From IMG/VR virus record IMGVR_UViG_3300034280_000211, positions 1 to 59,649 of that record: a stretch of 59,649 nt of DNA; one strand, given 5' to 3'. The stretch is from a virus. Taxonomy: Duplodnaviria > Caudoviricetes. Shown in pieces: positions 1 through 59,649 of the stretch (positions within the stretch are counted from its first letter, which is position 1; each line of letters starts with the position of its first letter). Below the pieces are notes generated by a model. That model had not been told where the DNA came from. It did no database searches and worked only from the letters and a program-made list of their open reading frames with translations. Made by a program: the position numbers and the translations under genes.

Positions 1-127
1 CAATAGCCCATAGGCTATGCCCCCACCCATGACTCCTCCTGCGCCCATCAGCCCTCCGGCGATCTCGGGGTTCTCTTGGAGTGCCTTGCGGAGAACGACT
101 TGCGGGGATTCTGCGGCGAGGCGGGCG
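1..127. repeat. Terminal direct repeat copy 1 (circular assembly overlap)
   Basis: Bases 1-127 are identical to 59523-59649; 127 matches a common assembler k-mer. Confidence 0.95.
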
Positions 128-612
128 AGGAGGTCGTCGTTCAGCGGGAGTTTGAATACGGCCGGGAGTTGGTCGTAGACCTCCGGGTTCTGTCGGCCGC
201 TCTCCAGGATCGCTCGGGCATTGGCCAGTCGGCGTTCCTGGCGGGCGGCTGATGCGTCATGGGGATACGGACGCGGAGGATCATTCGGGACGCGAACTGA
301 TACTCGCTTCACCCCGCCGCGTGGAGGGACGGAAAGATACTCTCCAGGAATGTCACCGTAGATGTTGGGGACTGGGTTTCTCACTCCGCGTTGGCGGGTG
401 ACGTAGCGATAGCCCTTCCCGTAACGCTCTGCCTCTGATCGGGCCCATTCGCTGGGAAGTGGGGTGGTGTCTACATCCGCACCACGGCGGGCCATCATCA
501 TGGCTTCCGTAGCAGACTCAGGGGCTGCACGGGGCAGGCCGGCGAGGATGTCGTCGGCTACCCACGGAACGAGACCAGAGACATCTGCGACGTAGCGGGT
601 TGGGTTGGGCAT
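1..612 (-). CDS. Hypothetical protein spanning the circular junction (612 to 1, then 59522 to 59511; 207 aa, MPNPTRYV...GGIAYGLLSDE)
   Basis: Open frame across the junction with TAATG coupling to both neighbours; missing from the ORF track. Confidence 0.8.
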   Translation of the reverse strand, partial: MPNPTRYVADVSGLVPWVADDILAGLPRAAPESATEAMMMARRGADVDTTPLPSEWARSEAERYGKGYRYVTRQRGVRNPVPNIYGDIPGEYLSVPPRGGVKRVSVRVPNDPPRPYPHDASAARQERRLANARAILESGRQNPEVYDQLPAVFKLPLNDDLLARLAAESPQVVLRKALQENPEIAGGLMGAGGVMGGGIAYGLL

Positions 613-1319
613 TAGCGCACCGGAAGGGGAGTGTTACGGAGACGGCGAATCACTTCGCCCGCATCATCGACAAGATGCGTTGCAGCGCCTTGGCCGTAGC
701 GGGCGCGGTCCATAAGGCGGATGGCGTCATCGACACTCCGCACCAGGGCGCCGCCCTGTCGCATCGCAAGGCCGGGATAGACGAACGCTTTCAATCCGGA
801 CACAGGGGCGGTGATGTAGAACTCCGGGTCGGTCAGATATTCCGTTGCTAGGATCGAACCAGCACCGACACCATTCTCTTGGGCGGCGGCACGCCAGTCT
901 CGCTCTTGCCCACGGCCGCCGGCTGACATCGGGGGAATGGCGCCAGCGAACGGAGCTTGCAGGGCGAGACGGGCGGCATCCAAGTATTCGCCATCGCTCG
1001 CCGCAGCAGAGGACGCAAAGGCCGTATCTCGCATTCGCCCGCCGTAATCGAACACGTAGTTCGCGGCCTGCTCTTCCGCGTCAAATGCATCAGAAGACCG
1101 TCTAGGATACAGCGTGTCAGCCACTGCGTTCATGCGAACGGCACGGGGATCTACGGACACTCGCATGCTGCGGTCGTAGATTGGCTCGTCCCGCTTGGCC
1201 TTTAGCCACTGGTAGTCGGGGGACGAGGTGATCTTGTCGTACTCGCGGCGCTGGGTTTCCAGATCCGCAGCGCGGCGTTCAGGAGAGCCTTGCAGCCAGT
1301 CCATCCAGTTGTCGGCCAT
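612..1319 (-). CDS. Hypothetical head-module accessory protein
   Basis: 235-aa ORF, tightly packed in the leftward operon. Confidence 0.75.
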   Translation of the reverse strand: MADNWMDWLQGSPERRAADLETQRREYDKITSSPDYQWLKAKRDEPIYDRSMRVSVDPRAVRMNAVADTLYPRRSSDAFDAEEQAANYVFDYGGRMRDTAFASSAAASDGEYLDAARLALQAPFAGAIPPMSAGGRGQERDWRAAAQENGVGAGSILATEYLTDPEFYITAPVSGLKAFVYPGLAMRQGGALVRSVDDAIRLMDRARYGQGAATHLVDDAGEVIRRLRNTPLPVR

Positions 1320-1811
1320 CTACCACTTCACCCGATCTGCCACGGCTTGGCACAAATGAATAAAGTATTCTTGTGAAAACGACTGCTTCATCATGTTGAT
1401 GTCCTTGTGGACTAGCTGGCAGTTGTCCTGCGTGTAGCCAAGGCTGCTGTCAATGCGATCAATGGATGCCGTGTGGCCGCTTCCGACTTCTTGCCACCCT
1501 ATCTCCAGACCGGATACGGCACAGCGGCCGTCTTGCTCCGCATGCCATCTCGCCACATCCTCTGCGGCAATCTCAAACGGGATGCCCCTTAGTTCTGCGC
1601 TAACGCGAAACTTGTGGAACCAAGAAAGCCGCACGGGGCCACAGAGACCGCGATGGCAGTTGTCCGTTTTCCTGTTTGAGCATTTCTTGCACACCTTTCC
1701 GTCGCGAAGCGAAGCAATCGCATACCACCGTCTCAGGTAGTCCTGCTGCTCTCCGCATTCTGGGCACGGCTTGGTCCACCGGCCGTCCTCGCGTTTAGTT
1801 ACTGCAACCAC
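1320..1811 (-). CDS. HNH-type endonuclease with Zn-finger N-terminus
   Basis: CPEC/CKKC, CAVSG and SIDRIDSSLGY..DN..LV...IN..K motifs; start re-assigned to GTG 1811. Confidence 0.8.
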   Translation of the reverse strand: MVAVTKREDGRWTKPCPECGEQQDYLRRWYAIASLRDGKVCKKCSNRKTDNCHRGLCGPVRLSWFHKFRVSAELRGIPFEIAAEDVARWHAEQDGRCAVSGLEIGWQEVGSGHTASIDRIDSSLGYTQDNCQLVHKDINMMKQSFSQEYFIHLCQAVADRVKW

Positions 1812-1821
1812 TGTGTAACTC

Positions 1822-2076
1822 TCACCATTTTTCGCGATTGGCCCAATACGCCGCAGACATCTTGCCCTTGGCGATGTTCTCTGCGTGGCGGGCCTTAAAG
1901 GCTTCGTTCCTTGCCGATCCGTCAGGTGAGCCTTCGACACCCTGTTGGCCGAAGCGGATCAGCTTCTCCTGGTCACCGGACTTCGCCAGGACCATGTGCG
2001 ACTTCTCCGGATGATTCGGAGTACGCACCGGACGATTCGGAATCAGCTTCCGGATCTTGTCACCCTCGCTGTCCAC
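1822..2076 (-). CDS. Small basic conserved viral protein (DUF5754-like)
   Basis: IRFGQQG...FKARHA...SAAYWA motif. Confidence 0.7.
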   Translation of the reverse strand: MDSEGDKIRKLIPNRPVRTPNHPEKSHMVLAKSGDQEKLIRFGQQGVEGSPDGSARNEAFKARHAENIAKGKMSAAYWANREKW

Positions 2077-2215
2077 TCAACTTCCTCCACTGCTTGGGGT
2101 CTGGGTAGTCCTTGTCACCCGGCTTGGCGGGCGCTTCGCCGCGTTCACGCTTGGCATGGACGTTGGCCCACAGACCCTTGCGGAGTTTGCGGATCTTGTC
2201 GCCTTCAGAGTCCAT
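2060..2215 (-). CDS. Small basic phage protein, 51 aa (MDSEGDKIRKLRKGLWANVHAKRERGE...)
   Basis: Read manually; GLWANVHAKRERGE resembles a common phage peptide; shares its N-terminus with the neighbouring gene. Confidence 0.75.
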   Translation of the reverse strand: MDSEGDKIRKLRKGLWANVHAKRERGEAPAKPGDKDYPDPKQWRKLSGQRG

Positions 2216-2224
2216 CGTTGGGTA

Positions 2225-2551
2225 TCAGTCGATGCTGTATGCGCGGCCCTGTGGCTTCTGGCGCGGTTGCATGCGGGCCATGTTTCGGTCGCGGATGGCC
2301 TGCTTCCTGTTTGCCTCGTAGTTGCGGGCGTCGGTACTCATAAACTCATCGGGCATGCCTGGGTTGACCTGTTGCATGAGTGCGCCTCCACCGGGGACAT
2401 CGCTCCCGAACGCCGGAGCATCGGGAGAGAACATCGCTGGATCGAACTCAGGTGGACTGACCTCTGGCAGGGGACTTCCGCCCTGGTTGCGCAGTCCGTT
2501 GAGAAGCATGCGAATGCTTGCCTCTGTGTCATTTGGCATCTTGTACGGCAT
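2225..2551 (-). CDS. Hypothetical protein
   Basis: 108-aa ORF in operon orientation. Confidence 0.65.
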   Translation of the reverse strand: MPYKMPNDTEASIRMLLNGLRNQGGSPLPEVSPPEFDPAMFSPDAPAFGSDVPGGGALMQQVNPGMPDEFMSTDARNYEANRKQAIRDRNMARMQPRQKPQGRAYSID

Positions 2552-2591
2552 TAATCAATCTCCCAGTCGTCGTCAAAGAGGAAGTCGAACA

Positions 2592-3077
2592 TCAGTAGAT
2601 GACTCCGCCACGGAAGGCGGCTTTGGGCTGGGGGCCAGATGACTGACGGGCCTGATCCAGCCGGGCCAGGATGGCATCCAACTCCATCTGCTTCATCATG
2701 CGCTCATGCTCCATGCGGCGCATCTCACGCATCTGGGCGACACGGGAGTCGTTCTCGTCCTGGTGGGCACCCATGGTCTGGGAGATCATGTCGCCAAGGG
2801 CCTTGCCCTGTTGTGCAGAACCCATTGCAGCGTGGTAAGCGCCTGAAGCGCCGTGGTTCATCATGGAATTTCCTGTGGCGAAGGGTGATGCGCGGCGAGC
2901 GCTCTGTTGGGCCGTGACGCGGTCTTGGATCATGCCTTGGGCATTGGGGTTGCGAGTGATCTTGCGTGGAGGACGGCCCTGCATCGCGGCCAATTGCGCT
3001 TCCGCGAAAGCCTCCCGCTGAATGCGGTTCTCTTCCTCTTGCTCTTCTTCACTCAGCAGGAACGGCCCGTCTGGCAT
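2592..3077 (-). CDS. Hypothetical protein
   Basis: 161-aa ORF with AGGAG SD. Confidence 0.7.
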   Translation of the reverse strand: MPDGPFLLSEEEQEEENRIQREAFAEAQLAAMQGRPPRKITRNPNAQGMIQDRVTAQQSARRASPFATGNSMMNHGASGAYHAAMGSAQQGKALGDMISQTMGAHQDENDSRVAQMREMRRMEHERMMKQMELDAILARLDQARQSSGPQPKAAFRGGVIY

Positions 3078-3095
3078 AGTGATTCTCCTAAGAGA

Positions 3096-3512
3096 TCACT
3101 GTCCCTTTTTGCGGGCATTGCGAATGGCTTTTCTCACCAGGATCTTTCCCGCCATGCGAAGGAAGGGAAGATTCCTCTTCGTCGCCTCTTCTTGGAGCCA
3201 GTCGCAGATGGTCTCCAAGTTACTTTCACACCAGCCGGGTTCCTTTACCTCAATCTCATCCATGAACCTCGCCCGCTGATTACATTGGCAATCGGGACTG
3301 GAGGTAATCCCGATCATGGAGAGGAGAGCTTTGAGTTCTGTGCCTGGGCCAGACTGCGGGGCTTGGTTGCGATCACTTGGGTATGCCGCGTGCTGCGGAT
3401 CAACGGTCCACAACTCGCCATCCATGAGACGAACGCACGCCATCGCTTCCTCAACGGAATACCCGCGCTCGCGGCATCGCGCCTCAAAAAAACGCTTGTG
3501 ACATGTAATCAT
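3096..3512 (-). CDS. Cys-containing hypothetical protein
   Basis: GPGTELK..L...GI...C.C..RA..MD...WC motif; ATGA overlap with upstream gene. Confidence 0.75.
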   Translation of the reverse strand: MITCHKRFFEARCRERGYSVEEAMACVRLMDGELWTVDPQHAAYPSDRNQAPQSGPGTELKALLSMIGITSSPDCQCNQRARFMDEIEVKEPGWCESNLETICDWLQEEATKRNLPFLRMAGKILVRKAIRNARKKGQ

Positions 3513-3928
3513 GGAAGCGGATTGCAGGGAGTGCTGAATGTGAATTTTGACGGATCGCCTTGTATGCCGGATCCGTAGTCGGCTGCGTTCAGCGTGGCAT
3601 TGTCCGGGCAGCTACACCCGTTGTCTTCGCAAGCGAGGGTTCCAAGGCATGTCCGTCTAAGCCATGGCGTCACAAACCACGCGTCCGAAGGAGTGCCAGT
3701 GCCTTGCCCGCCGCAACTTGGATCGCCGTCAAAGGCGTTGTTGAGCCTGTAGTACTCGCAAAGGTATCGGCCACACTCTGGCGGGGGGCACGGATCTGTT
3801 CGGCACTGGCCATTGCAGCAGTACTCGTTCGCCTCGCAGCATTCGCCGTTCACTCCGCCACAGCAACATTTGCCCTGGTCGCCCTCAACGCAATCTCTTT
3901 GACCGCAGCAGCACTTACAGCAGGCCAT
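3509..3928 (-). CDS. Highly Cys-rich protein (MACCKCCCG...)
   Basis: 139-aa ORF, first gene of the leftward late arm. Confidence 0.75.
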   Translation of the reverse strand: MACCKCCCGQRDCVEGDQGKCCCGGVNGECCEANEYCCNGQCRTDPCPPPECGRYLCEYYRLNNAFDGDPSCGGQGTGTPSDAWFVTPWLRRTCLGTLACEDNGCSCPDNATLNAADYGSGIQGDPSKFTFSTPCNPLP

Positions 3929-4344
3929 TAGACGCCCTTTCTAGTAAACAAGTGTCCAGCGTCACCCTGGAGGCGAAACGGGGCTTAGAGGGCGAATCTG
4001 GGCCTCTGGCGGGAGGCGACACGCGGGCGACATGGGGGGAAAGGCGAGAAGCATCGGGTTTTGAAAAAAGTCGGGTGGGGAATTGACATGATTCCGACGA
4101 CGATTTGGGGGGGGGATGGGGGTGGGTGTCGCCATGTCTGCCTTGGCCGTAGGCTTGCCCTAAGTCTAGCCGTGCCATTGACTTAGGTTTCCACGCTGCA
4201 CCCTGCGGTTAAGGCGGTGGTTTTTAAACGTCGTTTAGAAATGGCGATTCCCGGCCGGACGGTTGCGCGTGCATTGCCCATCCCTCCCCTTGCTATCCCC
4301 CCGTACACTACTGTTGTTCCGTACACTCCCCGCCCCGGCGCATG

Positions 4345-4377
4345 AAAAACCCCTCCCCCCGTTTAGAGGGGAGGGGT
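4345..4377 (-). terminator. Rho-independent terminator
   Basis: ACCCCTCCCC/GGGGAGGGGT stem followed by a T tract on the - strand, downstream of 4413-4976. Confidence 0.7.
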
Positions 4378-4412
4378 CGATAGCGTACGCTGTGCCAGTG
4401 TAACGCCGTACA

Positions 4413-4976
4413 CTACTCCGGGGAGAACCCGCAAGCCTCCCGGACTAACTCCCTCACGCCGGGGAGTCCGAGACTCTTGGCGATTCGGTAGGCCTTCCCG
4501 GCATGCATGGGCGTACGGGCGATACGCTCCACGGCGATTGCCACACTCTCCGGTGTCGGGTTGTGACGCTCCCGGAGACGCTCTCCCATGGCGAGCCTCT
4601 CCCCTGTGACGGTACGGCGTGATGCCCTACGCTGGCCCGTCCTGCCCTGCCATCCACTCCGTTCCATGAAACGCCGCACGCCGCACAGGGCCGACATGTG
4701 AGCCCCTCGCGGGATACGCTTCGTGCGGTTCTCCAGCCAGAAGACGTAGGCCGTACTGGCTGCCTCCTCAATCCGCTCCTGTAGGCCTCTCCGCTGGACT
4801 GCTGTTGCAATCCGTAGTTTCCCCTTGTCCGGGGAGAGTTCGGCCGAGCGTATGGATTTGCTGGCCGCACGCCGGAAGTAGTCCAGAACCGCCGGATGGT
4901 ATTCCGCCGGGAGATCGGCCGGGTTGTAATCGTCTTGCCGGGGCCACACGCACGCCATTCCGTACATAATGAACAT
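4413..4976 (-). CDS. Hypothetical regulator (possibly sigma-like, C-terminal HTH)
   Basis: GAGGAG SD before ATG 4976; has its own promoter and terminator; function speculative. Confidence 0.65.
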   Translation of the reverse strand: MFIMYGMACVWPRQDDYNPADLPAEYHPAVLDYFRRAASKSIRSAELSPDKGKLRIATAVQRRGLQERIEEAASTAYVFWLENRTKRIPRGAHMSALCGVRRFMERSGWQGRTGQRRASRRTVTGERLAMGERLRERHNPTPESVAIAVERIARTPMHAGKAYRIAKSLGLPGVRELVREACGFSPE

Positions 4977-5024
4977 TTGAACACTCCTCAGGTTTCCCCG
5001 TCCGTTGTGGGCGGGTTGTGCGAA

Positions 5025-5054
5025 AGTATAGTCGGCTGTCCAGCGGGGCGTCAA
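5025..5054 (-). promoter_or_regulatory. Sigma-70 promoter TTGACG-N18-TATACT
   Basis: Near-consensus boxes with an upstream A/T tract. Confidence 0.75.
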
Positions 5055-5087
5055 TAAAAAAATCGTAGCGGCCGAAATTATTTTTTG

Positions 5088-5298
5088 GGCGAGCGGCCTA
5101 TATCTAATGGCGAGCATGCCACACGCGAACGTGTGCGGCGTGCGGCCGGGAAAGTAACGTCCCGGCAACGCTGGTGCGGATTGAACTATCCGCCCAGGTG
5201 AGCCGTTACACTGAGCCGTGATATACGGTCAGCGTGCCCGCGAAAAATTTCAAAAGAATTTTTCCGGCGAGCGGCCTATATCAATACGGCGAGCATGC
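5088..5298 (+). promoter_or_regulatory. Duplicated element GGCGAGCGGCCTATATC-N4/5-GGCGAGCATGC (5088-5119 and 5266-5298)
   Basis: Two near-identical copies, each preceded by A/T tracts, upstream of the early arm. Confidence 0.7.
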
Positions 5299-5371
5299 GG
5301 GGCGACAACTCGCCCCATGCGGGAAGGAAACGTATTACTTCCTGCGCATGCGGGCAGCCAATGGAGGTACG

Positions 5372-5578
5372 ATGTACTGTGACATCAACTTCCCGACGAA
5401 GAAGGCTCTGAAAGCGGCTGTTGCCAGTGGGCAGGCTGTGACGATCTTCTCGCCGGGGCCGTTTCCCGTGGATTGTTCTACGGGCAAGCATTGCGTGGAG
5501 GGGCCGCACTATCCCAAGCCTCACTCCTGGTACGCCAGTGTGGTGGTGGCTGATGGGCGGATCGTGTCGGTGAAGTGA
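5372..5578 (+). CDS. Small conserved phage protein
   Basis: GGAGG SD; NF.TKKALK.AV...EGPHYP..H.WYA pattern. Confidence 0.75.
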   Translation: MYCDINFPTKKALKAAVASGQAVTIFSPGPFPVDCSTGKHCVEGPHYPKPHSWYASVVVADGRIVSVK

Positions 5579-5658
5579 CGGGATTCGATCCCGGGCAGTG
5601 GCAGCCCTTATGGGTTATTCCGTGCCGCTGTCCGGGTTCGGTTGCCGTTTTTCGGTGT

Positions 5659-5848
5659 CCGAATAGCCGCAGTCCAAGATGGCTGCGAAGTGATGGACCG
5701 CTGATCACGGAATATCACGCCGCTGGCGTAGTAAACTGCCACACATCAGGGCAGGGCCAAAGTCCCTAGTGTCAAACATCTGGATCAAGCGCCCAGGTGC
5801 CAGCGGAGAAACGCAGCGACTGCGGCTATTCGGCTGCCGTTCGGTAGC
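5659..5848 (+). ncRNA. Candidate structured ncRNA
   Basis: Perfect 16-bp closing stem plus several nested helices; G-U pairs favour the + strand. Confidence 0.55.
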
Positions 5849-5865
5849 CATTCATGGAGGTGCGT

Positions 5866-6678
5866 ATGGTCACAAGATCACGCACCGCCCGTCCGCTCGG
5901 TGTCATTCTGCACCGGGGCCGGTCTGACTTTGACGGCTCCCCGTATGTGGTGATCATGCCACTCGGGAAGTCTGGCAATATCAAGACCGGCGGTATGCTC
6001 CAGACCTATATCATTAGGTCGCATGTGCATCCCGTACAGGCGGTGCGTACAGGTGGCGACATCGCCATCTGCGGTGCGGGTGATACCGCCTGCCCGCTGC
6101 AAGGGGTTTTCGTCCGCAAACGCGGCAAGCGAAAGTTCCGTGCGTGTTATGTCAACGTAGGCCAGGGCCCTGCCATGGTCTACAGTGCGTTCCGGCGTGG
6201 TCGATACGTGGAGTATTCCGCCATTGACCATGACCAGTTCATTCGGGGTCGCAAGATTCGGTTCGGCACATACGGCGAGCCGGTGCTGATCCCCCTGGAG
6301 CTAATGAACCATCTGGCCAGTATTTCCGCTGGCTGGACGGGGTATACTCACCAGTGGTCAAAGGTTCAGTATGCGGGCTATCGGCAGTATCTCATGGCAT
6401 CTGTCCATGGTCTTACTGGCCCGTGGTCGCGTGAGCATGCCAAGCATCTAGGCTGGCGTACCTTCCGCACCATGCGTGGAGGTGTGCCTGCTGACAGTGA
6501 GATTCTCTGCCCGGCCTCCCTGGAGGCTGGCAAGCGGCTCACCTGTGAGCAGTGCCGTCTATGTGACGGTGCGGGTACTCGCAAGGCGGGCCTGTCGTTA
6601 GTGGACGTTTACATTCCCGGGCATGGTGGCAAGGCGATTATGTCTGCCATTGCACATCTGCCCATCCTTCAGGCGTGA
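5866..6678 (+). CDS. Gp88-like Cys-cluster phage protein
   Basis: N.KTG, C...CP, CY, IRFGTYGEP, TGYTHQW and CP...TC.QC.LC motifs. Confidence 0.7.
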   Translation: MVTRSRTARPLGVILHRGRSDFDGSPYVVIMPLGKSGNIKTGGMLQTYIIRSHVHPVQAVRTGGDIAICGAGDTACPLQGVFVRKRGKRKFRACYVNVGQGPAMVYSAFRRGRYVEYSAIDHDQFIRGRKIRFGTYGEPVLIPLELMNHLASISAGWTGYTHQWSKVQYAGYRQYLMASVHGLTGPWSREHAKHLGWRTFRTMRGGVPADSEILCPASLEAGKRLTCEQCRLCDGAGTRKAGLSLVDVYIPGHGGKAIMSAIAHLPILQA

Positions 6679-6686
6679 GGTGTGAC

Positions 6687-6815
6687 ATGGTCGATGCGTA
6701 CTACTCCAACGAACTCAAATGCTGGGTTCGTCTGGAGCGTGAGGCGGATGGCGAGTGGTGCCATACGTCTGGATTTTCTACCCGCGAGGCTGCGATTCGC
6801 GGCCGGGAGGTGTGA
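6687..6815 (+). CDS. Small early protein (42 aa)
   Basis: Starts in GAGGTGTGACATG; stop lies in the next copy of the motif. Confidence 0.6.
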   Translation: MVDAYYSNELKCWVRLEREADGEWCHTSGFSTREAAIRGREV

Positions 6816-6816
6816 C

Positions 6817-6984
6817 ATGTCTTCAGAGCCAACCTGTAGCGTGCAACTATCGGCATCCGACATCGACAGGCTGCTGGCGGCTATTGAATTTCAGTTGGCC
6901 AACGATCCCAGCCTCGCTCCCGAGTCCCGGGACAGCCTGGACTATCTCGGCCAGCACCTAGACCGTGCATATGTGGAGGAATGA
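6817..6984 (+). CDS. Small early protein
   Basis: Starts in GAGGTGTGACATG. Confidence 0.65.
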   Translation: MSSEPTCSVQLSASDIDRLLAAIEFQLANDPSLAPESRDSLDYLGQHLDRAYVEE

Positions 6985-7051
6985 CATGGACGTATGTCCC
7001 GACAAAATCCCCTGGGCCACTGGGCCAGATTACGTGAACGTGAGGTGTGAC

Positions 7052-7303
7052 ATGCGAAGGCTGGACGACGAGCCGCTGCAATGGCGGTACGGGATCACGC
7101 TGCGTGGCCTGTGGCTTGCCTCCAATGGGCAGTGGGTGCGAGATGGCTCACACCCCTCCGTGCAGTACTGGCCCACTATGGAGCAGGCGCGGGCGTGGCG
7201 TGAAAGACACATGCCCGGCGAGCTAGGTGCATGGGCCGAGGCCATCGGTATTTTCCAAGGCGGCGTCAATGTGACTGCCGCTGTTCATAACGAGGAGGTG
7301 TGA
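7052..7303 (+). CDS. Small early protein (alternative start 6986)
   Basis: Starts in GAGGTGTGACATG. Confidence 0.6.
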   Translation: MRRLDDEPLQWRYGITLRGLWLASNGQWVRDGSHPSVQYWPTMEQARAWRERHMPGELGAWAEAIGIFQGGVNVTAAVHNEEV

Positions 7304-7304
7304 C

Positions 7305-7583
7305 ATGGTGGCAATCACCAGCAAGTATCACGGGCCGACGAATACACGCGGCTCATGTGTTCGGGCTACGGCCAACGGCCGCATGGTCACTGTGCTGTGG
7401 GCCAGTGAGTTAGACAGCGAGGCCAACCACCGAGCGGCGTGCAAACTGCTCTGCGAAAAGCTGGGCTGGGATGCGGATCGCTTCTACGGCGGGTCCATGG
7501 ACGATGGGAGGTGGGCTTGGGTGCCGGTCTTCCCATACGAATGGGAGCAGCGACAGAAGGAGACAACCAATGCGACGAGTTGA
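7305..7583 (+). CDS. Conserved phage hypothetical protein
   Basis: I.SKY.GPTNTRGS motif; strong SD. Confidence 0.75.
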   Translation: MVAITSKYHGPTNTRGSCVRATANGRMVTVLWASELDSEANHRAACKLLCEKLGWDADRFYGGSMDDGRWAWVPVFPYEWEQRQKETTNATS

Positions 7584-7908
7584 GACATACAAGGGCTCCA
7601 AGGATTTCGTCCTGGCCCTGGAACCTGATGATCTGGACAGCCTGCTGCCCACCTTCGACCGCGTGCGGTTGGAGTGGGCCAAGGAATGGCAGCGACGAGG
7701 CAGCCGGGATGAGGGCTCCTGCTGTCTGGGCGTGGGCGTGTCTGTGTACTACCTGCGACCGGGCAAGCGTAAGCCTGAACGTAGGCAGGTTATCTCTTGG
7801 ACATGGTCACAGGGTGATCTGGAGGCAGACAGGACCCGCCACCTGCCGCTTGGCATGCTCGCGGAGCATGGCGTGCTAGGTGTGTACGACTGTGGGCGTA
7901 TGGACTAG
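7570..7908 (+). CDS. Hypothetical early protein
   Basis: AAGGAG SD before ATG 7570. Confidence 0.65.
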   Translation: MRRVETYKGSKDFVLALEPDDLDSLLPTFDRVRLEWAKEWQRRGSRDEGSCCLGVGVSVYYLRPGKRKPERRQVISWTWSQGDLEADRTRHLPLGMLAEHGVLGVYDCGRMD

Positions 7909-7919
7909 GAGGACGGGCG

Positions 7920-8090
7920 ATGCAATGCCCCGTCTGTGATTGTTGCGAGGTGTCGTTTGCCGGCGTTCTAGGTGACGTAGGTCATGCGAGATGCCGGGAC
8001 TGCGGGATTGTTTACACGTTTGACCCGTCATTGGAGGACGAGTGCTATGTGGGCAGTACGGACACGGAAGAAGATTGTGGCGACGTTTGA
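7920..8090 (+). CDS. Small Zn-ribbon protein
   Basis: CPVC...CRDC; GGAGG SD. Confidence 0.55.
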   Translation: MQCPVCDCCEVSFAGVLGDVGHARCRDCGIVYTFDPSLEDECYVGSTDTEEDCGDV

Positions 8091-8175
8091 TGAGCGATGG
8101 GAGGCGGAAGAGTGGATGCGGACTTGGCGTTCCATCCATGGACATAAGTGTTTCCTAGTGAGAACGGAGAATTGA
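8047..8175 (+). CDS. Small early protein
   Basis: GGAGG SD; 42 aa. Confidence 0.5.
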   Translation: MWAVRTRKKIVATFDERWEAEEWMRTWRSIHGHKCFLVRTEN

Positions 8176-8176
8176 G

Positions 8177-8347
8177 ATGGCTGCTCGCAAGTGGGCCAAG
8201 TGCTGCGAGTGCGGCGGCGAAGTGTGGTTCGATGCGTGGGCCGACCTGGAGGGAGACATTGCCGGCGGCCCGTTTGACAACAACCGATGTTCAGAATGCG
8301 ACGAGGAGGATGTTGACTATGACGAAGTCGAAGACGACGACGAGTGA
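8177..8347 (+). CDS. Small acidic Zn-ribbon protein
   Basis: CCEC...CSEC and an acidic tail. Confidence 0.55.
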   Translation: MAARKWAKCCECGGEVWFDAWADLEGDIAGGPFDNNRCSECDEEDVDYDEVEDDDE

Positions 8348-8549
8348 GCGTGTGATCGTCCATGTTTCTGGCGGCATCGCGTCTTGCGTGTCCGATCCCG
8401 GCGTGGATTGTCTGGTGCTGGACTGGGATGCAATGTGTGACGGCAATGCACCGCCGACGATGGAGGATGTCCGCGAGTGGCGTGACCAGTATCGCGGCCT
8501 GTTGGACGGCCAAGAGGTGGATCGATTGGAAATCCTTGCAGGAGAATGA
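8319..8549 (+). CDS. Small early protein
   Basis: VIVHVSGG...D.D pattern; start uncertain. Confidence 0.55.
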   Translation: MTKSKTTTSERVIVHVSGGIASCVSDPGVDCLVLDWDAMCDGNAPPTMEDVREWRDQYRGLLDGQEVDRLEILAGE

Positions 8550-8550
8550 C

Positions 8551-8736
8551 ATGACCGCACATGACTGCATCGCCTGCGAGCGGCTGCTGCTGCGGGCGAA
8601 AGAGTTGATTGATGAGGCTCTGTGGCAGCACATCTATGACGAGAGCAACGGCGAGCGACCGGATAAGAACTGCGAGTACTCGCAGTGGCTGAATGACTGT
8701 GATCGATTCCTATTAGGCGAGGAGGCTACGACATGA
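8551..8736 (+). CDS. Small early protein
   Basis: TGACATG coupling. Confidence 0.6.
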   Translation: MTAHDCIACERLLLRAKELIDEALWQHIYDESNGERPDKNCEYSQWLNDCDRFLLGEEATT

Positions 8737-8945
8737 GCTTTCGACCGATGGTGAAGGTGGGCAATGAGTGGGCTGGCAACGGCATTCGGTTTGCCACCCG
8801 TGAGGAGGCCGAGGCTTCGGCCCGTGATCTGTACGGACGGTGGACGCTGTGTGTGGATCACCGGGCAGATGAGTCCGATGACCCGGTAAACTGTGAGTGG
8901 GATTCGTCCCGTGGCAATGTGCATTTGGAGGTGGTTAATGCGTGA
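8733..8945 (+). CDS. Conserved phage hypothetical protein
   Basis: WAGN..RFATREEAE...W motif; ATGA overlap. Confidence 0.7.
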   Translation: MSFRPMVKVGNEWAGNGIRFATREEAEASARDLYGRWTLCVDHRADESDDPVNCEWDSSRGNVHLEVVNA

Positions 8946-9177
8946 CATGACCAACGATGACCGTGCCGATTTGGCGCGCACTGCCTGCGAGGATTTCTCT
9001 GAGTCCACAGGGCAGTCGATGGAAAACGAGTTGGGCAACATCCTCACAGACCTCATGGCTGACCTTCTGCACTTGGCAAACCGGGACGGATTGTGTGCCG
9101 ACAGTTTAGTGCGGCGGGCAACCATGCATTACGAGGCCGAGATAACCGAAGAGGAGGAATGCGATGCCATCGATTGA
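8938..9177 (+). CDS. Conserved phage hypothetical protein
   Basis: N..RA...DL.ADL.H pattern; GGAGG SD. Confidence 0.7.
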   Translation: MRDMTNDDRADLARTACEDFSESTGQSMENELGNILTDLMADLLHLANRDGLCADSLVRRATMHYEAEITEEEECDAID

Positions 9178-9382
9178 ACTGGCTGCGGCTGATTGGTCTG
9201 CGATATGGGATGCGCTGGACTACGCATCCGAGGATGTTGGCTATGACCTATACGACACCCGGCACGGCGATTTCTACGATGCCGAGGAACGGAAAGCCCG
9301 AGAAGACAAGCAGGCCAACTGGGACCGGCTTGCCAAGTTGATTGCACCGCTCGCGAAGGAGACTACCAATGCCAACGATTGA
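9164..9382 (+). CDS. Small early protein
   Basis: SD present, overlapping start. Confidence 0.6.
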   Translation: MPSIELAAADWSAIWDALDYASEDVGYDLYDTRHGDFYDAEERKAREDKQANWDRLAKLIAPLAKETTNAND

Positions 9383-9554
9383 ACTGACCGACGAGCAGGC
9401 CGAGGAGTTGCGGGATGTGCTGCAACGGGAGATCGATGGCGTCAGCGAATCCATCAGCGACGATCTGCTGCGCCTCATCGAACCCGACTACATCGAACGC
9501 ACGCACCGCAAGTCCGTCCTGTCCGACATCCTTCACCTACTGGAGATTGCGTGA
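9369..9554 (+). CDS. Small early protein
   Basis: AAGGAG SD. Confidence 0.6.
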   Translation: MPTIELTDEQAEELRDVLQREIDGVSESISDDLLRLIEPDYIERTHRKSVLSDILHLLEIA

Positions 9555-9805
9555 TGACTGACCTAACCGTGATCGACAAGGGCAACCACTGCGAGATTCA
9601 CCAGGGAGATGCGATTGCCGCTGACTATGTGGCGAGCGTGCGTCTGGCCAAACTGTTTGCCGCTGCCCCGGAGTTGCTGTACCAACTGAAGCAAGCCGTC
9701 GCCCTAATCGTTGAGAAAGACTTGTTCGATTGGGAGGATGCCACTAGCGGCAACAGTTTCCAGGACATGGAAGACGCAATCCGAAGAGCGGAAGGTAGGG
9801 AGTAA
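9551..9805 (+). CDS. Phage protein with AAAPELL motif
   Basis: A.L.AAAPELL..L motif typical of early phage genes. Confidence 0.65.
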   Translation: MMTDLTVIDKGNHCEIHQGDAIAADYVASVRLAKLFAAAPELLYQLKQAVALIVEKDLFDWEDATSGNSFQDMEDAIRRAEGRE

Positions 9806-9820
9806 CCATGGAGGGAACGA

Positions 9821-9958
9821 ATGGCAAGGAGCGATCATTGGACTGACGATCACGTAGACAAGGCCATCCGCCTGCTTGTGCTGGCGGAGGCCGCTGTGAA
9901 GGACACCGAGCCTGACCTGTACCAACAGATCAGGCTTTTTCTTTTGGAGGAAGCATGA
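9821..9958 (+). CDS. Small early protein (45 aa)
   Basis: GGAGG SD; ATGA overlap with the next gene. Confidence 0.55.
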   Translation: MARSDHWTDDHVDKAIRLLVLAEAAVKDTEPDLYQQIRLFLLEEA

Positions 9959-10164
9959 TCCAAGAGTTCGACGGGACCACCGAGCAGTTCGCCCGCCTTG
10001 TGCGGGAGATGTTCCCCAACTGCCGTATCTGCGAGGACGATGAGGGGCAGCTTGTCATCTACACCGGGGCCGCTATTCAAATGGGCGGTGAGGTTGTATC
10101 ATGGTTGCCTGATGATGAGGATGTGTACCAATCTTGGTGCGATAGAAACCCGGAGGTGATGTGA
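9955..10164 (+). CDS. Small early protein
   Basis: GGAGG SD, coupled. Confidence 0.6.
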   Translation: MIQEFDGTTEQFARLVREMFPNCRICEDDEGQLVIYTGAAIQMGGEVVSWLPDDEDVYQSWCDRNPEVM

Positions 10165-10400
10165 TGGCTAAGAAACGCGCAAGGAAAATCACCGCAGAGG
10201 CGTTCATTGACGCCGTCATGCGGCATCGGGACGGGATGATTCAGGACATTGCCGATGAGCTGGGTGTCACCCAGCAGGCAGTGAGCAAACGACTGCGTGA
10301 GTACAAGGAACGCGGAGTCACGGGGCTCCCCGTATTCAACGGCCGGGTGGTGGATGTGGATGACGTTCAGAAGATGGTCAATAAATACAGGGGGAAGTGA
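10161..10400 (+). CDS. HTH DNA-binding protein
   Basis: IQDIADELGVTQQAVSKRL helix-turn-helix. Confidence 0.8.
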   Translation: MMAKKRARKITAEAFIDAVMRHRDGMIQDIADELGVTQQAVSKRLREYKERGVTGLPVFNGRVVDVDDVQKMVNKYRGK

Positions 10401-10762
10401 TGACAGATATCGAAGTGATCCAGTGGTTCTTTGACTTGGAGAAGGTGTCGCAGGGTTTCAACTGGCCGGTCAATGCGGCGGGCCTTGCTCATACCAAGCG
10501 GTGCCTGGATTCCCTGGTTGCTGGTAAGGCTCACGCTGCCGATGTGCTTGCAGCATACAAGGAGTTCGCCGGCACTATCGGGCCTTCAGGCATGAACCTT
10601 CTCTTGCAATCCGATGATGCCTTTCCCGAGGTCAATCATTCCGGCAAGCCCACTCCGCCCGCTCCTGGTGCGGTGGTGTTGTACGTTGCGCCGGACGGTA
10701 AGTGTGTGGTGGCCACGCCGACCAACGTGTGGGGGGCGGCACCGGAGTTGTCTGTTCGATAA
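10397..10762 (+). CDS. Hypothetical protein
   Basis: Coupled 121-aa ORF. Confidence 0.6.
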   Translation: MMTDIEVIQWFFDLEKVSQGFNWPVNAAGLAHTKRCLDSLVAGKAHAADVLAAYKEFAGTIGPSGMNLLLQSDDAFPEVNHSGKPTPPAPGAVVLYVAPDGKCVVATPTNVWGAAPELSVR

Positions 10763-10771
10763 GGAGTCTAC

Positions 10772-10882
10772 ATGTACAAGGATGTACTGATTCTCATGCA
10801 TGTCATGGCGACATGCATCCTCTTGCTGCTTGCGGTGCAGCTAAAGGAGATCCTGATCCGTATACTATTGGAGGTCCGATGA
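10772..10882 (+). CDS. Small membrane peptide (36 aa)
   Basis: AAGGAG SD; hydrophobic. Confidence 0.45.
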   Translation: MYKDVLILMHVMATCILLLLAVQLKEILIRILLEVR

Positions 10883-10949
10883 GCGAGATGGCTGACTTCT
10901 GCGTTGGTTCCCTGGTTGTCCTTGCCTTCCTCTGGTGGAGTTCCCTTGC

Positions 10950-11708
10950 ATGAAACTGTATCTCTATGGCCGTGTCTCAACGGATGATCAGCAGACATCG
11001 GCTGATGCTCAGTCGGTCAGGCTGCGTGAGTTCGCTGAGAAGTCCGGCCTGGAGATTGGCGGTGTGTTCGTGGACGAGGATGTCTCTGGCAAGATCCCCC
11101 TCCAAGAGCGACCCAAGGGGAAGGAGTTGTGGAATCTCATCCAACCTGGGGATGCCATCGCATTCACCAAGGTGGATAGATGTTTCCGATCCTTGGTAGA
11201 TGCCGCCTCCACCCTGGAGAAGTGGAAGACTCTCGGCATCCGGGTCCATATCCTGGACTTGGGGATCGATGTGAACACGCCGGCTGGAGAGTTGTTCTTC
11301 TCCCAACTGGCAGCCTTCGCTCAGTTTGAGCGGGCCATGATCGGCCTGCGCGTGCGTGAGGCCCAGGCCCACAAGCGGCGCACCGGCAAGCCCTACAACA
11401 AAACCCGCCCTATCGGCTGGCGCAGGCAGGGTGACTGCTATGTGCCCCTGCATTCCGAGCGGAGGCTAGCCGAGCGTGTCATCGCTTACCGCGACCGTGG
11501 CGAGTCGCTGCCCCGGATTGCTTTGCGTCTGTGCAAGGAGAACATCCGGAGCGCTGACGGCTCTTGGCTTCGCCCTTCCCATGTCCGGCGGCTGGAGATC
11601 GCGGCGCGAGCCGGATATCCAAGGATTGCGAGACGGTCCTTGCAAGCCTCTGCGCAGACATGCTCGCCACACGGATCGGGATCTGATGTTCCTCCGACAG
11701 AGACCTGA
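10950..11708 (+). CDS. Serine recombinase (resolvase/invertase family)
   Basis: YGRVSTDDQ catalytic motif, D.DVSG, RP, KVDR.FRS, A.FER and a C-terminal HTH. Confidence 0.92.
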   Translation: MKLYLYGRVSTDDQQTSADAQSVRLREFAEKSGLEIGGVFVDEDVSGKIPLQERPKGKELWNLIQPGDAIAFTKVDRCFRSLVDAASTLEKWKTLGIRVHILDLGIDVNTPAGELFFSQLAAFAQFERAMIGLRVREAQAHKRRTGKPYNKTRPIGWRRQGDCYVPLHSERRLAERVIAYRDRGESLPRIALRLCKENIRSADGSWLRPSHVRRLEIAARAGYPRIARRSLQASAQTCSPHGSGSDVPPTET

Positions 11709-12123
11709 GCGTCATGCCGTGCATGAAGCGGTTGAACGCCATCTCCTGGTCGTCCTCTGGCAACTCTTCAATCGCCAGCCGCAGGTGATCTAGCTCGTCG
11801 TATTCCGGCATGCGGTCAGCAGCGTCAGCCAGTGAGATGCGGTTCTCTCTCGGCGTGCGGGTCGCCTTCTTAATGAATTTCAACATGCCATTGAGGATGG
11901 CCCGAGCGAAGTAGGCTTTCGGATACGGGAGTCTCTTGGGATCGTACGTCCGTGCAGCCTTCGATAGGGCGAGGAACCCCTCCCCTTCCAGGTCGTCAAC
12001 GTACAGCGACCGCTGCCATTGCGGGCGGTTCTGTACGAAGTACCTCGCCAACATGTGGACGAGGTCCAGGTAATCAGTGACCAGGCGCTGCTTTGTCTTT
12101 GAGAGTTTTGATCTCTTGCTCAT
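11479..12123 (-). CDS. Sigma-70 family RNA polymerase sigma factor
   Basis: Region 2 (LV..LA, DDL..EG.LAL.KAA..YDP, Y..RAI) and region 4 (L..AI..LP, G.TL...S) motifs. Confidence 0.85.
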   Translation of the reverse strand: MSKRSKLSKTKQRLVTDYLDLVHMLARYFVQNRPQWQRSLYVDDLEGEGFLALSKAARTYDPKRLPYPKAYFARAILNGMLKFIKKATRTPRENRISLADAADRMPEYDELDHLRLAIEELPEDDQEMAFNRFMHGMTLRSLSEEHQIPIRVASMSAQRLARTVSQSLDIRLAPRSPAAGHGKGEAKSRQRSGCSPCTDAKQSGAATRHGRGKR

Positions 12124-12304
12124 GCATTTCCAGCCGAGCCTCATGGTCGGCCAGTGTTTCTTTCAGTTCTTCAAACATCTCAGGCATGCGTTGCACCGTG
12201 TCGGCAATCACCGCCACCTTGGCGTGGATTGAAAACGCCCACGGAATCACGGCCGCACAGGCCGAAATCACAAGCATCCAGAATTCTGCGTCAACGCTCA
12301 TCAT
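12074..12304 (-). CDS. Single-TM coiled-coil protein, holin-like
   Basis: N-terminal TM then a coiled coil. Confidence 0.6.
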   Translation of the reverse strand: MMSVDAEFWMLVISACAAVIPWAFSIHAKVAVIADTVQRMPEMFEELKETLADHEARLEMHEQEIKTLKDKAAPGH

Positions 12305-12510
12305 GTCATCCCCATTAGCACCATGCCCGCGTACGGATGTAGTTGGCCTTCCAGTACATGCAGTCTGATGATCTCCATCGCATCGGGGGTTTCTTCATCG
12401 GGGAACTGGTAGATGTGGGTGTGTCCGTTGTATTTCACGATGAGCCGAGTGAACTGGACGCCTCGCTCTTCAGCCTGCGGATCTCGCCAGCGTTTCTTTT
12501 GGATATCCAC
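12301..12510 (-). CDS. Hypothetical protein
   Basis: Coupled ORF; start uncertain. Confidence 0.5.
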   Translation of the reverse strand: MDIQKKRWRDPQAEERGVQFTRLIVKYNGHTHIYQFPDEETPDAMEIIRLHVLEGQLHPYAGMVLMGMT

Positions 12511-12749
12511 TTCAGTATCCAGTGAGAGATGAGGTTCGCGATAATGGGGAGAACGAAGAGAAGGAACACCGACCCGCATTCTGGGTTGAGCCTGCGGTAT
12601 TCGGTGCGGATGCGAGACCGATACTCTTGCAGTGATGCCTCCTCATCCCAGACGACGATAGCCACCAGAGCCACATCCGTGGCACGGCTACTGAGCCTTC
12701 TCGTCTTGGTGTATCGGACTGCTTCATCGGCTACTTCTTGGGCGCGCAC
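12435..12749 (-). CDS. Membrane protein
   Basis: TM segment VFLLFVLPIIANLISHWIL. Confidence 0.6.
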   Translation of the reverse strand: MRAQEVADEAVRYTKTRRLSSRATDVALVAIVVWDEEASLQEYRSRIRTEYRRLNPECGSVFLLFVLPIIANLISHWILKWISKRNAGEIRRLKSEASSSLGSS

Positions 12750-12979
12750 TGGCCACCTTCGCATCCCTTCGCCTTGCACTTGCAAGTATCTGGACATGGA
12801 CACTTCGTCTTGTGTCCATCACCGTGCGTGATCACGCCGGCCTTGCATTGGCCGCAGCATTCCTTCACCAGCACCGGCGCCTTCTGTGTGGCGATCACGT
12901 ACGCTGCCTCCGCCGCGACGGGCCCGGTGTAGTCGGGCGTTCCCCAGAACGACGCGAGAATGAGGAACAACTTACTCAT
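12731..12979 (-). CDS. Secreted Cys-rich small protein
   Basis: Signal-like N-terminus; CC..C..G...HGDGH...CPC...C.C. Confidence 0.7.
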   Translation of the reverse strand: MSKLFLILASFWGTPDYTGPVAAEAAYVIATQKAPVLVKECCGQCKAGVITHGDGHKTKCPCPDTCKCKAKGCEGGQCAPKK

Positions 12980-13922
12980 TGCGGAGGAGTCCTATCGCGC
13001 CGAAGTCGGGCAGCTTCTGGGGTGGGTAGCCCTGCACATCCGAATACAGCCAGCAATCCTCTGAGTCGATGCACACCTGGAAGTCTTCGTCCTTCACCAC
13101 GATCATGCCGGGAACCCAAGGCGGGTAGTCTGCCGGCCAGTCCTTGGGACGCTGGTTCCACTGTCCCCACTCCTGCATGAGGAACCAGACGCGGAAGGGC
13201 CAGAACGATTTCGTATCGTCATAGCCACCGATGGCCATGTCATGGTTCCAGCCTGGGGAGATGCGGTTGTAGTAGTGCTGGCTGTTCGGTTCGGCCGCCC
13301 ACGCTGCGTACTGACCCGAGTGTGCGGCGTACCCGTTGATCATCGCGTCCATGAGGTCGGCCTGTGACCGGACGAGCGTGATGGTGCCGACGTTCCGCTC
13401 CTTGCACTTCTCTTTCACATCGTTCGGGACACCAGTCCTGCCCCATCCGATGCCGACTGACGAGTACTTCGTCAGGTTCACCACGCCGTGATCTTCTCGC
13501 GAGAGGTAGCCGAAGTCCCTCTCAAACCTGGACGCCTTGGCTGGGCTCATGCCCTGCCCGCCATGGCCACGCGCCCCGTACGTTGGCTCCAGTGCGCCGC
13601 GCTTGTAGAAGTCGTGCGGCTCGCCATGCACCAGAATGCGGGTTGCCCTGGTCATGTCCCTCGCATTGCGAGAACCATGGGCTACGCAATCTCCAGTAAT
13701 TTGATTCTCAGTAAACGCAGTCGGGTCTAGCGTGCGGAGGTAGCCGAAGAGCAACGCACGCTTTCCCTCACCCATTCCACGGATGTTGGGCTCATTGAAG
13801 TACTGGTACTTCTGCGTCTCCAGAAACTCAATGCGGCCACGCGGGTCAGCGAAGTACCCGGGCAGCCCACCATTCTGGTAGGCATTCAGGATTTCGTACG
13901 GCGTTTCAAAGTCTTCAGCCAC
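12972..13922 (-). CDS. Papain-like (C1) cysteine peptidase
   Basis: Q..GDCVAHG (Gln/Cys), NHDMAIGGYDD (His), WFLMQEWG. Confidence 0.78.
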   Translation of the reverse strand: MAEDFETPYEILNAYQNGGLPGYFADPRGRIEFLETQKYQYFNEPNIRGMGEGKRALLFGYLRTLDPTAFTENQITGDCVAHGSRNARDMTRATRILVHGEPHDFYKRGALEPTYGARGHGGQGMSPAKASRFERDFGYLSREDHGVVNLTKYSSVGIGWGRTGVPNDVKEKCKERNVGTITLVRSQADLMDAMINGYAAHSGQYAAWAAEPNSQHYYNRISPGWNHDMAIGGYDDTKSFWPFRVWFLMQEWGQWNQRPKDWPADYPPWVPGMIVVKDEDFQVCIDSEDCWLYSDVQGYPPQKLPDFGAIGLLRNE

Positions 13923-14334
13923 CGGCTTGCCTCGCGATCTCTAGGCAAGCCTTCTCCAGGTTCCTCCACACTGGCTGGCCTTGCGACTCTGCCGTGAGGG
14001 ACAGGTTGTCCAGGGAGTTCGACTTGGCGAGGACTTCCTCTACCGCCTTGTCTAGTCCTTCGTACTTCCCGACGAAGGGGGATCCGCCCACGGCCAGTCG
14101 GAGTTCGCTACTGTGGATAGCGCGCCACATCGCTGTGGAAACGATCTGGCTACCCCGGTCCCTTGCGGTCACATCGGCTAACGCGCGGTAGATGCCGGCG
14201 ACCCTGGCCCTGTCGGAGGAGGAGGCCGACGCAAGGGCTTTAGTGACGGGACCGGACTCAACGACCGGCCGTGGGGGTAAAAACGTATACGCAACGAATA
14301 GCGCAGCAAAAACAAGCGGGAGGTGTTTCATCAT
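13915..14334 (-). CDS. Membrane-anchored/secreted protein
   Basis: N-terminal hydrophobic segment followed by Pro. Confidence 0.7.
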   Translation of the reverse strand: MMKHLPLVFAALFVAYTFLPPRPVVESGPVTKALASASSSDRARVAGIYRALADVTARDRGSQIVSTAMWRAIHSSELRLAVGGSPFVGKYEGLDKAVEEVLAKSNSLDNLSLTAESQGQPVWRNLEKACLEIARQAGG

Positions 14335-14537
14335 TCCACCCCCAGCAGAACACGCAGGAGAGCATTGCACGCCTGCGTGACTTTCGGATCGGTGTACGCA
14401 TCCCGGATCCTGACCACCTGTTCAATCGGATCCAGGAGTTGCGGCTTCGCAGGGATGATCGCTTTGAATGAGGGGAGGTAGTACCACGCCGTCACTCCCA
14501 GGAATGCGACGATGGCAAGGATCTGATAGGTGGTCAC
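14331..14537 (-). CDS. Small single-TM protein
   Basis: QILAIVAFLGVTAWYYL; GTGA overlap. Confidence 0.65.
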   Translation of the reverse strand: MTTYQILAIVAFLGVTAWYYLPSFKAIIPAKPQLLDPIEQVVRIRDAYTDPKVTQACNALLRVLLGVE

Positions 14538-15463
14538 AGGATTTTGGCTCCGGGGATCCAGATGGTCACGCCATCCTTCGATGAGCGGACTTCGTAGTTC
14601 AGCAGTTTGTGTGGGTCCAACAGACCCCAACCGTAGATGTCGTCACGCCCCTGCTCACCAACATCACGGCATGAGTAGGACAGTGCGGAGGTGGCGGAGT
14701 GGAAGTCCACCTTCATGCCTTCTCTCTTACAGGAGGAGACGTACAGAGCGAGGACGCCAGCGACGAAGGGCGCGGCCATGCTCGTCCCGGAGATCGTGGC
14801 GTAGCCATCAGCCAGCCAAGTGGAGGTGATGTCCTGGCCCGGCGCAGCGACCGTGATCTCTTTCCCACGGGAGGAGAACTCGCAGGCATTCCCATTGCGA
14901 TCCACAGCACCGACTGCAATGGTCTCTTGGAACGCGGCCGGGTAATCCACTGCGCCGCCGTCGTTCCCAGCAGCACAGACGACGACGATCCCATTGGCGT
15001 GCGCCGCCTTTATCGCAGCATGCAACTGGGCGTCCGGTCTCGCAGACCCGAGCGACATGCAGATGATGTCGACCTTGGCTTCCGTGGCGTAGGTCACGGC
15101 TTGGGCTACGGACTCATTCGATCCCATGCCAGAGTGGCCAAGGACTTTCAATGAGAGAAGCGTACAGCCAGGAGCAATCCCCTTGGCTGGGCCCTTCTTC
15201 GCACCGATGATGCCAGCGACATGCGTTCCATGTCCCACCGTATCGTGCTGGTCTGAATCACTGGAGAAGTTCCGGTGATCCTTCACATCCAGCGCGTAGT
15301 GCGGGGCGATGCCCGTGTCTACGACCGCAACCGTGACGCCGTCTCCGCAAGTGCCCTTCCACAGGGAGGGAATGCCGTAGGCGTGGAGACCCCAGTCTAC
15401 TCCTTCGGAGAGCGGCGTCGGTGAAAAGGTAACTCTGTACGGCGGAAGGTGGACGTAGCTCAC
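14534..15463 (-). CDS. Subtilisin-family (S8) serine protease
   Basis: VAVVDTG, GHGTHVAG, AAGN and GTSMAAP catalytic motifs. Confidence 0.95.
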   Translation of the reverse strand: MSYVHLPPYRVTFSPTPLSEGVDWGLHAYGIPSLWKGTCGDGVTVAVVDTGIAPHYALDVKDHRNFSSDSDQHDTVGHGTHVAGIIGAKKGPAKGIAPGCTLLSLKVLGHSGMGSNESVAQAVTYATEAKVDIICMSLGSARPDAQLHAAIKAAHANGIVVVCAAGNDGGAVDYPAAFQETIAVGAVDRNGNACEFSSRGKEITVAAPGQDITSTWLADGYATISGTSMAAPFVAGVLALYVSSCKREGMKVDFHSATSALSYSCRDVGEQGRDDIYGWGLLDPHKLLNYEVRSSKDGVTIWIPGAKIL

Positions 15464-15798
15464 TTCCGCACAAGGGCTTCCAGGATGGCGATGATGATCG
15501 GCAGGATCGTGTCGATCAACAATTTGTAGTCAATGCCCAGTGCCTGGACTTCCGCACCGCAAGCGAGAACTGATACGTCATGGTCTCCGTAATCATGGAG
15601 CGTGTCCCACTCCACGGTCAGGAGCTTGGGGGTCACGGCATCAGCTTCCAGGATGGGGATCACCAGTCGGGCGATCTTGTCCACGATCTCCCACTGGTCG
15701 GAGTACTTGGCATCCTTCCGGAAACCCTTGGAGACATCCACAATCTGAAGCAACACGTTCTTATGCTTCAGCAACCACTGCAAAACTTTGAGATTCAT
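15460..15798 (-). CDS. Hypothetical protein with hydrophobic C-terminus
   Basis: Coupled ORF. Confidence 0.7.
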   Translation of the reverse strand: MNLKVLQWLLKHKNVLLQIVDVSKGFRKDAKYSDQWEIVDKIARLVIPILEADAVTPKLLTVEWDTLHDYGDHDVSVLACGAEVQALGIDYKLLIDTILPIIIAILEALVRK

Positions 15799-16184
15799 TT
15801 CCGCTCCTGGTGGTTAAGGCACGCCAATGCCACCACGGCATGGCCGGCGATATCGATCAGAGTCTCTTTAAGTAAGTGTCCATCGTGCTGGGCCTCGCCC
15901 CGCAGACGCCGGCACTTTTCCCCGATCCTGGCAAGCTGGTAACGCCAGGGTTCGATGCCGTCCCGGGCCACCCCAAGGGCGTTGGAAAGTGGGCCATCGT
16001 CGGGGTTTCCGTAGTACCCGGACTTCCGGAGCATGAGCCGGTGGATGGTGTCGGTGACTTCCTTGTATGGATCGTCACCACTCCATTCCCCGGCTGGCTT
16101 TGACGATCCTCCCGTACTCTGCCCAGAAGGTTTGGTGGTGGTCCGTGTCTTCATCGTTGTCCTCCGTGTCCAGGAGGTGGGCAC
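15795..16184 (-). CDS. Nucleotide modification-associated domain (DUF1599-like) protein
   Basis: K...YG...RI.EK..RL...ETL.D.AG.AV pattern; start uncertain. Confidence 0.6.
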   Translation of the reverse strand: MPTSWTRRTTMKTRTTTKPSGQSTGGSSKPAGEWSGDDPYKEVTDTIHRLMLRKSGYYGNPDDGPLSNALGVARDGIEPWRYQLARIGEKCRRLRGEAQHDGHLLKETLIDIAGHAVVALACLNHQERK

Positions 16185-16431
16185 ACCGCGCGTGGGCCCA
16201 CTCCTCGCAAAACGTATCGATCATTTCGCCGTGGTTCAGGGTGTCCACAACCCCGATGCAACCACGTTCGCAGTCATCATCCATCGTGAAATACCCGAGC
16301 ATTCCGCCATCATCCGTCACCATCTGGTCCCGTCTCCGCATGTACACCCTCACCGGGAACAGGACTGGGAAGCGATCTTCCGCCCAACGTTTGAGCTTTC
16401 GCAGCAATTTCCTTCGCCAGTCCTGGGACAT
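16075..16431 (-). CDS. Hypothetical protein (metallopeptidase-like fold possible)
   Basis: DT..EEWAH and H...F pattern. Confidence 0.55.
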   Translation of the reverse strand: MSQDWRRKLLRKLKRWAEDRFPVLFPVRVYMRRRDQMVTDDGGMLGYFTMDDDCERGCIGVVDTLNHGEMIDTFCEEWAHARCAHLLDTEDNDEDTDHHQTFWAEYGRIVKASRGMEW

Positions 16432-16717
16432 CGTCCAACCTCACAATCGCCAGCCAGGGGCGGTTATTCCTGCGGTGGAGGACAAGTGGGATTTTCCCAC
16501 CGGCATCACGCACCGCCTGATCCATCCAGTCATAGGGGTTACCGCGTTCAACACGCTTCACCTCTAAGTGGATTGCCCCGCAATCGTGAACGACATCCGG
16601 GGAATCCGTTCCGCCCGCAAATTGCTGGCCTCTCCGAGCCTGACAGCCGGTGACCCGAGCCCACTCCTGGGCCCCTTCCCTCTCCCCGCGACAGCCCTTG
16701 GCCCGTCCGTTGGTCAT
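16310..16717 (-). CDS. Holliday junction resolvase (PD-(D/E)XK)
   Basis: KG.RGERE, RRGQQF.G...PDV, HLEVKRVE, QA.RD and HRRN..W motifs. Confidence 0.85.
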   Translation of the reverse strand: MTNGRAKGCRGEREGAQEWARVTGCQARRGQQFAGGTDSPDVVHDCGAIHLEVKRVERGNPYDWMDQAVRDAGGKIPLVLHRRNNRPWLAIVRLDDVPGLAKEIAAKAQTLGGRSLPSPVPGEGVHAETGPDGDG

Positions 16718-16959
16718 GCGCCTACCCTTGCGAGCCGGCCATGGTCATCCCGGGAGGTGACGAGCTTCAGGGTGGGGAACTGTTCCTGGACTAGCTGGAC
16801 GACCTCAGTCTCCCGCCTCTTGTCTAAGACCTTCTCGTTCCTCGCGACCCACAGGCCGATCTCCCCGGCGTACTTAAAGTCCCGGGCGTCACCCAGCGTG
16901 TCCCAGTAGCAGTCGATTCGGTGGACCATAGTCCTGACGTTGCATCCTGCCTGCATCAT
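16714..16959 (-). CDS. Hypothetical protein
   Basis: ATGA coupled at both ends. Confidence 0.55.
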   Translation of the reverse strand: MMQAGCNVRTMVHRIDCYWDTLGDARDFKYAGEIGLWVARNEKVLDKRRETEVVQLVQEQFPTLKLVTSRDDHGRLARVGA

Positions 16960-17321
16960 TCGGGCTCCACAGAACGAAGGAGACTCTCCAACAATTCGGC
17001 GTAGTGGTTCGGGCGTTCGGATGCGAACCCGCTCTCCAGGAGGAACCCGGTCAGTGTTTCCCCGGAGGAAATATCTTGGAGATCGCCAAGCAGCCGGCCG
17101 TACGGATCCCGGAACCAGTCGGAGGTGATGAGCCGGAACCGCCCGCCCTCCTGGTGGACCTCGCACCAGTCAACGATGGCCTGCTTGGCATCGTCATTGC
17201 AGTACACACCTTCCAGCACCATGTACTGGGTGAGCATGGACTGCACCTGTGGTACTGCGGAGCGAATCATCACTGTGTCTGGCCTAGTAACTCTGACCAC
17301 TATGGCTTCCGTGCCGACCAT
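16956..17321 (-). CDS. Thermonuclease (SNase)-like protein
   Basis: VVRV...DT, D.YGRLLG, LL..G.A. Confidence 0.65.
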   Translation of the reverse strand: MVGTEAIVVRVTRPDTVMIRSAVPQVQSMLTQYMVLEGVYCNDDAKQAIVDWCEVHQEGGRFRLITSDWFRDPYGRLLGDLQDISSGETLTGFLLESGFASERPNHYAELLESLLRSVEPE

Positions 17322-17698
17322 CCCTGGACGTTCCTTAGTCTTTCTTCCTTGTAAGCATCGGGTAGTTCTTTTGGTTCGTAACCGAGATGCTTTTTGTGCT
17401 TTAGTGATGCGAGGAACTTGGGGTCGTAGTTAGAAGGGTCGCACTCTCGCTTCACGCCCAAGAGTATACTCTTGTCCAGGTCGTGAAGTCCAGTGATGAA
17501 TGACCCCGAGTGCAAGACGGTGTGGCAGTTGTTACAGAGCCTGACATATTGCCTGATGTCATGCTTGCGTCCGGCTCCGCCAACGAGGTGATGCACCTCC
17601 AGCCAGCGACGGCCGTCGCTCTCCGGCCACCAGCAGACGGCGCAAGATCGATGCTCCTCCAGCCAGCTTTGGAGATCAATGCGTTCTTGCTTGTTCAT
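17300..17698 (-). CDS. HNH endonuclease
   Basis: CAVC, EVHHL, LC..CH...H. Confidence 0.8.
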   Translation of the reverse strand: MNKQERIDLQSWLEEHRSCAVCWWPESDGRRWLEVHHLVGGAGRKHDIRQYVRLCNNCHTVLHSGSFITGLHDLDKSILLGVKRECDPSNYDPKFLASLKHKKHLGYEPKELPDAYKEERLRNVQGWSARKP

Positions 17699-18149
17699 TT
17701 ATTGCAGCAGAAACATCTGAAAGAAACTTGCAAAACTCTTCGTCGGAATGATGGCCCTTGGCAGCATTCAAACCCCACAAAATCATTCTTGTGTTCTCTT
17801 GCAGGTATCCGAGTGAACTGTCAATCCTGTCTGGAGATGGCCTGCGTAATGACATGTGCCCGTAATCAAACGGAATCCCTGTGATCTCGCACACTCCAGC
17901 GGAAAGTTTTTGCGAAAACCAGTCCACGGTCAGGTCAAACGTCAGCGTGCGATCCAACGCGCGAGTTCTAGCCGACCGATATAAAGCCATAGCCGGATTC
18001 GCTAAACGCCATTCCCGAGTTTTCTGGCGGTTGCATTCACGGCAAATGTTATGTAGGCCGTCAGGGCGACGACTGTCTGCCGAAAAGCACGATCTCGGCA
18101 ACGACCTGCCGCAAGCACCTCCGCACAACTTCTCAGCCTCCGCGATCAT
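17676..18149 (-). CDS. HNH-type endonuclease with Zn finger
   Basis: DGL...C.EC, CEITG, SPDRIDSSLGY...N...LN..K. Confidence 0.8.
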   Translation of the reverse strand: MIAEAEKLCGGACGRSLPRSCFSADSRRPDGLHNICRECNRQKTREWRLANPAMALYRSARTRALDRTLTFDLTVDWFSQKLSAGVCEITGIPFDYGHMSLRRPSPDRIDSSLGYLQENTRMILWGLNAAKGHHSDEEFCKFLSDVSAAINEQARTH

Positions 18150-18199
18150 CCTCCACGCCTAACTACCCGTCGTGCCGAATAGTGTACGGCGGTACACAA

Positions 18200-18535
18200 C
18201 GCAAGTAAATCACACAGTTAAACGGTGGAGAGAGGCAGGCAGGCGACTCCGGCCGGAACCGGAGACGGCTGCGTTAAACGGCGGAGCCGAGTGAGGCAGA
18301 CGGGCGTGCGTAGTTGATTACGGAGTCCACGGCCTTCTCATCCTTCTCTCCGTGCGGCGGGTCCGAGACCTTGCATCCAGGGCTGGAGTCGTCAGCATGC
18401 CCTGCTTTCCGCAAAACCAATGGTTGACCTGTATCCCAGGCCGGGCCATTGGTGGTGCCAATCACTCGCCTACCCCATGGGGCGGCTTCGGCTGATGGCG
18501 TTTGGCCGGAACTCCGGCGCCGGTCGACAATCGGG
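18200..18535 (-). ncRNA. Candidate structured ncRNA / cis element
   Basis: Long gene-free gap with consecutive stem-loops and a 14-bp direct repeat; strand uncertain. Confidence 0.4.
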
Positions 18536-18538
18536 GTC

Positions 18539-19162
18539 TTACTTAAACTCGCGGGTGAACATCGTTCTCCAGCCTGGAATGCGGAGCCTGCATCGCTCCT
18601 CGTTCCAGCGGCAGAACTCTGTCAGATCCCGTGATTCGTATTGAGGAAGCGCCTTCGCCATCGACCAGAGATGCCACGCATAGGTGGCCATCTCGGCGCA
18701 GTAGCGGTCGCTTTCCTGGCGTGTCGCCAGCTTCAGTTCGCCCCGGGTAATGGACCCGGAGGTGTACGCTGCCCACTCGTCCAGGAGCATGAGCGGCTGG
18801 ACGGACCAGTACTCCGTCGCTCCCTGCTTGCGGTAGGTTTCGTAGATCGATCCCCGTTCTTCCTTGGGGATCGCGGCGAAGACCTCGGCCGTCAGAAGCG
18901 GAGGCGTGGGGATGAAGACCCGTATACCGTTTCCGATATACACGCCGTGGAACCCGGTCTTCCCACGGCACAGGAAGTGATTGCCTTCATGGGCGTAGGT
19001 GACAAGATCGGCGTCCTTGGCGTCCGTGTTTACCGGGAGCCGGGCCGCAATGTCGGTCAGCGTCCAGGGGAATGCTGCCGGCGGAGACGAGACAACCGGG
19101 GCGTACTCCACCTCGGCTGCACCAGCCGCAAGCTCCCCGAATAACACGATCAAACTGATCAT
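18539..19162 (-). CDS. Secreted HExxH zinc metallopeptidase-like protein
   Basis: Hydrophobic N-terminus; AHEGNH and a downstream DEW.AY third-ligand motif. Confidence 0.65.
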   Translation of the reverse strand: MISLIVLFGELAAGAAEVEYAPVVSSPPAAFPWTLTDIAARLPVNTDAKDADLVTYAHEGNHFLCRGKTGFHGVYIGNGIRVFIPTPPLLTAEVFAAIPKEERGSIYETYRKQGATEYWSVQPLMLLDEWAAYTSGSITRGELKLATRQESDRYCAEMATYAWHLWSMAKALPQYESRDLTEFCRWNEERCRLRIPGWRTMFTREFK

Positions 19163-19190
19163 GGCACTTCCTTGTGCGGCGTCATCTTAG

Positions 19191-19802
19191 CTACTCGTCT
19201 TCTGAAATGCCATCATAGAAATACGCTTCGTCCTTGCTCACATCGAACGAGCAAGACTCCGAATGGTAAGTGTCCTCCTGGACCGAATAGCCAACCGACC
19301 CCGGATCTGGATGGGCACCGATAAAATACCCGTCCGTCCATGCAATGCGGTTTGTCGGGAGTGCCAGGAGGTTTCCGTCCCAGGTCTCCATGACATGGGC
19401 ACACTTGTTCTGTTCCGGCCGCAGCGTAAACCCTGGGCGTTCCGGGGAATCCGGTAGCCAGTCCACGGTGAACAGGTATGAAGCGCTGACGTTCCCGGTG
19501 CGTGTCCGGCAGATAGCCTCATGTTCATGGAGGTAGGAGAACACAGTGATGATCGGCCGGCTGGAGAAGCAGTCCCACAACTGGCATGTACTCAGGGCAA
19601 TCGTCGGGGCGTCTGGCTCCGTGCAGATCGCATGGATCGGCACGTTCCGGTAGTGGGCCCCGGACTTCAACATCACATGGAACCCAAGGGCCCTGCCGGC
19701 CACGGACTGGACGGCAAAGGCATAGCCCTCCTCCAGTCCCTCCTTCTTGGAGATGAAGGGGAGCCTGACCCACACACGCTGAAAGGGAATGTCGGCGTTC
19801 AT
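19191..19802 (-). CDS. Conserved phage hypothetical protein
   Basis: WDCFS, YLFTVDW, KCAH and P.NR motifs; start at MNADIP. Confidence 0.7.
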   Translation of the reverse strand: MNADIPFQRVWVRLPFISKKEGLEEGYAFAVQSVAGRALGFHVMLKSGAHYRNVPIHAICTEPDAPTIALSTCQLWDCFSSRPIITVFSYLHEHEAICRTRTGNVSASYLFTVDWLPDSPERPGFTLRPEQNKCAHVMETWDGNLLALPTNRIAWTDGYFIGAHPDPGSVGYSVQEDTYHSESCSFDVSKDEAYFYDGISEDE

Positions 19803-19942
19803 TTGGCAAGCATCCAGAGCCCGATGTTTGAAAATGCGTAGCCGGCGTAGGCCAACGACATCCCGGTATTGCCGCGCGCAAACTGATCCACGGCAACGTA
19901 CAGATAGATAACGCCTGTAATGGCAATCAGCGTTCCACTCAT
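19799..19942 (-). CDS. Small membrane protein
   Basis: LI..TG.IY...Y.GYAFSNIGL pattern. Confidence 0.7.
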   Translation of the reverse strand: MSGTLIAITGVIYLYVAVDQFARGNTGMSLAYAGYAFSNIGLWMLAK

Positions 19943-20018
19943 GGCTCCCCCATGGATAGGTTGTAAAGCAGCATGGCACACGCAAAGATCAGGGCAATGA
20001 ACCACTGCATAGGGTCGA

Positions 20019-20294
20019 TCATCGGTAGACAACCCCGGCGGTCATGGAGCCAGTGTGAACTTCCACGCAGCACGCACGCGGAAACTCCTGGCTAATCCTT
20101 TCCGCAGAAGCGACGAGATCCTCCGCATCAAGCTGCGCCTTGTGAGCATGAACCCAGTTGCCCACCACGGCGTAGTCAGACTCCGCAGATGGACCATCCT
20201 TAGTCCGCTCCATCCATACCCGGATGTTCCTGTTGAGCGTCCGGAACCGCAGAACGTTCTCAGGTGTCTTTCGCTTGGTTGTGAACCACATCAT
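20019..20294 (-). CDS. Hypothetical protein
   Basis: GGAGG SD. Confidence 0.6.
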   Translation of the reverse strand: MMWFTTKRKTPENVLRFRTLNRNIRVWMERTKDGPSAESDYAVVGNWVHAHKAQLDAEDLVASAERISQEFPRACCVEVHTGSMTAGVVYR

Positions 20295-20496
20295 CGCGTT
20301 GCCTCCTTGCAATAGCTGGGCCGTTGGGCCCGTAATGAAACTCCAGTCCCGCATCATCCAGTGCCTTCAGCATGTCGGCGTTCTTCACCGAGTGCTGATG
20401 ATTCCGCTCGCGGAGATCAGTGATATGTCCGATGGCCTCCCGTGCGAGACCGTCCCCCTCGGTAGCCATCCACTCCAGCTTTCCAAGCAGGCTCAT
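20260..20496 (-). CDS. Hypothetical protein
   Basis: Coupled ORF. Confidence 0.55.
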   Translation of the reverse strand: MSLLGKLEWMATEGDGLAREAIGHITDLRERNHQHSVKNADMLKALDDAGLEFHYGPNGPAIARRQRDDVVHNQAKDT

Positions 20497-20921
20497 GCCT
20501 CACCCCCATCGTCAAAGATGTCCGGGTGGTTCCCCATCATGTACGCGACGACTGGAGTGCCTGTTTTATAGACAGACTTGTACATGCGCCAGAACCTCTC
20601 TTGTCCGCCGCAGAGTTCGACCATCGTCTTCCAATCGTGCGGCGTCTTGCTGATGTCATTACCGTCCGCATTGCAATACTCAATCTCTAAATCGGTTGCG
20701 GGGATCTGCTCAACGAGACCAGAGTTTCCCCACCACTCAGAGTCAAACTCTGGTAATCCCTGCATAAAAACGCATGTGCCCGATACTCGCAAGTATTCAA
20801 AAGCCGATGGATTCCCGTACTCGTCCATGGTGTCAAATAGGTCTGCAATGCTGCTGACAACAGCAACTCCAAGCAAGTTGCCGCTGTTGTCGCCGCGCTC
20901 ACGAATCAAATAAGTTCTCAT
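20493..20921 (-). CDS. Hypothetical protein
   Basis: 142-aa ORF that looks more AT-rich than its neighbours. Confidence 0.65.
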   Translation of the reverse strand: MRTYLIRERGDNSGNLLGVAVVSSIADLFDTMDEYGNPSAFEYLRVSGTCVFMQGLPEFDSEWWGNSGLVEQIPATDLEIEYCNADGNDISKTPHDWKTMVELCGGQERFWRMYKSVYKTGTPVVAYMMGNHPDIFDDGGEA

Positions 20922-20924
20922 GCT

Positions 20925-21542
20925 TCACCCCATGTGCTTTCTAGTTTTCTTCTGAGTCTTTCCATCTCGGCCTCCAGCATCCGGATGCGTTTTCGCAACG
21001 TATCGTTCTCTTTCCTCAACCTCTCCTCCTCCTCGGACGAAGAGACTGGTGTCTCCATCTACGAACTCCAGGAAATCTTGCGGGTACAGGTACTGTTCCA
21101 ACTCATCTGCGTGGCGTAGGTGCTCCTTCGGTGCTACGAGCATCCCCATGTCATGACCGCGAGTGCGGTCCTTCACCGTCTTCTCTTCCCATGAATCATC
21201 CCTGTCTAGAGGCGTGATCCACACCCACTTGCCTGTCACCGAAGACAGGAACACATAGGCAAATGGATGAATGAACTCCCGGCCCAGGCCGCGTGTGTCG
21301 TCTACGAACACGGTCGGGTACGGAAAGTCGTCCGGACACGTAAACTTCAGACTCCGTTCTTTAATCTCCACGGACATGAGGACTGCTGCGTCTGGCGTGC
21401 CGCAGTGATCCAATGTCTTGCTGTGATTAGTCAGCAAGAGCTTCTTGCCGTGAGCCGCCGACCGGCCGGAGTCGCGCTGGGAATCAACCCAAGCGCGCTC
21501 CGCACGGTGGCCGCTGTTAAGAGCCGCTCGGAATTGCCGCAT
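20925..21542 (-). CDS. Putative PD-(D/E)XK nuclease
   Basis: G..AE, PD, VEIKER. Confidence 0.6.
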   Translation of the reverse strand: MRQFRAALNSGHRAERAWVDSQRDSGRSAAHGKKLLLTNHSKTLDHCGTPDAAVLMSVEIKERSLKFTCPDDFPYPTVFVDDTRGLGREFIHPFAYVFLSSVTGKWVWITPLDRDDSWEEKTVKDRTRGHDMGMLVAPKEHLRHADELEQYLYPQDFLEFVDGDTSLFVRGGGEVEERERYVAKTHPDAGGRDGKTQKKTRKHMG

Positions 21543-22044
21543 AGTTCCAACCAGTCCATTGGTAGGATTGAATCTCCACCCGATCAGGAGAAACGCTCTC
21601 CCAACGGTCCTCACGCTGCCGTATCTCCTTGGCCATCGCGAGGATTTCTTCGGGACTTGGGTCACCCGGCTGGTAACCGTCGTCCAGATACTCCATCCAG
21701 TCCGGGATAAACTCAGCCGTGCGAAGTGCGTCGGCGTCGTCACGCACGCCGTGCGCCCACCACAGCGGCTTGCCAAACCATTCCGCGATGTCCTCGTCGG
21801 TAATGTCAGGCACCCTCATGGCCACCAGAGCCAGACGTTCCTGAGACGGAACCTTCCCGCAGTGACGCAGGATTCGGAGGACGCCAACAGTTGCGGCCTT
21901 TCCCAATCCCAGGCTCTTGCCCACCGTCATCGGCGGCTCGCCGTTGACGATCACGCGATGGTACAACTGCCCAGCGAAAAGGAGCGGACAGTAGACTGCA
22001 TACTCTTCGCCAAAAATTGGGGCGTACATGTCCCGCTTTCTCAT
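21517..22044 (-). CDS. Hypothetical DNA-binding protein
   Basis: GGAGGAG SD; HTH-like DEDIAEWFG. Confidence 0.6.
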   Translation of the reverse strand: MRKRDMYAPIFGEEYAVYCPLLFAGQLYHRVIVNGEPPMTVGKSLGLGKAATVGVLRILRHCGKVPSQERLALVAMRVPDITDEDIAEWFGKPLWWAHGVRDDADALRTAEFIPDWMEYLDDGYQPGDPSPEEILAMAKEIRQREDRWESVSPDRVEIQSYQWTGWNYAAIPSGS

Positions 22045-22112
22045 AACTCTCCTCCTTGGTAAACGTCTCCGGAAACACATGCGGGATTTCAAACACCTCC
22101 CGCACCACAGCA

Positions 22113-23144
22113 TCAATTAAGTCTGGCTCGCTCACGGCGATCCCTTTCCTTTCTGAACAGGTTCTTCACCCAGCCCTCACGTAGGTCACGGCAGGCCCAA
22201 TGGATGTAGCCATTCGTTAACTCCGACATCTTCATGCCGGCGTACTTGCCCTTCAGCGGGTTGAAGTAAGTGCCGACGCACCGCGACCCGGCGCCAATGT
22301 CAAACTCGCGGCGGCGAATACTTCCAGATGCCTGCCCCCTGGTAGCGGCGCGGCGGGCTTCGATCTCCAACGCCAACTTCCGCTTGGCCTCTTCCTCCGC
22401 ACGCAGGGCAGCAAGCTCCGCTTCCGTCAGTGGAGCCTTGGCCTCCGCCGCACGGCGCTTCACCTCCTTCACAACCTCTGGCCCGGCCTGGACAAACATG
22501 TCCACGGCCGTGACGAGACGGTGATCCAGGCTGGCGTCGGTGCAGTCAACAATTTTGAAGTGCGGCTTGGCGCTCTCGGCTATGCGTTGCCGGCGGAGGT
22601 CGGGAGTGGAGCCCTGGAAATCGACCACTCCCGGCAATGGACGAGTAGCGCGGCCAACACACTGGAGCCAAAAGCTCCGAGAGCGAGTTGGTCTTCCGAG
22701 TATGAGTGTTGCAGTTGGAGGGAAGTCGAAGCCAACGGCCACAACTTGGCAATTAACCAGCACCTGAACATCTCGCGTCTTAAAACGTCGCAGATTCTCT
22801 CGGCGTTCATCCTCGTCCTGTTTGCCATGCACATAAACTGACGGAATTCCGTAGTTATTGTTGAGGTAATGGCACACCCCGGCAGCCGCAGCCACGCCCG
22901 CAGTGAACACCACGGTCTGGCCTTCCATCTCTTCCTGAGTGATCAGGCAGATTCGCTGAAGGGTTGCTTCTTTGACCATCTCGTCAGCCAGTGCGGATTG
23001 TTTAAAGTCGTCGCCTACGATTGCTATTCCGCTGAGATCCAAGGAGGCAACCTTGGAGATGCGACAGACGGGGGGCACGGACCAGCCGTTGTCGATTGCC
23101 CATCGGAGGTCGTAGTTACACAAGGATTGTTCGTAGAACTGCAT
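22113..23144 (-). CDS. SF2 (DEAD/DEAH) helicase, C-terminal half
   Basis: TVVF, VHG, LVNC.V...GFD.P, RPT.S...Q.VGR..R; C-terminal GKY.G...Y..W. Confidence 0.88.
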   Translation of the reverse strand: MQFYEQSLCNYDLRWAIDNGWSVPPVCRISKVASLDLSGIAIVGDDFKQSALADEMVKEATLQRICLITQEEMEGQTVVFTAGVAAAAGVCHYLNNNYGIPSVYVHGKQDEDERRENLRRFKTRDVQVLVNCQVVAVGFDFPPTATLILGRPTRSRSFWLQCVGRATRPLPGVVDFQGSTPDLRRQRIAESAKPHFKIVDCTDASLDHRLVTAVDMFVQAGPEVVKEVKRRAAEAKAPLTEAELAALRAEEEAKRKLALEIEARRAATRGQASGSIRRREFDIGAGSRCVGTYFNPLKGKYAGMKMSELTNGYIHWACRDLREGWVKNLFRKERDRRERARLN

Positions 23145-23629
23145 AGTAAACCCCTCCCGTCCATCCGAAATGGAGTCGCCGTAAACCCAGCAATCATCGC
23201 CCCGTCGTTTTGAAAGTAACGCAACATCTCAACCACTGGCTCACTGCACATCAGGTGAGCCTCGTCCACAATCACCAACTGAAAATCACGGAACCGCTTG
23301 TAGCGCGGCTCCCCGCCCCGCCGGCTGAGTAGCGTCTGCTTCGATGCCACAATCACCTTGCTGGGGTAATCCTCTTCCGCACGGAAGTCGGCCATCTCAA
23401 CATCAGGATCCTGCTCTGTGATGTCCCGCACCTTTTCAATCGCCTGCCAGACCAGCTCACGCATCGGGCAGATGATCAACGTCCGACCAAGAATCCGTGC
23501 AGCCAATGTCACAAAGATCACGGTCTTGCCAGCACCCGTAAACAAGCCGTTGAGCGTGGAGGTAACACCACGATCCATAGCCTGGAGGTTGGCGGTAACA
23601 ATCTCTTCTTGGTAGTCACGGAGTTCCAT
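23024..23629 (-). CDS. SF2 helicase, N-terminal ATPase half
   Basis: LRDYQ, TGAGKT, DEAH, GFTATP. Confidence 0.9.
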   Translation of the reverse strand: MELRDYQEEIVTANLQAMDRGVTSTLNGLFTGAGKTVIFVTLAARILGRTLIICPMRELVWQAIEKVRDITEQDPDVEMADFRAEEDYPSKVIVASKQTLLSRRGGEPRYKRFRDFQLVIVDEAHLMCSEPVVEMLRYFQNDGAMIAGFTATPFRMDGRGLLCSSTNNPCVTTTSDGQSTTAGPCPPSVASPRLPPWISAE

Positions 23630-23678
23630 AAGAAAAAACCCGGGGGCGAGGAGGGACGGGGGTTGCCTCGCCCCCGGG
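23630..23678 (-). terminator. Rho-independent terminator between ssb and helicase
   Basis: 13-bp stem followed by TTTTTTCTT, directly before the helicase ATG. Confidence 0.75.
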
Positions 23679-23684
23679 GAGCCA

Positions 23685-24014
23685 TCAGAAGGTGGCGAAC
23701 TCCTCCTGGGGCTCAGGGCGCTTCCCTGCGCCCAACAACGTGAGGGAGCGGACGGCCAAAACCATCTTGCTCTTCTTCTGTCCGTCCTTCTCCCAGGACT
23801 GCTGATCCAGTTCCCCGGTCACGCAGACCTGACAGCCTTTGACGAGGTACTCCAGTACGCCGCCGATACGCCAGTGATCGCAGTCCAAGAACATGACCTT
23901 GTCCTTGCGGCCATTGACCGCGATGGAGTAGCGACCGACCTCGGTCTCGCCGACCATCTTGGACTCAGCGTCCTTAGTGATCCGCCCAGTAAACGTGCAG
24001 ACATTCGTATCCAT
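23685..24014 (-). CDS. ssb: Single-stranded DNA-binding protein
   Basis: N...GR..KD.E, IAV, KG..V.V.G.L, W..DGQK.S and an acidic/aromatic tail. Confidence 0.92.
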   Translation of the reverse strand: MDTNVCTFTGRITKDAESKMVGETEVGRYSIAVNGRKDKVMFLDCDHWRIGGVLEYLVKGCQVCVTGELDQQSWEKDGQKKSKMVLAVRSLTLLGAGKRPEPQEEFATF

Positions 24015-24016
24015 GA

Positions 24017-24652
24017 TTACGCCTCAACTTTCTGATAGGTGTCATCAAACTTCTTCTGGATCCGTTCCAGAACCGCCTTCGGGCATGCCTTCTCCAACAC
24101 ACGCTGCTTCACCAACGAGACAACCTTCTTTGCCTCGTCCACGCTCTTGGCTTCCGCGAGCGCCTTGGTCGCCTTGCTCTCAATCTCCATCCCCTTGGTG
24201 ACGGCATCCGCCTCCGACGAGCGGGCCGTGTGCTGCACGGAGTTGCCGTCGTCGTCAGCCTCACCGGAGAAACCTCCGGTGAGCGCCATGAGGAGCGTCC
24301 GCTTGGCATACGTCATCGCCGCGCCGAAGCCCTGCATGTCACCCTTCGGATTGACAAGCGGAGCTACGCCTGAGATGTACTGACCGCTGCTGTGCCGGAG
24401 CGTGCCGACCAGCACCCACTGCGAGCCTGCGAGACCCGGACGAAAATCGGGAAGCGCAATCCCGTTCTTTGTCAGCGGGCCACGCAGGGACTCGCAGCAT
24501 TGAGCAAACGAACTGAACTTGCTGCGGAAGTGCGGGTTCGCACTATCCAGAGCAACGGCCTGGTACTCCGATTGAGCCTTGGCCAAAGCCTTCGTCAGTT
24601 CAGCCGTCTCCGGCGAACTACTGGGCCCGAGAATGAATTGATTGTCCATCAT
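24017..24652 (-). CDS. ERF-family ssDNA annealing protein
   Basis: NPHF.SK, L.HSSGQ, Q..G.A.TYAKR..L, DDDG. Confidence 0.9.
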   Translation of the reverse strand: MMDNQFILGPSSSPETAELTKALAKAQSEYQAVALDSANPHFRSKFSSFAQCCESLRGPLTKNGIALPDFRPGLAGSQWVLVGTLRHSSGQYISGVAPLVNPKGDMQGFGAAMTYAKRTLLMALTGGFSGEADDDGNSVQHTARSSEADAVTKGMEIESKATKALAEAKSVDEAKKVVSLVKQRVLEKACPKAVLERIQKKFDDTYQKVEA

Positions 24653-25497
24653 ATAAGCACCTCCTCCTTCTTCTGTGCCCACGGCGGAATCACTAACTCC
24701 GTGATCTCGCCAAACGTCGCGGGCGTGTAGATCCCCGTCTCTCTCCGCAAACGAACTTCCTCCATGACTCGCTCCATACGCCGGCCGGCTTCCTCCACAA
24801 CTTCCTGTGGGAGGTAGAACACTTGGCAATCAAACGGCGGCACCGAATGAACAAACACAAACGGCATGCGGAAGTGATCCATGCCCATCGCCATCGCGGC
24901 ACGGACATAAAGCCACTCTTGTTCCGAGTAGCCGTATGAAAACACGCTGCGGTACAACTCGTCCCACGGCGCGGAGGTGGACTTCAGGTCCCACCAGTAG
25001 TCGATGGCACAACCGTCAGGCCGGACCTTCACGCGGTGGCCGTTGATCTCGCAGAAGACAGAGACCTGAGTCTCCACCGTCTCCTTCACACACCTCAGTG
25101 CAGCAGGGTTCGCAAGCAGGGACTCCGCCATCGTGCGGAGTTTGAATGCGTACTCCTCGTTGCAGGCAATCTTGCCCGTGGCGACCGTCTCGGCTTCCCA
25201 CTCCTTGTACGCCTTCGTCCCACGCCGGCCGTCAACGCCTAGCACATCAGCCGGGGCAATGGCCAGGAGCTTGTCCATCTCCTTGCCGTCGCAAATCTCC
25301 ATGACGAGCGTGTCGAAGTCGGATCCCAGGCTTGTGGCGCTGTTGCCTTCAAAGATTCTGTGGCCCAGGTCCAGCCACCTTTGAGCGAATCCACCACCCT
25401 TCAGTACGGCGACAAAAAAAGACCGCGAATCGAAATCGTTCTGTGCGAAGTAGTCGGCGTTCGCCATGCCGACAACCTTCCTTGGCAACGTGTCCAT
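24649..25497 (-). CDS. RecE/Exo VIII-like PD-(D/E)XK exonuclease (DUF3799-like)
   Basis: K.RPD, DLKST, Y..Q...Y, F.FV. Confidence 0.85.
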   Translation of the reverse strand: MDTLPRKVVGMANADYFAQNDFDSRSFFVAVLKGGGFAQRWLDLGHRIFEGNSATSLGSDFDTLVMEICDGKEMDKLLAIAPADVLGVDGRRGTKAYKEWEAETVATGKIACNEEYAFKLRTMAESLLANPAALRCVKETVETQVSVFCEINGHRVKVRPDGCAIDYWWDLKSTSAPWDELYRSVFSYGYSEQEWLYVRAAMAMGMDHFRMPFVFVHSVPPFDCQVFYLPQEVVEEAGRRMERVMEEVRLRRETGIYTPATFGEITELVIPPWAQKKEEVLI

Positions 25498-25695
25498 ACG
25501 TTCACTCCTAGTTCTTAGACCGAATCCTCTGAAGACGGCGGTAGGCGGCGATGAAATCGCCAAGCTGTCCCAAGGCCAGCAGGGTCAGTGCAAAGCCGGA
25601 CCAGCGAAGAAAAATGAAGGTGGTCAGCGCGGCCAGATAGGCGGCGCTAAGAATGGGGTAGTCCCGGGAGAAAACCCCTGCCAGCCATGCGTAGA

Positions 25696-25713
25696 CAACT
25701 GAGCTACGCGCGC
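25696..25713 (-). other. tRNA 5'-end fragment (Arg-like), candidate attP core
   Basis: GCGCGCGTAGCTCAGTTG matches acceptor strand + TA + D-arm; lies next to the integrase. Confidence 0.55.
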
Positions 25714-25725
25714 GATTGTGGGGGC

Positions 25726-25753
25726 TTGACCCCTCTCCTGGGACGGATATCTT
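25726..25753 (+). promoter_or_regulatory. Putative sigma-70 promoter of the recombinase (TTGACC-N16-TATCTT)
   Basis: Located just upstream of ATG 25775. Confidence 0.45.
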
Positions 25754-25774
25754 CTCCCCCCCGAGAGCTACACC

Positions 25775-26599
25775 ATGAGCCTGCTGAACCTCGTTGACCT
25801 GTACTGCAATCACGTTGGGGCCTCGCTGGGCTACCGATGGCAACTGATCGTTTTGGTCAGGCGTCTGGCAGAGTGGACGGTCACCGATTTGACCGTGCCC
25901 CAGATTGACGCATACCTCACCACCGCACTCGCCAAACTCTCGCCGTCCACTGTCCAGAACCATCGGAGAATGTTGGGGACACTCCGCCGATTCGCCCTCC
26001 GGGAGGGCCTTGCGGTGGATCAATGTACACGCACGCTGCGGCGAGTCAAGACGATCTGCCCGAACCCGATTGCGTGGACCCAGGCGGAAATTTCTCACTT
26101 GGTGGAGGTCGCCCGCGAGATGCCTGGACGCACGGCCTACTGCAACCTGTGCGAGGTGCTGCCGGCTTACGTGATCGTGGCCTACACCACTGGGCTTCGT
26201 GCCGGTGACATGCTGTCTATTCGCCATGACCAGATCCGTGGTGATCGCCTGTCCCTGGTGATCCACAAAACCAATCAGCCGCATGTTGCCGTGCTGACTG
26301 ATCAGTGCCTCGCTGCAATCCGTGAATTGCCCCGGCGAGGTGGGCGTATATTTGGCGACCTCATCCCTTGCCGTCAACTCTCACGGCATTTTCGCCGCCT
26401 AGTCCTGCGGGCTGGGATGGCAGGAAGTAGCAAGTTTCTGCGGAGATCCAGCGCAACTTTCGCTGAATTAAACGGGATAGACGCCACTGGACACCTGGGT
26501 CACAGGACGGCCCAGATGAAGAGGCACTACGTCGATATGGCGATCATGTCGCAAAATCGACGGGCCGTGCCCCCGCTAGAACTGGTTCACCACTCCTAG
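25775..26599 (+). CDS. int: Tyrosine recombinase / integrase
   Basis: TGLR.GD (R), HKT (K), LRRS (R), LGH and HY catalytic set; no arm-binding domain. Confidence 0.88.
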   Translation: MSLLNLVDLYCNHVGASLGYRWQLIVLVRRLAEWTVTDLTVPQIDAYLTTALAKLSPSTVQNHRRMLGTLRRFALREGLAVDQCTRTLRRVKTICPNPIAWTQAEISHLVEVAREMPGRTAYCNLCEVLPAYVIVAYTTGLRAGDMLSIRHDQIRGDRLSLVIHKTNQPHVAVLTDQCLAAIRELPRRGGRIFGDLIPCRQLSRHFRRLVLRAGMAGSSKFLRRSSATFAELNGIDATGHLGHRTAQMKRHYVDMAIMSQNRRAVPPLELVHHS

Positions 26600-29500
26600 C
26601 ATCTGGAGCGGATCCAGGTTGGCCTTCTTCTTCTCGCGAGCCCGCTTGGCGGCTTCGCTCTGGATGACCTTGTACAGCAAGTACATCTGCTGCTGTTCCC
26701 GGGGCATCGCACGGAGAACGTCTTCTGGCACGGTCACGTTTTCGTAGGTCCGCACGCCGGGGGTGGTTTGCAGCATCTCGTTGAGCATCTGCCGGGCTGC
26801 GAGTTGCTTGCTCCGCTCTTGGTCGATGTCCGTCAGCTTGGTCCCGGCCAGGAGATTCCAGGCTGCCTTCATGTAGCGGTCGGATGGGTCTAGCCGCTGG
26901 TCGGTCAACTGGCGGTACAGGCCAATGCCGCGTGACCCGAACGGCAGGAAGTTGACAGCCAACTGTTCCAGCGGCCTGCCCACCTCGCCCAGGTCTCGCT
27001 CTAGCACAGAGTAGAGGTCTGTCAGATCGCGGCCGGTGTATAGCTGCCGGTTCGTCACGTACTCCAGCGGGGCTTTGATGAGCGGATTCGTCATTCCCAA
27101 AACGTTGCTGCCGGTCTTCTTAATGGTGTCGGCCAAGGCGGAGGATGCCGTTGCCCCAACGCCGGGAGTGAAAAGCTGGAACGTGCTTTCCCACGGGAGA
27201 TCGACGTTGGTGAGGTAACGACGCAGCCCCTCCTTGCCAGAGCCACCCAGGATGAACGGGAGGTTTTCTGGAAGCGGGATCGCTGCGGATTGCCGCATGT
27301 ACTCCGGGAGGAAGCTGTCTTCCGTGGGCTGCGTGCCCCGCGTAACGGCCCGCACCGACTGGCCCATCAATCCCCCTGGGCGATACAGGAGGTTGTTGGC
27401 GATGCTGGGGATGATGCCTTTCTGGAAGCTATAGAAGGGCATCGCCCGCTTCAGGACGTTTCTCTCAAAGTCGGTAAAGGCAGAGGGCGAGTAGTCCACC
27501 TGACTCAGGCGAACCAGATCCGCTGCCTCCCCCGGGTCAACTCCCTTACGCAACTGGTTCAGGAACGTGCCGCCACGAAGCGCATCTTCGACTCGCGAGC
27601 CAAGGGCATCGTTCGCCACAAGCAGCGGGTTGGTGTTCCGTGGGTTTGGATTCTGTGTAATTCCAACTCCACGCATGCTGAAGAAGTCGTTGAGGAAGTC
27701 GCCCCACGATCTTCCCTGCCGGTAGAACGCATCGGCTACAGATGGCTCGTTGCCAGCGCCAAGCCATGTCCCTCGGATCTCTTGCTCCGGGAGGTTAGTG
27801 ACATCATCGAAGATCGTTCCGCCGCCAATGCGATTTGCCCCGGTGAGATCCTGGAAGCGATCAATGCGTTGCTGCGGCGTCAGGTCCTGGAAGCCGGGGG
27901 CGTTTCGCAGGCGCCTCTCCAGGGCGTTGTAGTTCCCGCCTGATGCACGAAATGCCGCCCACCAGTCCAGCGGATTGAAGGCCCCGAAAGTCGCCGCATT
28001 CAACGCGCCGGAATAGGTGTTGCGAACATGGAACGCCGGGGCTGCGAGGGCACCGACCTTAAACGCATTCGTGAACTGGTCGATAGTCCCAACGATCCCG
28101 CGCTCCACATCGCCCAATCGGGTTGGCTGCGAGAGAGTTTTGAGGGACGCAACCAAGTTTTCCGGGACGGCAAGGTTTGTCGAATCCTGGCGGAATCGGC
28201 TTTGCCACATTCGGCGAAAGTTCTGCGCGTCATACCCAAGTCGGGATGCGGCGTCTGAAAGCTGGACCATTCCGTCCGCGAGGCCATTGGGGCCGATGGG
28301 CTGGATGGAGGCCTCTAGGCGGGCCGTCACACGATCCGTGTTCGCCAAGGCACGGTTCTGTCCACGCTCATAGCGGCGGAGGTTCGTCCATCCAGGGGTG
28401 TCGAAGATGCCGGTGTTGTTCTGTGCGAACTGGAGGTCTGCGCCGCGCAGGAGATTAATCAAATCATCCTGCCGGGTGTTCATGCGTTCCCGCACGGGAG
28501 CGAGCATTGCAGCGCGCTCCTGCGACGACGCTGCCTGGAACTCCGGTGAGCGGATGACCTGCCGATACTCCTCCTGGAACGGCCGTTGCACGCCGATGGT
28601 GTCGAAGGCGCGGTTCATTATTCCACGCGCCGGATCAGCGTCAGCGTTGATCAACGCCTGCTGAAGTGCGGCAGAGTCCAAGTTGGCATTGGTGTTGCCG
28701 GTCAGCATTCGGAACGTACGCTGCCCGCCAGCGATGTCCGTGTAATCCTTTCGACCACGCCCAAAATTGTCAGTTGTGTTGAGGACGGTTTCTCCCTGCG
28801 TCCACGGGCGCTCAACGCGGCCCACCGCATTCGGGCGGTCGGGATTCAGGATGCGCTGCCACCACTTAGTTTGGCGTGGGAAGAACTCTGTTCCGTACTG
28901 GCTCTGCCACGATTGCGTGGGCAACCCAGCGGCTTCCGCGAGCCCGCGTGCCCGCCGTGTCGAAGATTGATACAGGTCGCGAATCTCGCGGAACTCAGGG
29001 ACGTTCTCCAAAACCCAGTCTGAAACACTGTCGCCGCTAGTTTTGAGTACGGGGCCGTATACACCAGGCGCCGTGGGAACAGACGAGGACTCCGCAAAAT
29101 CAACCAACGCCCGCTGGAGGTCTGTGCTGTTGAAAGATCGGAGGCGATCTGGGATGGGGACGTTAGCGCCATTGATGTTGGCCACATCCGGTACGTCCGC
29201 ACTCATTGCCTCTCGCAACTGCCGTGAGCGGAGAAGCTCCTGGGCCTCGTCGGCGCGATCTGACGCTGCCCTAGCGAGACGGGAATCCCACTGAACATCG
29301 TAATCCAGGCTTTTTACGGGGGCTTTGAATCCAGCGTACAAAGCCCTAACCGCAGGGCCGGTGTATGGGTTGGTCTTGGATGCCTCTCCGAGATAGTCCA
29401 ACCCCTGCGCTACCCGGTCACCAAACGCGCCGCCCAGCAAGTCGGTGCTGAGGCCGATGTTGGTTCCCGGAATGCGGACATCCATCAACCGTGCGGCTGG

Positions 29501-30193
29501 CGCATCTAGGTTGTTGGGATCAACCCCGAACCGCTCCGCCTGCTGCCGCCACCGGGCCATGGCATCGACTGGGTCCGGAGATTCAGCGATAGCCTGACGC
29601 GGCGTTAAGCCACGGAGATACTCGCGTACGCCCGTGCCGGCTTCGCGAGCCTGGGCACCGCGCGCCACTGCCGCAGCAGGATCCAGCCCCTCGTAGGCTG
29701 CCTCTGCCGCGTTGCGGAGTCTCCCGGCCCCTTGCAGCGCCTTTCCGGTGGGCGTCAGAGCCCCGCGCCCAAGGATCGCCAATGGGTTCGCGTAGGTCAG
29801 GGGGTCCAAAAGGATCTCGCCCGCCAGCCCGAGCCCGAAGTTGCTCCACGTATCTTCGTCGCCAACCATGCCGTACTGACGAAGAAGCTCTCGGCCGGTC
29901 ACGCGCTCGTCGGAGGTTCCGAAGACACTAAGCGGCTTCCCAGCAAGAACGCCACGCACAAGCGCCCCGGGGCTATCCAACAAATAGCCAACAGCCGACA
30001 GGCCGCTAGAGCCCATCTCCGCAAGCGAGCGGAGCATGCCACGCCTCCCCTGCTCTGGCATGAGGTCGGAGATTGTGGCCCGGCCAGGAGTCAGCATCCC
30101 CGTGTCGGGGTCATAATCCGGCGTCAGCCGGGCTTGTTCGCCAATGATCCCGTACGGATCGTAGATGTCGAACAGTGGGGAGCGAATGGCCAT
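26576..30193 (-). CDS. Large internal virion / DNA ejection protein
   Basis: 1205 aa, last gene of the tail arm; DPLTY, FH.RN and VDY...T.FER...PFY motifs. Confidence 0.7.
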   Translation of the reverse strand: MAIRSPLFDIYDPYGIIGEQARLTPDYDPDTGMLTPGRATISDLMPEQGRRGMLRSLAEMGSSGLSAVGYLLDSPGALVRGVLAGKPLSVFGTSDERVTGRELLRQYGMVGDEDTWSNFGLGLAGEILLDPLTYANPLAILGRGALTPTGKALQGAGRLRNAAEAAYEGLDPAAAVARGAQAREAGTGVREYLRGLTPRQAIAESPDPVDAMARWRQQAERFGVDPNNLDAPAARLMDVRIPGTNIGLSTDLLGGAFGDRVAQGLDYLGEASKTNPYTGPAVRALYAGFKAPVKSLDYDVQWDSRLARAASDRADEAQELLRSRQLREAMSADVPDVANINGANVPIPDRLRSFNSTDLQRALVDFAESSSVPTAPGVYGPVLKTSGDSVSDWVLENVPEFREIRDLYQSSTRRARGLAEAAGLPTQSWQSQYGTEFFPRQTKWWQRILNPDRPNAVGRVERPWTQGETVLNTTDNFGRGRKDYTDIAGGQRTFRMLTGNTNANLDSAALQQALINADADPARGIMNRAFDTIGVQRPFQEEYRQVIRSPEFQAASSQERAAMLAPVRERMNTRQDDLINLLRGADLQFAQNNTGIFDTPGWTNLRRYERGQNRALANTDRVTARLEASIQPIGPNGLADGMVQLSDAASRLGYDAQNFRRMWQSRFRQDSTNLAVPENLVASLKTLSQPTRLGDVERGIVGTIDQFTNAFKVGALAAPAFHVRNTYSGALNAATFGAFNPLDWWAAFRASGGNYNALERRLRNAPGFQDLTPQQRIDRFQDLTGANRIGGGTIFDDVTNLPEQEIRGTWLGAGNEPSVADAFYRQGRSWGDFLNDFFSMRGVGITQNPNPRNTNPLLVANDALGSRVEDALRGGTFLNQLRKGVDPGEAADLVRLSQVDYSPSAFTDFERNVLKRAMPFYSFQKGIIPSIANNLLYRPGGLMGQSVRAVTRGTQPTEDSFLPEYMRQSAAIPLPENLPFILGGSGKEGLRRYLTNVDLPWESTFQLFTPGVGATASSALADTIKKTGSNVLGMTNPLIKAPLEYVTNRQLYTGRDLTDLYSVLERDLGEVGRPLEQLAVNFLPFGSRGIGLYRQLTDQRLDPSDRYMKAAWNLLAGTKLTDIDQERSKQLAARQMLNEMLQTTPGVRTYENVTVPEDVLRAMPREQQQMYLLYKVIQSEAAKRAREKKKANLDPLQMLGVVNQF

Positions 30194-32145
30194 TACTGCG
30201 GTGCGGTGGCGTAGTCAGGGTGTGCGACACGCCAAGCAGACAGGAGTGATCCACGCCCCTGCTGGCCAGGGATGTCGCTGTTTATGCCGTACTCCTGAAC
30301 TATCGACCGGCGCGTTTCGGGGTCTGTGATTCCAAGGCTCACCAACATGGCGTCCAGTCTTGCGGCGTCCTCGGTGAAGAAGCCATTCCAAGTCTGATCG
30401 GCCTTGGCTGCCATATTGCGGAACGCGGCCTGCGCGGACGGGTGCTGGAGGTTGCCTCGCAAAATCTGCACGGCTCCAGGCCCGTACATTGAAGATGCCT
30501 CCTGCTCCTTGCGAGCTTGTTCCGCCAGCCCCTGCGCCTTCGCTGCGGCAGCCATTGCGGCGTCCTGCCTTTCGCGGGCGAGGCCAAGTTCAGCGCGGGA
30601 CACATCGCCTTGGTTCTGAATCTGCGCCAGTTGCGCTGCAAGTGCCGTGCCTTGCTGATCGCCCCGGCGCCGGCCTTCTTCCTGCTGAAGGTCAAACTGC
30701 TTGGAACGCTCCTGCCACTCCAACTCGCGAGCGGCACGCTCTTCGGCAAATCGACGCTCATCTGCCTCGCGTGCGGCCTGCCGTTCCTCGCGAGTCAGTG
30801 TGCGATCCTTCTCACGCTCTTCCCGAGCTTCGGCGCGAGCGGCATCTGCCTCTTTGAATCTCGCATCGTTCTCAACGCGAAGCAGATCCAGGCGGCGATC
30901 CCACTCATCTCCACGCGGGCCAGTGCGCTCGCCGTATCGCATACGGTTTTGGATTACGTCCTGCTGCTGCTCTGGCGTCAGGCGGTCGAAGGCAACAGTC
31001 GCTGCGCGTGTCCCCATGGGGCCGCTAGTGGGACGGCCTCCAGCCAGCATGGTCTGGGACTTCCACGCATTGCGGCGAGCGATAGCGTCATCGTCCGTCG
31101 CGCCCTGCGCAGCAAGGCGGAGTTCTTCGATGGACATCTCCTGAGCCTTGTCAGAAGTAATGCCTGCACGGCGGGCAAGGCGGCGCTTGTCCACGTTTTC
31201 AATCTGTGCGGCCTGCCGTTCGCCGGGGCGATAGACGTTCTGCTGGCCGAGCGGCGATGCTACCGTTTCTGTAGTCCAGCCGGCGTCCGTCAGGTCTCGG
31301 CGTTCCCCGGATCGCCCCGCCGCCCCGGGGAAGCGGTTGGGGTTTTCGCCGGTAATCGAACCCGGGGGATACCCAACTGAGTATCCGACAGAGCCATCGG
31401 GATTCAGGACGGGGACCATTCCGCGTGCAGCCATTGCCCTGTCTTTGGGCGATGGCTTGTATTCGTTGCGACGGCCGTCCCACTCGCGAGTCGTGTAGTC
31501 CTCAATGGCTTCGGGGTCGTTAATCATTCCCGGCTCTGGGACGGGGCCACCAAACGGCATGCGTGGTGCCGGGACGCGCTGGTATCCAGGGCCAGCCTCG
31601 GACTCACCGGGCCGCATGTTGGCGGTGGATCCGCCGGCAGCGGCGGGCTCCTGGAGTCCCGTGGCCCGGTCGTATGACGCCTTCCTGCGGTCAACGCCTG
31701 CCGCCCACTGGTCGGATGCTGCCAGCCTCTGTTCGCGATTCATGCCGGTTTCAGCTTCGGCCATGCCGGCAGAGAATGCGTTGTAGTCTCCCGGTGCTGC
31801 CTGCGGCTCCATGGCGTCGTAGAAGATGCCCGGATCTCCGGAAAGGCTCTGATGCTGTGCGGCCCTCGCAGCCGCTGCCTGCATGGCTCGCTGCGGTTCA
31901 ATTCCGCTGGCAGACAGTTCAGCGGCGTAGGCGCGAACGGCCGTCGCAACGTCGCCGCCAGAGTCCTCCAACACTGCGGCAAATGCATCCGTCCCAACGC
32001 GCCTGCGGAGCGGCGGGTCTGGGGTGATTGGCGAGGATGCCGCTTCTACTGGGTCTAGGTCTGACGGAGCCAGCGGTGGGGCCATACCCCAGGCGCGGAC
32101 ATTAGGGAACCCGAGAGGCCCATAGGGGAGAGTTTTCCTGGCCAT
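30193..32145 (-). CDS. Putative ejection protein, coiled-coil
   Basis: 650 aa with a charged helical segment; position in the tail arm. Confidence 0.6.
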   Translation of the reverse strand: MARKTLPYGPLGFPNVRAWGMAPPLAPSDLDPVEAASSPITPDPPLRRRVGTDAFAAVLEDSGGDVATAVRAYAAELSASGIEPQRAMQAAAARAAQHQSLSGDPGIFYDAMEPQAAPGDYNAFSAGMAEAETGMNREQRLAASDQWAAGVDRRKASYDRATGLQEPAAAGGSTANMRPGESEAGPGYQRVPAPRMPFGGPVPEPGMINDPEAIEDYTTREWDGRRNEYKPSPKDRAMAARGMVPVLNPDGSVGYSVGYPPGSITGENPNRFPGAAGRSGERRDLTDAGWTTETVASPLGQQNVYRPGERQAAQIENVDKRRLARRAGITSDKAQEMSIEELRLAAQGATDDDAIARRNAWKSQTMLAGGRPTSGPMGTRAATVAFDRLTPEQQQDVIQNRMRYGERTGPRGDEWDRRLDLLRVENDARFKEADAARAEAREEREKDRTLTREERQAAREADERRFAEERAARELEWQERSKQFDLQQEEGRRRGDQQGTALAAQLAQIQNQGDVSRAELGLARERQDAAMAAAAKAQGLAEQARKEQEASSMYGPGAVQILRGNLQHPSAQAAFRNMAAKADQTWNGFFTEDAARLDAMLVSLGITDPETRRSIVQEYGINSDIPGQQGRGSLLSAWRVAHPDYATAPQ

Positions 32146-33134
32146 TAGCGCCTCTGGTAATTGAGTGGGGAGGCCGACCGGCGAGCTTCGTTTGCGAGAC
32201 GATGGAGATGTTCGATCTCTTGCATCATCTTGCGGTCGGTTGACGGGTCCAGCCCTTGGCGGCGATAGGAGTTGAGTCTGTCAATCTGCTGCTTCGCCTC
32301 GCTGGAATACATGATCGCTGCCTGCTCCGCTGTCATTGGCGGCTTCTTGGGGGCAGGCAATTCCATAGCGACGGCAGGCGTCGAAGCCGGGATCGGCCGG
32401 GACTCAGCTACCAGATCGGCCGTGTCCATCGGGGAGAAGTCCGTCAGGCCCATCTCCGCATCAGACAGAGTGACAGGAGCAATCCGCTCTTGCGGACTTG
32501 GCATGTCATCGACCGGCAGCATGTCTACGTCAGGAGCAACGAAGTCCATGAGGGGATCGCTCTCCGGCATCTCAGGAGCGGGAGCATTGGCTACGCTAGG
32601 CCCATCGCCAGGAAGCCGGCCCGTAGTCTCGGCAATCATTCCGCCCAGGCCAGCAGCACCGAGAATCGCAGCGGCCGTCGCCATACGCTCTGCTTGCGTG
32701 GCGGCAGCGGCGCGGTCGATGCCCTCTTGTGCGGCAGTCAGAATGTCATCGCGGCGGATGCGGTTGAGGTCGGTGTTCTGGTTGCGGAGGTTCAACGTCC
32801 GGCCGGAGGCCAGTTGGTTGAACGACGAATTCGACTTGTCGTAGTCCAGGCCACGGGTGTAGCCGGGGAACGATGTCGGCTCCATGGCCGGGATGTCCTG
32901 GGTGGACAGGCCACGCAACGACATGCCGATATCGGGATCCCGGGAGACGGGCGGATCAAAGCCACGCAACGCCTGAACGACGCCCATGCTCTCAGGGTCA
33001 AACGACACGGAACGAAGAGCGGATTCCACAGCATCGGCAGAATCCATCCGGCCGGCGGCACGAAGGGCAGCGGCAGCGTCCTGCATCTGGAGCATTTCCA
33101 CAACAGTGCGCGGAGCGCGAAACGGCATAGCCAT
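32145..33134 (-). CDS. Putative internal virion protein with one hydrophobic segment
   Basis: TAATG coupled. Confidence 0.6.
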   Translation of the reverse strand: MAMPFRAPRTVVEMLQMQDAAAALRAAGRMDSADAVESALRSVSFDPESMGVVQALRGFDPPVSRDPDIGMSLRGLSTQDIPAMEPTSFPGYTRGLDYDKSNSSFNQLASGRTLNLRNQNTDLNRIRRDDILTAAQEGIDRAAAATQAERMATAAAILGAAGLGGMIAETTGRLPGDGPSVANAPAPEMPESDPLMDFVAPDVDMLPVDDMPSPQERIAPVTLSDAEMGLTDFSPMDTADLVAESRPIPASTPAVAMELPAPKKPPMTAEQAAIMYSSEAKQQIDRLNSYRRQGLDPSTDRKMMQEIEHLHRLANEARRSASPLNYQRR

Positions 33135-33394
33135 TATTTCTTTCCCTTCTTGGGCAGATCGGCCAACTCGCCGTCGCTGCGAAGATCGTCGTCTTCAACC
33201 ATGGGCGTATTCGGCTTGCCGTGCATCTCTTCGTCCAGGTCGGCAAGATCGTTCTTGGGCGGAGCCTTGGACTTCTTATCCAGCGAGGAGAGGATTTCCT
33301 TCTCCTCGGAGTCAGAGGCGATAAGCAGCTTTTTCACCATGCGCCGCAGGGCAGCGTTGGTGAGGTCGTCTAGGTCGAAGTCAATCTTGGTCAC
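33134..33394 (-). CDS. Hypothetical protein
   Basis: Coupled ORF. Confidence 0.6.
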   Translation of the reverse strand: MTKIDFDLDDLTNAALRRMVKKLLIASDSEEKEILSSLDKKSKAPPKNDLADLDEEMHGKPNTPMVEDDDLRSDGELADLPKKGKK

Positions 33395-33804
33395 GAGAGT
33401 AGCCCGCCAAGGAGTGAGGAAAATAGGTTCATGCCGGCCTGCTGTCTTTGGAGTGAGGCCAACTGTTGTGCGTATGCGTTCTGCTGATTGAGAGCACCAA
33501 GCGCCTGAGCGTTCTGTTCTTGCGAAACCTGGGATTGCAGCGAGAACTGCGAGTCTGCTTGGCGGTTGCGCAAGTCTTGTTCGTAAGCCTGGGCCATCCG
33601 CTCCGACATCCGCTGGGCTGAAGCAATGCCGGCTTGGTTGACGGCCGCACGCCCGCGCGACATGCCGGGGCGGTCGTAGGTCTTCATGTTCATACGCGGG
33701 TCGCCGGCCGCGATGGCGTTCGCCACGTTGTTGTTCATCTGCGCACGGGTCGCGGAAGCCGGCACGCCGAGCGGGAGAGGCTTGGTGATGTTGACCTTAT
33801 TCAT
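33391..33804 (-). CDS. Gln-rich putative ejection protein
   Basis: Ends LLGGLLS, similar to the adjacent gene. Confidence 0.6.
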   Translation of the reverse strand: MNKVNITKPLPLGVPASATRAQMNNNVANAIAAGDPRMNMKTYDRPGMSRGRAAVNQAGIASAQRMSERMAQAYEQDLRNRQADSQFSLQSQVSQEQNAQALGALNQQNAYAQQLASLQRQQAGMNLFSSLLGGLLS

Positions 33805-34126
33805 TGAACAAGCCCCCCAATAAACCGCCGAACATGCCAGTCAACGCACTGAAGCGGCGAGTCCCCAGATCCGTGGCGTTTTGCTGCGCCTGCGACATCT
33901 GTTGAAGTCCTTGCAAGACGAGTTGGTTTTCGGCGGTGCGCTTGGCGAGATCGTGGTTGGCATTGATGGTCCCCTGCGCGACTGCATAGTCGGCGTCCGA
34001 CTTGCCCATCAGGCCATCCAAGACATCCTGATGGTTGGCGCCATACGCCTTGTAGGGGCTCTGCGAGCTAGGTCGCGGAGCCGATCCAGGGGCGTCGGGC
34101 TTAAAGGATGTGCGGTAAGTGAGCAT
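33797..34126 (-). CDS. Putative ejection protein
   Basis: Ends GGLLGGLF. Confidence 0.6.
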   Translation of the reverse strand: MLTYRTSFKPDAPGSAPRPSSQSPYKAYGANHQDVLDGLMGKSDADYAVAQGTINANHDLAKRTAENQLVLQGLQQMSQAQQNATDLGTRRFSALTGMFGGLLGGLFNE

Positions 34127-35340
34127 TAGCGGTCAAGCACAGGGTAGTAATTGGCAAGCCCGTAACGGTCCCCGACAAGCTGCTCGCGTTTTGGCACGCC
34201 ACCGTACGTGCGAGCAAAGTTCTTCAGGCGCTCTGCGGCTTCGTCCTTGCGACGGTCTTCGCCGCGTTCAAACTGCGACTTAAACACGCCTGTCTTCCCG
34301 AGCGAGGAGTCGAACAGATCGCGCAAGGCCCCGCCTCCGCCCTGCATAGCCGTACTGTACAGGTTGGAAAGCTGCGACGAGACGTTGTTGAAACCGCTGG
34401 CCAAGCTGCCCGGTAGGCCAGAGTAATCAGCGCGGTTGGCGGGATTGTTTTGGGTGTCATAGTACTGGTTCATTCCGCCACGGCTCTCGCCGTATCCACG
34501 GTCGCTGAGTTGCATCAGTCCACTCAGCGTCTGACCAAGCATCTGTGACGGCATGTTGCGGGATGTGTAGTGCTGAAGGTCCAGGCGGTTGTAGCCGTCC
34601 TGGAGGTTGTTGTTCATGCCGCCAGTGATGTCGCCTGCCATGAGGTTGCCCTGCAACGAACCAAGGCCGGCGTAAGCCGGATCGGCATAGCGGCTAAAGT
34701 CGTTGTTGCCGAACTGCGCTCCGCCACCCCAGCTTCCGCCCCCGCCGCCGCCGTAGCCACCGGATGCGATCTGGCCATCGGGACCGGATGCAGAGAAGGT
34801 GTTGTTGCCACCCCCGCCGTCGCTGCCGCCAAAATTAAAGTTCAGGCCCTGGAGAGCCCCGGCGGCGGCGAGCTTGCCGCCCAGGCCAGAGTACGCGGAC
34901 CCGAGTTGCCCGAGCGCGTTGTTTCGACTGGCGCCGTAGCCCGCGAGCCCCTGCTGATTGGCAACGCCCAACTTCGACATGGCGTCGTTGTAGGCCGCTT
35001 GGTTCTGGGCCCAGGCACCCATTGCCGAATTAGCCGCACCGCCATACGCGGACAGGCCGGCAGTCGCGATGTTGCCCAGCGCTCCCTGGCGAGCCGCCTC
35101 GGCCATGGCATTAGCGCCATAGAAGTTAGACCGCTCGTTCGCCATGGCGGTCCCAATGTTGCCGAGACCGCCAGCCAGCGAGCCGTACGCGGACGCCAAG
35201 CCCTGGCCGCTGTTGGAATAGATTTGGCCGTAGGCATCTGCGAACTTGCCGAGCGCCCCCATGGTGGCAGCGATGGAAGCGCCTGCCGCGTCACTGCCGC
35301 CGGGCGCGTATTGATCTAATCCAAACGGAAGTGTGGCCAT
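34126..35340 (-). CDS. Gly/Ala-rich putative DNA pilot/ejection protein
   Basis: Composition and position; AGGAG SD. Confidence 0.65.
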   Translation of the reverse strand: MATLPFGLDQYAPGGSDAAGASIAATMGALGKFADAYGQIYSNSGQGLASAYGSLAGGLGNIGTAMANERSNFYGANAMAEAARQGALGNIATAGLSAYGGAANSAMGAWAQNQAAYNDAMSKLGVANQQGLAGYGASRNNALGQLGSAYSGLGGKLAAAGALQGLNFNFGGSDGGGGNNTFSASGPDGQIASGGYGGGGGGSWGGGAQFGNNDFSRYADPAYAGLGSLQGNLMAGDITGGMNNNLQDGYNRLDLQHYTSRNMPSQMLGQTLSGLMQLSDRGYGESRGGMNQYYDTQNNPANRADYSGLPGSLASGFNNVSSQLSNLYSTAMQGGGGALRDLFDSSLGKTGVFKSQFERGEDRRKDEAAERLKNFARTYGGVPKREQLVGDRYGLANYYPVLDR

Positions 35341-35365
35341 GAGTATCTCCTACCTACAAATGTCC

Positions 35366-36832
35366 TTATGGGGCGTAGAAGGTTTTTCGGATGGGGTTTT
35401 GATCGGCCAAAGAGGTCACTACGGCCCGCTGGTCCACGGTGGCAAGTTTCCCGGTAATTTCCGCTGTTACGTCGGAGTACTTGGCCTCTTCCACGATCAC
35501 GTATGCGGATTCCCCGGTCAGGGTGAAATTCTGGTTAGTGGGCGTGGCGTAGGTGGGCGAGGTGTCGATGTCATACTTTCCGCCAGTAAACCCGCCGGTC
35601 ACGGATGCCTTGGTCGATGTGTGCGTCAACGAAAGCCCCGATAGCGACAGGCTCGTCGGAGTGGTCGTAATCGACAATCCTGCAAGGCTGATCGGCGTGG
35701 ATGCCGTAGTAAGCGATAGGCCGGACGCAGAGGCGGTTACGGCGCTTGGTGCTTTGCCTACGAACGTCGCACTGAAGCCTGAATAGTTGACAATCGTTGC
35801 GTACGTCGGAGTAATCTTCACAGTGCAGGTGGTTGAATCGAAGGACGCCGAGACGCCGGTTACGACTTGCACGGATGTGGAAGTGGGCGTGATCGCCACC
35901 GTCCCGGATGGGGTGGGAAGCGAAACAGAAATGCTCCCAGAAATCCCGGTGGCCTTGTCGTACGACGCGCTGCCGCCGGACACCCCTGTCGCCTTGTCGT
36001 ATGTCGCCGTGCCGCCCGAAACTGCGGTCGCCTTGTCATATGTCGCGGCGATTGCTGTTGGCGCCGGGATCTCAACCGTACCCGTAAGCGACGAGATGAC
36101 CTGACCCAAGACCGGCACGGATACGGAGCCGCCCTTAATGGCGTTGGTCAGTGCCGTAGTTGAACCAGCGCCTTGCGGGACGCTGATCTTTACGCTGCCG
36201 CCTTGGATGGCGTCCGTGGGAATCGGCAGGGTGCCAATCACGGCGCGATACTGCGGCACTGTGATCGTGTCTGTGCGGAGGCGTATCGGCCCGCCACCGC
36301 CGCCGCCACCGCCAACTCCATCACGGCCATCTCGTCCGTCGCGCCCGGCGGTGCCAGTGGCCCCGGGCTCGCCTGGAGCGCCAGCAAACCCAACGCCGGC
36401 ACTGCCTGCCGCGCCCGTCGCCCCGGCGGCACCAGTGGCACCATCGCGGCCATCGCGCCCACCGCCGGGATTGTTAACCGTATCGCCGCCATAGAACTGG
36501 TTGATATTGAACTGCTGGCGGTTACTAAAGTCGTACTGATTGCCTTGGTAGTTGTTGTAGCTGTTGCCGCCGTAAGTGCTGGTGTAGATGCGAGTCTCGC
36601 CAGGAACGGGAAATAGCTCCCGGTAGTCTCCGGGATTCCATGGCGCCCTGCCACCGCTTCCATAGACGCCACGTTCGTTGCCGAGCGCGTAGTTGGGCTG
36701 AAAGTTTACGTCGCCGCGATGCGTCAGCGGCTGATTGCAGTTGCCAAGCGCTTGGGTCAGTTGTTTTAGGGCATTGGGCGGCAGAACGCCTTGCAGAGCT
36801 TTTACGATTGCGGGCGTTGCTTGTGTAAGCAT
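35366..36832 (-). CDS. Collagen-repeat tail/fibre protein
   Basis: GXY triplets; three ATYDKAT-like repeats; Thr-rich. Confidence 0.7.
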   Translation of the reverse strand: MLTQATPAIVKALQGVLPPNALKQLTQALGNCNQPLTHRGDVNFQPNYALGNERGVYGSGGRAPWNPGDYRELFPVPGETRIYTSTYGGNSYNNYQGNQYDFSNRQQFNINQFYGGDTVNNPGGGRDGRDGATGAAGATGAAGSAGVGFAGAPGEPGATGTAGRDGRDGRDGVGGGGGGGGPIRLRTDTITVPQYRAVIGTLPIPTDAIQGGSVKISVPQGAGSTTALTNAIKGGSVSVPVLGQVISSLTGTVEIPAPTAIAATYDKATAVSGGTATYDKATGVSGGSASYDKATGISGSISVSLPTPSGTVAITPTSTSVQVVTGVSASFDSTTCTVKITPTYATIVNYSGFSATFVGKAPSAVTASASGLSLTTASTPISLAGLSITTTPTSLSLSGLSLTHTSTKASVTGGFTGGKYDIDTSPTYATPTNQNFTLTGESAYVIVEEAKYSDVTAEITGKLATVDQRAVVTSLADQNPIRKTFYAP

Positions 36833-39432
36833 CAGTCTGCGCCGCTCATCCGGATGGCGTAAATTGCAATCTGATCGGCGCTCTGTTCGCCCGAGATGCG
36901 AACGGCCACATGCCGGTCGCCGCCTGAAGAGCGATCATCCAGACGGCCGGTGTACCGCGCCTGCGCAAAACCATTGGCCTCGCCCAGCGCGGACCTGTTG
37001 AGGTTCATATTGAGCGTTGCTGCTGTGGAGCCGTGCGTTGTCGTAAAGCCATCGCCCCGGTCGGCTGCAATGGCATTGGGTCGGGCGTCCGAAGAATTGT
37101 TGTAGTGCAATGACAGGGCAAGCGATGCGTCCGCATCTGTCGGCCGGTAAAGCAAGGATACGGAGCGATTTTGTTCCGCCGAAAGCGCGGCGTTGCCAGT
37201 CTGGAACACGTACGGGATGGCCGTTCCGCTATCGGAAAGACCGGCAGCCTTCAGGAATGAGCCGCTGGACGTAGCGCACAAGACCTCTTGTTTCGACGCA
37301 ATGCCCGCTTGGCACGCTGCGGTGATGGCCTGCGGATACGTTTCTTCCCACCACGCCTTGGTTGCGAAGCAATAGCACAGCGCCCGCACCGGAGCGGAAT
37401 CCGTGCTGCGGCAGTAGAAAAAGCGCACGGTTTTCGTAGAGATGTCGGCCTTTATGTGAAACTGCGACGACTTGGAGAAGTCGATGATGTTGTCGCGCCA
37501 GTAGTTGTCGATTGGCACAGACAAAGCCTCTTCTTTGTTTCCGTCGAACGCATACATTCCGTAGCTGTCCACCAGCACCGCTGCGCCAGCGACTACGTCC
37601 CAGCACTGCGCGTTCAGGATTCCCCTATAAGCAACAAGCAGGATAGACGCATCCAGGACAGGCTGCGCAACGTAATTCAGGGCGTATAAGTGCGATGTTT
37701 GAGCGACCAGCAACTGGCCCCCCAAGGGAATGAGCGCAACGACAGCGTCCGGCGTGGAGGTATTTTCCTGAACGACAAGTTCGTTTTCGTCGGGAACACT
37801 TTCGGGCTCATCGACCTCCGAGTACAGAAGTGAATTCGGACGTTCGCCAGTAGTATCAACCGCATACCACGCCCGGTCTTGGAACATGCACGCAATGGCA
37901 AAGTTCCCCGGAGGAACCCCGAACCTTCGGGCGTTAAGCTGCCCCGAAGGAAGAGTCACTGGCATGACCCCGTACTCCGCGCGCTCCGTATCCTGGAGGT
38001 TCAGGTCGCTCAACGTGTCAACGTAGGATGTGTTGAAGGCCGCGTCCGTGCGCTGAATTGTCGCCACGCGGAACAGCAGGACTGACTGGTCACCTGTCGT
38101 GCGCCATAGCTCCATCGCAGCCACGCGGTCGTCCAGTGGGCCATGCGAAAATGTCCATGTCATAGTGGACGCAGAGTCGCCAACATCAACCTCCTGCAAG
38201 TGCGAGATGGACGACGGCACGGGGCCGTTATTCAACTCAGGCGTACCGTCCAAATAGCGAATCGCGCACTTGTACGTCCCGGCCATGCTCTGGGAGATAG
38301 TTGCCTGTGCGGTGGCCTGCGTATTCAGAATGATCGCCGTGGGCGGGGCGTAGTACGCTCCGCCGAAATATACGGTAGCCCCCGTGACGCTTCCAGAAGC
38401 ATTGACCGTCGCGGTCGCAGCGGCGCCGTTGCCTGACACATCTGTCGATGCAGCGCGGAACGTGAGGACTGGCGCCGTGAAGTACCCTGTGCCTCCGGAA
38501 ACAACGGTCACAGAAGACACGGTGTACTTCATGTCAACTGCAACGACGGCCCCAGTTCCGCCGCCGCCGATGACGGTTGCGGTGACTCCGCTGGTTGTGG
38601 CGCCCGTTCCTGAACTCAGGATATTGACTCCAAAGATTCGCCCCTGCGCGTCCACCGACGCGGCGGCAGTGACGCCGGTCAGCCCCTGGGCCGTGGAGAA
38701 TTGGAGCGTGGGAGTCGTCGTAGCGTTGGATGTGTATCCAGAGCCGTATGACAGGACGCGAACGGCATCGACCTGTCCTGAAACACCAACGCTCAGTGTC
38801 GCACCGGACCCAATGCCGCCAGAGAACGCCACGGTTGGGGTGGACTGATAGCCCGCCCCGCGTTCCGAGATGGTGACGCCAATCACTTGTCCGTTGACAA
38901 GGATGGCCCGCGCAGTCGCCTGGGTGGTGGGGCTTCCGCCAGTGATCGTGACTGCGGGAGGGGCGAAATAACCCGCGCCGGGAGTCACGATTTGAATGTC
39001 ACTCAGGTGCCCGCCGGAGGTAGCTGCGGTTGCGGCGACTCCTGGGGCCGTGGCTGGGCGATTGATGCCGATGGGCTGGACGGCAGTCGCAGCGCCGTCC
39101 CAGCGAATCCCGCGACCCATGCCATCCACGCCATAGAGATCGTTATATCGCCCCTTATAGAAGCTCATCGGTCGCAGCGGCCCAGTGTAGGCATAGGCCA
39201 CCGCAGATGCCCCCGTCCCACTGCCGCCTGAAAAGGACACAGCCGGTGCCGTGAATCCTGTGCCGGAGGCGGTGATGACAACAGAGTCCACCGCCGTTCC
39301 GGCCATCACAGCGTACGCGGTCGCACCGTTACCGCCTGAAATGGTGACAGTTGGGCGAGAGGTGTACCCAGATCCTCCGGTCGTCACGCGGACCCCAACG
39401 AGTCCGCCAGTAGTCCTGGCTCCGATCTGCAT
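36832..39432 (-). CDS. Tail nozzle / stabilisation protein with Gly-Thr repeats
   Basis: Repeated G.GY...P.VT..GG units, then a beta-propeller-like region (YSEVDEPE). Confidence 0.7.
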   Translation of the reverse strand: MQIGARTTGGLVGVRVTTGGSGYTSRPTVTISGGNGATAYAVMAGTAVDSVVITASGTGFTAPAVSFSGGSGTGASAVAYAYTGPLRPMSFYKGRYNDLYGVDGMGRGIRWDGAATAVQPIGINRPATAPGVAATAATSGGHLSDIQIVTPGAGYFAPPAVTITGGSPTTQATARAILVNGQVIGVTISERGAGYQSTPTVAFSGGIGSGATLSVGVSGQVDAVRVLSYGSGYTSNATTTPTLQFSTAQGLTGVTAAASVDAQGRIFGVNILSSGTGATTSGVTATVIGGGGTGAVVAVDMKYTVSSVTVVSGGTGYFTAPVLTFRAASTDVSGNGAAATATVNASGSVTGATVYFGGAYYAPPTAIILNTQATAQATISQSMAGTYKCAIRYLDGTPELNNGPVPSSISHLQEVDVGDSASTMTWTFSHGPLDDRVAAMELWRTTGDQSVLLFRVATIQRTDAAFNTSYVDTLSDLNLQDTERAEYGVMPVTLPSGQLNARRFGVPPGNFAIACMFQDRAWYAVDTTGERPNSLLYSEVDEPESVPDENELVVQENTSTPDAVVALIPLGGQLLVAQTSHLYALNYVAQPVLDASILLVAYRGILNAQCWDVVAGAAVLVDSYGMYAFDGNKEEALSVPIDNYWRDNIIDFSKSSQFHIKADISTKTVRFFYCRSTDSAPVRALCYCFATKAWWEETYPQAITAACQAGIASKQEVLCATSSGSFLKAAGLSDSGTAIPYVFQTGNAALSAEQNRSVSLLYRPTDADASLALSLHYNNSSDARPNAIAADRGDGFTTTHGSTAATLNMNLNRSALGEANGFAQARYTGRLDDRSSGGDRHVAVRISGEQSADQIAIYAIRMSGAD

Positions 39433-39698
39433 CAGGATGGCCCTCTGGCAACGAAGATTTGCCCTGCGGAATTCTGGTAGACGATGTTTTCCGTAGCTCG
39501 CGGATACCTAAACGCTTTGACGATAGGGGCCGTTGATCCAGTGTGCGACGTAAAAGACACGGCGGCCGTACCTGGACGAACGGTCAGTTGCCCAGGAGAT
39601 AAGACCTGGAGATTGACCTGCGTAACCCCGGCTCCTGGCGGGAGCGCGTAAGGGCTGGCATTTGCCACAAGGCCAGCCCACTTCTCAACAACAATCAC
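39432..39698 (-). CDS. Small tail protein (nozzle N-terminal-like)
   Basis: GL....SP..LP.G.....N pattern. Confidence 0.6.
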   Translation of the reverse strand: MIVVEKWAGLVANASPYALPPGAGVTQVNLQVLSPGQLTVRPGTAAVSFTSHTGSTAPIVKAFRYPRATENIVYQNSAGQIFVARGPS

Positions 39699-40837
39699 GG
39701 CGAGCCTCCGTCGTAGTCATCGGCCTGAAGTGGCGTTCTCCATCCATAGGCATCCCAGACGATCCTGAGAGACCCAGACATTGGAGCGACTTGGTCGTTC
39801 TCCATGGCAAGACGCAAGTCACGCTGGTACAGCGAGAATGCATTGTCCGGCTTGGCGTTTCGTGTACGGGCCAGCCAGTACTCGCACGCACTCAGCAGGC
39901 AGTTGTGCATTCCGGGCGGCATGTCCACGGGATCGGTGATCACGTACTTCACGCCACTGGCGGTCATTGACTTATCAACCACCAAGGAGGTTGCGCTGGC
40001 TACGGACACAACGCGGGCTTGGTCGGCATACGGATTCATGGACCCAAGCGTGTCTGGCACGGCTGTGGAAGTACCCAGACGCAGCACGGAGCCCACCATG
40101 GTGGAGGCGAACGATGTCCCCGTCCCCGTTACCGTAGTCCCGGACACGGACACCGTTCCAGCCCGGGATGTCGCTTCGTGCCCTGACAGCCGCATCTGTC
40201 GCGGCGTGCGGCGATACGTGAAGTCCAGCGTCTCCACGTTAATGGGATAGCCGTCCATCAGAATCTTAATGGCGTACCCGAACGAATTCGGGTCTTTGAC
40301 GACCGTCCAGTAGTAGGGCGGGCCAAGTGCGTTGTTGGATGACTCTATCTTCATGGCAACGTCTTGGCTGACGTACATGAAGTTTGTCCACCCTGTCTCA
40401 TCGACAGGGGCGTCAATGTTGCGGAAGTCGGATGGCAGCGGATAGATGGAGCGATACATCCGCGCTTCAGCGGAGATCGGAATGTCGCTTGGGAGTGTCA
40501 GCGTGGAATCCAAGACAAGCTGCGTTCCGCTGACTCGCGTAGCAATGCCGCACACGTAATCGCCAACGCGAATCCGGTGCGACACCGCGTCAGTCGGAAA
40601 TGGATCCCCAGACTGTTTGGTGATCGTGCGGGTGGAAGCGACGTATGTCACAGACCCGATCCAAGAAGGCGACAGGTAGATGCGGCCCTGCTGGTTGAAG
40701 TACTCCCAGTCACGGATCGTGGAGACTTCCGCGTACGCCCGCTGGATGGCGGTGCGGATGTCCTTCTGCTCCGCATCCTGCGGCCCGCCGAAGGACGAAG
40801 TGATCAGATGCTCAACGCAGTCTTGGTAGGTCAGCAT
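39695..40837 (-). CDS. Head-tail adaptor (tail tubular A-like)
   Basis: I.RA.....W, Y.LPSDF and position in the arm. Confidence 0.65.
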   Translation of the reverse strand: MLTYQDCVEHLITSSFGGPQDAEQKDIRTAIQRAYAEVSTIRDWEYFNQQGRIYLSPSWIGSVTYVASTRTITKQSGDPFPTDAVSHRIRVGDYVCGIATRVSGTQLVLDSTLTLPSDIPISAEARMYRSIYPLPSDFRNIDAPVDETGWTNFMYVSQDVAMKIESSNNALGPPYYWTVVKDPNSFGYAIKILMDGYPINVETLDFTYRRTPRQMRLSGHEATSRAGTVSVSGTTVTGTGTSFASTMVGSVLRLGTSTAVPDTLGSMNPYADQARVVSVASATSLVVDKSMTASGVKYVITDPVDMPPGMHNCLLSACEYWLARTRNAKPDNAFSLYQRDLRLAMENDQVAPMSGSLRIVWDAYGWRTPLQADDYDGGSP

Positions 40838-41139
40838 TAGGAGATCACTCCTCGTTCAATCCCCAGTTTCGCCACATATGCCATGAGCGCCCCAACTGCG
40901 ACAGCAAGATCCTGGTCCTGTTCCGCAGCAGTCAGGATGTCTTCCACTTGCAACCACACGCCGCCGTCCGGCGCTACGCTCACGCCATCCTCACCAGAAG
41001 AAAAGTGTCGCAGTCGCACGCGAGCCGTCGCTGCGCCGCCGACTTCTGGGGCAGAAATGACGATTTCGTCCACCCAAATCTTGTCGTAGGTGGCCGAGAT
41101 TTCGATAGGAGTGGCGGCGTACAGAATCGGGATATCCAT
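40837..41139 (-). CDS. Hypothetical (fibre-associated) protein
   Basis: Start at MDIPILY. Confidence 0.6.
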   Translation of the reverse strand: MDIPILYAATPIEISATYDKIWVDEIVISAPEVGGAATARVRLRHFSSGEDGVSVAPDGGVWLQVEDILTAAEQDQDLAVAVGALMAYVAKLGIERGVIS

Positions 41140-41147
41140 CAAAGACC

Positions 41148-43559
41148 TCAGAAGGGTGAAAGCGAGATGCGTTTCCAGGAATTCGTGGCTATGCAGATGT
41201 AGATGTATAAAGTGTCCCAGCAAATTTCTCCCTCATTCCCAGTCGCCGTGGAACTGGCCGGCGTGCGCTTTGTCGCGAGCCGCAAGGTGGAGCCTGCAAT
41301 GTGCAGGCCCACGCCGCTGGAGATCGTCGGGTTTGATGTGCCAATACCCACCTGACCTCCGGACGAAATCCGCAGGCGCTCAGAGGAATTGGTAAAGATC
41401 GAAAATGTGCCGGCCCCCTCTTGGACGAATGACAGGCTTCCGCCGGATCCGTAGTTTGTGAAGAAGAACGAAGTGCCAGACTGCGTTAACTGGGAGGAGT
41501 TAGAGCCGCTACTGAGTGTAAGCTGCGCCGCATTTCCATCCGTGCTAGTTACGCCGATGCCGCGTGCGCCGGAGCCGGACACATGCAGGGCGTGGCCTGG
41601 AGTCGCGGTTCCTATCCCAACGGAGCCGGTAGCCGTCACCCGCAGCCGCTCCGCACCCGCCGACGACACCGCCACCACATCGGCTCCAGGGAACCAAATG
41701 CCCGTATCGTCGCCACCAACAGCGGAACAGATCAGCGGTGCAAACGATGAACCGCCAGTCCCTAGTCGCAGCCGCAGGGAATCCGTGACCTCCAGCGCGG
41801 GAGTTGAGGAAACGGGGTCGTAGATCACAAACGAACCCACTGACACGCCCGCAGGCGGCGAGAGCCCGGCGGTCATTACGTGCCACTCGCTGGGGACCGA
41901 AGAATTGGCAATCACCACTCGCGTTTGGGCAAGGTCCGCTCCAGAAAATGTCCCGGCCGTACCAGAGACAGCAGTGAACGTTGGCGAAGCGCTGCCGGCG
42001 GCGCCAATGGTGGCGAGAACCTCTGCCGCACTGGTACCTTCTAAGATCGTGCGAGCAAACGCCGTGCAGACAATCTCCTCCACCACCCCGGCGCCTGCCG
42101 ATGAGCGTCCGAGAATCCTGCCGGTAGCCGAGACGTTCTGCATCCTGGCGTACGTGACTGCCGATGATGCGAGCTTGGCAGTAGTTACTGAGCCGTCCGT
42201 AGGCGTGCGTGGGTCAGAAAGCCGTGAATCGTCCCCTTTGCAAAACGTGCCCGATGTCGTACCAAAACTTCCGGCAGACAGGACGCCGCTAGTTGTGGTG
42301 ATAATCGGCAGGCCGGCGGTGGATCCAATCGCCCCCGAGTTGTCAATGCTTCCGTGCTTGTGCGAGAGCGGATTGCGGGAATCAAATAGCCTGGGGTCGT
42401 TGCCCTGGCAAAAGGTATTTGCCCCGCTGCCAAAACTGCCCGCTGACAGGGCTCCGCTCGCGGCGGTGATAATCGGGCGGTTGGCATCACTGCCAATGGC
42501 GCCGGCCGAAGTGATCGAACCGTGCGAGTGGGAGGCGCTTGCCGCGCCGAGCGTGGTCAGCATGGCCCCCGTGGTGGTGTCAGCCAGCAGGGTGCGTGCT
42601 GTAGATGTGCAGACAATCTCCTGCACTACCCCAGCGCCTGCGGAAGAACGGCCCAAGATGCGGTCGGTAGCGGTGACGTTTTGGATCTTGTCGTACGTGA
42701 CCGCACTGCCGGCGATCTTTGCGGTCGTTACAGATCCGTCTGTCGGCGTGCGCGGGTCGGATAAGCGGGAGTCGTTTCCCTGACAGGCAGTCCCAGAAGA
42801 AGACCCGTAACTTACAGAAACACTGCCGCTAGAGACCGACAGCCCCGTGCTGACGATGATTCCACCCAGGTTGGAGGTTGTCGCTGCCGGCAGCGTGTAC
42901 GAAGTGCCGGAGGCCGAGACAATTCCAGAGCCGTCGATGGCTAGCCCAGATCCGATGCGGATCAGACCCAGAGTGGAGGACGATGCTGTGGGGATACTGG
43001 GCGTGTTGGAGAGGTCGTTGTAGCTGCCCGTTGTCGCGACGGTCGCCAAGCCAGAGACAGCCGACGACGAGATCGTCGCCACCGCCGTCAGGGCCCCGCC
43101 AGTTGTCGTAACGACAATCTGGCCGCTGGTATTCCCCAGCGTCCCCGTGGAGCTAATGCTGCCATGGGAGTGCGTGGACGAAGCCTTGCCGTCCAGGGCC
43201 GATTGCGTGGCCGTGCTGACTGGCAGATCGGCTGGGGCGGTATTGGCGACGTTCCCCAGGCCGACATCCGACTTGGTCAGGGACTGGTCTCGCCATGCGG
43301 AGCCGTCGTACCGCAGCACCTCGCCGGCCGCAGGGGACGTTAGTTCTACGTCTGACAGACCGTTGAGATTTGACGCCCCAAATCCGCCAGTGTACGGGAG
43401 GGCGGTCCACTGGCTGACGCCGTCCCCGAACTTCAGTTGAGCGGTATCGGTTTCGTAACCCAGCTCTCCGGCCCGAAGAATTGGATTCGTGGCCGTCCAC
43501 TCCGCAGCGGTGCCACGGCGGTGCTGTATACGGTTGGAATTGCCGCGAGCCGTAGCCAT
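41148..43559 (-). CDS. Tail fibre protein with Mtd_N-like N-terminus
   Basis: RRGTAAEW...NP.L..GE.GYETDT...K.GDG...W..L.Y; HxH repeats; GIGT..P repeats; C-terminal G.I.WD..YIY.C.ATN.WKR. Confidence 0.88.
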   Translation of the reverse strand: MATARGNSNRIQHRRGTAAEWTATNPILRAGELGYETDTAQLKFGDGVSQWTALPYTGGFGASNLNGLSDVELTSPAAGEVLRYDGSAWRDQSLTKSDVGLGNVANTAPADLPVSTATQSALDGKASSTHSHGSISSTGTLGNTSGQIVVTTTGGALTAVATISSSAVSGLATVATTGSYNDLSNTPSIPTASSSTLGLIRIGSGLAIDGSGIVSASGTSYTLPAATTSNLGGIIVSTGLSVSSGSVSVSYGSSSGTACQGNDSRLSDPRTPTDGSVTTAKIAGSAVTYDKIQNVTATDRILGRSSAGAGVVQEIVCTSTARTLLADTTTGAMLTTLGAASASHSHGSITSAGAIGSDANRPIITAASGALSAGSFGSGANTFCQGNDPRLFDSRNPLSHKHGSIDNSGAIGSTAGLPIITTTSGVLSAGSFGTTSGTFCKGDDSRLSDPRTPTDGSVTTAKLASSAVTYARMQNVSATGRILGRSSAGAGVVEEIVCTAFARTILEGTSAAEVLATIGAAGSASPTFTAVSGTAGTFSGADLAQTRVVIANSSVPSEWHVMTAGLSPPAGVSVGSFVIYDPVSSTPALEVTDSLRLRLGTGGSSFAPLICSAVGGDDTGIWFPGADVVAVSSAGAERLRVTATGSVGIGTATPGHALHVSGSGARGIGVTSTDGNAAQLTLSSGSNSSQLTQSGTSFFFTNYGSGGSLSFVQEGAGTFSIFTNSSERLRISSGGQVGIGTSNPTISSGVGLHIAGSTLRLATKRTPASSTATGNEGEICWDTLYIYICIATNSWKRISLSPF

Positions 43560-43577
43560 CCTGGACTCCTATCAATA

Positions 43578-43584
43578 AGTGTCC
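43578..43584 (-). promoter_or_regulatory. Late promoter motif GGACACT (also at 3951, 35359 and 58936; variants at 3098 and 58576)
   Basis: Recurs just upstream of late gene starts. Confidence 0.55.
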
Positions 43585-43705
43585 GGAATGGCCGAATAGC
43601 CGACTTTGGCCGGGAAACCGCAGTTCTCTCCCCTCGCTCAGTAGCGCCATGCCTTGCATATGGCCCGGCTACTACGCTGTGCCTTCACTATGGCTCTCTC
43701 TGATT

Positions 43706-43939
43706 TCAAGAGCGTCGTTCCGGCTTCCGGTAGCCAACGTGCTGGAACCACTCGGCCACGCGGCTACCAATCGCGTAATACTTCCGCTCGTATCGGTGTT
43801 CCCCAAACAGGGTGCCGACCGTGCCATCCTCTCGGACGTAGTGGGCAACGTCCTGCGAGTCAGGGACGAGGTAGACGCTGGCCGCACTGACCTCGCGCTC
43901 CTCGCCGTCAAACGGGCCTCCGACGAATGGCAGTTTCAT
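43706..43939 (-). CDS. Small accessory protein
   Basis: FVGGP.DG motif. Confidence 0.65.
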   Translation of the reverse strand: MKLPFVGGPFDGEEREVSAASVYLVPDSQDVAHYVREDGTVGTLFGEHRYERKYYAIGSRVAEWFQHVGYRKPERRS

Positions 43940-44059
43940 GGCTCTCTCTGCGGCGTGTAGTGCGGTCCTACCTAATTTACTACCTAGTTCCGGCGACACT
44001 ACGCAGTTTCGTCCCTCTCGCGGCGTGTACGGTAACTGTCACTTTTCGCCAGTTTCTGT

Positions 44060-44275
44060 CTAGTGCAACAGGCTCGTCAGTTCGTGAGGCACCATCGCCC
44101 GCACCGCCTGTAGGTCGTGGGTGGCGTCGACAGACGGCGTGCCGTGTTTCAGCCGCCCGCGACAATGCTCGTCGATCTGCTCCAGAGCGATGAGCGCGTC
44201 ACGCCCGGCGAGAGCGTAGCGGTGGGCTCGCTCATCGTCTGGCTCGCTGAGATCGAACTTTAGGATGGCGATCAC
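44060..44275 (-). CDS. Small accessory protein
   Basis: A.L.F.L.EP.D...H..A..G...R..LK pattern. Confidence 0.65.
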   Translation of the reverse strand: MIAILKFDLSEPDDERAHRYALAGRDALIALEQIDEHCRGRLKHGTPSVDATHDLQAVRAMVPHELTSLLH

Positions 44276-44482
44276 GGATATACCGGCGGTGTATTCCTGG
44301 CGTTCAAATCGAAGAACATTCTACCCGTGCGGCCCAGCGGCGCAATGCCATCTCGGCATCCTATTTCGGGATAAGTGGCTGACAGCCAGTCCGCCCGAAA
44401 TACCGTACCGTACTCTGGTGCAAGAGCGTCGTGAACTACCGAGCATTGCTCGGCAGTTCGCAACATAAGGTGAAGAGCGCAA

Positions 44483-44800
44483 CTAGCCGACCGGCGGATC
44501 GGGCGGCAGCAGCGCCACCGCGTCGCCCCACGGGATCACTTCCACGGCCTGCCCTAGCACGGTCTTGTCAGCCGCTTCCCACATGGCATGAAGCAGGCCG
44601 CCGGGTTCGATCTCAGTGAGGATGTCGCCGCAGAGCATGAGCCGCCCATCGGTCAGAACGCGAGGCATCGGCACGCAGTTGGTGCTGCCGTGTTTGCCGT
44701 GCAACTCCGCGAGCCTGGCTGCAAGCTGCGGCGTGAACACAAGCGCAAGGCCACGAGCGTCGGCGTAGGTGATCGGCAGCGTGAGATCGGCTAGCGTCAT
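44483..44800 (-). CDS. Fibre-associated accessory protein
   Basis: GGAGG SD; P..LTDGR.ML..D.LTE. Confidence 0.65.
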   Translation of the reverse strand: MTLADLTLPITYADARGLALVFTPQLAARLAELHGKHGSTNCVPMPRVLTDGRLMLCGDILTEIEPGGLLHAMWEAADKTVLGQAVEVIPWGDAVALLPPDPPVG

Positions 44801-46392
44801 CCCTGCCTCCCGAGTGCCGTCTGAAATGCCAGCATGGCGTTGTAGTAGGCGGTTGCTTGCGTGGCGTCCATTGAAGCGCCGACTGAGTGCGATTTGAGCC
44901 GCAGCGGCCACCAAGACGAGCCAACGCCGTTGTTGTTTTGGTTGTCCGAGAAGACATAAAACCGGATTGCTGACGAATCTGGCGCAACAGACGTAGATGA
45001 TGACGCTACTGAATTTCCGTTCCAGTAGAGATCCAGTTGCGTAGAACTGCTCCGGTTCGCCATCTGGAACCCGGCGGCATCGTATGCGGCATTACTTGCG
45101 GCGGCGGCCGCTGTTTTCCCCCAGTACGCCTGCACTGAACCAGCGGAAAACGGTTGTTTAAAGCAGGCGTAAATGCTGGTGCTAGAAGCGTCGGAACGGC
45201 AGCCAATCAAAAACCGACCTGAACTGGTCGTACCGCTCTCCTTCCATGCCGACAAGTGGCCGGTTGCAACCGTTGGAAGCGCATTAAGTGCTACCCCAGT
45301 GTCTAGTAATTTGCTCGTTCCATTTCCTAAAAGCCCACCTGTGCTTCCAGTTTCAACGTAATCGCCTGAGACAAAGTTGACATTAGTGTCTGTCGTGTTG
45401 CCGTACTGCGTTCCCGTGCGGCTCTGCCCGCGATAGAGCGGCACAAGTGCGGCCGAAAGCCCTGTGCCGCAGAACAGGTTGAGCCGGTAGAAACGGTCGC
45501 GGATGCCAGCCGCGTCGATGTCATTGCAGAACGTGTTGACCGCAGCCGCAGTGCTGGTGCTGACGGTGCCGCCGTTGGCGTAGACGCGGTCGATCCAGTC
45601 TTGGGCGTCTAGGTTGGCGACTTGCTGGGCGAGGGTGATTCCCCACTTGCGGCCAAGGTAACGCTCCACCGCCGTGCGCTGCTCAGTGGAAAGGGCCGAC
45701 GTGTAGATCAGCATCTCGGCCACCTGGCCCGTAAGGAGCAATGAGGACGATGCGCCAATCGACCCTACCGCAAAGTTTCCGGCGTTCGACCCAGTGTTTC
45801 CGCTTGTTGTGGAAAGTGACTGTGAAGTTCCGTTGACCCATGCCGATGCACTAATTCCATCCTGCCTGACGGTTACGACGCTGTAACTGCTACCGCTGTC
45901 TCCAGCCGCAAAGGCAGAGCTGTAGACGGTGCGGGAGCCGGTGGTGCCGGATGAATAGTAAAAGACGTACCCGCCGGTTGATTTGATCGTGAGGGCAAAC
46001 GAATCGGCACGGTCGAAAATGCACTGCTCGCCGCTGCCGCCCGTGCGGCGGTACACCACGAAGCCTGTCTTGGTGTTTGGATTCAGCACCGACGCGGACG
46101 TAGTAAAGATGCGGTCGCCGCCGTCGAAGGCCAATGCAGACTTGCCGTTTTGTGCAGACGCCGCGAACGATGGGGCTACGCTGTCGGCACCCGAGTTTGT
46201 CAGGTTCATGCCGCTGGTGGACTTGTCACCCCAGTATTTCACCGGCCCGTTGGCCGATACCGCGCCTGGGCCGCTGCTCGTCGGCCCCAGGATTGCACTG
46301 TCGGCGGGGTCCAGCCACAGCGCAAGGCTGGAGATCGAACGCGGGTTGAAGCCCGTCGCACGGGGCCGAAGCAAACGGGTCGACATTGGCAT
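44797..46392 (-). CDS. LamG/concanavalin-like two-domain structural (receptor-binding) protein
   Basis: L.LWLD..D, G...E..IY..ALS......E.YL..KWG, then a second lectin-like domain. Confidence 0.8.
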   Translation of the reverse strand: MPMSTRLLRPRATGFNPRSISSLALWLDPADSAILGPTSSGPGAVSANGPVKYWGDKSTSGMNLTNSGADSVAPSFAASAQNGKSALAFDGGDRIFTTSASVLNPNTKTGFVVYRRTGGSGEQCIFDRADSFALTIKSTGGYVFYYSSGTTGSRTVYSSAFAAGDSGSSYSVVTVRQDGISASAWVNGTSQSLSTTSGNTGSNAGNFAVGSIGASSSLLLTGQVAEMLIYTSALSTEQRTAVERYLGRKWGITLAQQVANLDAQDWIDRVYANGGTVSTSTAAAVNTFCNDIDAAGIRDRFYRLNLFCGTGLSAALVPLYRGQSRTGTQYGNTTDTNVNFVSGDYVETGSTGGLLGNGTSKLLDTGVALNALPTVATGHLSAWKESGTTSSGRFLIGCRSDASSTSIYACFKQPFSAGSVQAYWGKTAAAAASNAAYDAAGFQMANRSSSTQLDLYWNGNSVASSSTSVAPDSSAIRFYVFSDNQNNNGVGSSWWPLRLKSHSVGASMDATQATAYYNAMLAFQTALGRQG

Positions 46393-46426
46393 GGCAGGTG
46401 CGCTCTTGTAGGTTGATGGAGAGACG

Positions 46427-46753
46427 TTAGCCCTTCACCGACACCGTCATGGCGCAGGTGGTGGCACCGACGACGACAGGGGCGACGTAGGCAAAGCCGA
46501 AACAGGCGTCCGGAATGGGGTGCGCGCCTACGGTCACGGCGGTCGTCAGGGCGGAGCCGTCAGCGTAGATGCGGATCGGCGCGTCTTCGGAGCCAACCGA
46601 AACGTGCCAGTTGATCTGCGTGGCTCCGTTGGTGTTGCCGATGAGGACGCCGCCGCCGGCATACCGACCAAACGGGAATCGCGGCGTGGTGGTAGCGGCA
46701 GAAGACCCGGCCGTGATCACGGCCCCTGTGTGGAAACGCTCAATCTCGCTCAT
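46427..46753 (-). CDS. Small beta-rich virion protein
   Basis: Coupled ORF. Confidence 0.65.
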   Translation of the reverse strand: MSEIERFHTGAVITAGSSAATTTPRFPFGRYAGGGVLIGNTNGATQINWHVSVGSEDAPIRIYADGSALTTAVTVGAHPIPDACFGFAYVAPVVVGATTCAMTVSVKG

Positions 46754-47280
46754 GTTCGCCCTTTCGCTTTGTAGGCATGTTTGTCGATGAATCGCTCCCG
46801 CACTTCCCCGGCCTTGGCTCCCGGGTTCTTGCGGAGTTCCTTCCTGACCTCTTCGGCCACTATCCGTTCGTTGATCAGCTTCCGTTTCGGGGCGGCGGGG
46901 CCGGGGTCATAATTCACTGTCCCCGCTACGGACATGCGGCGCTTCTTGGCCACTCGCAGGACATCGTCGTTGGACGAGACCCACGCCTCCGGGTCTTGCC
47001 ACCGTCGCTTGTCGGCCAGACCGCCGCAGTAGTATTTGCCGGAGATATTGATCCCGGCTGCCTTGGCCTCTTTGATCATCCACTTCGCGGATTCGGCTGG
47101 CATGTCGTCCAACTGCTGGTTGTTCATGCGGCCCTGCATGAATGCCCGGTCGGAGCCTTTGGTCCCGGGAGCGATCTGAAGTGCGACCATTTCCGCGAAC
47201 CGCTCTCCATACTGAAGGGCGTTCTTGTAGACCTCCACAGCCTCTCGGCCGCGATCACTGATTTGCTGGGGGATTTGCAT
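46750..47280 (-). CDS. Hypothetical protein downstream of portal
   Basis: 176 aa; DP.AWVS motif. Confidence 0.7.
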   Translation of the reverse strand: MQIPQQISDRGREAVEVYKNALQYGERFAEMVALQIAPGTKGSDRAFMQGRMNNQQLDDMPAESAKWMIKEAKAAGINISGKYYCGGLADKRRWQDPEAWVSSNDDVLRVAKKRRMSVAGTVNYDPGPAAPKRKLINERIVAEEVRKELRKNPGAKAGEVRERFIDKHAYKAKGRT

Positions 47281-49249
47281 TGGGTTGTTCTTGTGGCGGC
47301 TGACCAGGGGGCGGACCCGGGGGAGGAGGTGGCGGAGGCGGAATCATGTAGCGAGCGACATCGACTTGCATGGCCTTGCCCCAGTCTTCCAAGAGGGCAT
47401 TGAAGAGTTCCGGCCTGCCGGCCTGGAGCAACCCCTGGGAAATGGGCGCAAGGATCTGCATGGCGTTGGTGATGTTTTCGATGCGGGTCGCGATGTTGGG
47501 CTTTCTCGCGGATCCGGCTTCGACGCGGTATGAGTACTCGCGGACGATGCTGTCAGGGTTCTCTCCCTGAACGTGCATGCCCCATGCCTGTGCGGCCATC
47601 GGGCCCAGGAGCGGTTCGACATCCTGGGGATAGATCAACCATCTCGCACACAGGGCTTCCTTGCGTGCGACCTCCGAGAGAGCGTCTTCCAAGATCGAAG
47701 CGTAGTCGTCCGGCCGTACCGAAATCTGTTCCGCCTTCACCTGGGCCTCTGCGGCTGACCGGAACTGGTTCCTGGTCATCCCGTACACCAGCTCAGTCAG
47801 ACCCACTCTGCGGTCAAAGAGTGCCGTGACCTCTGCGATGATCTGGTACATGTCCTGGGTCACCCCGGGCATGTTGAAGACCGAGATCACATCGTTGACC
47901 GACCGGCCGACCGCTTCGGAGATTTCGACAATGTTGAAGCCTTTCTCCGACTTCTCCAGGATCTTCGACTTCAGGTCTTGGTCCGCAGCCTTTGATACTC
48001 CGATCAACGTCTGCGATGAGGTCGCCACGCGGGTCGCGAGGAAGCTCATCGCCCAATTAATGAATCTCAATTCCCCGATACCAGGACGGATCAAAGAGAT
48101 CGGCCATGAGTATCCAGGTTTGCCGTGCCACGCGAGCAAGGTGAACGGCCAGCCGCCCGGTTCTGCCCAGAATGGAATCGGCCATTGGCAGGCCATGAAC
48201 ATCTGCTGAGACACGCCTGTTTCGTCTACCGGCTCCTGGAGCATGGGGAGCGGCATGTTCAGTGGAAATTCGACCCCTTCCGCCACAACTAGGTAGCAAT
48301 TTGGGCCCATGGCGTCGAACTTGCCACGGAGGTCCTTGTCTGCGTCCTTCAGCCGGTCACCGAAGCCGGTCTTAGAATAGATTTCCCAGTAGCAGATGAT
48401 GTCGTTCGTCTGGCCGTTGCGGCGCTTGGTCTCATAGCCGCGTTCCTTCTCGTCCGACCTGGAGGCATACGATTCCAAGTGGCCCTTCAGATCGTCGCGG
48501 GACAGACCGAACTTCGCTGCCACTTCATCGATGGGCTGAATACGCTTGCGGGCACACCAGCGGATGTCCTCAAACTCATCGGCATCCGGATCCCAGACGA
48601 GGTTGTCCACTGAGTCGTAGAACGATCCGGCGAACTTCACTGCACTTCCAGGAGGGGAGTACAGTTCGTGCCACCACACGCCAGCGCCTTTGATGAACGC
48701 CTCTTCTACAACCTTGCGGGAGTGCTGCTTCAGGTTCAGTTCGTTAGGCGTGTAGTTCAGGTACTGTTCCAGGAGCGCGGCGATGATCTTGCGGCGTTCG
48801 TAGTTAAACTGCTGCTGTTCCATGCCCTGCCGGTAAGCCATCATGCCCTGGTCAGGCATCATCACCGGCTGGCCATCCGGACCCATGACGGGACCGTTGG
48901 GCCCCATCTGCGGAACCGGCGGCTGCGGGAAGATCCCCAGGAGTGGCGCCGGGACGACGGGGTAGTCCTTCGGCGTCACTGCCCGGGTGGGATTCCGGTG
49001 ATGGATGACCGACGTAAAGAGGCGAACGGCCTCCCAAACGCGGTTCACGCAGATTCGCACGGCAGGAAGATCAATCCCCTTGGCATAGGCGCGGGCCTGT
49101 TCAGGACCCCACATGGCATCCGGATCGGAGGCGTAGAACCCCAGGGCTTCTTTTGCATCGTCACTGAAAGGTCGCTTATGGGTCTGCGCCAACTTTATCA
49201 GCTTTAACCAGCCGGCAGTGATTGGCGCAAGTGGATTATCAGTACTCAT
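47255..49249 (-). CDS. Portal protein
   Basis: About 664 aa following terminase; WDPDA, WEIY, G......G, SA.EA; Pro/Gln tail. Confidence 0.8.
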   Translation of the reverse strand: MSTDNPLAPITAGWLKLIKLAQTHKRPFSDDAKEALGFYASDPDAMWGPEQARAYAKGIDLPAVRICVNRVWEAVRLFTSVIHHRNPTRAVTPKDYPVVPAPLLGIFPQPPVPQMGPNGPVMGPDGQPVMMPDQGMMAYRQGMEQQQFNYERRKIIAALLEQYLNYTPNELNLKQHSRKVVEEAFIKGAGVWWHELYSPPGSAVKFAGSFYDSVDNLVWDPDADEFEDIRWCARKRIQPIDEVAAKFGLSRDDLKGHLESYASRSDEKERGYETKRRNGQTNDIICYWEIYSKTGFGDRLKDADKDLRGKFDAMGPNCYLVVAEGVEFPLNMPLPMLQEPVDETGVSQQMFMACQWPIPFWAEPGGWPFTLLAWHGKPGYSWPISLIRPGIGELRFINWAMSFLATRVATSSQTLIGVSKAADQDLKSKILEKSEKGFNIVEISEAVGRSVNDVISVFNMPGVTQDMYQIIAEVTALFDRRVGLTELVYGMTRNQFRSAAEAQVKAEQISVRPDDYASILEDALSEVARKEALCARWLIYPQDVEPLLGPMAAQAWGMHVQGENPDSIVREYSYRVEAGSARKPNIATRIENITNAMQILAPISQGLLQAGRPELFNALLEDWGKAMQVDVARYMIPPPPPPPPGPPPGQPPQEQPNANPPANQ

Positions 49250-49917
49250 CCGACCACCTTCCAGGACTCGCCGCGATGCAGCATCGCCTCTAGTAGCTCT
49301 ACGCGCTTTTGCAAGGCCCACACCTTGCGGTTGTAGTCAGCGTGCAGTTTCTGGTGTTTGCCACTTTGGACAACAACGAGGTTTTCCCATCGATTGTCGT
49401 CCTTAATGCCGTTCAAATGATGCACTTCTTCCTTGCGGCCAAGCATGCGGCGAAGATGCTCTGAGGCCACAAGGCGATGCTCCAATACGTAGCCGGCCTT
49501 GCTTGCCATTGGATGACTTGGGGCATGCACCATCACGTACCCCTGGACGGTGCGAGGACGGCCACCGCTCCACCTGGGGGCACATTCCCCCTTCCGATTC
49601 TTTGTAGAAGAGCCGCGAGATCGCAGCCCAACCCGTGCCGCCAGCCTGCGGCGGACTGTTGTTTGGCTGCACCTAAACTGCGAGGCTACTTCTGCGGTGG
49701 ACTTTTCGTCGCGCCAATATGCCAAAGCCATCTCATCTGCTGGCAGGCGGATTCGCTCGCCGCCTATCCGGAGAGCGAATCCCGCCTTGCGCAAATGCTG
49801 CCCAACCGTCTTTCCTGTGCCGAGCCCAAGGCTTTTTGCGATGCCTTCACACGTACGACCTTCGTCAAAATACATGCGGCGCAGGTCTTCGGTGCGGTAA
49901 TTCAGTCGGCTGGGCAT
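49246..49917 (-). CDS. HNH homing endonuclease with HTH repeats
   Basis: W.GGR, GYV.EHRLV, EVHH.NG.K.DNR.ENL. Confidence 0.9.
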   Translation of the reverse strand: MPSRLNYRTEDLRRMYFDEGRTCEGIAKSLGLGTGKTVGQHLRKAGFALRIGGERIRLPADEMALAYWRDEKSTAEVASQFRCSQTTVRRRLAARVGLRSRGSSTKNRKGECAPRWSGGRPRTVQGYVMVHAPSHPMASKAGYVLEHRLVASEHLRRMLGRKEEVHHLNGIKDDNRWENLVVVQSGKHQKLHADYNRKVWALQKRVELLEAMLHRGESWKVVG

Positions 49918-49926
49918 TGAACGCTC

Positions 49927-50238
49927 CTACTTCTTAGTGTCCTTTTCCGCCCGCTTCTCCAGCAGGGCGACACGTTCCGAGAGGATGGCAAGCTGCCCGG
50001 CCGGCTTGTGCTGCCAAAAACCGTAGGACTTCCACGCCGGGAACTCATTCACGCCCGGGTCATCGACATGGTGGACGGACGCTTTCTCCGTCCCGCCGTA
50101 GCCCGGAGAGATAGCCCACAACGTGAGGGTTCTGGCAGATACATCCGTGACCAGGGCCGGAACCGGCTTGGCCCCCTCATGGGCATGGAAGAACACAAAC
50201 TCGCCCAATTCGGCCTTGGGCATGATGAAATCGCTCAT
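49927..50238 (-). CDS. Hypothetical protein
   Basis: Coupled to the terL stop. Confidence 0.65.
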   Translation of the reverse strand: MSDFIMPKAELGEFVFFHAHEGAKPVPALVTDVSARTLTLWAISPGYGGTEKASVHHVDDPGVNEFPAWKSYGFWQHKPAGQLAILSERVALLEKRAEKDTKK

Positions 50239-51914
50239 TGGTATTTCCCTTTCGGAGAGAGGTACAAGACGCCGTCGTCGTCTTTCTGTTGGCGGCGGCG
50301 CTTGTCGGCCAGATACTTCACCCACCACGGCTCTGGCCCGGTGACCTTGGGGGGCTTGTGATACTTGGGTTCGTAGGCACACATGTACTCTGCGGCCTGA
50401 CAGGCGTGGACTTCGCCCCGCGTCTGTGGTTCGTCGGTCACGTAGACCTGACCGTTCACCGTAGTGGTCTTTTTGCGGTAGCGCTTAATCTCCCGCAGGA
50501 AGTTGGGGCATCCGCCCTCCAAGACTTTGAACCGCGTCGTCCCGTCTCCTTGGATGTGGAGGAGCTTCCGCATCAGCGCCGTGCGGGCCGGGATGTCGTC
50601 TGAGCCTGGAGTGAATCCAAAACCCGATATCTGCGAGCGGATGTTCCGCTTCTTCAGTTCCTCGCTGTATAGCTCATGCGGGAGCCTTCCTGACCCAAGA
50701 TCACGGAGCATGCCGCCGTGCATGTCCATGATCCAGTTGTAGAAGTGCTGGTTCTGTGCCTTTGCTGCGAACTGTTCTCCGAAAATCAGGGCGTTGCACT
50801 GCCGGATGTACAGTTCGTCATAGAACAGAATGAATCGTTCGTCAGGCGGGATGGCTGCGAAGAGGCACGCCATGACCGTATGCCCAGGGTCAATGGCAAC
50901 GTAGCGTGTCCAGTCGATGGGGACTTGCCCGTCAGGGAGGTGAGATCGGGGCATAACATGAACCGCCGTATTGAACGTCGGATACATGAGCGTGGATTCG
51001 GTGGTGAACTCACCCTCCGCACGCATGCGAAGTTCGTCTATGCCGAGAGCCGACCAGCGTTCGATGTTCTTCTTCTTCTCCTCGTCATCAATCGCGGAGT
51101 TGTCCAAGAAGCGCAGCGTGAACTTGCGGATGATTGCGTTAGGGTCGTTCTCAGACTTCTCGGCGCGTTCGCACAGTCCAAGGAGCGCATCGTTCTTGGA
51201 ATGTGGCATGGCCGACCAAATAAAGCGGCCTTTGCGATCCGCGAGGCGGGCTTGCATTTCCCCCACCCAAGCCTCATTCGACAAATCTTCGTCACACCAG
51301 ACCAAGTCGGCGGCGAAACCTTGGGGCGGTTCACCTTCTGATGAGAAGCAATAGATCGTCCATCCCGTGATGAGTTCAGCCTTCTGGAGATAGCCGGCGT
51401 TCTTCTGCACCCAGGCGATTTCTCGGATCATTCTTGGAGGGATAAGAGGAGGTGCTGGCTTGGCCTCTCCCCGTCTTGCATCGTCCTTGCCGGGAATGAA
51501 TGCCCGCCACTTGTTCGTCTCCTCATCCCGGATCATCCGGAACGCACCGGGGCGAAACAGGATCCTGTGGATGACCATGCCGATGTGGGTCCACCCCTTG
51601 CCCACGATCACAAGGTTGCCGCCCTCTTTGGGGTATTTGTTGTGCGGGTCTTGGCCTGTCGCAGCCCTGGCAATTTCCGCCGCAACACACAGCGTCTTCC
51701 CAGCACGGTTTCCGCCGATCACGATCCGCTCGCTCGCCATGCACTGGTGGATCTCGTCCTGCTTGGGCATGGGCGTGTATAGCCGCAACGCCTCAATACG
51801 ACGTTCCGCGATCTCCTGCTGCAACTCCTTCATGGAGTCCAGCGCGTGCTTCGTCATGCCCGCAATCGGGGCACTAGCGGTCGGAGGTGGGGGGATCTTG
51901 GGGTGCTTGCGCAT
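50235..51914 (-). CDS. terL: Terminase large subunit
   Basis: Walker A GGNRAGKT, Walker B LVWCDE, RNase H AIDPG. Confidence 0.92.
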   Translation of the reverse strand: MRKHPKIPPPPTASAPIAGMTKHALDSMKELQQEIAERRIEALRLYTPMPKQDEIHQCMASERIVIGGNRAGKTLCVAAEIARAATGQDPHNKYPKEGGNLVIVGKGWTHIGMVIHRILFRPGAFRMIRDEETNKWRAFIPGKDDARRGEAKPAPPLIPPRMIREIAWVQKNAGYLQKAELITGWTIYCFSSEGEPPQGFAADLVWCDEDLSNEAWVGEMQARLADRKGRFIWSAMPHSKNDALLGLCERAEKSENDPNAIIRKFTLRFLDNSAIDDEEKKKNIERWSALGIDELRMRAEGEFTTESTLMYPTFNTAVHVMPRSHLPDGQVPIDWTRYVAIDPGHTVMACLFAAIPPDERFILFYDELYIRQCNALIFGEQFAAKAQNQHFYNWIMDMHGGMLRDLGSGRLPHELYSEELKKRNIRSQISGFGFTPGSDDIPARTALMRKLLHIQGDGTTRFKVLEGGCPNFLREIKRYRKKTTTVNGQVYVTDEPQTRGEVHACQAAEYMCAYEPKYHKPPKVTGPEPWWVKYLADKRRRQQKDDDGVLYLSPKGKYQ

Positions 51915-52068
51915 TGAGTTCAGAAAGGACGATGTCTATGGCTTCCACTATCGACTTGTCGGACGGTCTTGTCCCGGTGAGAAACTCTGAGCAATACCGT
52001 CTCAGGTTCTTCAGGACGACGACCGCATCACCCAGCCGCTGGAGTTCCGTCTGCGTTTTCATGCTCAC
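51874..52068 (-). CDS. Hypothetical protein
   Basis: Coupled ORF. Confidence 0.45.
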   Translation of the reverse strand: MSMKTQTELQRLGDAVVVLKNLRRYCSEFLTGTRPSDKSIVEAIDIVLSELNAQAPQDPPTSDR

Positions 52069-52207
52069 CGCACTTTGTTTCCGGAGTTGTCATGGGGAAG
52101 CGACTGTCCCCGCTCTCCATCGGTGTCGGGGGATACCGGAGGCACAACCCAATCCGTGGATCCTTGTTGACTTCGATCCACCACTTGCAAGTTTCGCACT
52201 GCGTCAT
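52028..52207 (-). CDS. Small Cys-motif protein
   Basis: C..C..W...G.C..YPP...FP.....CGEH. Confidence 0.6.
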   Translation of the reverse strand: MTQCETCKWWIEVNKDPRIGLCLRYPPTPMESGDSRFPMTTPETKCGEHENADGTPAAG

Positions 52208-52709
52208 TGAGGTCTTTCTGTGGTAAGGCGTTGATGACCGTCGCCGCTTCCAGAACACGTTTCTGTAGCTCCGTTTCCAATTCGTCTTCGGACCAGAGGG
52301 TGAGCGGTTTCTTCGCACCACCATCTGCGGAATTTTGTGCAGTGAGCCGGACCATCGTCTCCAGCATCTTGGTCCTAAACGCACCGCCGGCAGGGGCGTC
52401 GTAGAACTGCTTCATCCAGGCGTTGCCGAACCCGGCCACGCCACCGAAGTAGGTGTAGAGGATCTCCACCAACTCAGACGAATGGGGGATGTTCGATCCA
52501 CCCAGGCGGGCGGCGGCGATGAAGAGATCGACCGCACCCTTCTCAATCTCTTCTAGCTTCTTGTCGGTCTTACGCTTGCGCTTCTTCTTCGCAATCGTAT
52601 TGCGGCAGTGACGGCACTTGGAGTGATAGCCGTCCTTCGACTTGTGGAAGTGTTTGGGGTCTAGCGGGTAGGTCTTGCCGCACTCGGCGCAGGTCCGTTC
52701 GCTAGACAC
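52065..52709 (-). CDS. Zn-finger protein, possible terminase small subunit
   Basis: CAEC..CRHC; helical; L...S.DEL; upstream of terL. Confidence 0.55.
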   Translation of the reverse strand: MSSERTCAECGKTYPLDPKHFHKSKDGYHSKCRHCRNTIAKKKRKRKTDKKLEEIEKGAVDLFIAAARLGGSNIPHSSELVEILYTYFGGVAGFGNAWMKQFYDAPAGGAFRTKMLETMVRLTAQNSADGGAKKPLTLWSEDELETELQKRVLEAATVINALPQKDLNDAVRNLQVVDRSQQGSTDWVVPPVSPDTDGERGQSLPHDNSGNKVR

Positions 52710-53559
52710 TCACTTTGAACTTGGGCTTCAGGTCCACGATCTTCACGGTCGAATCGAAGTTGGCTTCCCAAGACTGCTTCAGCTTCTCGGAGATGTGCTT
52801 GGCTTCAATGAACTGCGGCTTGCCGACGCACTTCGGCTTCCAGTGGCCCGCCCAAGCATCCCAGTTACAGAACAGCGGATTGTATCCCAGCTTCTGCGTG
52901 CCAACCAAAGAAAGATCGCGTGTCTGTGTAACATCTTCCGTGGACGCCTTCTCGGCCTGATACTTGTCGGGGTATTCGTAATAGAACCAGGGCTTGTCCG
53001 CTTCGGTATTGGGCTCCGTGAGTTCAAAGGCCCGCATGTCGTACATGATCAGACCCGTGGGGAGGGCGGCGCATTCCTGGATACCTGACATCTTCACGGC
53101 CTGAGACCGTTCGTACATCTTCAACTGGAAGTCCGGATTCGCATTCCCGGTCTGCATGTTCCGCCATTCAAAGACGTACACGCACTCCATCGGAGGCGGG
53201 CCGCAGTACGGGGCACCGATGACACACGGGCCCTTTTCGTAGTGGTCGTACAGGAAGTCGAAGGACGATGTGAAGAACGGTTTGCCGCACGGTTCGCAGT
53301 CGGGCTTCATGTCCGAATCGATCATCACCAACACATCCACCCCGTACTCGCGGGCCTGGAGAACGGCCCGGTTGCGGGTCATGGTGATCGGCGTGTCTGC
53401 GAGGTTCCAGATGCGGATGTTCTCAATCCGCGGATCCCGGGACGCCTCGGCAACGAGGGGTGTCATCCACTCACGGATGTCCGGGACTTCAGAGGAAATC
53501 CCGCCGTTGCCGCCGTAGGAGAAAGTAACCAGACCGACGTTCAGCTTGCGTTGTTGCAT
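52702..53559 (-). CDS. GT2-like glycosyltransferase
   Basis: RN..V, MIDSD (DxD), TG...., ED, H motifs. Confidence 0.7.
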   Translation of the reverse strand: MQQRKLNVGLVTFSYGGNGGISSEVPDIREWMTPLVAEASRDPRIENIRIWNLADTPITMTRNRAVLQAREYGVDVLVMIDSDMKPDCEPCGKPFFTSSFDFLYDHYEKGPCVIGAPYCGPPPMECVYVFEWRNMQTGNANPDFQLKMYERSQAVKMSGIQECAALPTGLIMYDMRAFELTEPNTEADKPWFYYEYPDKYQAEKASTEDVTQTRDLSLVGTQKLGYNPLFCNWDAWAGHWKPKCVGKPQFIEAKHISEKLKQSWEANFDSTVKIVDLKPKFKVSV

Positions 53560-53580
53560 GTATCACCTCGGGGGAGAGTG

Positions 53581-53609
53581 AGTGTATCAGATTAGTGGAC
53601 GGATGTCAA
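53581..53609 (-). promoter_or_regulatory. Sigma-70 promoter TTGACA-N17-TACACT
   Basis: Consensus -35 with 17-bp spacing, upstream of 53559. Confidence 0.8.
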
Positions 53610-55564
53610 GTCCACGGGCCTGTAAAGCTGCCGTCCACAGGCCCCTTCCAGCCAGATTCGCGAAGCATCTCCTGAAACGCCGCGCGTGATGGACTGTCGG
53701 CACCAAGGGTTGCAATCTGACTGAGCATCGCGGCTTGCGATGCGTTCGGGGGCCGTACGACCTGACTCATGCGTTTGTCCATGCGCCGGCGTGTGTCTCT
53801 TTCGCGGGCAAGGCGAGCCATCACATCCTTTACTCGCTGGGCGGTCTTTTGTGCATGTGCTACATCGTCAAAAGGCTCTGGGGCCGATGTGATCGGGCGA
53901 CCATACCAATCAGAAAAATATGCGTCCGATGCTTGCTGCGCCTGACGCGACGCAATCATGGCTTGTAATTTCTCACGGGCTGCGGCGTGCCGCTCCTGAC
54001 CCGGCGCAATTGTGTTGATATGCAGATCAGAATGCGCAAATCCGTTCTGACTGTACGCCGACCCTACGTCCTGTCTGTGCAAATCACCTGAGATGGTTTG
54101 GATGTACTCATTGATTGCTCTCTCTAGCTGCGGATCAAAGCTCATCCCGGCATTGCGCAGCAAATTAACACGCTCCCGCGCAAGGGCCGCCCTTTCGTCA
54201 ACACGTAGGTTCCTTCCAGTCCGAGTAGCCGCCTCCCCGCCCACTACTAGCGCGGTGCCCAGGTTAACGTCAGCTAGCGACTTGTATGGGGAGGTGGGGC
54301 CAAGGCTTTGAGATAGTGCAGCTAGCGCGCTGCGATTGTCGTCGGCGCGTTTCTTTGCTTGCATCGCCTCTTGCGGGCTGCCGTACTGCTGGCGGTCGTC
54401 AATTCCGTCCTTGTCGATATCAACGGGGCTCCCGCCATACGGCATCCCCTGGCTTCGTGGCGGGATAGGCTGGGCTTGGCCGGGGCGCGTCATCCAGTCC
54501 GGCGCGTACTCCGGAATCGGCGGATCGTTGTTGACGTAGTGAGCGTCTGACCAGAGCTTGCCGTCACGGTATTCAGCCGGGACGTAGGTCATGCCTGGGC
54601 GGTCGTTGGGGCTCTTGCTGACTGGGGCCTGCTGTGAAGGAGGCGGCGAAGCCTGCGACTGCCGCGTCATCCACTGATCACGCGGCTGATAGCCCGGGAG
54701 GGTGGAGAGCCACTGTTGATAGGGATCGGCCTGCATTGATGGCGCGGTGGGCGGCATCCTGGGCCCACCAGACATCGGGCCGTATGGATTACCGAACGGC
54801 TGCATGGACGGCGCGCCTGTTGGATTTCCATACAGGCTGGGCGGGGCGTACTGGCCAAGCTGCTGCATGGGGTCTTGCTGCAACCGTTGCAGGAACGGGT
54901 TGTAGAACCCGTCGTCCACCATCTGGTTGGCGTTACCCAACAGGGTCGGAACATCCAGCGTCTGTGGGCCCATGTTTTGATTCAGGGCATTGCCGAAGAC
55001 GAACGGCAGTTCCGCCCGGCGCACTTGCTGCACCATGGCGGCGCGCTGGGCCTGCTGCTGCTCAAACGACACCGGGTTGCCAGAGTAGTCAAAGTACTGC
55101 GATGTGAAGCTCTGCGGACGAGCGTTAGGCGTGTTGCCGTAGTTGCCAAACGGACTTTGCTGATGCTGCTGCACGGAAAACGTCGGGCCTTGCGGAGCCC
55201 CGAATGACTGGCTTGTGGGCCTGGGGCTGTACCAGTTCTGCTGGCCGTAGGCAGTCCCCAGAGACGGCGTCTGCGTCGGCTGCGCTTTGCCGGGGGCGTA
55301 GGCGGAGAAGTCCATCGATCCGGACTGTTTGGTCTGCGGCGCGGCGGGCTGCTGCGAGTTCGTGCGGAAGATTGCGTCACTTGGGATGCCGCCCTGCCCA
55401 GGCCGCGGCGCGGCGTAGGGGGACGATGAGTTAATCCTGCCGGACGGCTGCGAACTCCAATTACCCCAATCGGCAAACGCCTTCTGTGCCTGCTTCCCCT
55501 CCGCAGTCTGCATGTACTGGTCATGCGGCATATCCTGATACTGCGGCGATTTCTGCCAACGCAT
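53606..55564 (-). CDS. Low-complexity Q/P/G/S/Y-rich protein
   Basis: 652-aa ORF, TAATG coupled. Confidence 0.75.
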   Translation of the reverse strand: MRWQKSPQYQDMPHDQYMQTAEGKQAQKAFADWGNWSSQPSGRINSSSPYAAPRPGQGGIPSDAIFRTNSQQPAAPQTKQSGSMDFSAYAPGKAQPTQTPSLGTAYGQQNWYSPRPTSQSFGAPQGPTFSVQQHQQSPFGNYGNTPNARPQSFTSQYFDYSGNPVSFEQQQAQRAAMVQQVRRAELPFVFGNALNQNMGPQTLDVPTLLGNANQMVDDGFYNPFLQRLQQDPMQQLGQYAPPSLYGNPTGAPSMQPFGNPYGPMSGGPRMPPTAPSMQADPYQQWLSTLPGYQPRDQWMTRQSQASPPPSQQAPVSKSPNDRPGMTYVPAEYRDGKLWSDAHYVNNDPPIPEYAPDWMTRPGQAQPIPPRSQGMPYGGSPVDIDKDGIDDRQQYGSPQEAMQAKKRADDNRSALAALSQSLGPTSPYKSLADVNLGTALVVGGEAATRTGRNLRVDERAALARERVNLLRNAGMSFDPQLERAINEYIQTISGDLHRQDVGSAYSQNGFAHSDLHINTIAPGQERHAAAREKLQAMIASRQAQQASDAYFSDWYGRPITSAPEPFDDVAHAQKTAQRVKDVMARLARERDTRRRMDKRMSQVVRPPNASQAAMLSQIATLGADSPSRAAFQEMLRESGWKGPVDGSFTGPWT

Positions 55565-55713
55565 TATTCGTCACCCTTCTTCGTTGGGATGCTGTCCATG
55601 CCCATGCCGGTTCCCTGGAGCATGCGCAGTTTGATGATGTCCACGGACTCTGGCTTCCGCGTCTCGGCAATGAGTTGCCGGAGGTAGTCCAGGTTCTGGA
55701 TTGCTGGTTCCAT
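55564..55713 (-). CDS. Small protein, 49 aa (MEPAIQNLDYLRQLI...)
   Basis: Read manually; TAATG coupling to the next gene. Confidence 0.55.
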   Translation of the reverse strand: MEPAIQNLDYLRQLIAETRKPESVDIIKLRMLQGTGMGMDSIPTKKGDE

Positions 55714-55751
55714 AAAGAAAACGCCGCTGGCCAGTTGCCCAGCCAGCGGCG
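55714..55751 (-). terminator. Terminator after the capsid genes
   Basis: 10-bp stem CGCCGCTGGC/GCCAGCGGCG followed by TTTTCTTT. Confidence 0.75.
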
Positions 55752-55779
55752 CCCCCGATTGCCCTGTGACGGGCAGTTC

Positions 55780-56370
55780 TTAGTAGCGGGTCTTCACGAT
55801 GGCCAGGACGTTCGCCCCGGTGGTCGCACCCGTGCTGCACGCACGGCCGAGAACACCAAGACCGTTGTCGCCGGCACCAGTCGTCGCAGCACCCACTCCG
55901 CTCTTCGTCACGCGACCAGCCGTGGTGCCCGTCGAAGCCGCAGCGGTGATCGCCGCGAGACGGTCGCCCACAACCAGATCCGAGCCGCTGAGAGCAACAG
56001 CCACCTCAGTCGGACCTTCCACCGTGACCCAGAACACATCGTTCACCGCAACGCCCGTCGCCGGGAGATGCTCATCCACCACGCCAACGCGCTCTTCGTT
56101 GGTCGCCGTGGTGTAGCCCTTCGTCACCGTGAAGCCAGCCAGACCAGCCGTGGCCGTGTCGAACGACACAACCCGCTTGGGGGCCAGGGCGATGGACGAC
56201 GAGTTCCGCACGGCAACGCAGGTCTTCACCCGGTTGCTGCGGACGCGGCCCGTGCTGGGATCAACGTCAGGGAAGTTCTTCACCACCCCAACCCAATTTG
56301 CACCGTCCGTGGCGTTGGTGACCCCAAGGGTCTGGCCAAGCGAGAACGGCGGATCAACAAAAAGACTCAT
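55780..56370 (-). CDS. Capsid decoration/cement protein
   Basis: Thr/Gly/Val-rich; FW..V.GP; directly after MCP. Confidence 0.65.
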   Translation of the reverse strand: MSLFVDPPFSLGQTLGVTNATDGANWVGVVKNFPDVDPSTGRVRSNRVKTCVAVRNSSSIALAPKRVVSFDTATAGLAGFTVTKGYTTATNEERVGVVDEHLPATGVAVNDVFWVTVEGPTEVAVALSGSDLVVGDRLAAITAAASTGTTAGRVTKSGVGAATTGAGDNGLGVLGRACSTGATTGANVLAIVKTRY

Positions 56371-56388
56371 TTCAGATTACCTCTTTCT

Positions 56389-57516
56389 TTAGGCAAGGGC
56401 AAAGAGTTTGAAGAAGTTGCGCGGGCTCTTAAACTTAAGGTTGCCCAACGTTGACACAACGTAGCGATACTGTTGCGTAATTTCGTCGTAAAACGGACCC
56501 TCCGAGTTTAGAAGCTGTCCTTCCATGCAGAGCAACTCCATGTTGCCCATGGCGAGACCGTAGCCCGTGTTCGCCGGAATGGAATTTTCCGACGACACCT
56601 CAACTCCGTCGAACTCAAACACATCCGTGAAGCCGTAGCTCCGCAGACCGTTGGTCCGACCGATGATGACCCGCTCGTTCTCGTCCAGCTTGTTGAGCAT
56701 GTCGATGTACCACCGACGGTTCAGCAAGCACATGTCAATCTGATCTTCCTTCGTGTCGTTGCGACGAGCCTGATGAAGCGCCTCGCGGAGAGCCTTGCGG
56801 CAGTTGGCTGCCCAAGTCGAACCGCCGAAGTAGGTGCTGTTCACGTTGCAGATAACCGGCGAGAAGAAATCGAACTCCGGATCGGCTTCGCCGTTGGGCC
56901 AAACGCCCGACTTCTGCGATCCGCCGTACGCACCCAGGACGGTCGAAACACCGGCATAGTTGTCGTTCGGCCAGAAAAACGGATCGTCAGGGCTGGCCGC
57001 ACGCGCCTGGCCGGCGGTGGCACCACTAATAGTGATCGTCTGCGGCGTGAGGCCAAGCCCCAGGAACGACTCCAGGCCGTGGAAGCGAAGTTCGTTGCCT
57101 GGCGCGTAGCCGTCAACCACCCACTCCTTGGCAAGGTACTGCTCCATGCTGGTAAGGAGACGCGAAGCCATCTTGCCAGCAACGTTGACAAGAGCTTGTG
57201 CGCTACGATTTTCCAACATCTCTTTCTTGTAGATCGCGTCAGTCACTTGCGCGCCACGATACTCCAGCTCGGCGTTCTTCCAGAGGTTCTGGCGAGCGAA
57301 CGAGCGAGGAGTTTCGCCGTTGTTACCGCTGGGGGTATGGTTGCGATACTGGATTTCCCAGTCGAAACCTCGTCCCGACATGTTGGTGCGAATGTTGCCG
57401 CTGCCTTCCAAAGCAGCGAACACCTTGTACTTCCGCAACGAGGCGACCTCTTCCTCCCGAAGGTGGTTGACAATCGTCGTTGCGATGGAACGTGCCCAGT
57501 CAGTCGAACTAGCCAT
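56389..57516 (-). CDS. Major capsid protein
   Basis: 375 aa after the scaffold; G...F.GL, GF....F.GV, GNL...SPR. Confidence 0.8.
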   Translation of the reverse strand: MASSTDWARSIATTIVNHLREEEVASLRKYKVFAALEGSGNIRTNMSGRGFDWEIQYRNHTPSGNNGETPRSFARQNLWKNAELEYRGAQVTDAIYKKEMLENRSAQALVNVAGKMASRLLTSMEQYLAKEWVVDGYAPGNELRFHGLESFLGLGLTPQTITISGATAGQARAASPDDPFFWPNDNYAGVSTVLGAYGGSQKSGVWPNGEADPEFDFFSPVICNVNSTYFGGSTWAANCRKALREALHQARRNDTKEDQIDMCLLNRRWYIDMLNKLDENERVIIGRTNGLRSYGFTDVFEFDGVEVSSENSIPANTGYGLAMGNMELLCMEGQLLNSEGPFYDEITQQYRYVVSTLGNLKFKSPRNFFKLFALA

Positions 57517-58535
57517 TAAAGGACTCCATCGTTAACGAGTTGGCCTTTCAGCCGCTCTTCAAAACTCATCCGAGAACGCGGTGCCCTCGGCTCTGTGGTG
57601 CCTGCACTTCGATTCGGAGCGCGGGTTGCACGCTCGCGAAGGAACTGCATGTTCTGTTGTGCAACGGGGTCAACGGGGGCTTGGGGCTGCATGGGGGGCT
57701 GCTGCGGCATGGCCTGCGGCGGAGCCTGCTGCATCTGCTGGTAGCGGAGGTTCAGGAGATCCCGCTGGAGCATGCCGGTGGCGTACTGCCAACGGGCCTT
57801 GGGATCCTGGATGCCGATCTGCTGGGCCTGCCCGATGTACGCCTGGATGGCCTGACCTTCCCGGCTCACCGATCCGTCCTGGTTGTAGAGCCAGTCGGAG
57901 TTCTGACGTTCCAGATCGGAGACGAAGTTCTGAGCCTGATACTGACCCAGGTGCTGTTGCACAAGCTCCTGGGCCTTCTGCATCGCGACCTGTTCAACGA
58001 AAGGCTTCAGCGTTGTCTCGGGATCCGTGACCAGCTTCCGCGCGAAGTTCGCGGTGTAGTCCTGGTACTTCCTGAGAGCCTGCTGGGCCTCAAACGGAGC
58101 GTTGGGGTCGATGACCTCTTTGCCCGTCTGCGGGTCGCGGACGATGTACGACTTGTAGGTGTCTTCGATGGACGGGGGGTTCCACCACTTCGGCTGCTCG
58201 GGAGCCTTGGGGCGGCTGGCTTCCTGCTGGGCGGCAAGCCACTGCTGATACTTCTCAGCGTTCGCCATGTATTCCGTCGTCTTCGGGATCAACGACTGGA
58301 ACTGCTGAAGCTGACGCTGGGTCTCACCGTAACCGTTGAACGCACGGTACAGGTTCTGGGCGATGGCGAGATCGTCCTGGCCCGCAAATTCGGGAAGATG
58401 TTTGAAGGCAGAAAACGGGGAATCGAAGCCCTGCGATGCGTCTTGTGCAGGCGCCGACTGCGGAGGAGCGGAATCAACGGGAGCCGAAACGGGGGCTTCG
58501 GAAACGGATTCGGTCTGGAGAATTTCGTCGGACAT
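57516..58535 (-). CDS. Scaffolding protein
   Basis: Acidic N-terminus, Gln-rich helices, TAATG coupled to MCP. Confidence 0.7.
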   Translation of the reverse strand: MSDEILQTESVSEAPVSAPVDSAPPQSAPAQDASQGFDSPFSAFKHLPEFAGQDDLAIAQNLYRAFNGYGETQRQLQQFQSLIPKTTEYMANAEKYQQWLAAQQEASRPKAPEQPKWWNPPSIEDTYKSYIVRDPQTGKEVIDPNAPFEAQQALRKYQDYTANFARKLVTDPETTLKPFVEQVAMQKAQELVQQHLGQYQAQNFVSDLERQNSDWLYNQDGSVSREGQAIQAYIGQAQQIGIQDPKARWQYATGMLQRDLLNLRYQQMQQAPPQAMPQQPPMQPQAPVDPVAQQNMQFLRERATRAPNRSAGTTEPRAPRSRMSFEERLKGQLVNDGVL

Positions 58536-58614
58536 TTATTTCACCTTCGGGGGGAGGAGGTTCCTCTGGTGAACTAATGTCTAGGTCGGCCAAAAATGAA
58601 AACCGATTTGTGGC

Positions 58615-58929
58615 TTACGGGTCAAACTTCTCCCGCTCGGAGGCCCGCCGGAGCCGGCCGACCATGTAGTCCAAATACGCCATGTCCATGTCGGCGTATC
58701 GGTTGGCGGCAGCGGCATGCGGCGCACTGCGATATCCGGCCGGGCGGTTGCTGTACGGAACTTGCCTGCGGTGAATCAATGCATTCGGTTCGCCGTACCC
58801 GGATGGCTCGTCTATGAATGGGTTCCTGTAGTCGGGCGGCGGCAGCGGCTCCATCTCCGTCATCCCAACATTGCCGATCATCATCTTGGCGCGCGGATCC
58901 ATTGCGATCTCCTGTGGACGGACGTTCAC
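58615..58929 (-). CDS. Hypothetical protein
   Basis: 104-aa ORF in operon orientation. Confidence 0.6.
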   Translation of the reverse strand: MNVRPQEIAMDPRAKMMIGNVGMTEMEPLPPPDYRNPFIDEPSGYGEPNALIHRRQVPYSNRPAGYRSAPHAAAANRYADMDMAYLDYMVGRLRRASEREKFDP

Positions 58930-58944
58930 AGGATTAATGTCCCG

Positions 58945-59511
58945 CTATTGCGTCCGAAGTCTGCGAATGACTGAGATGGGCTGCGAGTAATCGTCTAGCG
59001 AGTACGCGCGCGCTGGTGGCTGGGGATGGAGCGGCGATGGAAATCGATACGACCGATTAATTGGCAACTCAAACACCCGGCGGATACTCACGGCTTCTGG
59101 CGATATCGCCTGCAACTCATCTGCTAGACCAATGCCGTTCCAATTGTTCACCCACGAAACACCGGCATCTCGCATTGCCGGCACTAATCCGGCCGTGTTT
59201 CCGGATTGCGCAATCATTTGCTCTGCGGCGTTGTCTATCAGACTTGCGACTGAGGCATCGGAGTAATCGACGCCCGGGCCGGCAACTGTCGCGTAGACTA
59301 TTCCTCTCCGCCCAATTGGCTCGTCCGGAAGAGGGCTTGGGACGCGCTCGTGCGGCAATCGCGCAAACGACATCCCGTAATCACGCGCCTGCATACCAGA
59401 CAGGATACTGTCTAAGTTGCTGGATTCATGCGACACCATATGCTGTCGCGGTTTCGCGGCTGCGGCCACCCTTTGGATAAGGTCGTCTATTGACCGCAGT
59501 GGGTTAGCCAT
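58945..59511 (-). CDS. Hypothetical head-module accessory protein
   Basis: 188 aa, TAATG coupled. Confidence 0.65.
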   Translation of the reverse strand: MANPLRSIDDLIQRVAAAAKPRQHMVSHESSNLDSILSGMQARDYGMSFARLPHERVPSPLPDEPIGRRGIVYATVAGPGVDYSDASVASLIDNAAEQMIAQSGNTAGLVPAMRDAGVSWVNNWNGIGLADELQAISPEAVSIRRVFELPINRSYRFPSPLHPQPPARAYSLDDYSQPISVIRRLRTQ

Positions 59512-59522
59512 TACTCGTCACT

Positions 59523-59649
59523 CAATAGCCCATAGGCTATGCCCCCACCCATGACTCCTCCTGCGCCCATCAGCCCTCCGGCGATCTCGGGGTTCTCTTG
59601 GAGTGCCTTGCGGAGAACGACTTGCGGGGATTCTGCGGCGAGGCGGGCG
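59523..59649. repeat. Terminal direct repeat copy 2
   Basis: Identical to 1-127. Confidence 0.95.

Follow-up and report, generated by a model that had tools for sequence, protein, structure and literature searches.

Host takeover is timed in phage early leaders, and few structured RNAs are known there outside model phages. RNase III processing hairpins occur in phage early transcripts, for example at the early intercistronic sites of T7 and as the large hairpin in the lambda N leader, and this double-strand-specific nuclease needs about 20 bp, or about two turns, of helix. The pRNA of the protein-primed phi29-like phages is an essential RNA of ~170 nt with paired ends, located at the head of the early region. 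Among DNA elements, REPIN/REP, ERIC and Correia-type repeats and MITEs are multicopy and dispersed, and integron attC sites are imperfect palindromes in arrays, with conserved ends and a variable centre, in which structure is kept over sequence. The PeSLs of T4-type phages are composite motifs of terminator and promoter, found many times in a genome on either side of ORFs (PMC4122927). Hammerhead ribozymes have been proposed to cut long phage transcripts into gene-length mRNAs, and a similar position was reported in haloviruses (PMC3088659).

Here, we describe a stem-closed element, module C, in the untranslated spacer between the first and second early gene of a freshwater phage of the lytic type. 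It is a real, clade-specific and previously unnamed element with an unusual modular evolution; a literature search, which was not exhaustive, returned no description of it. Like the RNase III hairpins of T7 and lambda, it is a long double-stranded hairpin in an untranslated early spacer just upstream of a Shine-Dalgarno sequence (SD), its apex tolerates change and small hairpins would remain at the new RNA ends. Unlike these, it is ~190 nt long and branched, it is present or absent among close relatives, its interior is swapped in modules, two tandem paralogs share its arms, and its transcription and cleavage, as well as any effect on mRNA stability or translation, are what we infer. It shares with phi29 pRNA the place at the head of the early region, a similar length, the closure by end pairing and a structure that relatives share over sequence; this phage, however, encodes a terminase and carries terminal repeats, and the element is missing from about half of the relatives. 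The resemblance to REPIN/REP, ERIC, Correia-type repeats and MITEs lies in the intergenic location, the hairpin of ~100-200 nt, the conserved inverted ends and the presence/absence pattern (those repeats being transcribed), but the element is single-locus in every genome seen and, unlike REPIN/REP-type repeats, was absent from the bacterial genomes scanned except for two phage-sized contigs. Similarly, conserved ends, a variable centre and a structure more conserved than the sequence recall attC sites; in contrast to these, there is no integron integrase and there are no cassette ORFs, and the G.U-based strand bias fits RNA rather than a recombined DNA strand. As with PeSLs, stem-loop repeats in the early region border insertions, deletions and replacements between close relatives, while the element differs from PeSLs (PMC4122927) in having no promoter-like site, a single locus and a cargo of non-coding hairpin sequence. 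Finally, it lies in a spacer just before an early gene, like the phage intergenic hammerheads, which also occur in the same operon in relatives, yet it has no hammerhead core and no Rfam ribozyme match. The clade is a natural experiment, in which the same spacer is empty, filled with one of many interiors, or extended, and in which some relatives have a hammerhead one spacer upstream.

Genomic Context of the Element

The window, i.e., the whole stretch of DNA that was analysed, comprises 59,649 bp and is a complete viral record (completeness estimate 100 %), with a direct repeat of 127 bp at its termini. The DNA runs that contain it come from freshwater and lake metagenomes, and no RNA run was listed for 5200-6700. 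Genes for terminase, portal, head and tail proteins lie on the - strand, and a sigma-70-like factor, a helicase, an ERF recombinase and a serine recombinase (10935-11708) are also encoded. Small + strand genes from ~5370 to 11700 form what an earlier note on this DNA, made from the letters alone, called the early arm. The following features at its head are used below:

5372-5578, + strand: first early gene, 68 aa (MYCDINF...), stop-free translation; small ORFs with the same start in relatives L022 and L024
5578-5649, + strand: module A, hairpin with a variable tip, its closing stem being conserved (5' arm GACGGGATTCGA.., 3' arm TTCGGTTGCCGTT)
5637-5649, + strand: left copy of a 13-nt direct repeat, TTCGGTTGCCGTT, spacing 192
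5637-5663, + strand: unit hairpin B, a palindromic unit made of the 3' arm of A and the 5' arm of C, alternative to the long-range closing stems
5653-5839, + strand: module C, stem-closed element, from the fold and 30 aligned alleles
5659-5674, + strand: 5' arm of the closing stem, 16 perfect bp, from the inverted-repeat search
5682-5817, + strand: second closing helix, GCUGCG (5682-5687) / CGCAGC (5812-5817), around the variable interior, in the minimum-free-energy fold
5690-5718, + strand: inner hairpin (P2-like) with a GAUCA motif, in the minimum-free-energy fold; G.U replaced by A-U at 5695:5713 in a natural variant
5727-5732, + strand: CGUAGU motif, common to several allele types
5818-5833, + strand: 3' arm of the closing stem, 16 perfect bp, from the inverted-repeat search
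5829-5841, + strand: right copy of the 13-nt direct repeat, TTCGGCTGCCGTT, spacing 192
5829-5849, + strand: unit hairpin D, made of the 3' arm of C and CGGUAGCC, 6 nt before the SD
5856-6678, + strand: SD GGAGGUG (5856-5862) and second early gene (DUF7227 / phrog_2554)

The first early gene corresponds to an ORF listed from 5234, which probably starts at 5372, behind an SD; it had no family match. For the second early gene, the ATG at 5866 is the likely true start: the ATG at 5854 is absent from relatives, and the alignment begins at MV(T/A)RSR. Its product belongs to phrog_2554, and of 37 homologs, 16 carry DUF7227. A GP88-family gene replaces the second early gene behind the same element in three relatives. 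The protein yields a confident structure model (pLDDT 85.6) and shows no recognisable nucleic-acid-binding fold or family: a PDB sequence search gave a best E of 0.32, Foldseek nothing at E 0.001 or better, and VIA-align a best Z of 3.9 (radical-SAM barrels), which is under the stated noise level of the tool. Neither a promoter-like nor a terminator-like site was found on the + strand of 5170-5929. A 64-aa ORF at 5575-5769 is spurious, as the earlier note had supposed, since it matches no family and its sequence is replaced in relatives of 98 % identity.

The same note had proposed an unannotated structured RNA on the + strand that it was unable to assign to a known family, and indeed the element is a structured one outside Rfam. 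The sole Rfam match within 5000-6500 at E up to 10 was mir-578, over module A, with 19.3 bits against a gathering score of 98; the whole window at E up to 0.5 gave no match, and nothing was found over the element in the loci of ten relatives. The window contains no tRNA or tmRNA gene according to ARAGORN and no Rfam match to the hammerhead RF02276, and no hammerhead core is present in the element. A retron msr-msd or an IS110 bridge RNA was rejected on the basis of the flanking genes, which belong to no such Pfam, PHROG or NCBIfam family (DUF7227 is the only family seen among the homologs, and the alternative gene is of the GP88 family).

Fold of the Window Allele

A perfect 16-nt inverted repeat (CCGAATAGCCGCAGTC / GACTGCGGCTATTCGG) was located exactly where the earlier note had placed it, and is the longest perfect one among 14 inverted pairs of at least 13 nt and at most 400 nt apart in the whole genome. 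The minimum-free-energy fold also contains three of the nested helices proposed there, GCTGCG/CGCAGC (5682/5812), GTGAT/ATCAC and CCGCTGGC/GCCAGCGG (5720/5799), as well as the hairpin GGCTGCC/GGTAGCC before the SD. The z-score against shuffled sequence, suggested as a check, came to -5.21 for the + strand of 5655-5852 (-89.3 kcal/mol; none of 200 shuffles as good) and to -3.74 for its - strand (-84.0 kcal/mol). A wider stretch, 5440-5870, has a z-score of -5.29, and the region also folds well as single-stranded DNA (z -4.01). Trimming the core by 19 nt on both sides leaves 137 nt with a z-score of only -0.2. The statistical signal is therefore the long closing stem and not the inner helices. 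CTGCC/GGCAG, AGGG/CCCT, CATCTGG/CCAGGTG and the ACAC/GTGT pseudoknot do not rise above chance by this measure, and the multi-helix interior on which the first reading had laid the stress is the least supported part, also because a natural variant breaks its apical pairs.

Module C closes, from the outside inwards, with CGGUG/UGCCG, a conserved base CCGAAUAGCC/GGCUAUUCGG and an allele-specific extension. In the window, this helix consists of five outer pairs, one mismatch and 16 perfect pairs, and 20 aligned pairs are kept in 30 alleles, a length at which an RNase III-type enzyme can act. In the long fold, the element as a whole is enclosed by the arms of the ancestral plain hairpin; in the folds, the SD has either no partner or weak pairing. 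Judged from the compared sequences, the predicted inner hairpin at 5690-5718 is the only interior helix of the window allele with comparative support.

Conservation of Pairing and Strand Preference

Together, the scans with the two ends, one scan of metagenomes and one of bacterial genomes raised the collection to at least 30 distinct alleles (81-216 nt). Each of the 28 alleles tested folds far beyond its shuffles (z -3.8 to -7.5). Over 20 aligned pairs of the closing stem in 30 alleles, 95.6 % of 592 cells are paired, with two-sided changes at seven pairs (14 cells). None of 500 shuffles reached any of these measures and sliding the partner left 28-58 % paired, a test in which, according to a warning of the tool, relatedness alone can beat shuffles without any structure. 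The two-sided changes come from few lineages: GCAGUC/GACUGC of the window, CGCCAUG/CAUGGCG of L096/L123, L021 and a few others. One pair passes from C-G through U.G (L164) to U-A (L021), nine of the 20 pairs never change, and a U-C mismatch persists. After trimming, the interiors have a mean z of -1.5, and the apex is barely constrained. In the commonest allele type (type 1), one pair of the inner hairpin runs U.G, U-A, G-C, and among types the stem of this hairpin differs with its flanks retained; its support consists of one type 1 alignment and a reading of the folds, as MAFFT misregisters the 5' strands across types. Comparative data, of the kind on which the earlier reading had been made to depend, support the closing stem and one inner hairpin; the apical helices are not conserved.

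The G-U wobbles had been said to favour the + strand consistently. For the core alone, this preference is weak (-80.5 kcal/mol on the + strand versus -79.9 on the - strand), while it is clear in the flanking hairpins B and D (-14.0 and -13.0 versus -8.2 and -8.3 kcal/mol) and in the wobble-only changes of relatives. Segments of 200 nt at 5451 and 5501 fold with -102.9 on the + strand and with -69.7 and -72.9 on the - strand. Among 28 alleles, 22 are more stable on the + strand. The closing stem of module C contains one invariant G.U and one U.G that is U-A in five alleles.

Filled, Empty and Extended Sites

Searching viral contigs with the downstream gene gave 490 relatives, of which 80 were kept and the 24 closest (67-98 % identity) examined. 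Within these loci, only the flanks of the element (5580-5668 and 5824-5860) match the window, and the interior differs even in two phages at 98 % protein identity. The site is filled in 13, with the ends GGTGTCCGAATAGCC...GCTATTCGGCTGCCG around an interior different from that of the window. The other 11 are empty and carry a plain hairpin, TTCGGYTGCCG-loop-GGTAGYC, before the SD; both classes were assigned by hand from the loci. A second sample, anchored on the upstream hairpin, comprised 30 matches, seven of them in unrelated contexts, and the 23 clade loci divide into 10 filled and 13 empty ones. Module C is dispensable, being absent from 11 of 24 close relatives and 13 of 23 clade loci. Extended sites occur as well: L006/L334 and L339 carry extra modules between A and C. 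The variant of L340 shows a shortened conserved base along with two G.U pairs. Upstream of the downstream gene of distant relatives (L026-L050, ~40 % identity), no comparable motif was seen by eye.

The end sequences were also scanned for independently of any gene. The 15-mer of the 5' end matched 55 times in viral contigs, 21 times with both ends, the other 34 being chance matches or unrelated genes; the 15-mer of the 3' end matched 58 times, 19 times with both ends, one of them new. At least five true matches, at least four of them new, are among the 119 metagenome stretches listed. Bacterial genomes returned 37 matches, where ~26 are expected by chance by an arithmetic estimate, and only L360 and L374 are true. 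These are phage-sized contigs in metagenome-assembled genomes (MAGs) of two different phyla, and therefore indicate no host. All true matches, viral, bacterial and among the metagenome matches listed, lie at one single locus. A blastn search of 5400-6100 against a phage GenBank collection matched nothing, a 20-mer from the window interior had no match in viral contigs, and a 21-mer from the commonest interior had eight, every contig of which was already in the collection.

Among the alleles, the spacing of the inverted repeats ranges from ~45 to 200 nt, and about eight to ten interior groups were distinguished by eye among 30 alleles. Some motifs cross these groups. CGTAGT occurs in 15 of 30 alleles, including that of the window (mean of shuffles 0.3, maximum 2), and the order GATCA...TAGT in five of 30 versus 0.1 expected, being common to the window and type 2 alleles. 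Motifs that cross allele types in this way mark the alleles as divergent relatives with a common 5' core, rather than unrelated inserts.

Tandem Paralogous Modules

Module A is kept in all close relatives, with ~30 distinct alleles of the same fold, which has -48.1 kcal/mol and a z-score of -5.45 in the window. Of 558 cells in its closing stem (31 alleles), 97.5 % are paired; seven pairs vary one-sidedly, always via G.U (34 cells), and two pairs change on both sides. The 3' arms of modules A and C are identical at 12 of 13 positions and the 5' arms at nine of 12. As these shared closing arms (ACGGnnUYCGA... / ...UUCGGYUGCCGU) show, the two modules are paralogous, and each combines a conserved stem base with a fast-changing top. 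Hairpin D equals the plain hairpin of empty-site relatives. The palindromic unit of B and D occurs twice in the genome, both times here, versus 0.01 expected.

The element has inverted ends and is flanked by a 13-nt direct repeat; in nearly all alleles, one and the same base distinguishes the left copy from the right one. At zero to one mismatch, the end motif has eight matches, a number that three of 100 shuffles reach. A multicopy MITE or REP-like element, or a host REP, was rejected, as the unit is present only twice at one locus and all true matches are at that locus. A PeSL cassette was rejected too: no promoter-like + strand site is found in 5170-5929 and the unit is not repeated elsewhere.

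Variation in Lake Populations

Contigs from four other lake runs were compared with the window over 5300-6100. Their summed depth, 130-340 on the flanks, drops to 0-22 within the interior. Of the four substitutions in one variant, three are unpaired in the fold and one turns a G.U into A-U in the hairpin at 5690-5718. A near-identical variant has seven changes within 15 nt (5758-5772), five of which break predicted apical pairs, so that the apical helices of the first reading are not conserved. One contig of run X3 joins 5642 to 5835 and hence skips 192 nt, the exact spacing of the direct repeats, and loose contig ends reveal further empty-site forms and other alleles. The presence/absence polymorphism is therefore live in the populations, and lake samples contain an empty-site form alongside. 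Swapping also affects the first early gene, both in relatives and at a contig joint (5375>5576).

Proposed Function and Alternative Explanations

In relative L004, a type II hammerhead (RF02276) scores 39.0 bits (gathering score 37) and ends 12 nt before the start codon of the first early gene. Elsewhere than at the element, matches to this family in relatives reach 39.0 bits in L004/L093 and 33.8 bits in L103, and two relatives have the hammerhead in the same early leader. As the hammerhead of L004 precedes the first early gene, RNA processing of the early leader in this clade is plausible.

The explanation that we tentatively prefer, though we would give it somewhat less than even confidence, is that module C acts in cis, as a structured RNA within the polycistronic early transcript, and serves RNase III-type processing or mRNA stability. 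The early operon would be transcribed through the modules, and the long closing helix of module C would be cut by a double-strand-specific endoribonuclease, e.g., the RNase III of the host. Alternatively, the uncut helix may block exonucleases and Rho loading. In either case, the two cistrons would be separated or insulated. After cutting, the leftover half-arms could refold into hairpins B and D, with B capping the 3' end of the upstream message and D capping the 5' end of the downstream message, just before its SD. The apical part would be largely free to vary if it still folded. The dispensability of module C and the origin of the two-sided changes in few independent lineages count against this reading.

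The strongest competitor, which we nonetheless regard as unlikely, is set at the level of the DNA: the element would be a palindromic insertion, selfish or neutral, into a conserved hairpin at its loop, and the RNA fold a by-product of it. The direct repeats and palindromic units would then be recombination points at which modules are added, swapped and deleted in a PeSL-like manner. Presence and absence are bounded exactly by the 13-nt direct repeats, as is the 192-nt skip in the contig from another lake sample, and the extra modules of L006/L334 and L339 sit at the same place. The different interiors of phages with 98 % identity, the swapped neighbouring first gene, and an interior that in the window folds no better than chance, with a single-stranded DNA that folds well, fit this explanation too, and repeat-mediated modular shuffling has been described (PMC4122927). 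It accounts poorly for an element that is not multicopy, with a unit found in the genome just twice, both here, and true matches in viral, bacterial and listed metagenome sequences at a single locus. Moreover, in almost every filled allele, the left repeat is distinguished from the right one at one fixed position (T versus C), which argues for one origin and not for repeated insertions. The one-sided changes are kept as G.U on the + strand only, which neither a DNA duplex nor template-switch correction would produce, and no promoter-like site accompanies the unit, unlike in PeSLs.

A further explanation, to which we assign a fairly low probability, is that of a cargo RNA cassette, in which the closing stem would release the interior as a trans-acting small RNA of 60-200 nt, e.g., a decoy or regulator in host takeover or counter-defence, with alleles that reflect diversifying selection. 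A conserved base below a hypervariable top in two tandem modules is what such a cassette predicts, as are the eight to ten interior groups, the coexistence of other alleles in the same lakes and the presumed position in the earliest transcript; the 5' core (inner hairpin and CGUAGU) that crosses allele types fits as well. Nonetheless, the interiors are little constrained structurally, a near-identical variant rewrites 15 nt of the apex, and about half of the relatives do without module C. A bolder version, for which the chances are slim, takes one of two forms. The modules may be an RNA cassette array, in which the arms are processing stems and the hypervariable interiors, shaped by diversifying selection, are set free as early RNAs that might, e.g., act as decoys for host defence or regulate host takeover. 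In the other form, the 5' core common to the alleles, with its stem base, inner hairpin and CGUAGU, may be a new RNA class, self-cleaving or protein-recruiting, with a role at this spacer like that of the hammerhead at the neighbouring one in relatives.

It is improbable that the stem base is a protein-binding operator, i.e., a candidate site for a phage protein such as the downstream DUF7227 or GP88 product, in a translational autoregulation like that of T4 gp32/RegA or the lambda N leader. The sequence of the base is conserved beyond the needs of pairing (nine of 20 pairs invariant and the U-C mismatch kept), and the element is always followed closely by the SD that belongs to either of two alternative genes. 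However, the same arms close module A, which adjoins no SD, empty-site relatives keep the gene without module C, and the downstream protein has no recognisable nucleic-acid-binding fold or family.

The earlier note had also named a riboswitch-like leader or a ribozyme. Both readings are unlikely, and a riboswitch or a new self-cleaving ribozyme receives very little credence from us. A structured leader does lie upstream of a gene, a few unpaired motifs are common to alleles, and the hammerhead in the neighbouring spacer of relatives indicates that self-cleavage is used in this operon. Yet the conserved positions are mostly paired and belong to the stem base rather than to junctions, close relatives lack the interior or have another in its place, and a known ribozyme finds no support, with no Rfam ribozyme match in the window. 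Likewise, no expression platform was found: there is no terminator-like site on the + strand and no helix that sequesters the SD. An invertible DNA switch driven by the serine recombinase is scarcely credible. Perfect inverted repeats do flank a short segment and a resolvase/invertase-type gene lies in the same arm, but 28 interiors gave no opposite-strand cross-match, contigs from four other samples contain no strand-changing joint, and the repeat spacing varies among alleles.

If, as in the preferred reading, the stems are elements of processing or mRNA stability, a non-coding module would have been gained, swapped and lost without disturbing the operon. If the interiors are released RNAs, phages would have a novel means of carrying small RNAs that can be exchanged. 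The family, absent from Rfam, could be added once its expression is shown.

Two observations count against a purely passive stem. Its base is stricter than pairing needs, with nine of 20 pairs that never vary, and interior motifs are shared among alleles, as for CGUAGU (15 of 30 versus 0.3 expected).

Exchangeable Modules around the Structured Element

The first early gene (5375-5576) also forms a swappable cassette. A contig from another lake metagenome run (X2) has 164 other letters in place of the 200 nt at 5375-5576, and relatives carry unrelated genes in this position, which share the same stop codon and abut module A, the upstream hairpin at 5578-5649. Between module A and its paralog module C, the stem-closed element at 5653-5839, one or two extra hairpin-like modules are present in some relatives (L006:2650-2990, L334, L339), and the spacer thus acts like an array whose length varies. 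Within module C, a natural variant carries seven substitutions packed into 15 nt (5758-5772), while the remainder of the contig matches. Such a cluster resembles a short patch of templated or recombinational origin more than a set of independent point changes. The gene behind the element is as follows:

5854-6678, + strand: DUF7227/phrog_2554 gene, with seven invariant cysteines in its product

In three relatives (e.g., L153:651-1214), this gene is replaced by a Pfam GP88 gene. The structure model of the DUF7227/phrog_2554 protein is confident, and radical-SAM barrels top its list of matches, at noise level only.

Leader of the First Early Gene

A box at 5327-5360 (..AACGTATTACT..GCGCATGCGGGCAGC..), directly 5' of the first early gene's SD, is conserved between the window and the related contigs L004, L007 and L016. 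Other lake samples display a depth peak at this box, which is possibly an early promoter or leader. In two relatives, the early leader also comprises a ribozyme:

L004:2380-2440 (= L093:117-177), early-gene strand: type II hammerhead ribozyme (RF02276), 39.0 bits versus a gathering score of 37
L103:98-157, early-gene strand: type II hammerhead ribozyme (RF02276), 33.8 bits versus a gathering score of 37

In L004, the first early gene has its start codon 12 nt downstream of the hammerhead's 3' limit. An Rfam search of the whole window returned no counterpart of this RF02276 hammerhead.

Other Features of the Genome and Its Clade

Two further genes and an ORF lie outside the leader region:

10935-11708, + strand: small serine recombinase
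11479-12144, - strand: phage sigma-70 region-2 protein
3509-3928, - strand: 139-aa ORF, very cysteine-rich (MACCKCCCGQRDC...)

Where the early arm ends, the recombinase and sigma-70 region-2 genes are convergent and overlap. For the cysteine-rich ORF, a family search gave no match. Two phage-sized contigs of the same clade, L360 (55 kb) and L374 (53 kb), are found in MAGs labelled Pirellulaceae and Rubrivivax; because these labels conflict, both placements are probably binning artefacts. The most stable predicted 200-nt folds of the genome (-113.7 and -103.5 kcal/mol) occur at 36200-36500 and 55700-56000, both on the - strand and within GC-rich (0.66-0.76) structural genes, and their stability is probably an effect of composition.

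Follow-up and report, generated by a model that had tools for sequence, protein, structure and literature searches.

A conserved phage gene block with two peptidases and small membrane proteins as a candidate lysis module in a genome without known muralytic domains

How might a phage without any known muralytic domain lyse its host? The question is raised by a gene block in IMGVR_UViG_3300034280_000211, a Caudoviricetes phage genome of 59,649 nt (hereafter the window, meaning the whole stretch of DNA analyzed), whose 127-bp terminal repeat goes with a complete genome. On the minus strand, between positions 12074 and 15798, the ORF list contains nine closely packed genes: an S8 subtilase, a papain-fold peptidase (g316), five membrane-anchored small proteins, a Cys-rich protein (g82), and a soluble protein (g92). 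In the best reading, to which we give about an even chance, a podovirus-like phage that probably infects Planctomycetota uses this block for lysis, with peptidases in place of the peptidoglycan hydrolase. The initial annotation had proposed proteolytic lysis for this locus. What stands of it is the cassette, the holin-like member, the two proteases, and the lack of an endolysin; what does not stand is a conserved set of three catalytic classes and the planctomycete envelope as a general explanation. The eight genes that it counted are all present, and g92 (12301–12579) had been overlooked.

The genes are translationally coupled, as first read, with stop/start overlaps at the junctions of the block. 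These are of 4 nt for g129/g112, g112/S8, and g92/g76, and of 8 nt for g151/g316 and g316/g82; the remaining junctions overlap by more because the true starts are uncertain. The cassette co-occurs in relatives (∼58/71 loci), and the gene order of the whole block is kept in ∼57–59 of 71 related viral loci (tblastn, as in all counts of loci below). The block comes after recombination and replication genes and before a sigma factor, away from structural and packaging genes, and a divergent recombinase also adjoins it. The sigma factor, of sigma-70/ECF type (11479–12144, minus strand; Sigma70_r2, E 2.7e-8; TIGR02937, E 2.3e-14), lies directly downstream and is matched in 57/71 loci. With a simple hydropathy scan (Kyte–Doolittle, 19-residue window, threshold ≥1.6), membrane helices are predicted in five of the nine products (g112, g99, g151, g122, and g76), in keeping with the anchored proteins called at first.

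The first gene, g112 (15460–15798, 112 aa; 58/71 loci), is soluble in its N-terminal part and carries a hydrophobic helix toward the C terminus (∼92–110), with no match in Pfam, PHROG, or NCBIfam. In g99 (14331–14630, with the true start probably downstream of 14630; 52/71 loci), one N-terminal membrane helix is followed by an ACNxLLxxLL motif that is conserved at the C terminus. Four loci (L025, L030, L044, and L055) have a fusion of a g99-like helix with g151. The g151 product (13915–14370, with a probable start at 14334; 59/71 loci) joins an N-terminal membrane anchor to a four-helix domain. Its model (pLDDT 91.7) is a helical bundle of no known fold: the best VIA Z is 6.0, and Foldseek gave nothing at E ≤ 1e-3. 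The one candidate with the shape of a SAR-endolysin, g151 was rejected as such, since the bundle has no lysozyme-like match; no Glu is invariant in the alignment (A2). Further along, g122 (12435–12803; 40/71 loci) carries one membrane helix near its C terminus (∼79–97), and g92 (43/71 loci) is a small soluble protein with the conserved motif YDGHTHIYQFP...LHVEEGQLHPYAG.

The last gene, g76 (12074–12304, 76 aa; 57/71 loci), encodes an N-terminal membrane helix (residues 8–26) followed by a charged coiled-coil tail. It matches phrog_1296 “holin” (E 1.2e-4) and XhlA (E 7.2e-4), and of the 22 orthologs of g76, 20 hit phrog_1296 (E ≤ 0.01; best E 3.1e-6), which agrees with the holin-like protein proposed initially; weak Rz-like matches occur in 2/22. 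The holin match is weak, and part of it may reflect the composition of a membrane helix plus a coiled coil. We call g76 holin-like from its PHROG annotation; a lesion-forming function is putative.

The g82 protein (12731–12979, 82 aa) has a short hydrophobic N terminus and six invariant cysteines in a zinc-knuckle-like pattern, CxxC...CxC...C(x2–4)C (alignment A4), with a CxxCxGxG form in L024 and L044. It had been described as a secreted Cys-rich peptide; it is indeed Cys-rich, but its hydrophobic N terminus is short and below the Kyte–Doolittle threshold, so that it is at most a candidate for secretion. An assignment as a lipobox o-spanin was also rejected, the first conserved Cys being at 41–42, far past the hydrophobic N terminus (A4). 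The g316 and g82 genes are kept together even in distant phages, namely in L057, L062–L066, and L069, all without the rest of the block.

The S8 subtilase (14534–15463, 309 aa; 59/71 loci) is correctly identified. It matches Pfam Peptidase_S8 (PF00082) with E 9.4e-52 and 176.5 bits, where the cut-off is 21.8. In an alignment of 52 distinct orthologs, D49, H78, N167 (the oxyanion Asn), and S228 never vary. It also matches phrog_3677 “protease” (E 7e-77) and, under the cut-offs of those families, the NCBIfam mycosin-like proteases (E 5.7e-53) and the PatA/PatG and QhpE maturation proteases (E ∼1e-28). Neither a signal peptide nor an I9 propeptide was found in the sequence. The ortholog in L004 has an insertion at the His motif.

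The second peptidase, g316 (12972–13922, 316 aa), had been read as a papain-like C1 peptidase, and its predicted structure (pLDDT 76.5, pTM 0.82) has the papain fold, with a central helix (79–99) that begins at C79 and a β-barrel lobe in which the strands 220–226 and 229–235 flank H227. In VIA comparisons, it aligns with xylellain (3ois; rmsd 3.3 Å over 235 residues), 1xkg, and 4i04 with Z of 19.2, 18.6, and 18.1 (233–248 residues, rmsd 3.2–3.5 Å), and the best 20 matches are all C1-type proteases. Foldseek gave 83 PDB matches at E ≤ 1e-3, and those listed are all C1-type cysteine proteases. Xylellain, pro-Der p 1, procathepsins, and Cwp84 appear among the structural matches of the two programs. 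The likeness to C39 leader peptidases is weaker (VIA Z ∼8). The best matches are proforms: the N-terminal ∼75 residues of g316, a candidate inhibitory propeptide, align to the propeptides of C1 zymogens, with alignments that begin at model residues 6–18. No signal peptide was found in g316.

The active-site residues of C1 peptidases come in the order Gln...Cys...His...Asn(–Ser–Trp). In the g316 alignment (A1), Q74, C79, H227, and W252 are invariant, and in a subfamily alignment (A3), Q63, C68, H223, and N243–S244–W245 are invariant, so that this order is found. The consensus of A1 is NSWG, whereas g316 of the window has Q250–E251–W252–G253; this replacement of the papain Asn–Ser by Gln–Glu would count against a role in lysis. 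Judged by their active-site residues, both proteases of the block are catalytically intact. The window g316 has no match to PF00112 at E ≤ 0.1 and thus falls under the Pfam C1 gathering threshold; 19/42 family members match weakly (best E 0.0078), and P0244 scores 19.5 bits for a cut-off of 20.7. For this reason, we would place g316 in a family of its own, new and adjacent to C1, rather than count it as a C1 member. In relatives, 44 long forms of g316 were compared; 23 of them have an intein immediately ahead of Cys79, and others occur between residues ∼198 and 258, around His227; Pfam matches to intein or LAGLIDADG domains are present in 13/14 long forms tested. The position of the inteins points to the Cys79 and His227 motifs as the most constrained part of the protein.

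A third catalytic class had been proposed from a signal-bearing HExxH protein nearby, g207 (18539–19162, minus strand). It has a signal-peptide-like N terminus, the HExxH motif, and a downstream DEW motif, and H58, E59, H62, and D128–E129 are invariant in 10 orthologs, which makes it a candidate zincin. No match was obtained in Pfam, PHROG, NCBIfam, PDB sequences, or named Atlas entries. Its conservation is patchy (13/71 loci), and three catalytic classes are therefore not a conserved feature of these phages.

The g316 family extends well beyond this clade, with 1284 clusters at 50% identity, found only in uncultivated viruses. The genomes belong to many phage types, with GC contents of 0.32–0.67 and sizes up to 226 kb, and the peptidase gene adjoins terminase, RNR, capsid, or baseplate genes in varied architectures. 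Membrane helices are predicted by the simple hydropathy method in 38% of the ORFs (133/349) within three genes of a g316 homolog vs. 15% (73/497) further away; the 63 loci counted are related to each other, and a Fisher p-value is thus no true probability. In another subfamily, the peptidase gene is immediately followed by a thioredoxin-domain gene in 4/12 loci examined, at the place that g82 has in the clade. In BFVD, some phage proteins with the C1 fold bear the names “Peptidoglycan binding-like” and “N acetylmuramidase (Fragment),” which is a lead only. In these respects, we infer, the wider family resembles a lysis gene.

The same gene content could belong to a membrane-associated module for host takeover, superinfection exclusion, or envelope remodeling, with lysis carried out by something else. 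The proteases, neither of which has a signal peptide, would then cut cytoplasmic or membrane proteins of the host, for example those of defense or division or a receptor. The position of the block, where the replication/recombination region ends and next to the sigma factor and the divergent recombinase, is in line with such a role, as is a number of membrane proteins higher than a standard lysis cassette requires. However, there are no other recognizable candidate lysis genes in the genome, the orthologs of g76 match a PHROG holin family, and the peptidase family recurs in very different phages, each time among small membrane proteins and without known endolysins. Such a recurrence fits a universal function like lysis better than a host-specific takeover, and we regard the takeover module as rather unlikely.

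A conventional peptidoglycan hydrolase could also be present elsewhere and go unrecognized, with the proteases as accessories that clear outer envelope proteins or activate other proteins. Most ORFs are unannotated, and structure prediction covered g316 and g151, the latter without a lysozyme-like match; a cryptic fold could thus sit in the other ORFs, with the large virion proteins (26576–30193 and 30193–32145) and the HExxH protein as candidates. Against this stand the searches, which agree with the absence of lysozyme, amidase, transglycosylase, and M15/M23 peptidase noted initially. With Pfam, PHROGs, and NCBIfam, no muralytic family was found among the 92 ORFs of the genome (ten muralytic families in the ORF scans). 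In six-frame Pfam searches, the window has none of nine families (SLT, Amidase_2, M15_4, Amidase_3, GH108, GH19, M23, NlpC/P60, and CHAP), and all of these except GH108 are at 0/30 in the window plus 29 complete relatives of the clade. The sole GH108 match is sub-threshold, in one relative, and in a noncoding frame opposite real genes. Phage_lysozyme is at 0/29 in the six-frame search of the relatives and was covered in the window by the ORF scans. The GH19 and GH108 results carry little weight because these searches matched none of 14 control genomes. The sequence variation over 29 complete relatives should have revealed a divergent member. Further, in five complete, unrelated phages of 104–226 kb that have a g316 homolog, none of the ten muralytic families was matched. 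A hidden hydrolase appears to us improbable.

The proteases had been placed far from the head genes as an argument against prohead maturation. In this genome, over 30 kb indeed separate the block from the genes for capsid (56389–57516), portal (47255–49321), and terminase (50235–51914), but in a Thermoguttaceae prophage (L082) the g316 homolog is found between the capsid and the cement/head-tail joining genes, and the homolog of L069 comes after a gene for a baseplate wedge. One or both proteases could then mature prohead, scaffold, or tail proteins, and essential genes of replication and packaging often carry inteins, as g316 does in relatives. The position in L082 could reflect such a morphogenetic role. 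In P2-like phages, though, the lysis genes are held within a morphogenesis operon, so that this position is not decisive. The capsid here is of the podovirus type (NF033394 of NCBIfam), and such capsids normally use scaffolds without a protease; in addition, the neighbors of g316 are enriched in membrane, not structural, proteins. Morphogenesis is in our opinion very unlikely. Least credible of all is a processing of g82 into a secreted bacteriocin-like or signaling peptide, as in RiPP/double-glycine leader processing: although the likeness of S8 to PatA/PatG and QhpE, that of g316 to C39 peptidases, and a small, Cys-rich g82 that always adjoins g316 would suit it, g316 is far nearer to C1, no modification enzyme or ABC exporter was found in Pfam scans of the genome ORFs, what is conserved in g82 is a Cys-rich domain of zinc-knuckle pattern rather than a leader/core, and the other subfamily can have a thioredoxin-domain gene instead.

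If the block acts in lysis, g316 and S8, being devoid of signal peptides, would accumulate in the cytoplasm, where the N-terminal pro-like region may keep g316 as a zymogen. The holin-like g76, with g112, g99, g151, and g122, would permeabilize or reorganize the inner membrane, and the peptidases would then reach the envelope. There, g316, joined in this clade by S8, would cleave peptide bonds that keep the wall intact, either stem or cross-link peptides of the peptidoglycan or structural envelope proteins. The zinc-knuckle-like g82 would be a co-factor of g316 and may serve as chaperone, membrane tether, or regulator. Peptidoglycan peptides, envelope proteins, and a cytoplasmic target are all candidate substrates; as far as the lack of signal peptides in S8 and g316 can tell, cytoplasmic targets would fit equally well.

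A planctomycete host, as suggested initially, is plausible from sequence matches: 7 of 11 cellular matches bear Planctomycetota labels, two of them inside contigs of 0.9 and 5.5 Mb. Planctomycetes possess peptidoglycan, and a peptidoglycan-cutting activity is thus still expected. With a g316 family spread over phages of such diverse GC content and size, an envelope specific to planctomycetes cannot be the whole explanation.

Like the holin–endolysin–spanin cassette of phages of Gram-negative bacteria, the block is compact and co-oriented, with small membrane proteins, soluble hydrolases, and a holin-like member. It differs in having two proteases of different catalytic classes and no muralytic domain, in its more numerous membrane proteins, and in a g82 without the lipobox of an o-spanin. 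The V-CATH cathepsin of baculoviruses, accompanied by a chitinase, is a C1 zymogen that degrades barriers of the host as infection ends. It belongs, however, to a eukaryotic virus, acts at the tissue level, has no membrane-protein cassette, and is not closely related (a viral cathepsin appears in the BFVD search of g316 with E 0.11). The CHAP and NlpC/P60 domains of endolysins are, as g316 could be, papain-superfamily cysteine enzymes that serve as phage lysins. A classification paper assigns the enzymes that act on peptidoglycan to this cluster (PMC10318531). By contrast, g316 has a Cys–His spacing of 148 residues and the two-lobed papain architecture, and its 50 VIA matches listed include neither a CHAP nor an NlpC/P60 entry.

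A parallel in function is offered by PeiW, PeiP, and PeiR, clan-CA cysteine peptidases of methanogen (pro)viruses that are reported to bring about host lysis through cleavage of a peptide bond in the wall polymer (PMC4592898; PMC2989375), a task that falls to a glycosidase or an amidase in other viruses. The g316 protein is likewise a virus-encoded clan-CA peptidase and aligns with PeiR (8z4h) over 145 residues (VIA Z 9.6, rmsd 3.1 Å), but it is much nearer to family C1 (Z 15–19), has no recognizable wall-binding repeats, and would act on a bacterial host. In structure, xylellain (the best match) and Cwp84 (4ci7; Z 15.8, rank 11) are closer, with the pro-region aligned in both, at sequence identities of 13%–15%; unlike them, g316 is phage-encoded, adjoins membrane proteins, and is without a signal peptide. 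The PDB entry of Cwp84 is titled as a surface-layer-associated protease, which fits the idea that g316 would cut envelope proteins.

The minus-strand gene block at 12074-15798 is read most economically as a phage lysis module with peptidases as its effectors, a reading to which we give a probability of about one half. It rests on three considerations: every tailed phage needs a lysis module and no other candidate lysis genes are recognisable; the block combines a holin-family match with intact hydrolases under unusually strong constraint; and the peptidase family accompanies small membrane proteins across very different phages without known lysins.

The block itself is real, and the initial annotation had given it eight genes where there are nine (g112, an S8 subtilase, g99, g151, g316, g82, g122, g92 and g76), the additional one being g92 (12301-12579), which separates the membrane-protein gene g122 from the holin-like g76. 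At five of the junctions, the end of one gene overlaps the beginning of the next by 4 or 8 nt. The assignment to S8 is firm (Pfam E 9.4e-52), with D49, H78, N167 and S228 invariant in 52 distinct orthologs. The protein starts with MSYVHLPPYRV and has neither signal peptide nor propeptide; in a sequence search its only matches were S8 genes carried by large phages of Bacillus and Moorella (36-43% identity), which are uninformative on its function. A simple hydropathy scan predicts one membrane helix in each of five products; it is C-terminal in g112, N-terminal in g99, g151 and g76, and close to the C-terminus in g122. The Cys-rich small protein g82 had been called secreted, which is not established, its hydrophobic N-terminus being too short to score in the hydropathy scan; a g82 profile against PDB sequences gives nothing significant. 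The holin-like g76 matches phrog_1296, named "holin" (E 1.2e-4; PHROG names are annotations, not tested functions), and XhlA (E 7.2e-4), and 20 of its 22 orthologs match phrog_1296 (best E 3.1e-6), a consistent but weak signal.

The 316-aa protein g316 (559 close homologs) has no match in Pfam, PHROGs or NCBIfam, and against PDB chains both the single sequence and the profile yield chance-level matches only. In an alignment of 42 homologs, Q74, C79, H227 and W252 are invariant with the consensus NSWG, a combination which we take to be the papain pattern (the window protein has Gln-Glu where the family consensus has Asn-Ser). Weak Peptidase_C1 matches occur in 19 of the 42 members (best E 0.0078); a genome of Thermoguttaceae (G001) shows no PF00112 match. 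In the AlphaFold model (pLDDT 76.5, pTM 0.82), C79 begins a long helix and H227 lies between two strands. Foldseek returns 83 PDB matches at E<=1e-3, C1-type cysteine proteases throughout the matches listed, headed by xylellain, procathepsins and Cwp84. By VIA-align, the Z scores are 19.2 with xylellain (rmsd 3.3 Å over 235 residues), 18.6 with pro-Der p 1 and 18.1 with a procathepsin B; lower down come the pseudomurein endoisopeptidase PeiR (Z 9.6) and staphopain and C39 domains (about 8-9). Since the best structural matches are zymogens, aligned from residues 6-18 onward, the N-terminal 75 residues of the modelled protein may be a pro-region. The earlier "papain-like C1" label thus stands at the level of fold and motif; the protein itself falls short of the Pfam C1 threshold and is therefore better treated as a new family alongside C1. 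BFVD matches of the model include C1-fold proteins of uncultured phages, two of which bear the name "Peptidoglycan binding-like" and one the name "N acetylmuramidase (Fragment)", names that serve as a lead only.

The family is large. A g316 profile search against 1.84 billion representatives gives 1,284 clusters at E<=1e-3 (counted at 50% identity and a lower bound) and 805 at E<=1e-10. In 50,697 records of isolated phages, there is no tblastn match to g316 or to P0245, the query of a second subfamily (alignment A3), nor any match to the block in DNA and protein searches. The A3 query has 1,051 matches, with Q63, C68, H223, N243, S244 and W245 invariant. Long forms of at least 430 aa make up 60 of the best 150 family members. 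Intein or LAGLIDADG domains are present in 13 of the 14 tested that have a large internal insertion; among another 16 scanned, 15 are without Pfam match and one (P0244) has a sub-threshold Peptidase_C1 match only. Of 44 long forms mapped by BLASTP, 23 have a C-terminal segment that restarts at residues 73-78, immediately ahead of Cys79, and in another 11 the restart is at residues 62-69; 10 of the 44 have an insertion between residues ~198 and 258, in the region of His227 and of the N/Q250-W252 motif. The inteins are placed exactly at the catalytic motifs, which are therefore the most constrained sites of the family. Some members carry an N-terminal extension of 200-240 aa with no Pfam match.

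The gene order is conserved in related phages. We gathered 71 viral loci with the g316 alignment and placed the window proteins on them by tblastn, the gene calls there being heuristic. Matches in the same order are found for S8 in 59 loci, g112 in 58, g151 in 59, g99 in 52, g82 in 53, g122 in 40, g92 in 43, g76 in 57 and the sigma factor in 57, part of the absences being due to contig ends. A subgroup (e.g., L024 and L044) is without g122 and has a divergent g82 with a clear CxxCxGxG motif. In L025, L030, L044 and L055, the g151 ortholog carries an extra N-terminal membrane helix that resembles a fused g99, and no g99 match is found apart from it; this apparent fusion suggests that g99 and g151 act together. 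The distant loci L057, L062-L066 and L069 retain only g316 and g82. This constant pairing suggests that g82 would be a cysteine or zinc partner of g316, and thioredoxin-domain neighbours in some A3 loci point the same way. In other phage types, the genomic setting of the g316 homolog varies. In L079 it follows primase and precedes methyltransferase and terminase; in L061 it comes behind RusA and methyltransferase, in L069 behind a baseplate wedge gene, and in L082 it is located between capsid and cement/head-tail joining genes. A role of the block proteases as prohead proteases ranks low among the explanations, as does RiPP-like processing by them.

The 80 loci of A3 type range in GC from 0.32 to 0.67, on contigs of up to 226 kb. 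In 63 distinct loci, a membrane helix (hydropathy scan, threshold >=1.8) is predicted in 133 of 349 ORFs lying at most three genes from the peptidase versus 73 of 497 further off, and in 52% and 46% at the two adjacent positions; the Fisher p of 9e-15 for this enrichment is indicative only, the 63 loci being related. PHROGs assign no lysis annotation to 132 neighbouring ORFs of 12 loci. A thioredoxin-domain gene lies one to three genes downstream of the peptidase, the place of g82 in the window's clade, in four of these 12 (L116, L136, L147 and L153, at ~5900-6600 of each locus); two of the four proteins are larger, with a predicted membrane helix. Terminase is downstream in L136, L147 and L153, and ribonucleotide reductase in L097, L101, L108 and L116. 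Phage_lysozyme is found in none of 39 A3-type records, and nine further muralytic families in none of five complete genomes of 104-226 kb carrying the peptidase.

A recognisable endolysin had been reported as lacking from the window, and scans of 92 ORFs with Pfam, PHROGs and NCBIfam likewise find none. Six-frame Pfam searches of the window and 29 relatives (96-100% complete) give 0/30 for each of SLT, Amidase_2, M15_4, Amidase_3, GH19, M23, NlpC/P60 and CHAP, and 0/29 for Phage_lysozyme, searched in the relatives only. The searches for GH19 and GH108 matched none of 14 control genomes and are weak tests. One GH108 match in a relative (G003; 15.5 bits) is below the cut-off, in a frame opposite to real genes, and is treated as chance. 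The outline of g151 is that of a SAR endolysin, and its model (pLDDT 91.7) is a membrane helix followed by a four-helix bundle; with a best Z of 6.0, no Foldseek match at E<=1e-3, no lysozyme-like entry among the matches listed and, despite that outline, no invariant Glu in the ortholog alignment, a cryptic SAR-type lysozyme is less likely. Fold prediction covered two window proteins, g316 and g151, so a muralytic enzyme of unknown fold may still be present among the other ORFs.

The window, a virus record of 59,649 bp, is complete and carries a 127-bp exact direct terminal repeat (1-127 and 59523-59649), and nearly every gene between 59.5 kb and 11.5 kb is on the minus strand. A minus-strand ORF at 1-612 runs off position 1 and, given the repeat, probably continues from the opposite end of the record. 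Pfam, PHROGs and NCBIfam assign a P22-like portal (47255-49321), the large terminase (50235-51914), a podovirus-type major capsid protein (56389-57516), an Erf/exonuclease/SSB/helicase recombination-replication region (22113-25563), tail fibre proteins and, on the plus strand, a small serine recombinase of the resolvase/invertase type (257 aa, 10935-11708). The recombinase is divergent to the sigma factor and the block and has matches in 54 of the 71 loci; the A3-type locus L085 has a similar arrangement. The helicase consists of two overlapping minus-strand ORFs, 23024-23629 (ResIII/DEAD) and 22113-23144 (Helicase_C); its homolog in L079 is one protein of 573 aa, and the split may be genuine or may result from a frameshift or a sequencing error. 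The tail fibre protein at 41148-43559 (minus strand) has an Mtd_N domain (major tropism determinant N-terminal, E 3.2e-18); Pfam scans of the window detect no reverse transcriptase, so a diversity-generating retroelement is not evident beside it. Between 10500 and 27000, promoter and terminator counts equal the shuffled expectation. The load of homing elements is unusually high, with five HNH/endonuclease VII-type genes in the window (1320-1940, 17300-17698, 17676-18149, 49246-49917 and 52065-52709) and, in relatives, inteins in g316, HNH genes inserted between g151 and g316 (L026, L042, L050 and L052) and an S8 gene interrupted at the His motif (a 746-aa form in L004).

The HExxH protein g207 (18539-19162) is found in just 13 of the 71 loci; its profile gives nothing significant against PDB sequences, and an Atlas search gives unnamed viral clusters only. 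Some 30 bp upstream of it, in a minus-strand region at 19191-20032, is a phrog_3704 protein ("ferredoxin", E 1.1e-28), directly preceded by an ORF (19799-20032) with one membrane helix predicted by hydropathy and a second hydrophobic stretch seen by eye only; they may form a second membrane-associated mini-module.

A planctomycete host had been proposed and is plausible for the window's clade. Of 11 cellular loci from a pattern scan (one genome per prokaryotic species), 7 are labelled Planctomycetota (Pirellulaceae, three Planctomycetaceae, Pirellulales and two Thermoguttaceae), two of these 7 lying within contigs of 0.92 and 5.5 Mb; the remaining four come from MAGs of other phyla, on contigs of 3.6-53 kb. 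Profile matches occur in 5 of 401 sampled Planctomycetota genomes, the centre genome counted. For the wider family, the GC range of 0.32-0.67 argues for many hosts. Planctomycetes possess peptidoglycan. The idea first put forward, that three protease classes digest a proteinaceous planctomycete envelope, survives as one sub-case of a lysis module; it loses weight because the HExxH gene is conserved only patchily and the family is widely distributed. Predicted phages of Planctomycetes are catalogued in PMC6802176.

Beyond the lysis module of this clade, it is possible, though less likely than not, that the g316 family is an unrecognised major class of phage lysis enzymes, in which a C1-type peptidase with a thiol or zinc partner, joined by S8 in this clade, replaces peptidoglycan glycosidases and amidases. 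The replacement would span whole lineages of uncultivated phages with genomes from 36 kb to 226 kb; the partner would be g82 here and possibly the downstream thioredoxin-domain protein in some A3 loci, and S8 and g316 would perhaps form a zymogen-activation cascade.

The release of almost all tailed phages is attributed to a peptidoglycan hydrolase. In contrast, the complete genomes of this entire clade, like several large phages unrelated to it, show no known muralytic domain and share a conserved papain-type peptidase amid small membrane proteins. If it is lytic, it would be a new enzyme class in phage lysis, explain the cell exit of many uncultivated phages, apparently including those of Planctomycetota, and offer a direct probe of what holds the envelope together (peptide cross-links versus structural proteins). 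It would also give an annotation to a very large, so far unannotated family of viral "dark matter" and may yield lysins of unusual specificity; the lysis hypothesis can be tested directly. In the open-access literature (subscription-only papers being outside the scope), we found no report of C1 peptidases as endolysins and none of protease-based lysis in phages of Planctomycetes. According to excerpts of PMC10318531, papain-superfamily enzymes acting on peptidoglycan are placed in the NlpC/P60-CHAP cluster. In viruses of methanogens, cysteine endoisopeptidases act on pseudomurein (excerpts of PMC4592898 and PMC2989375), so that there is a precedent for a viral cysteine peptidase that cuts peptide bonds of a wall polymer.
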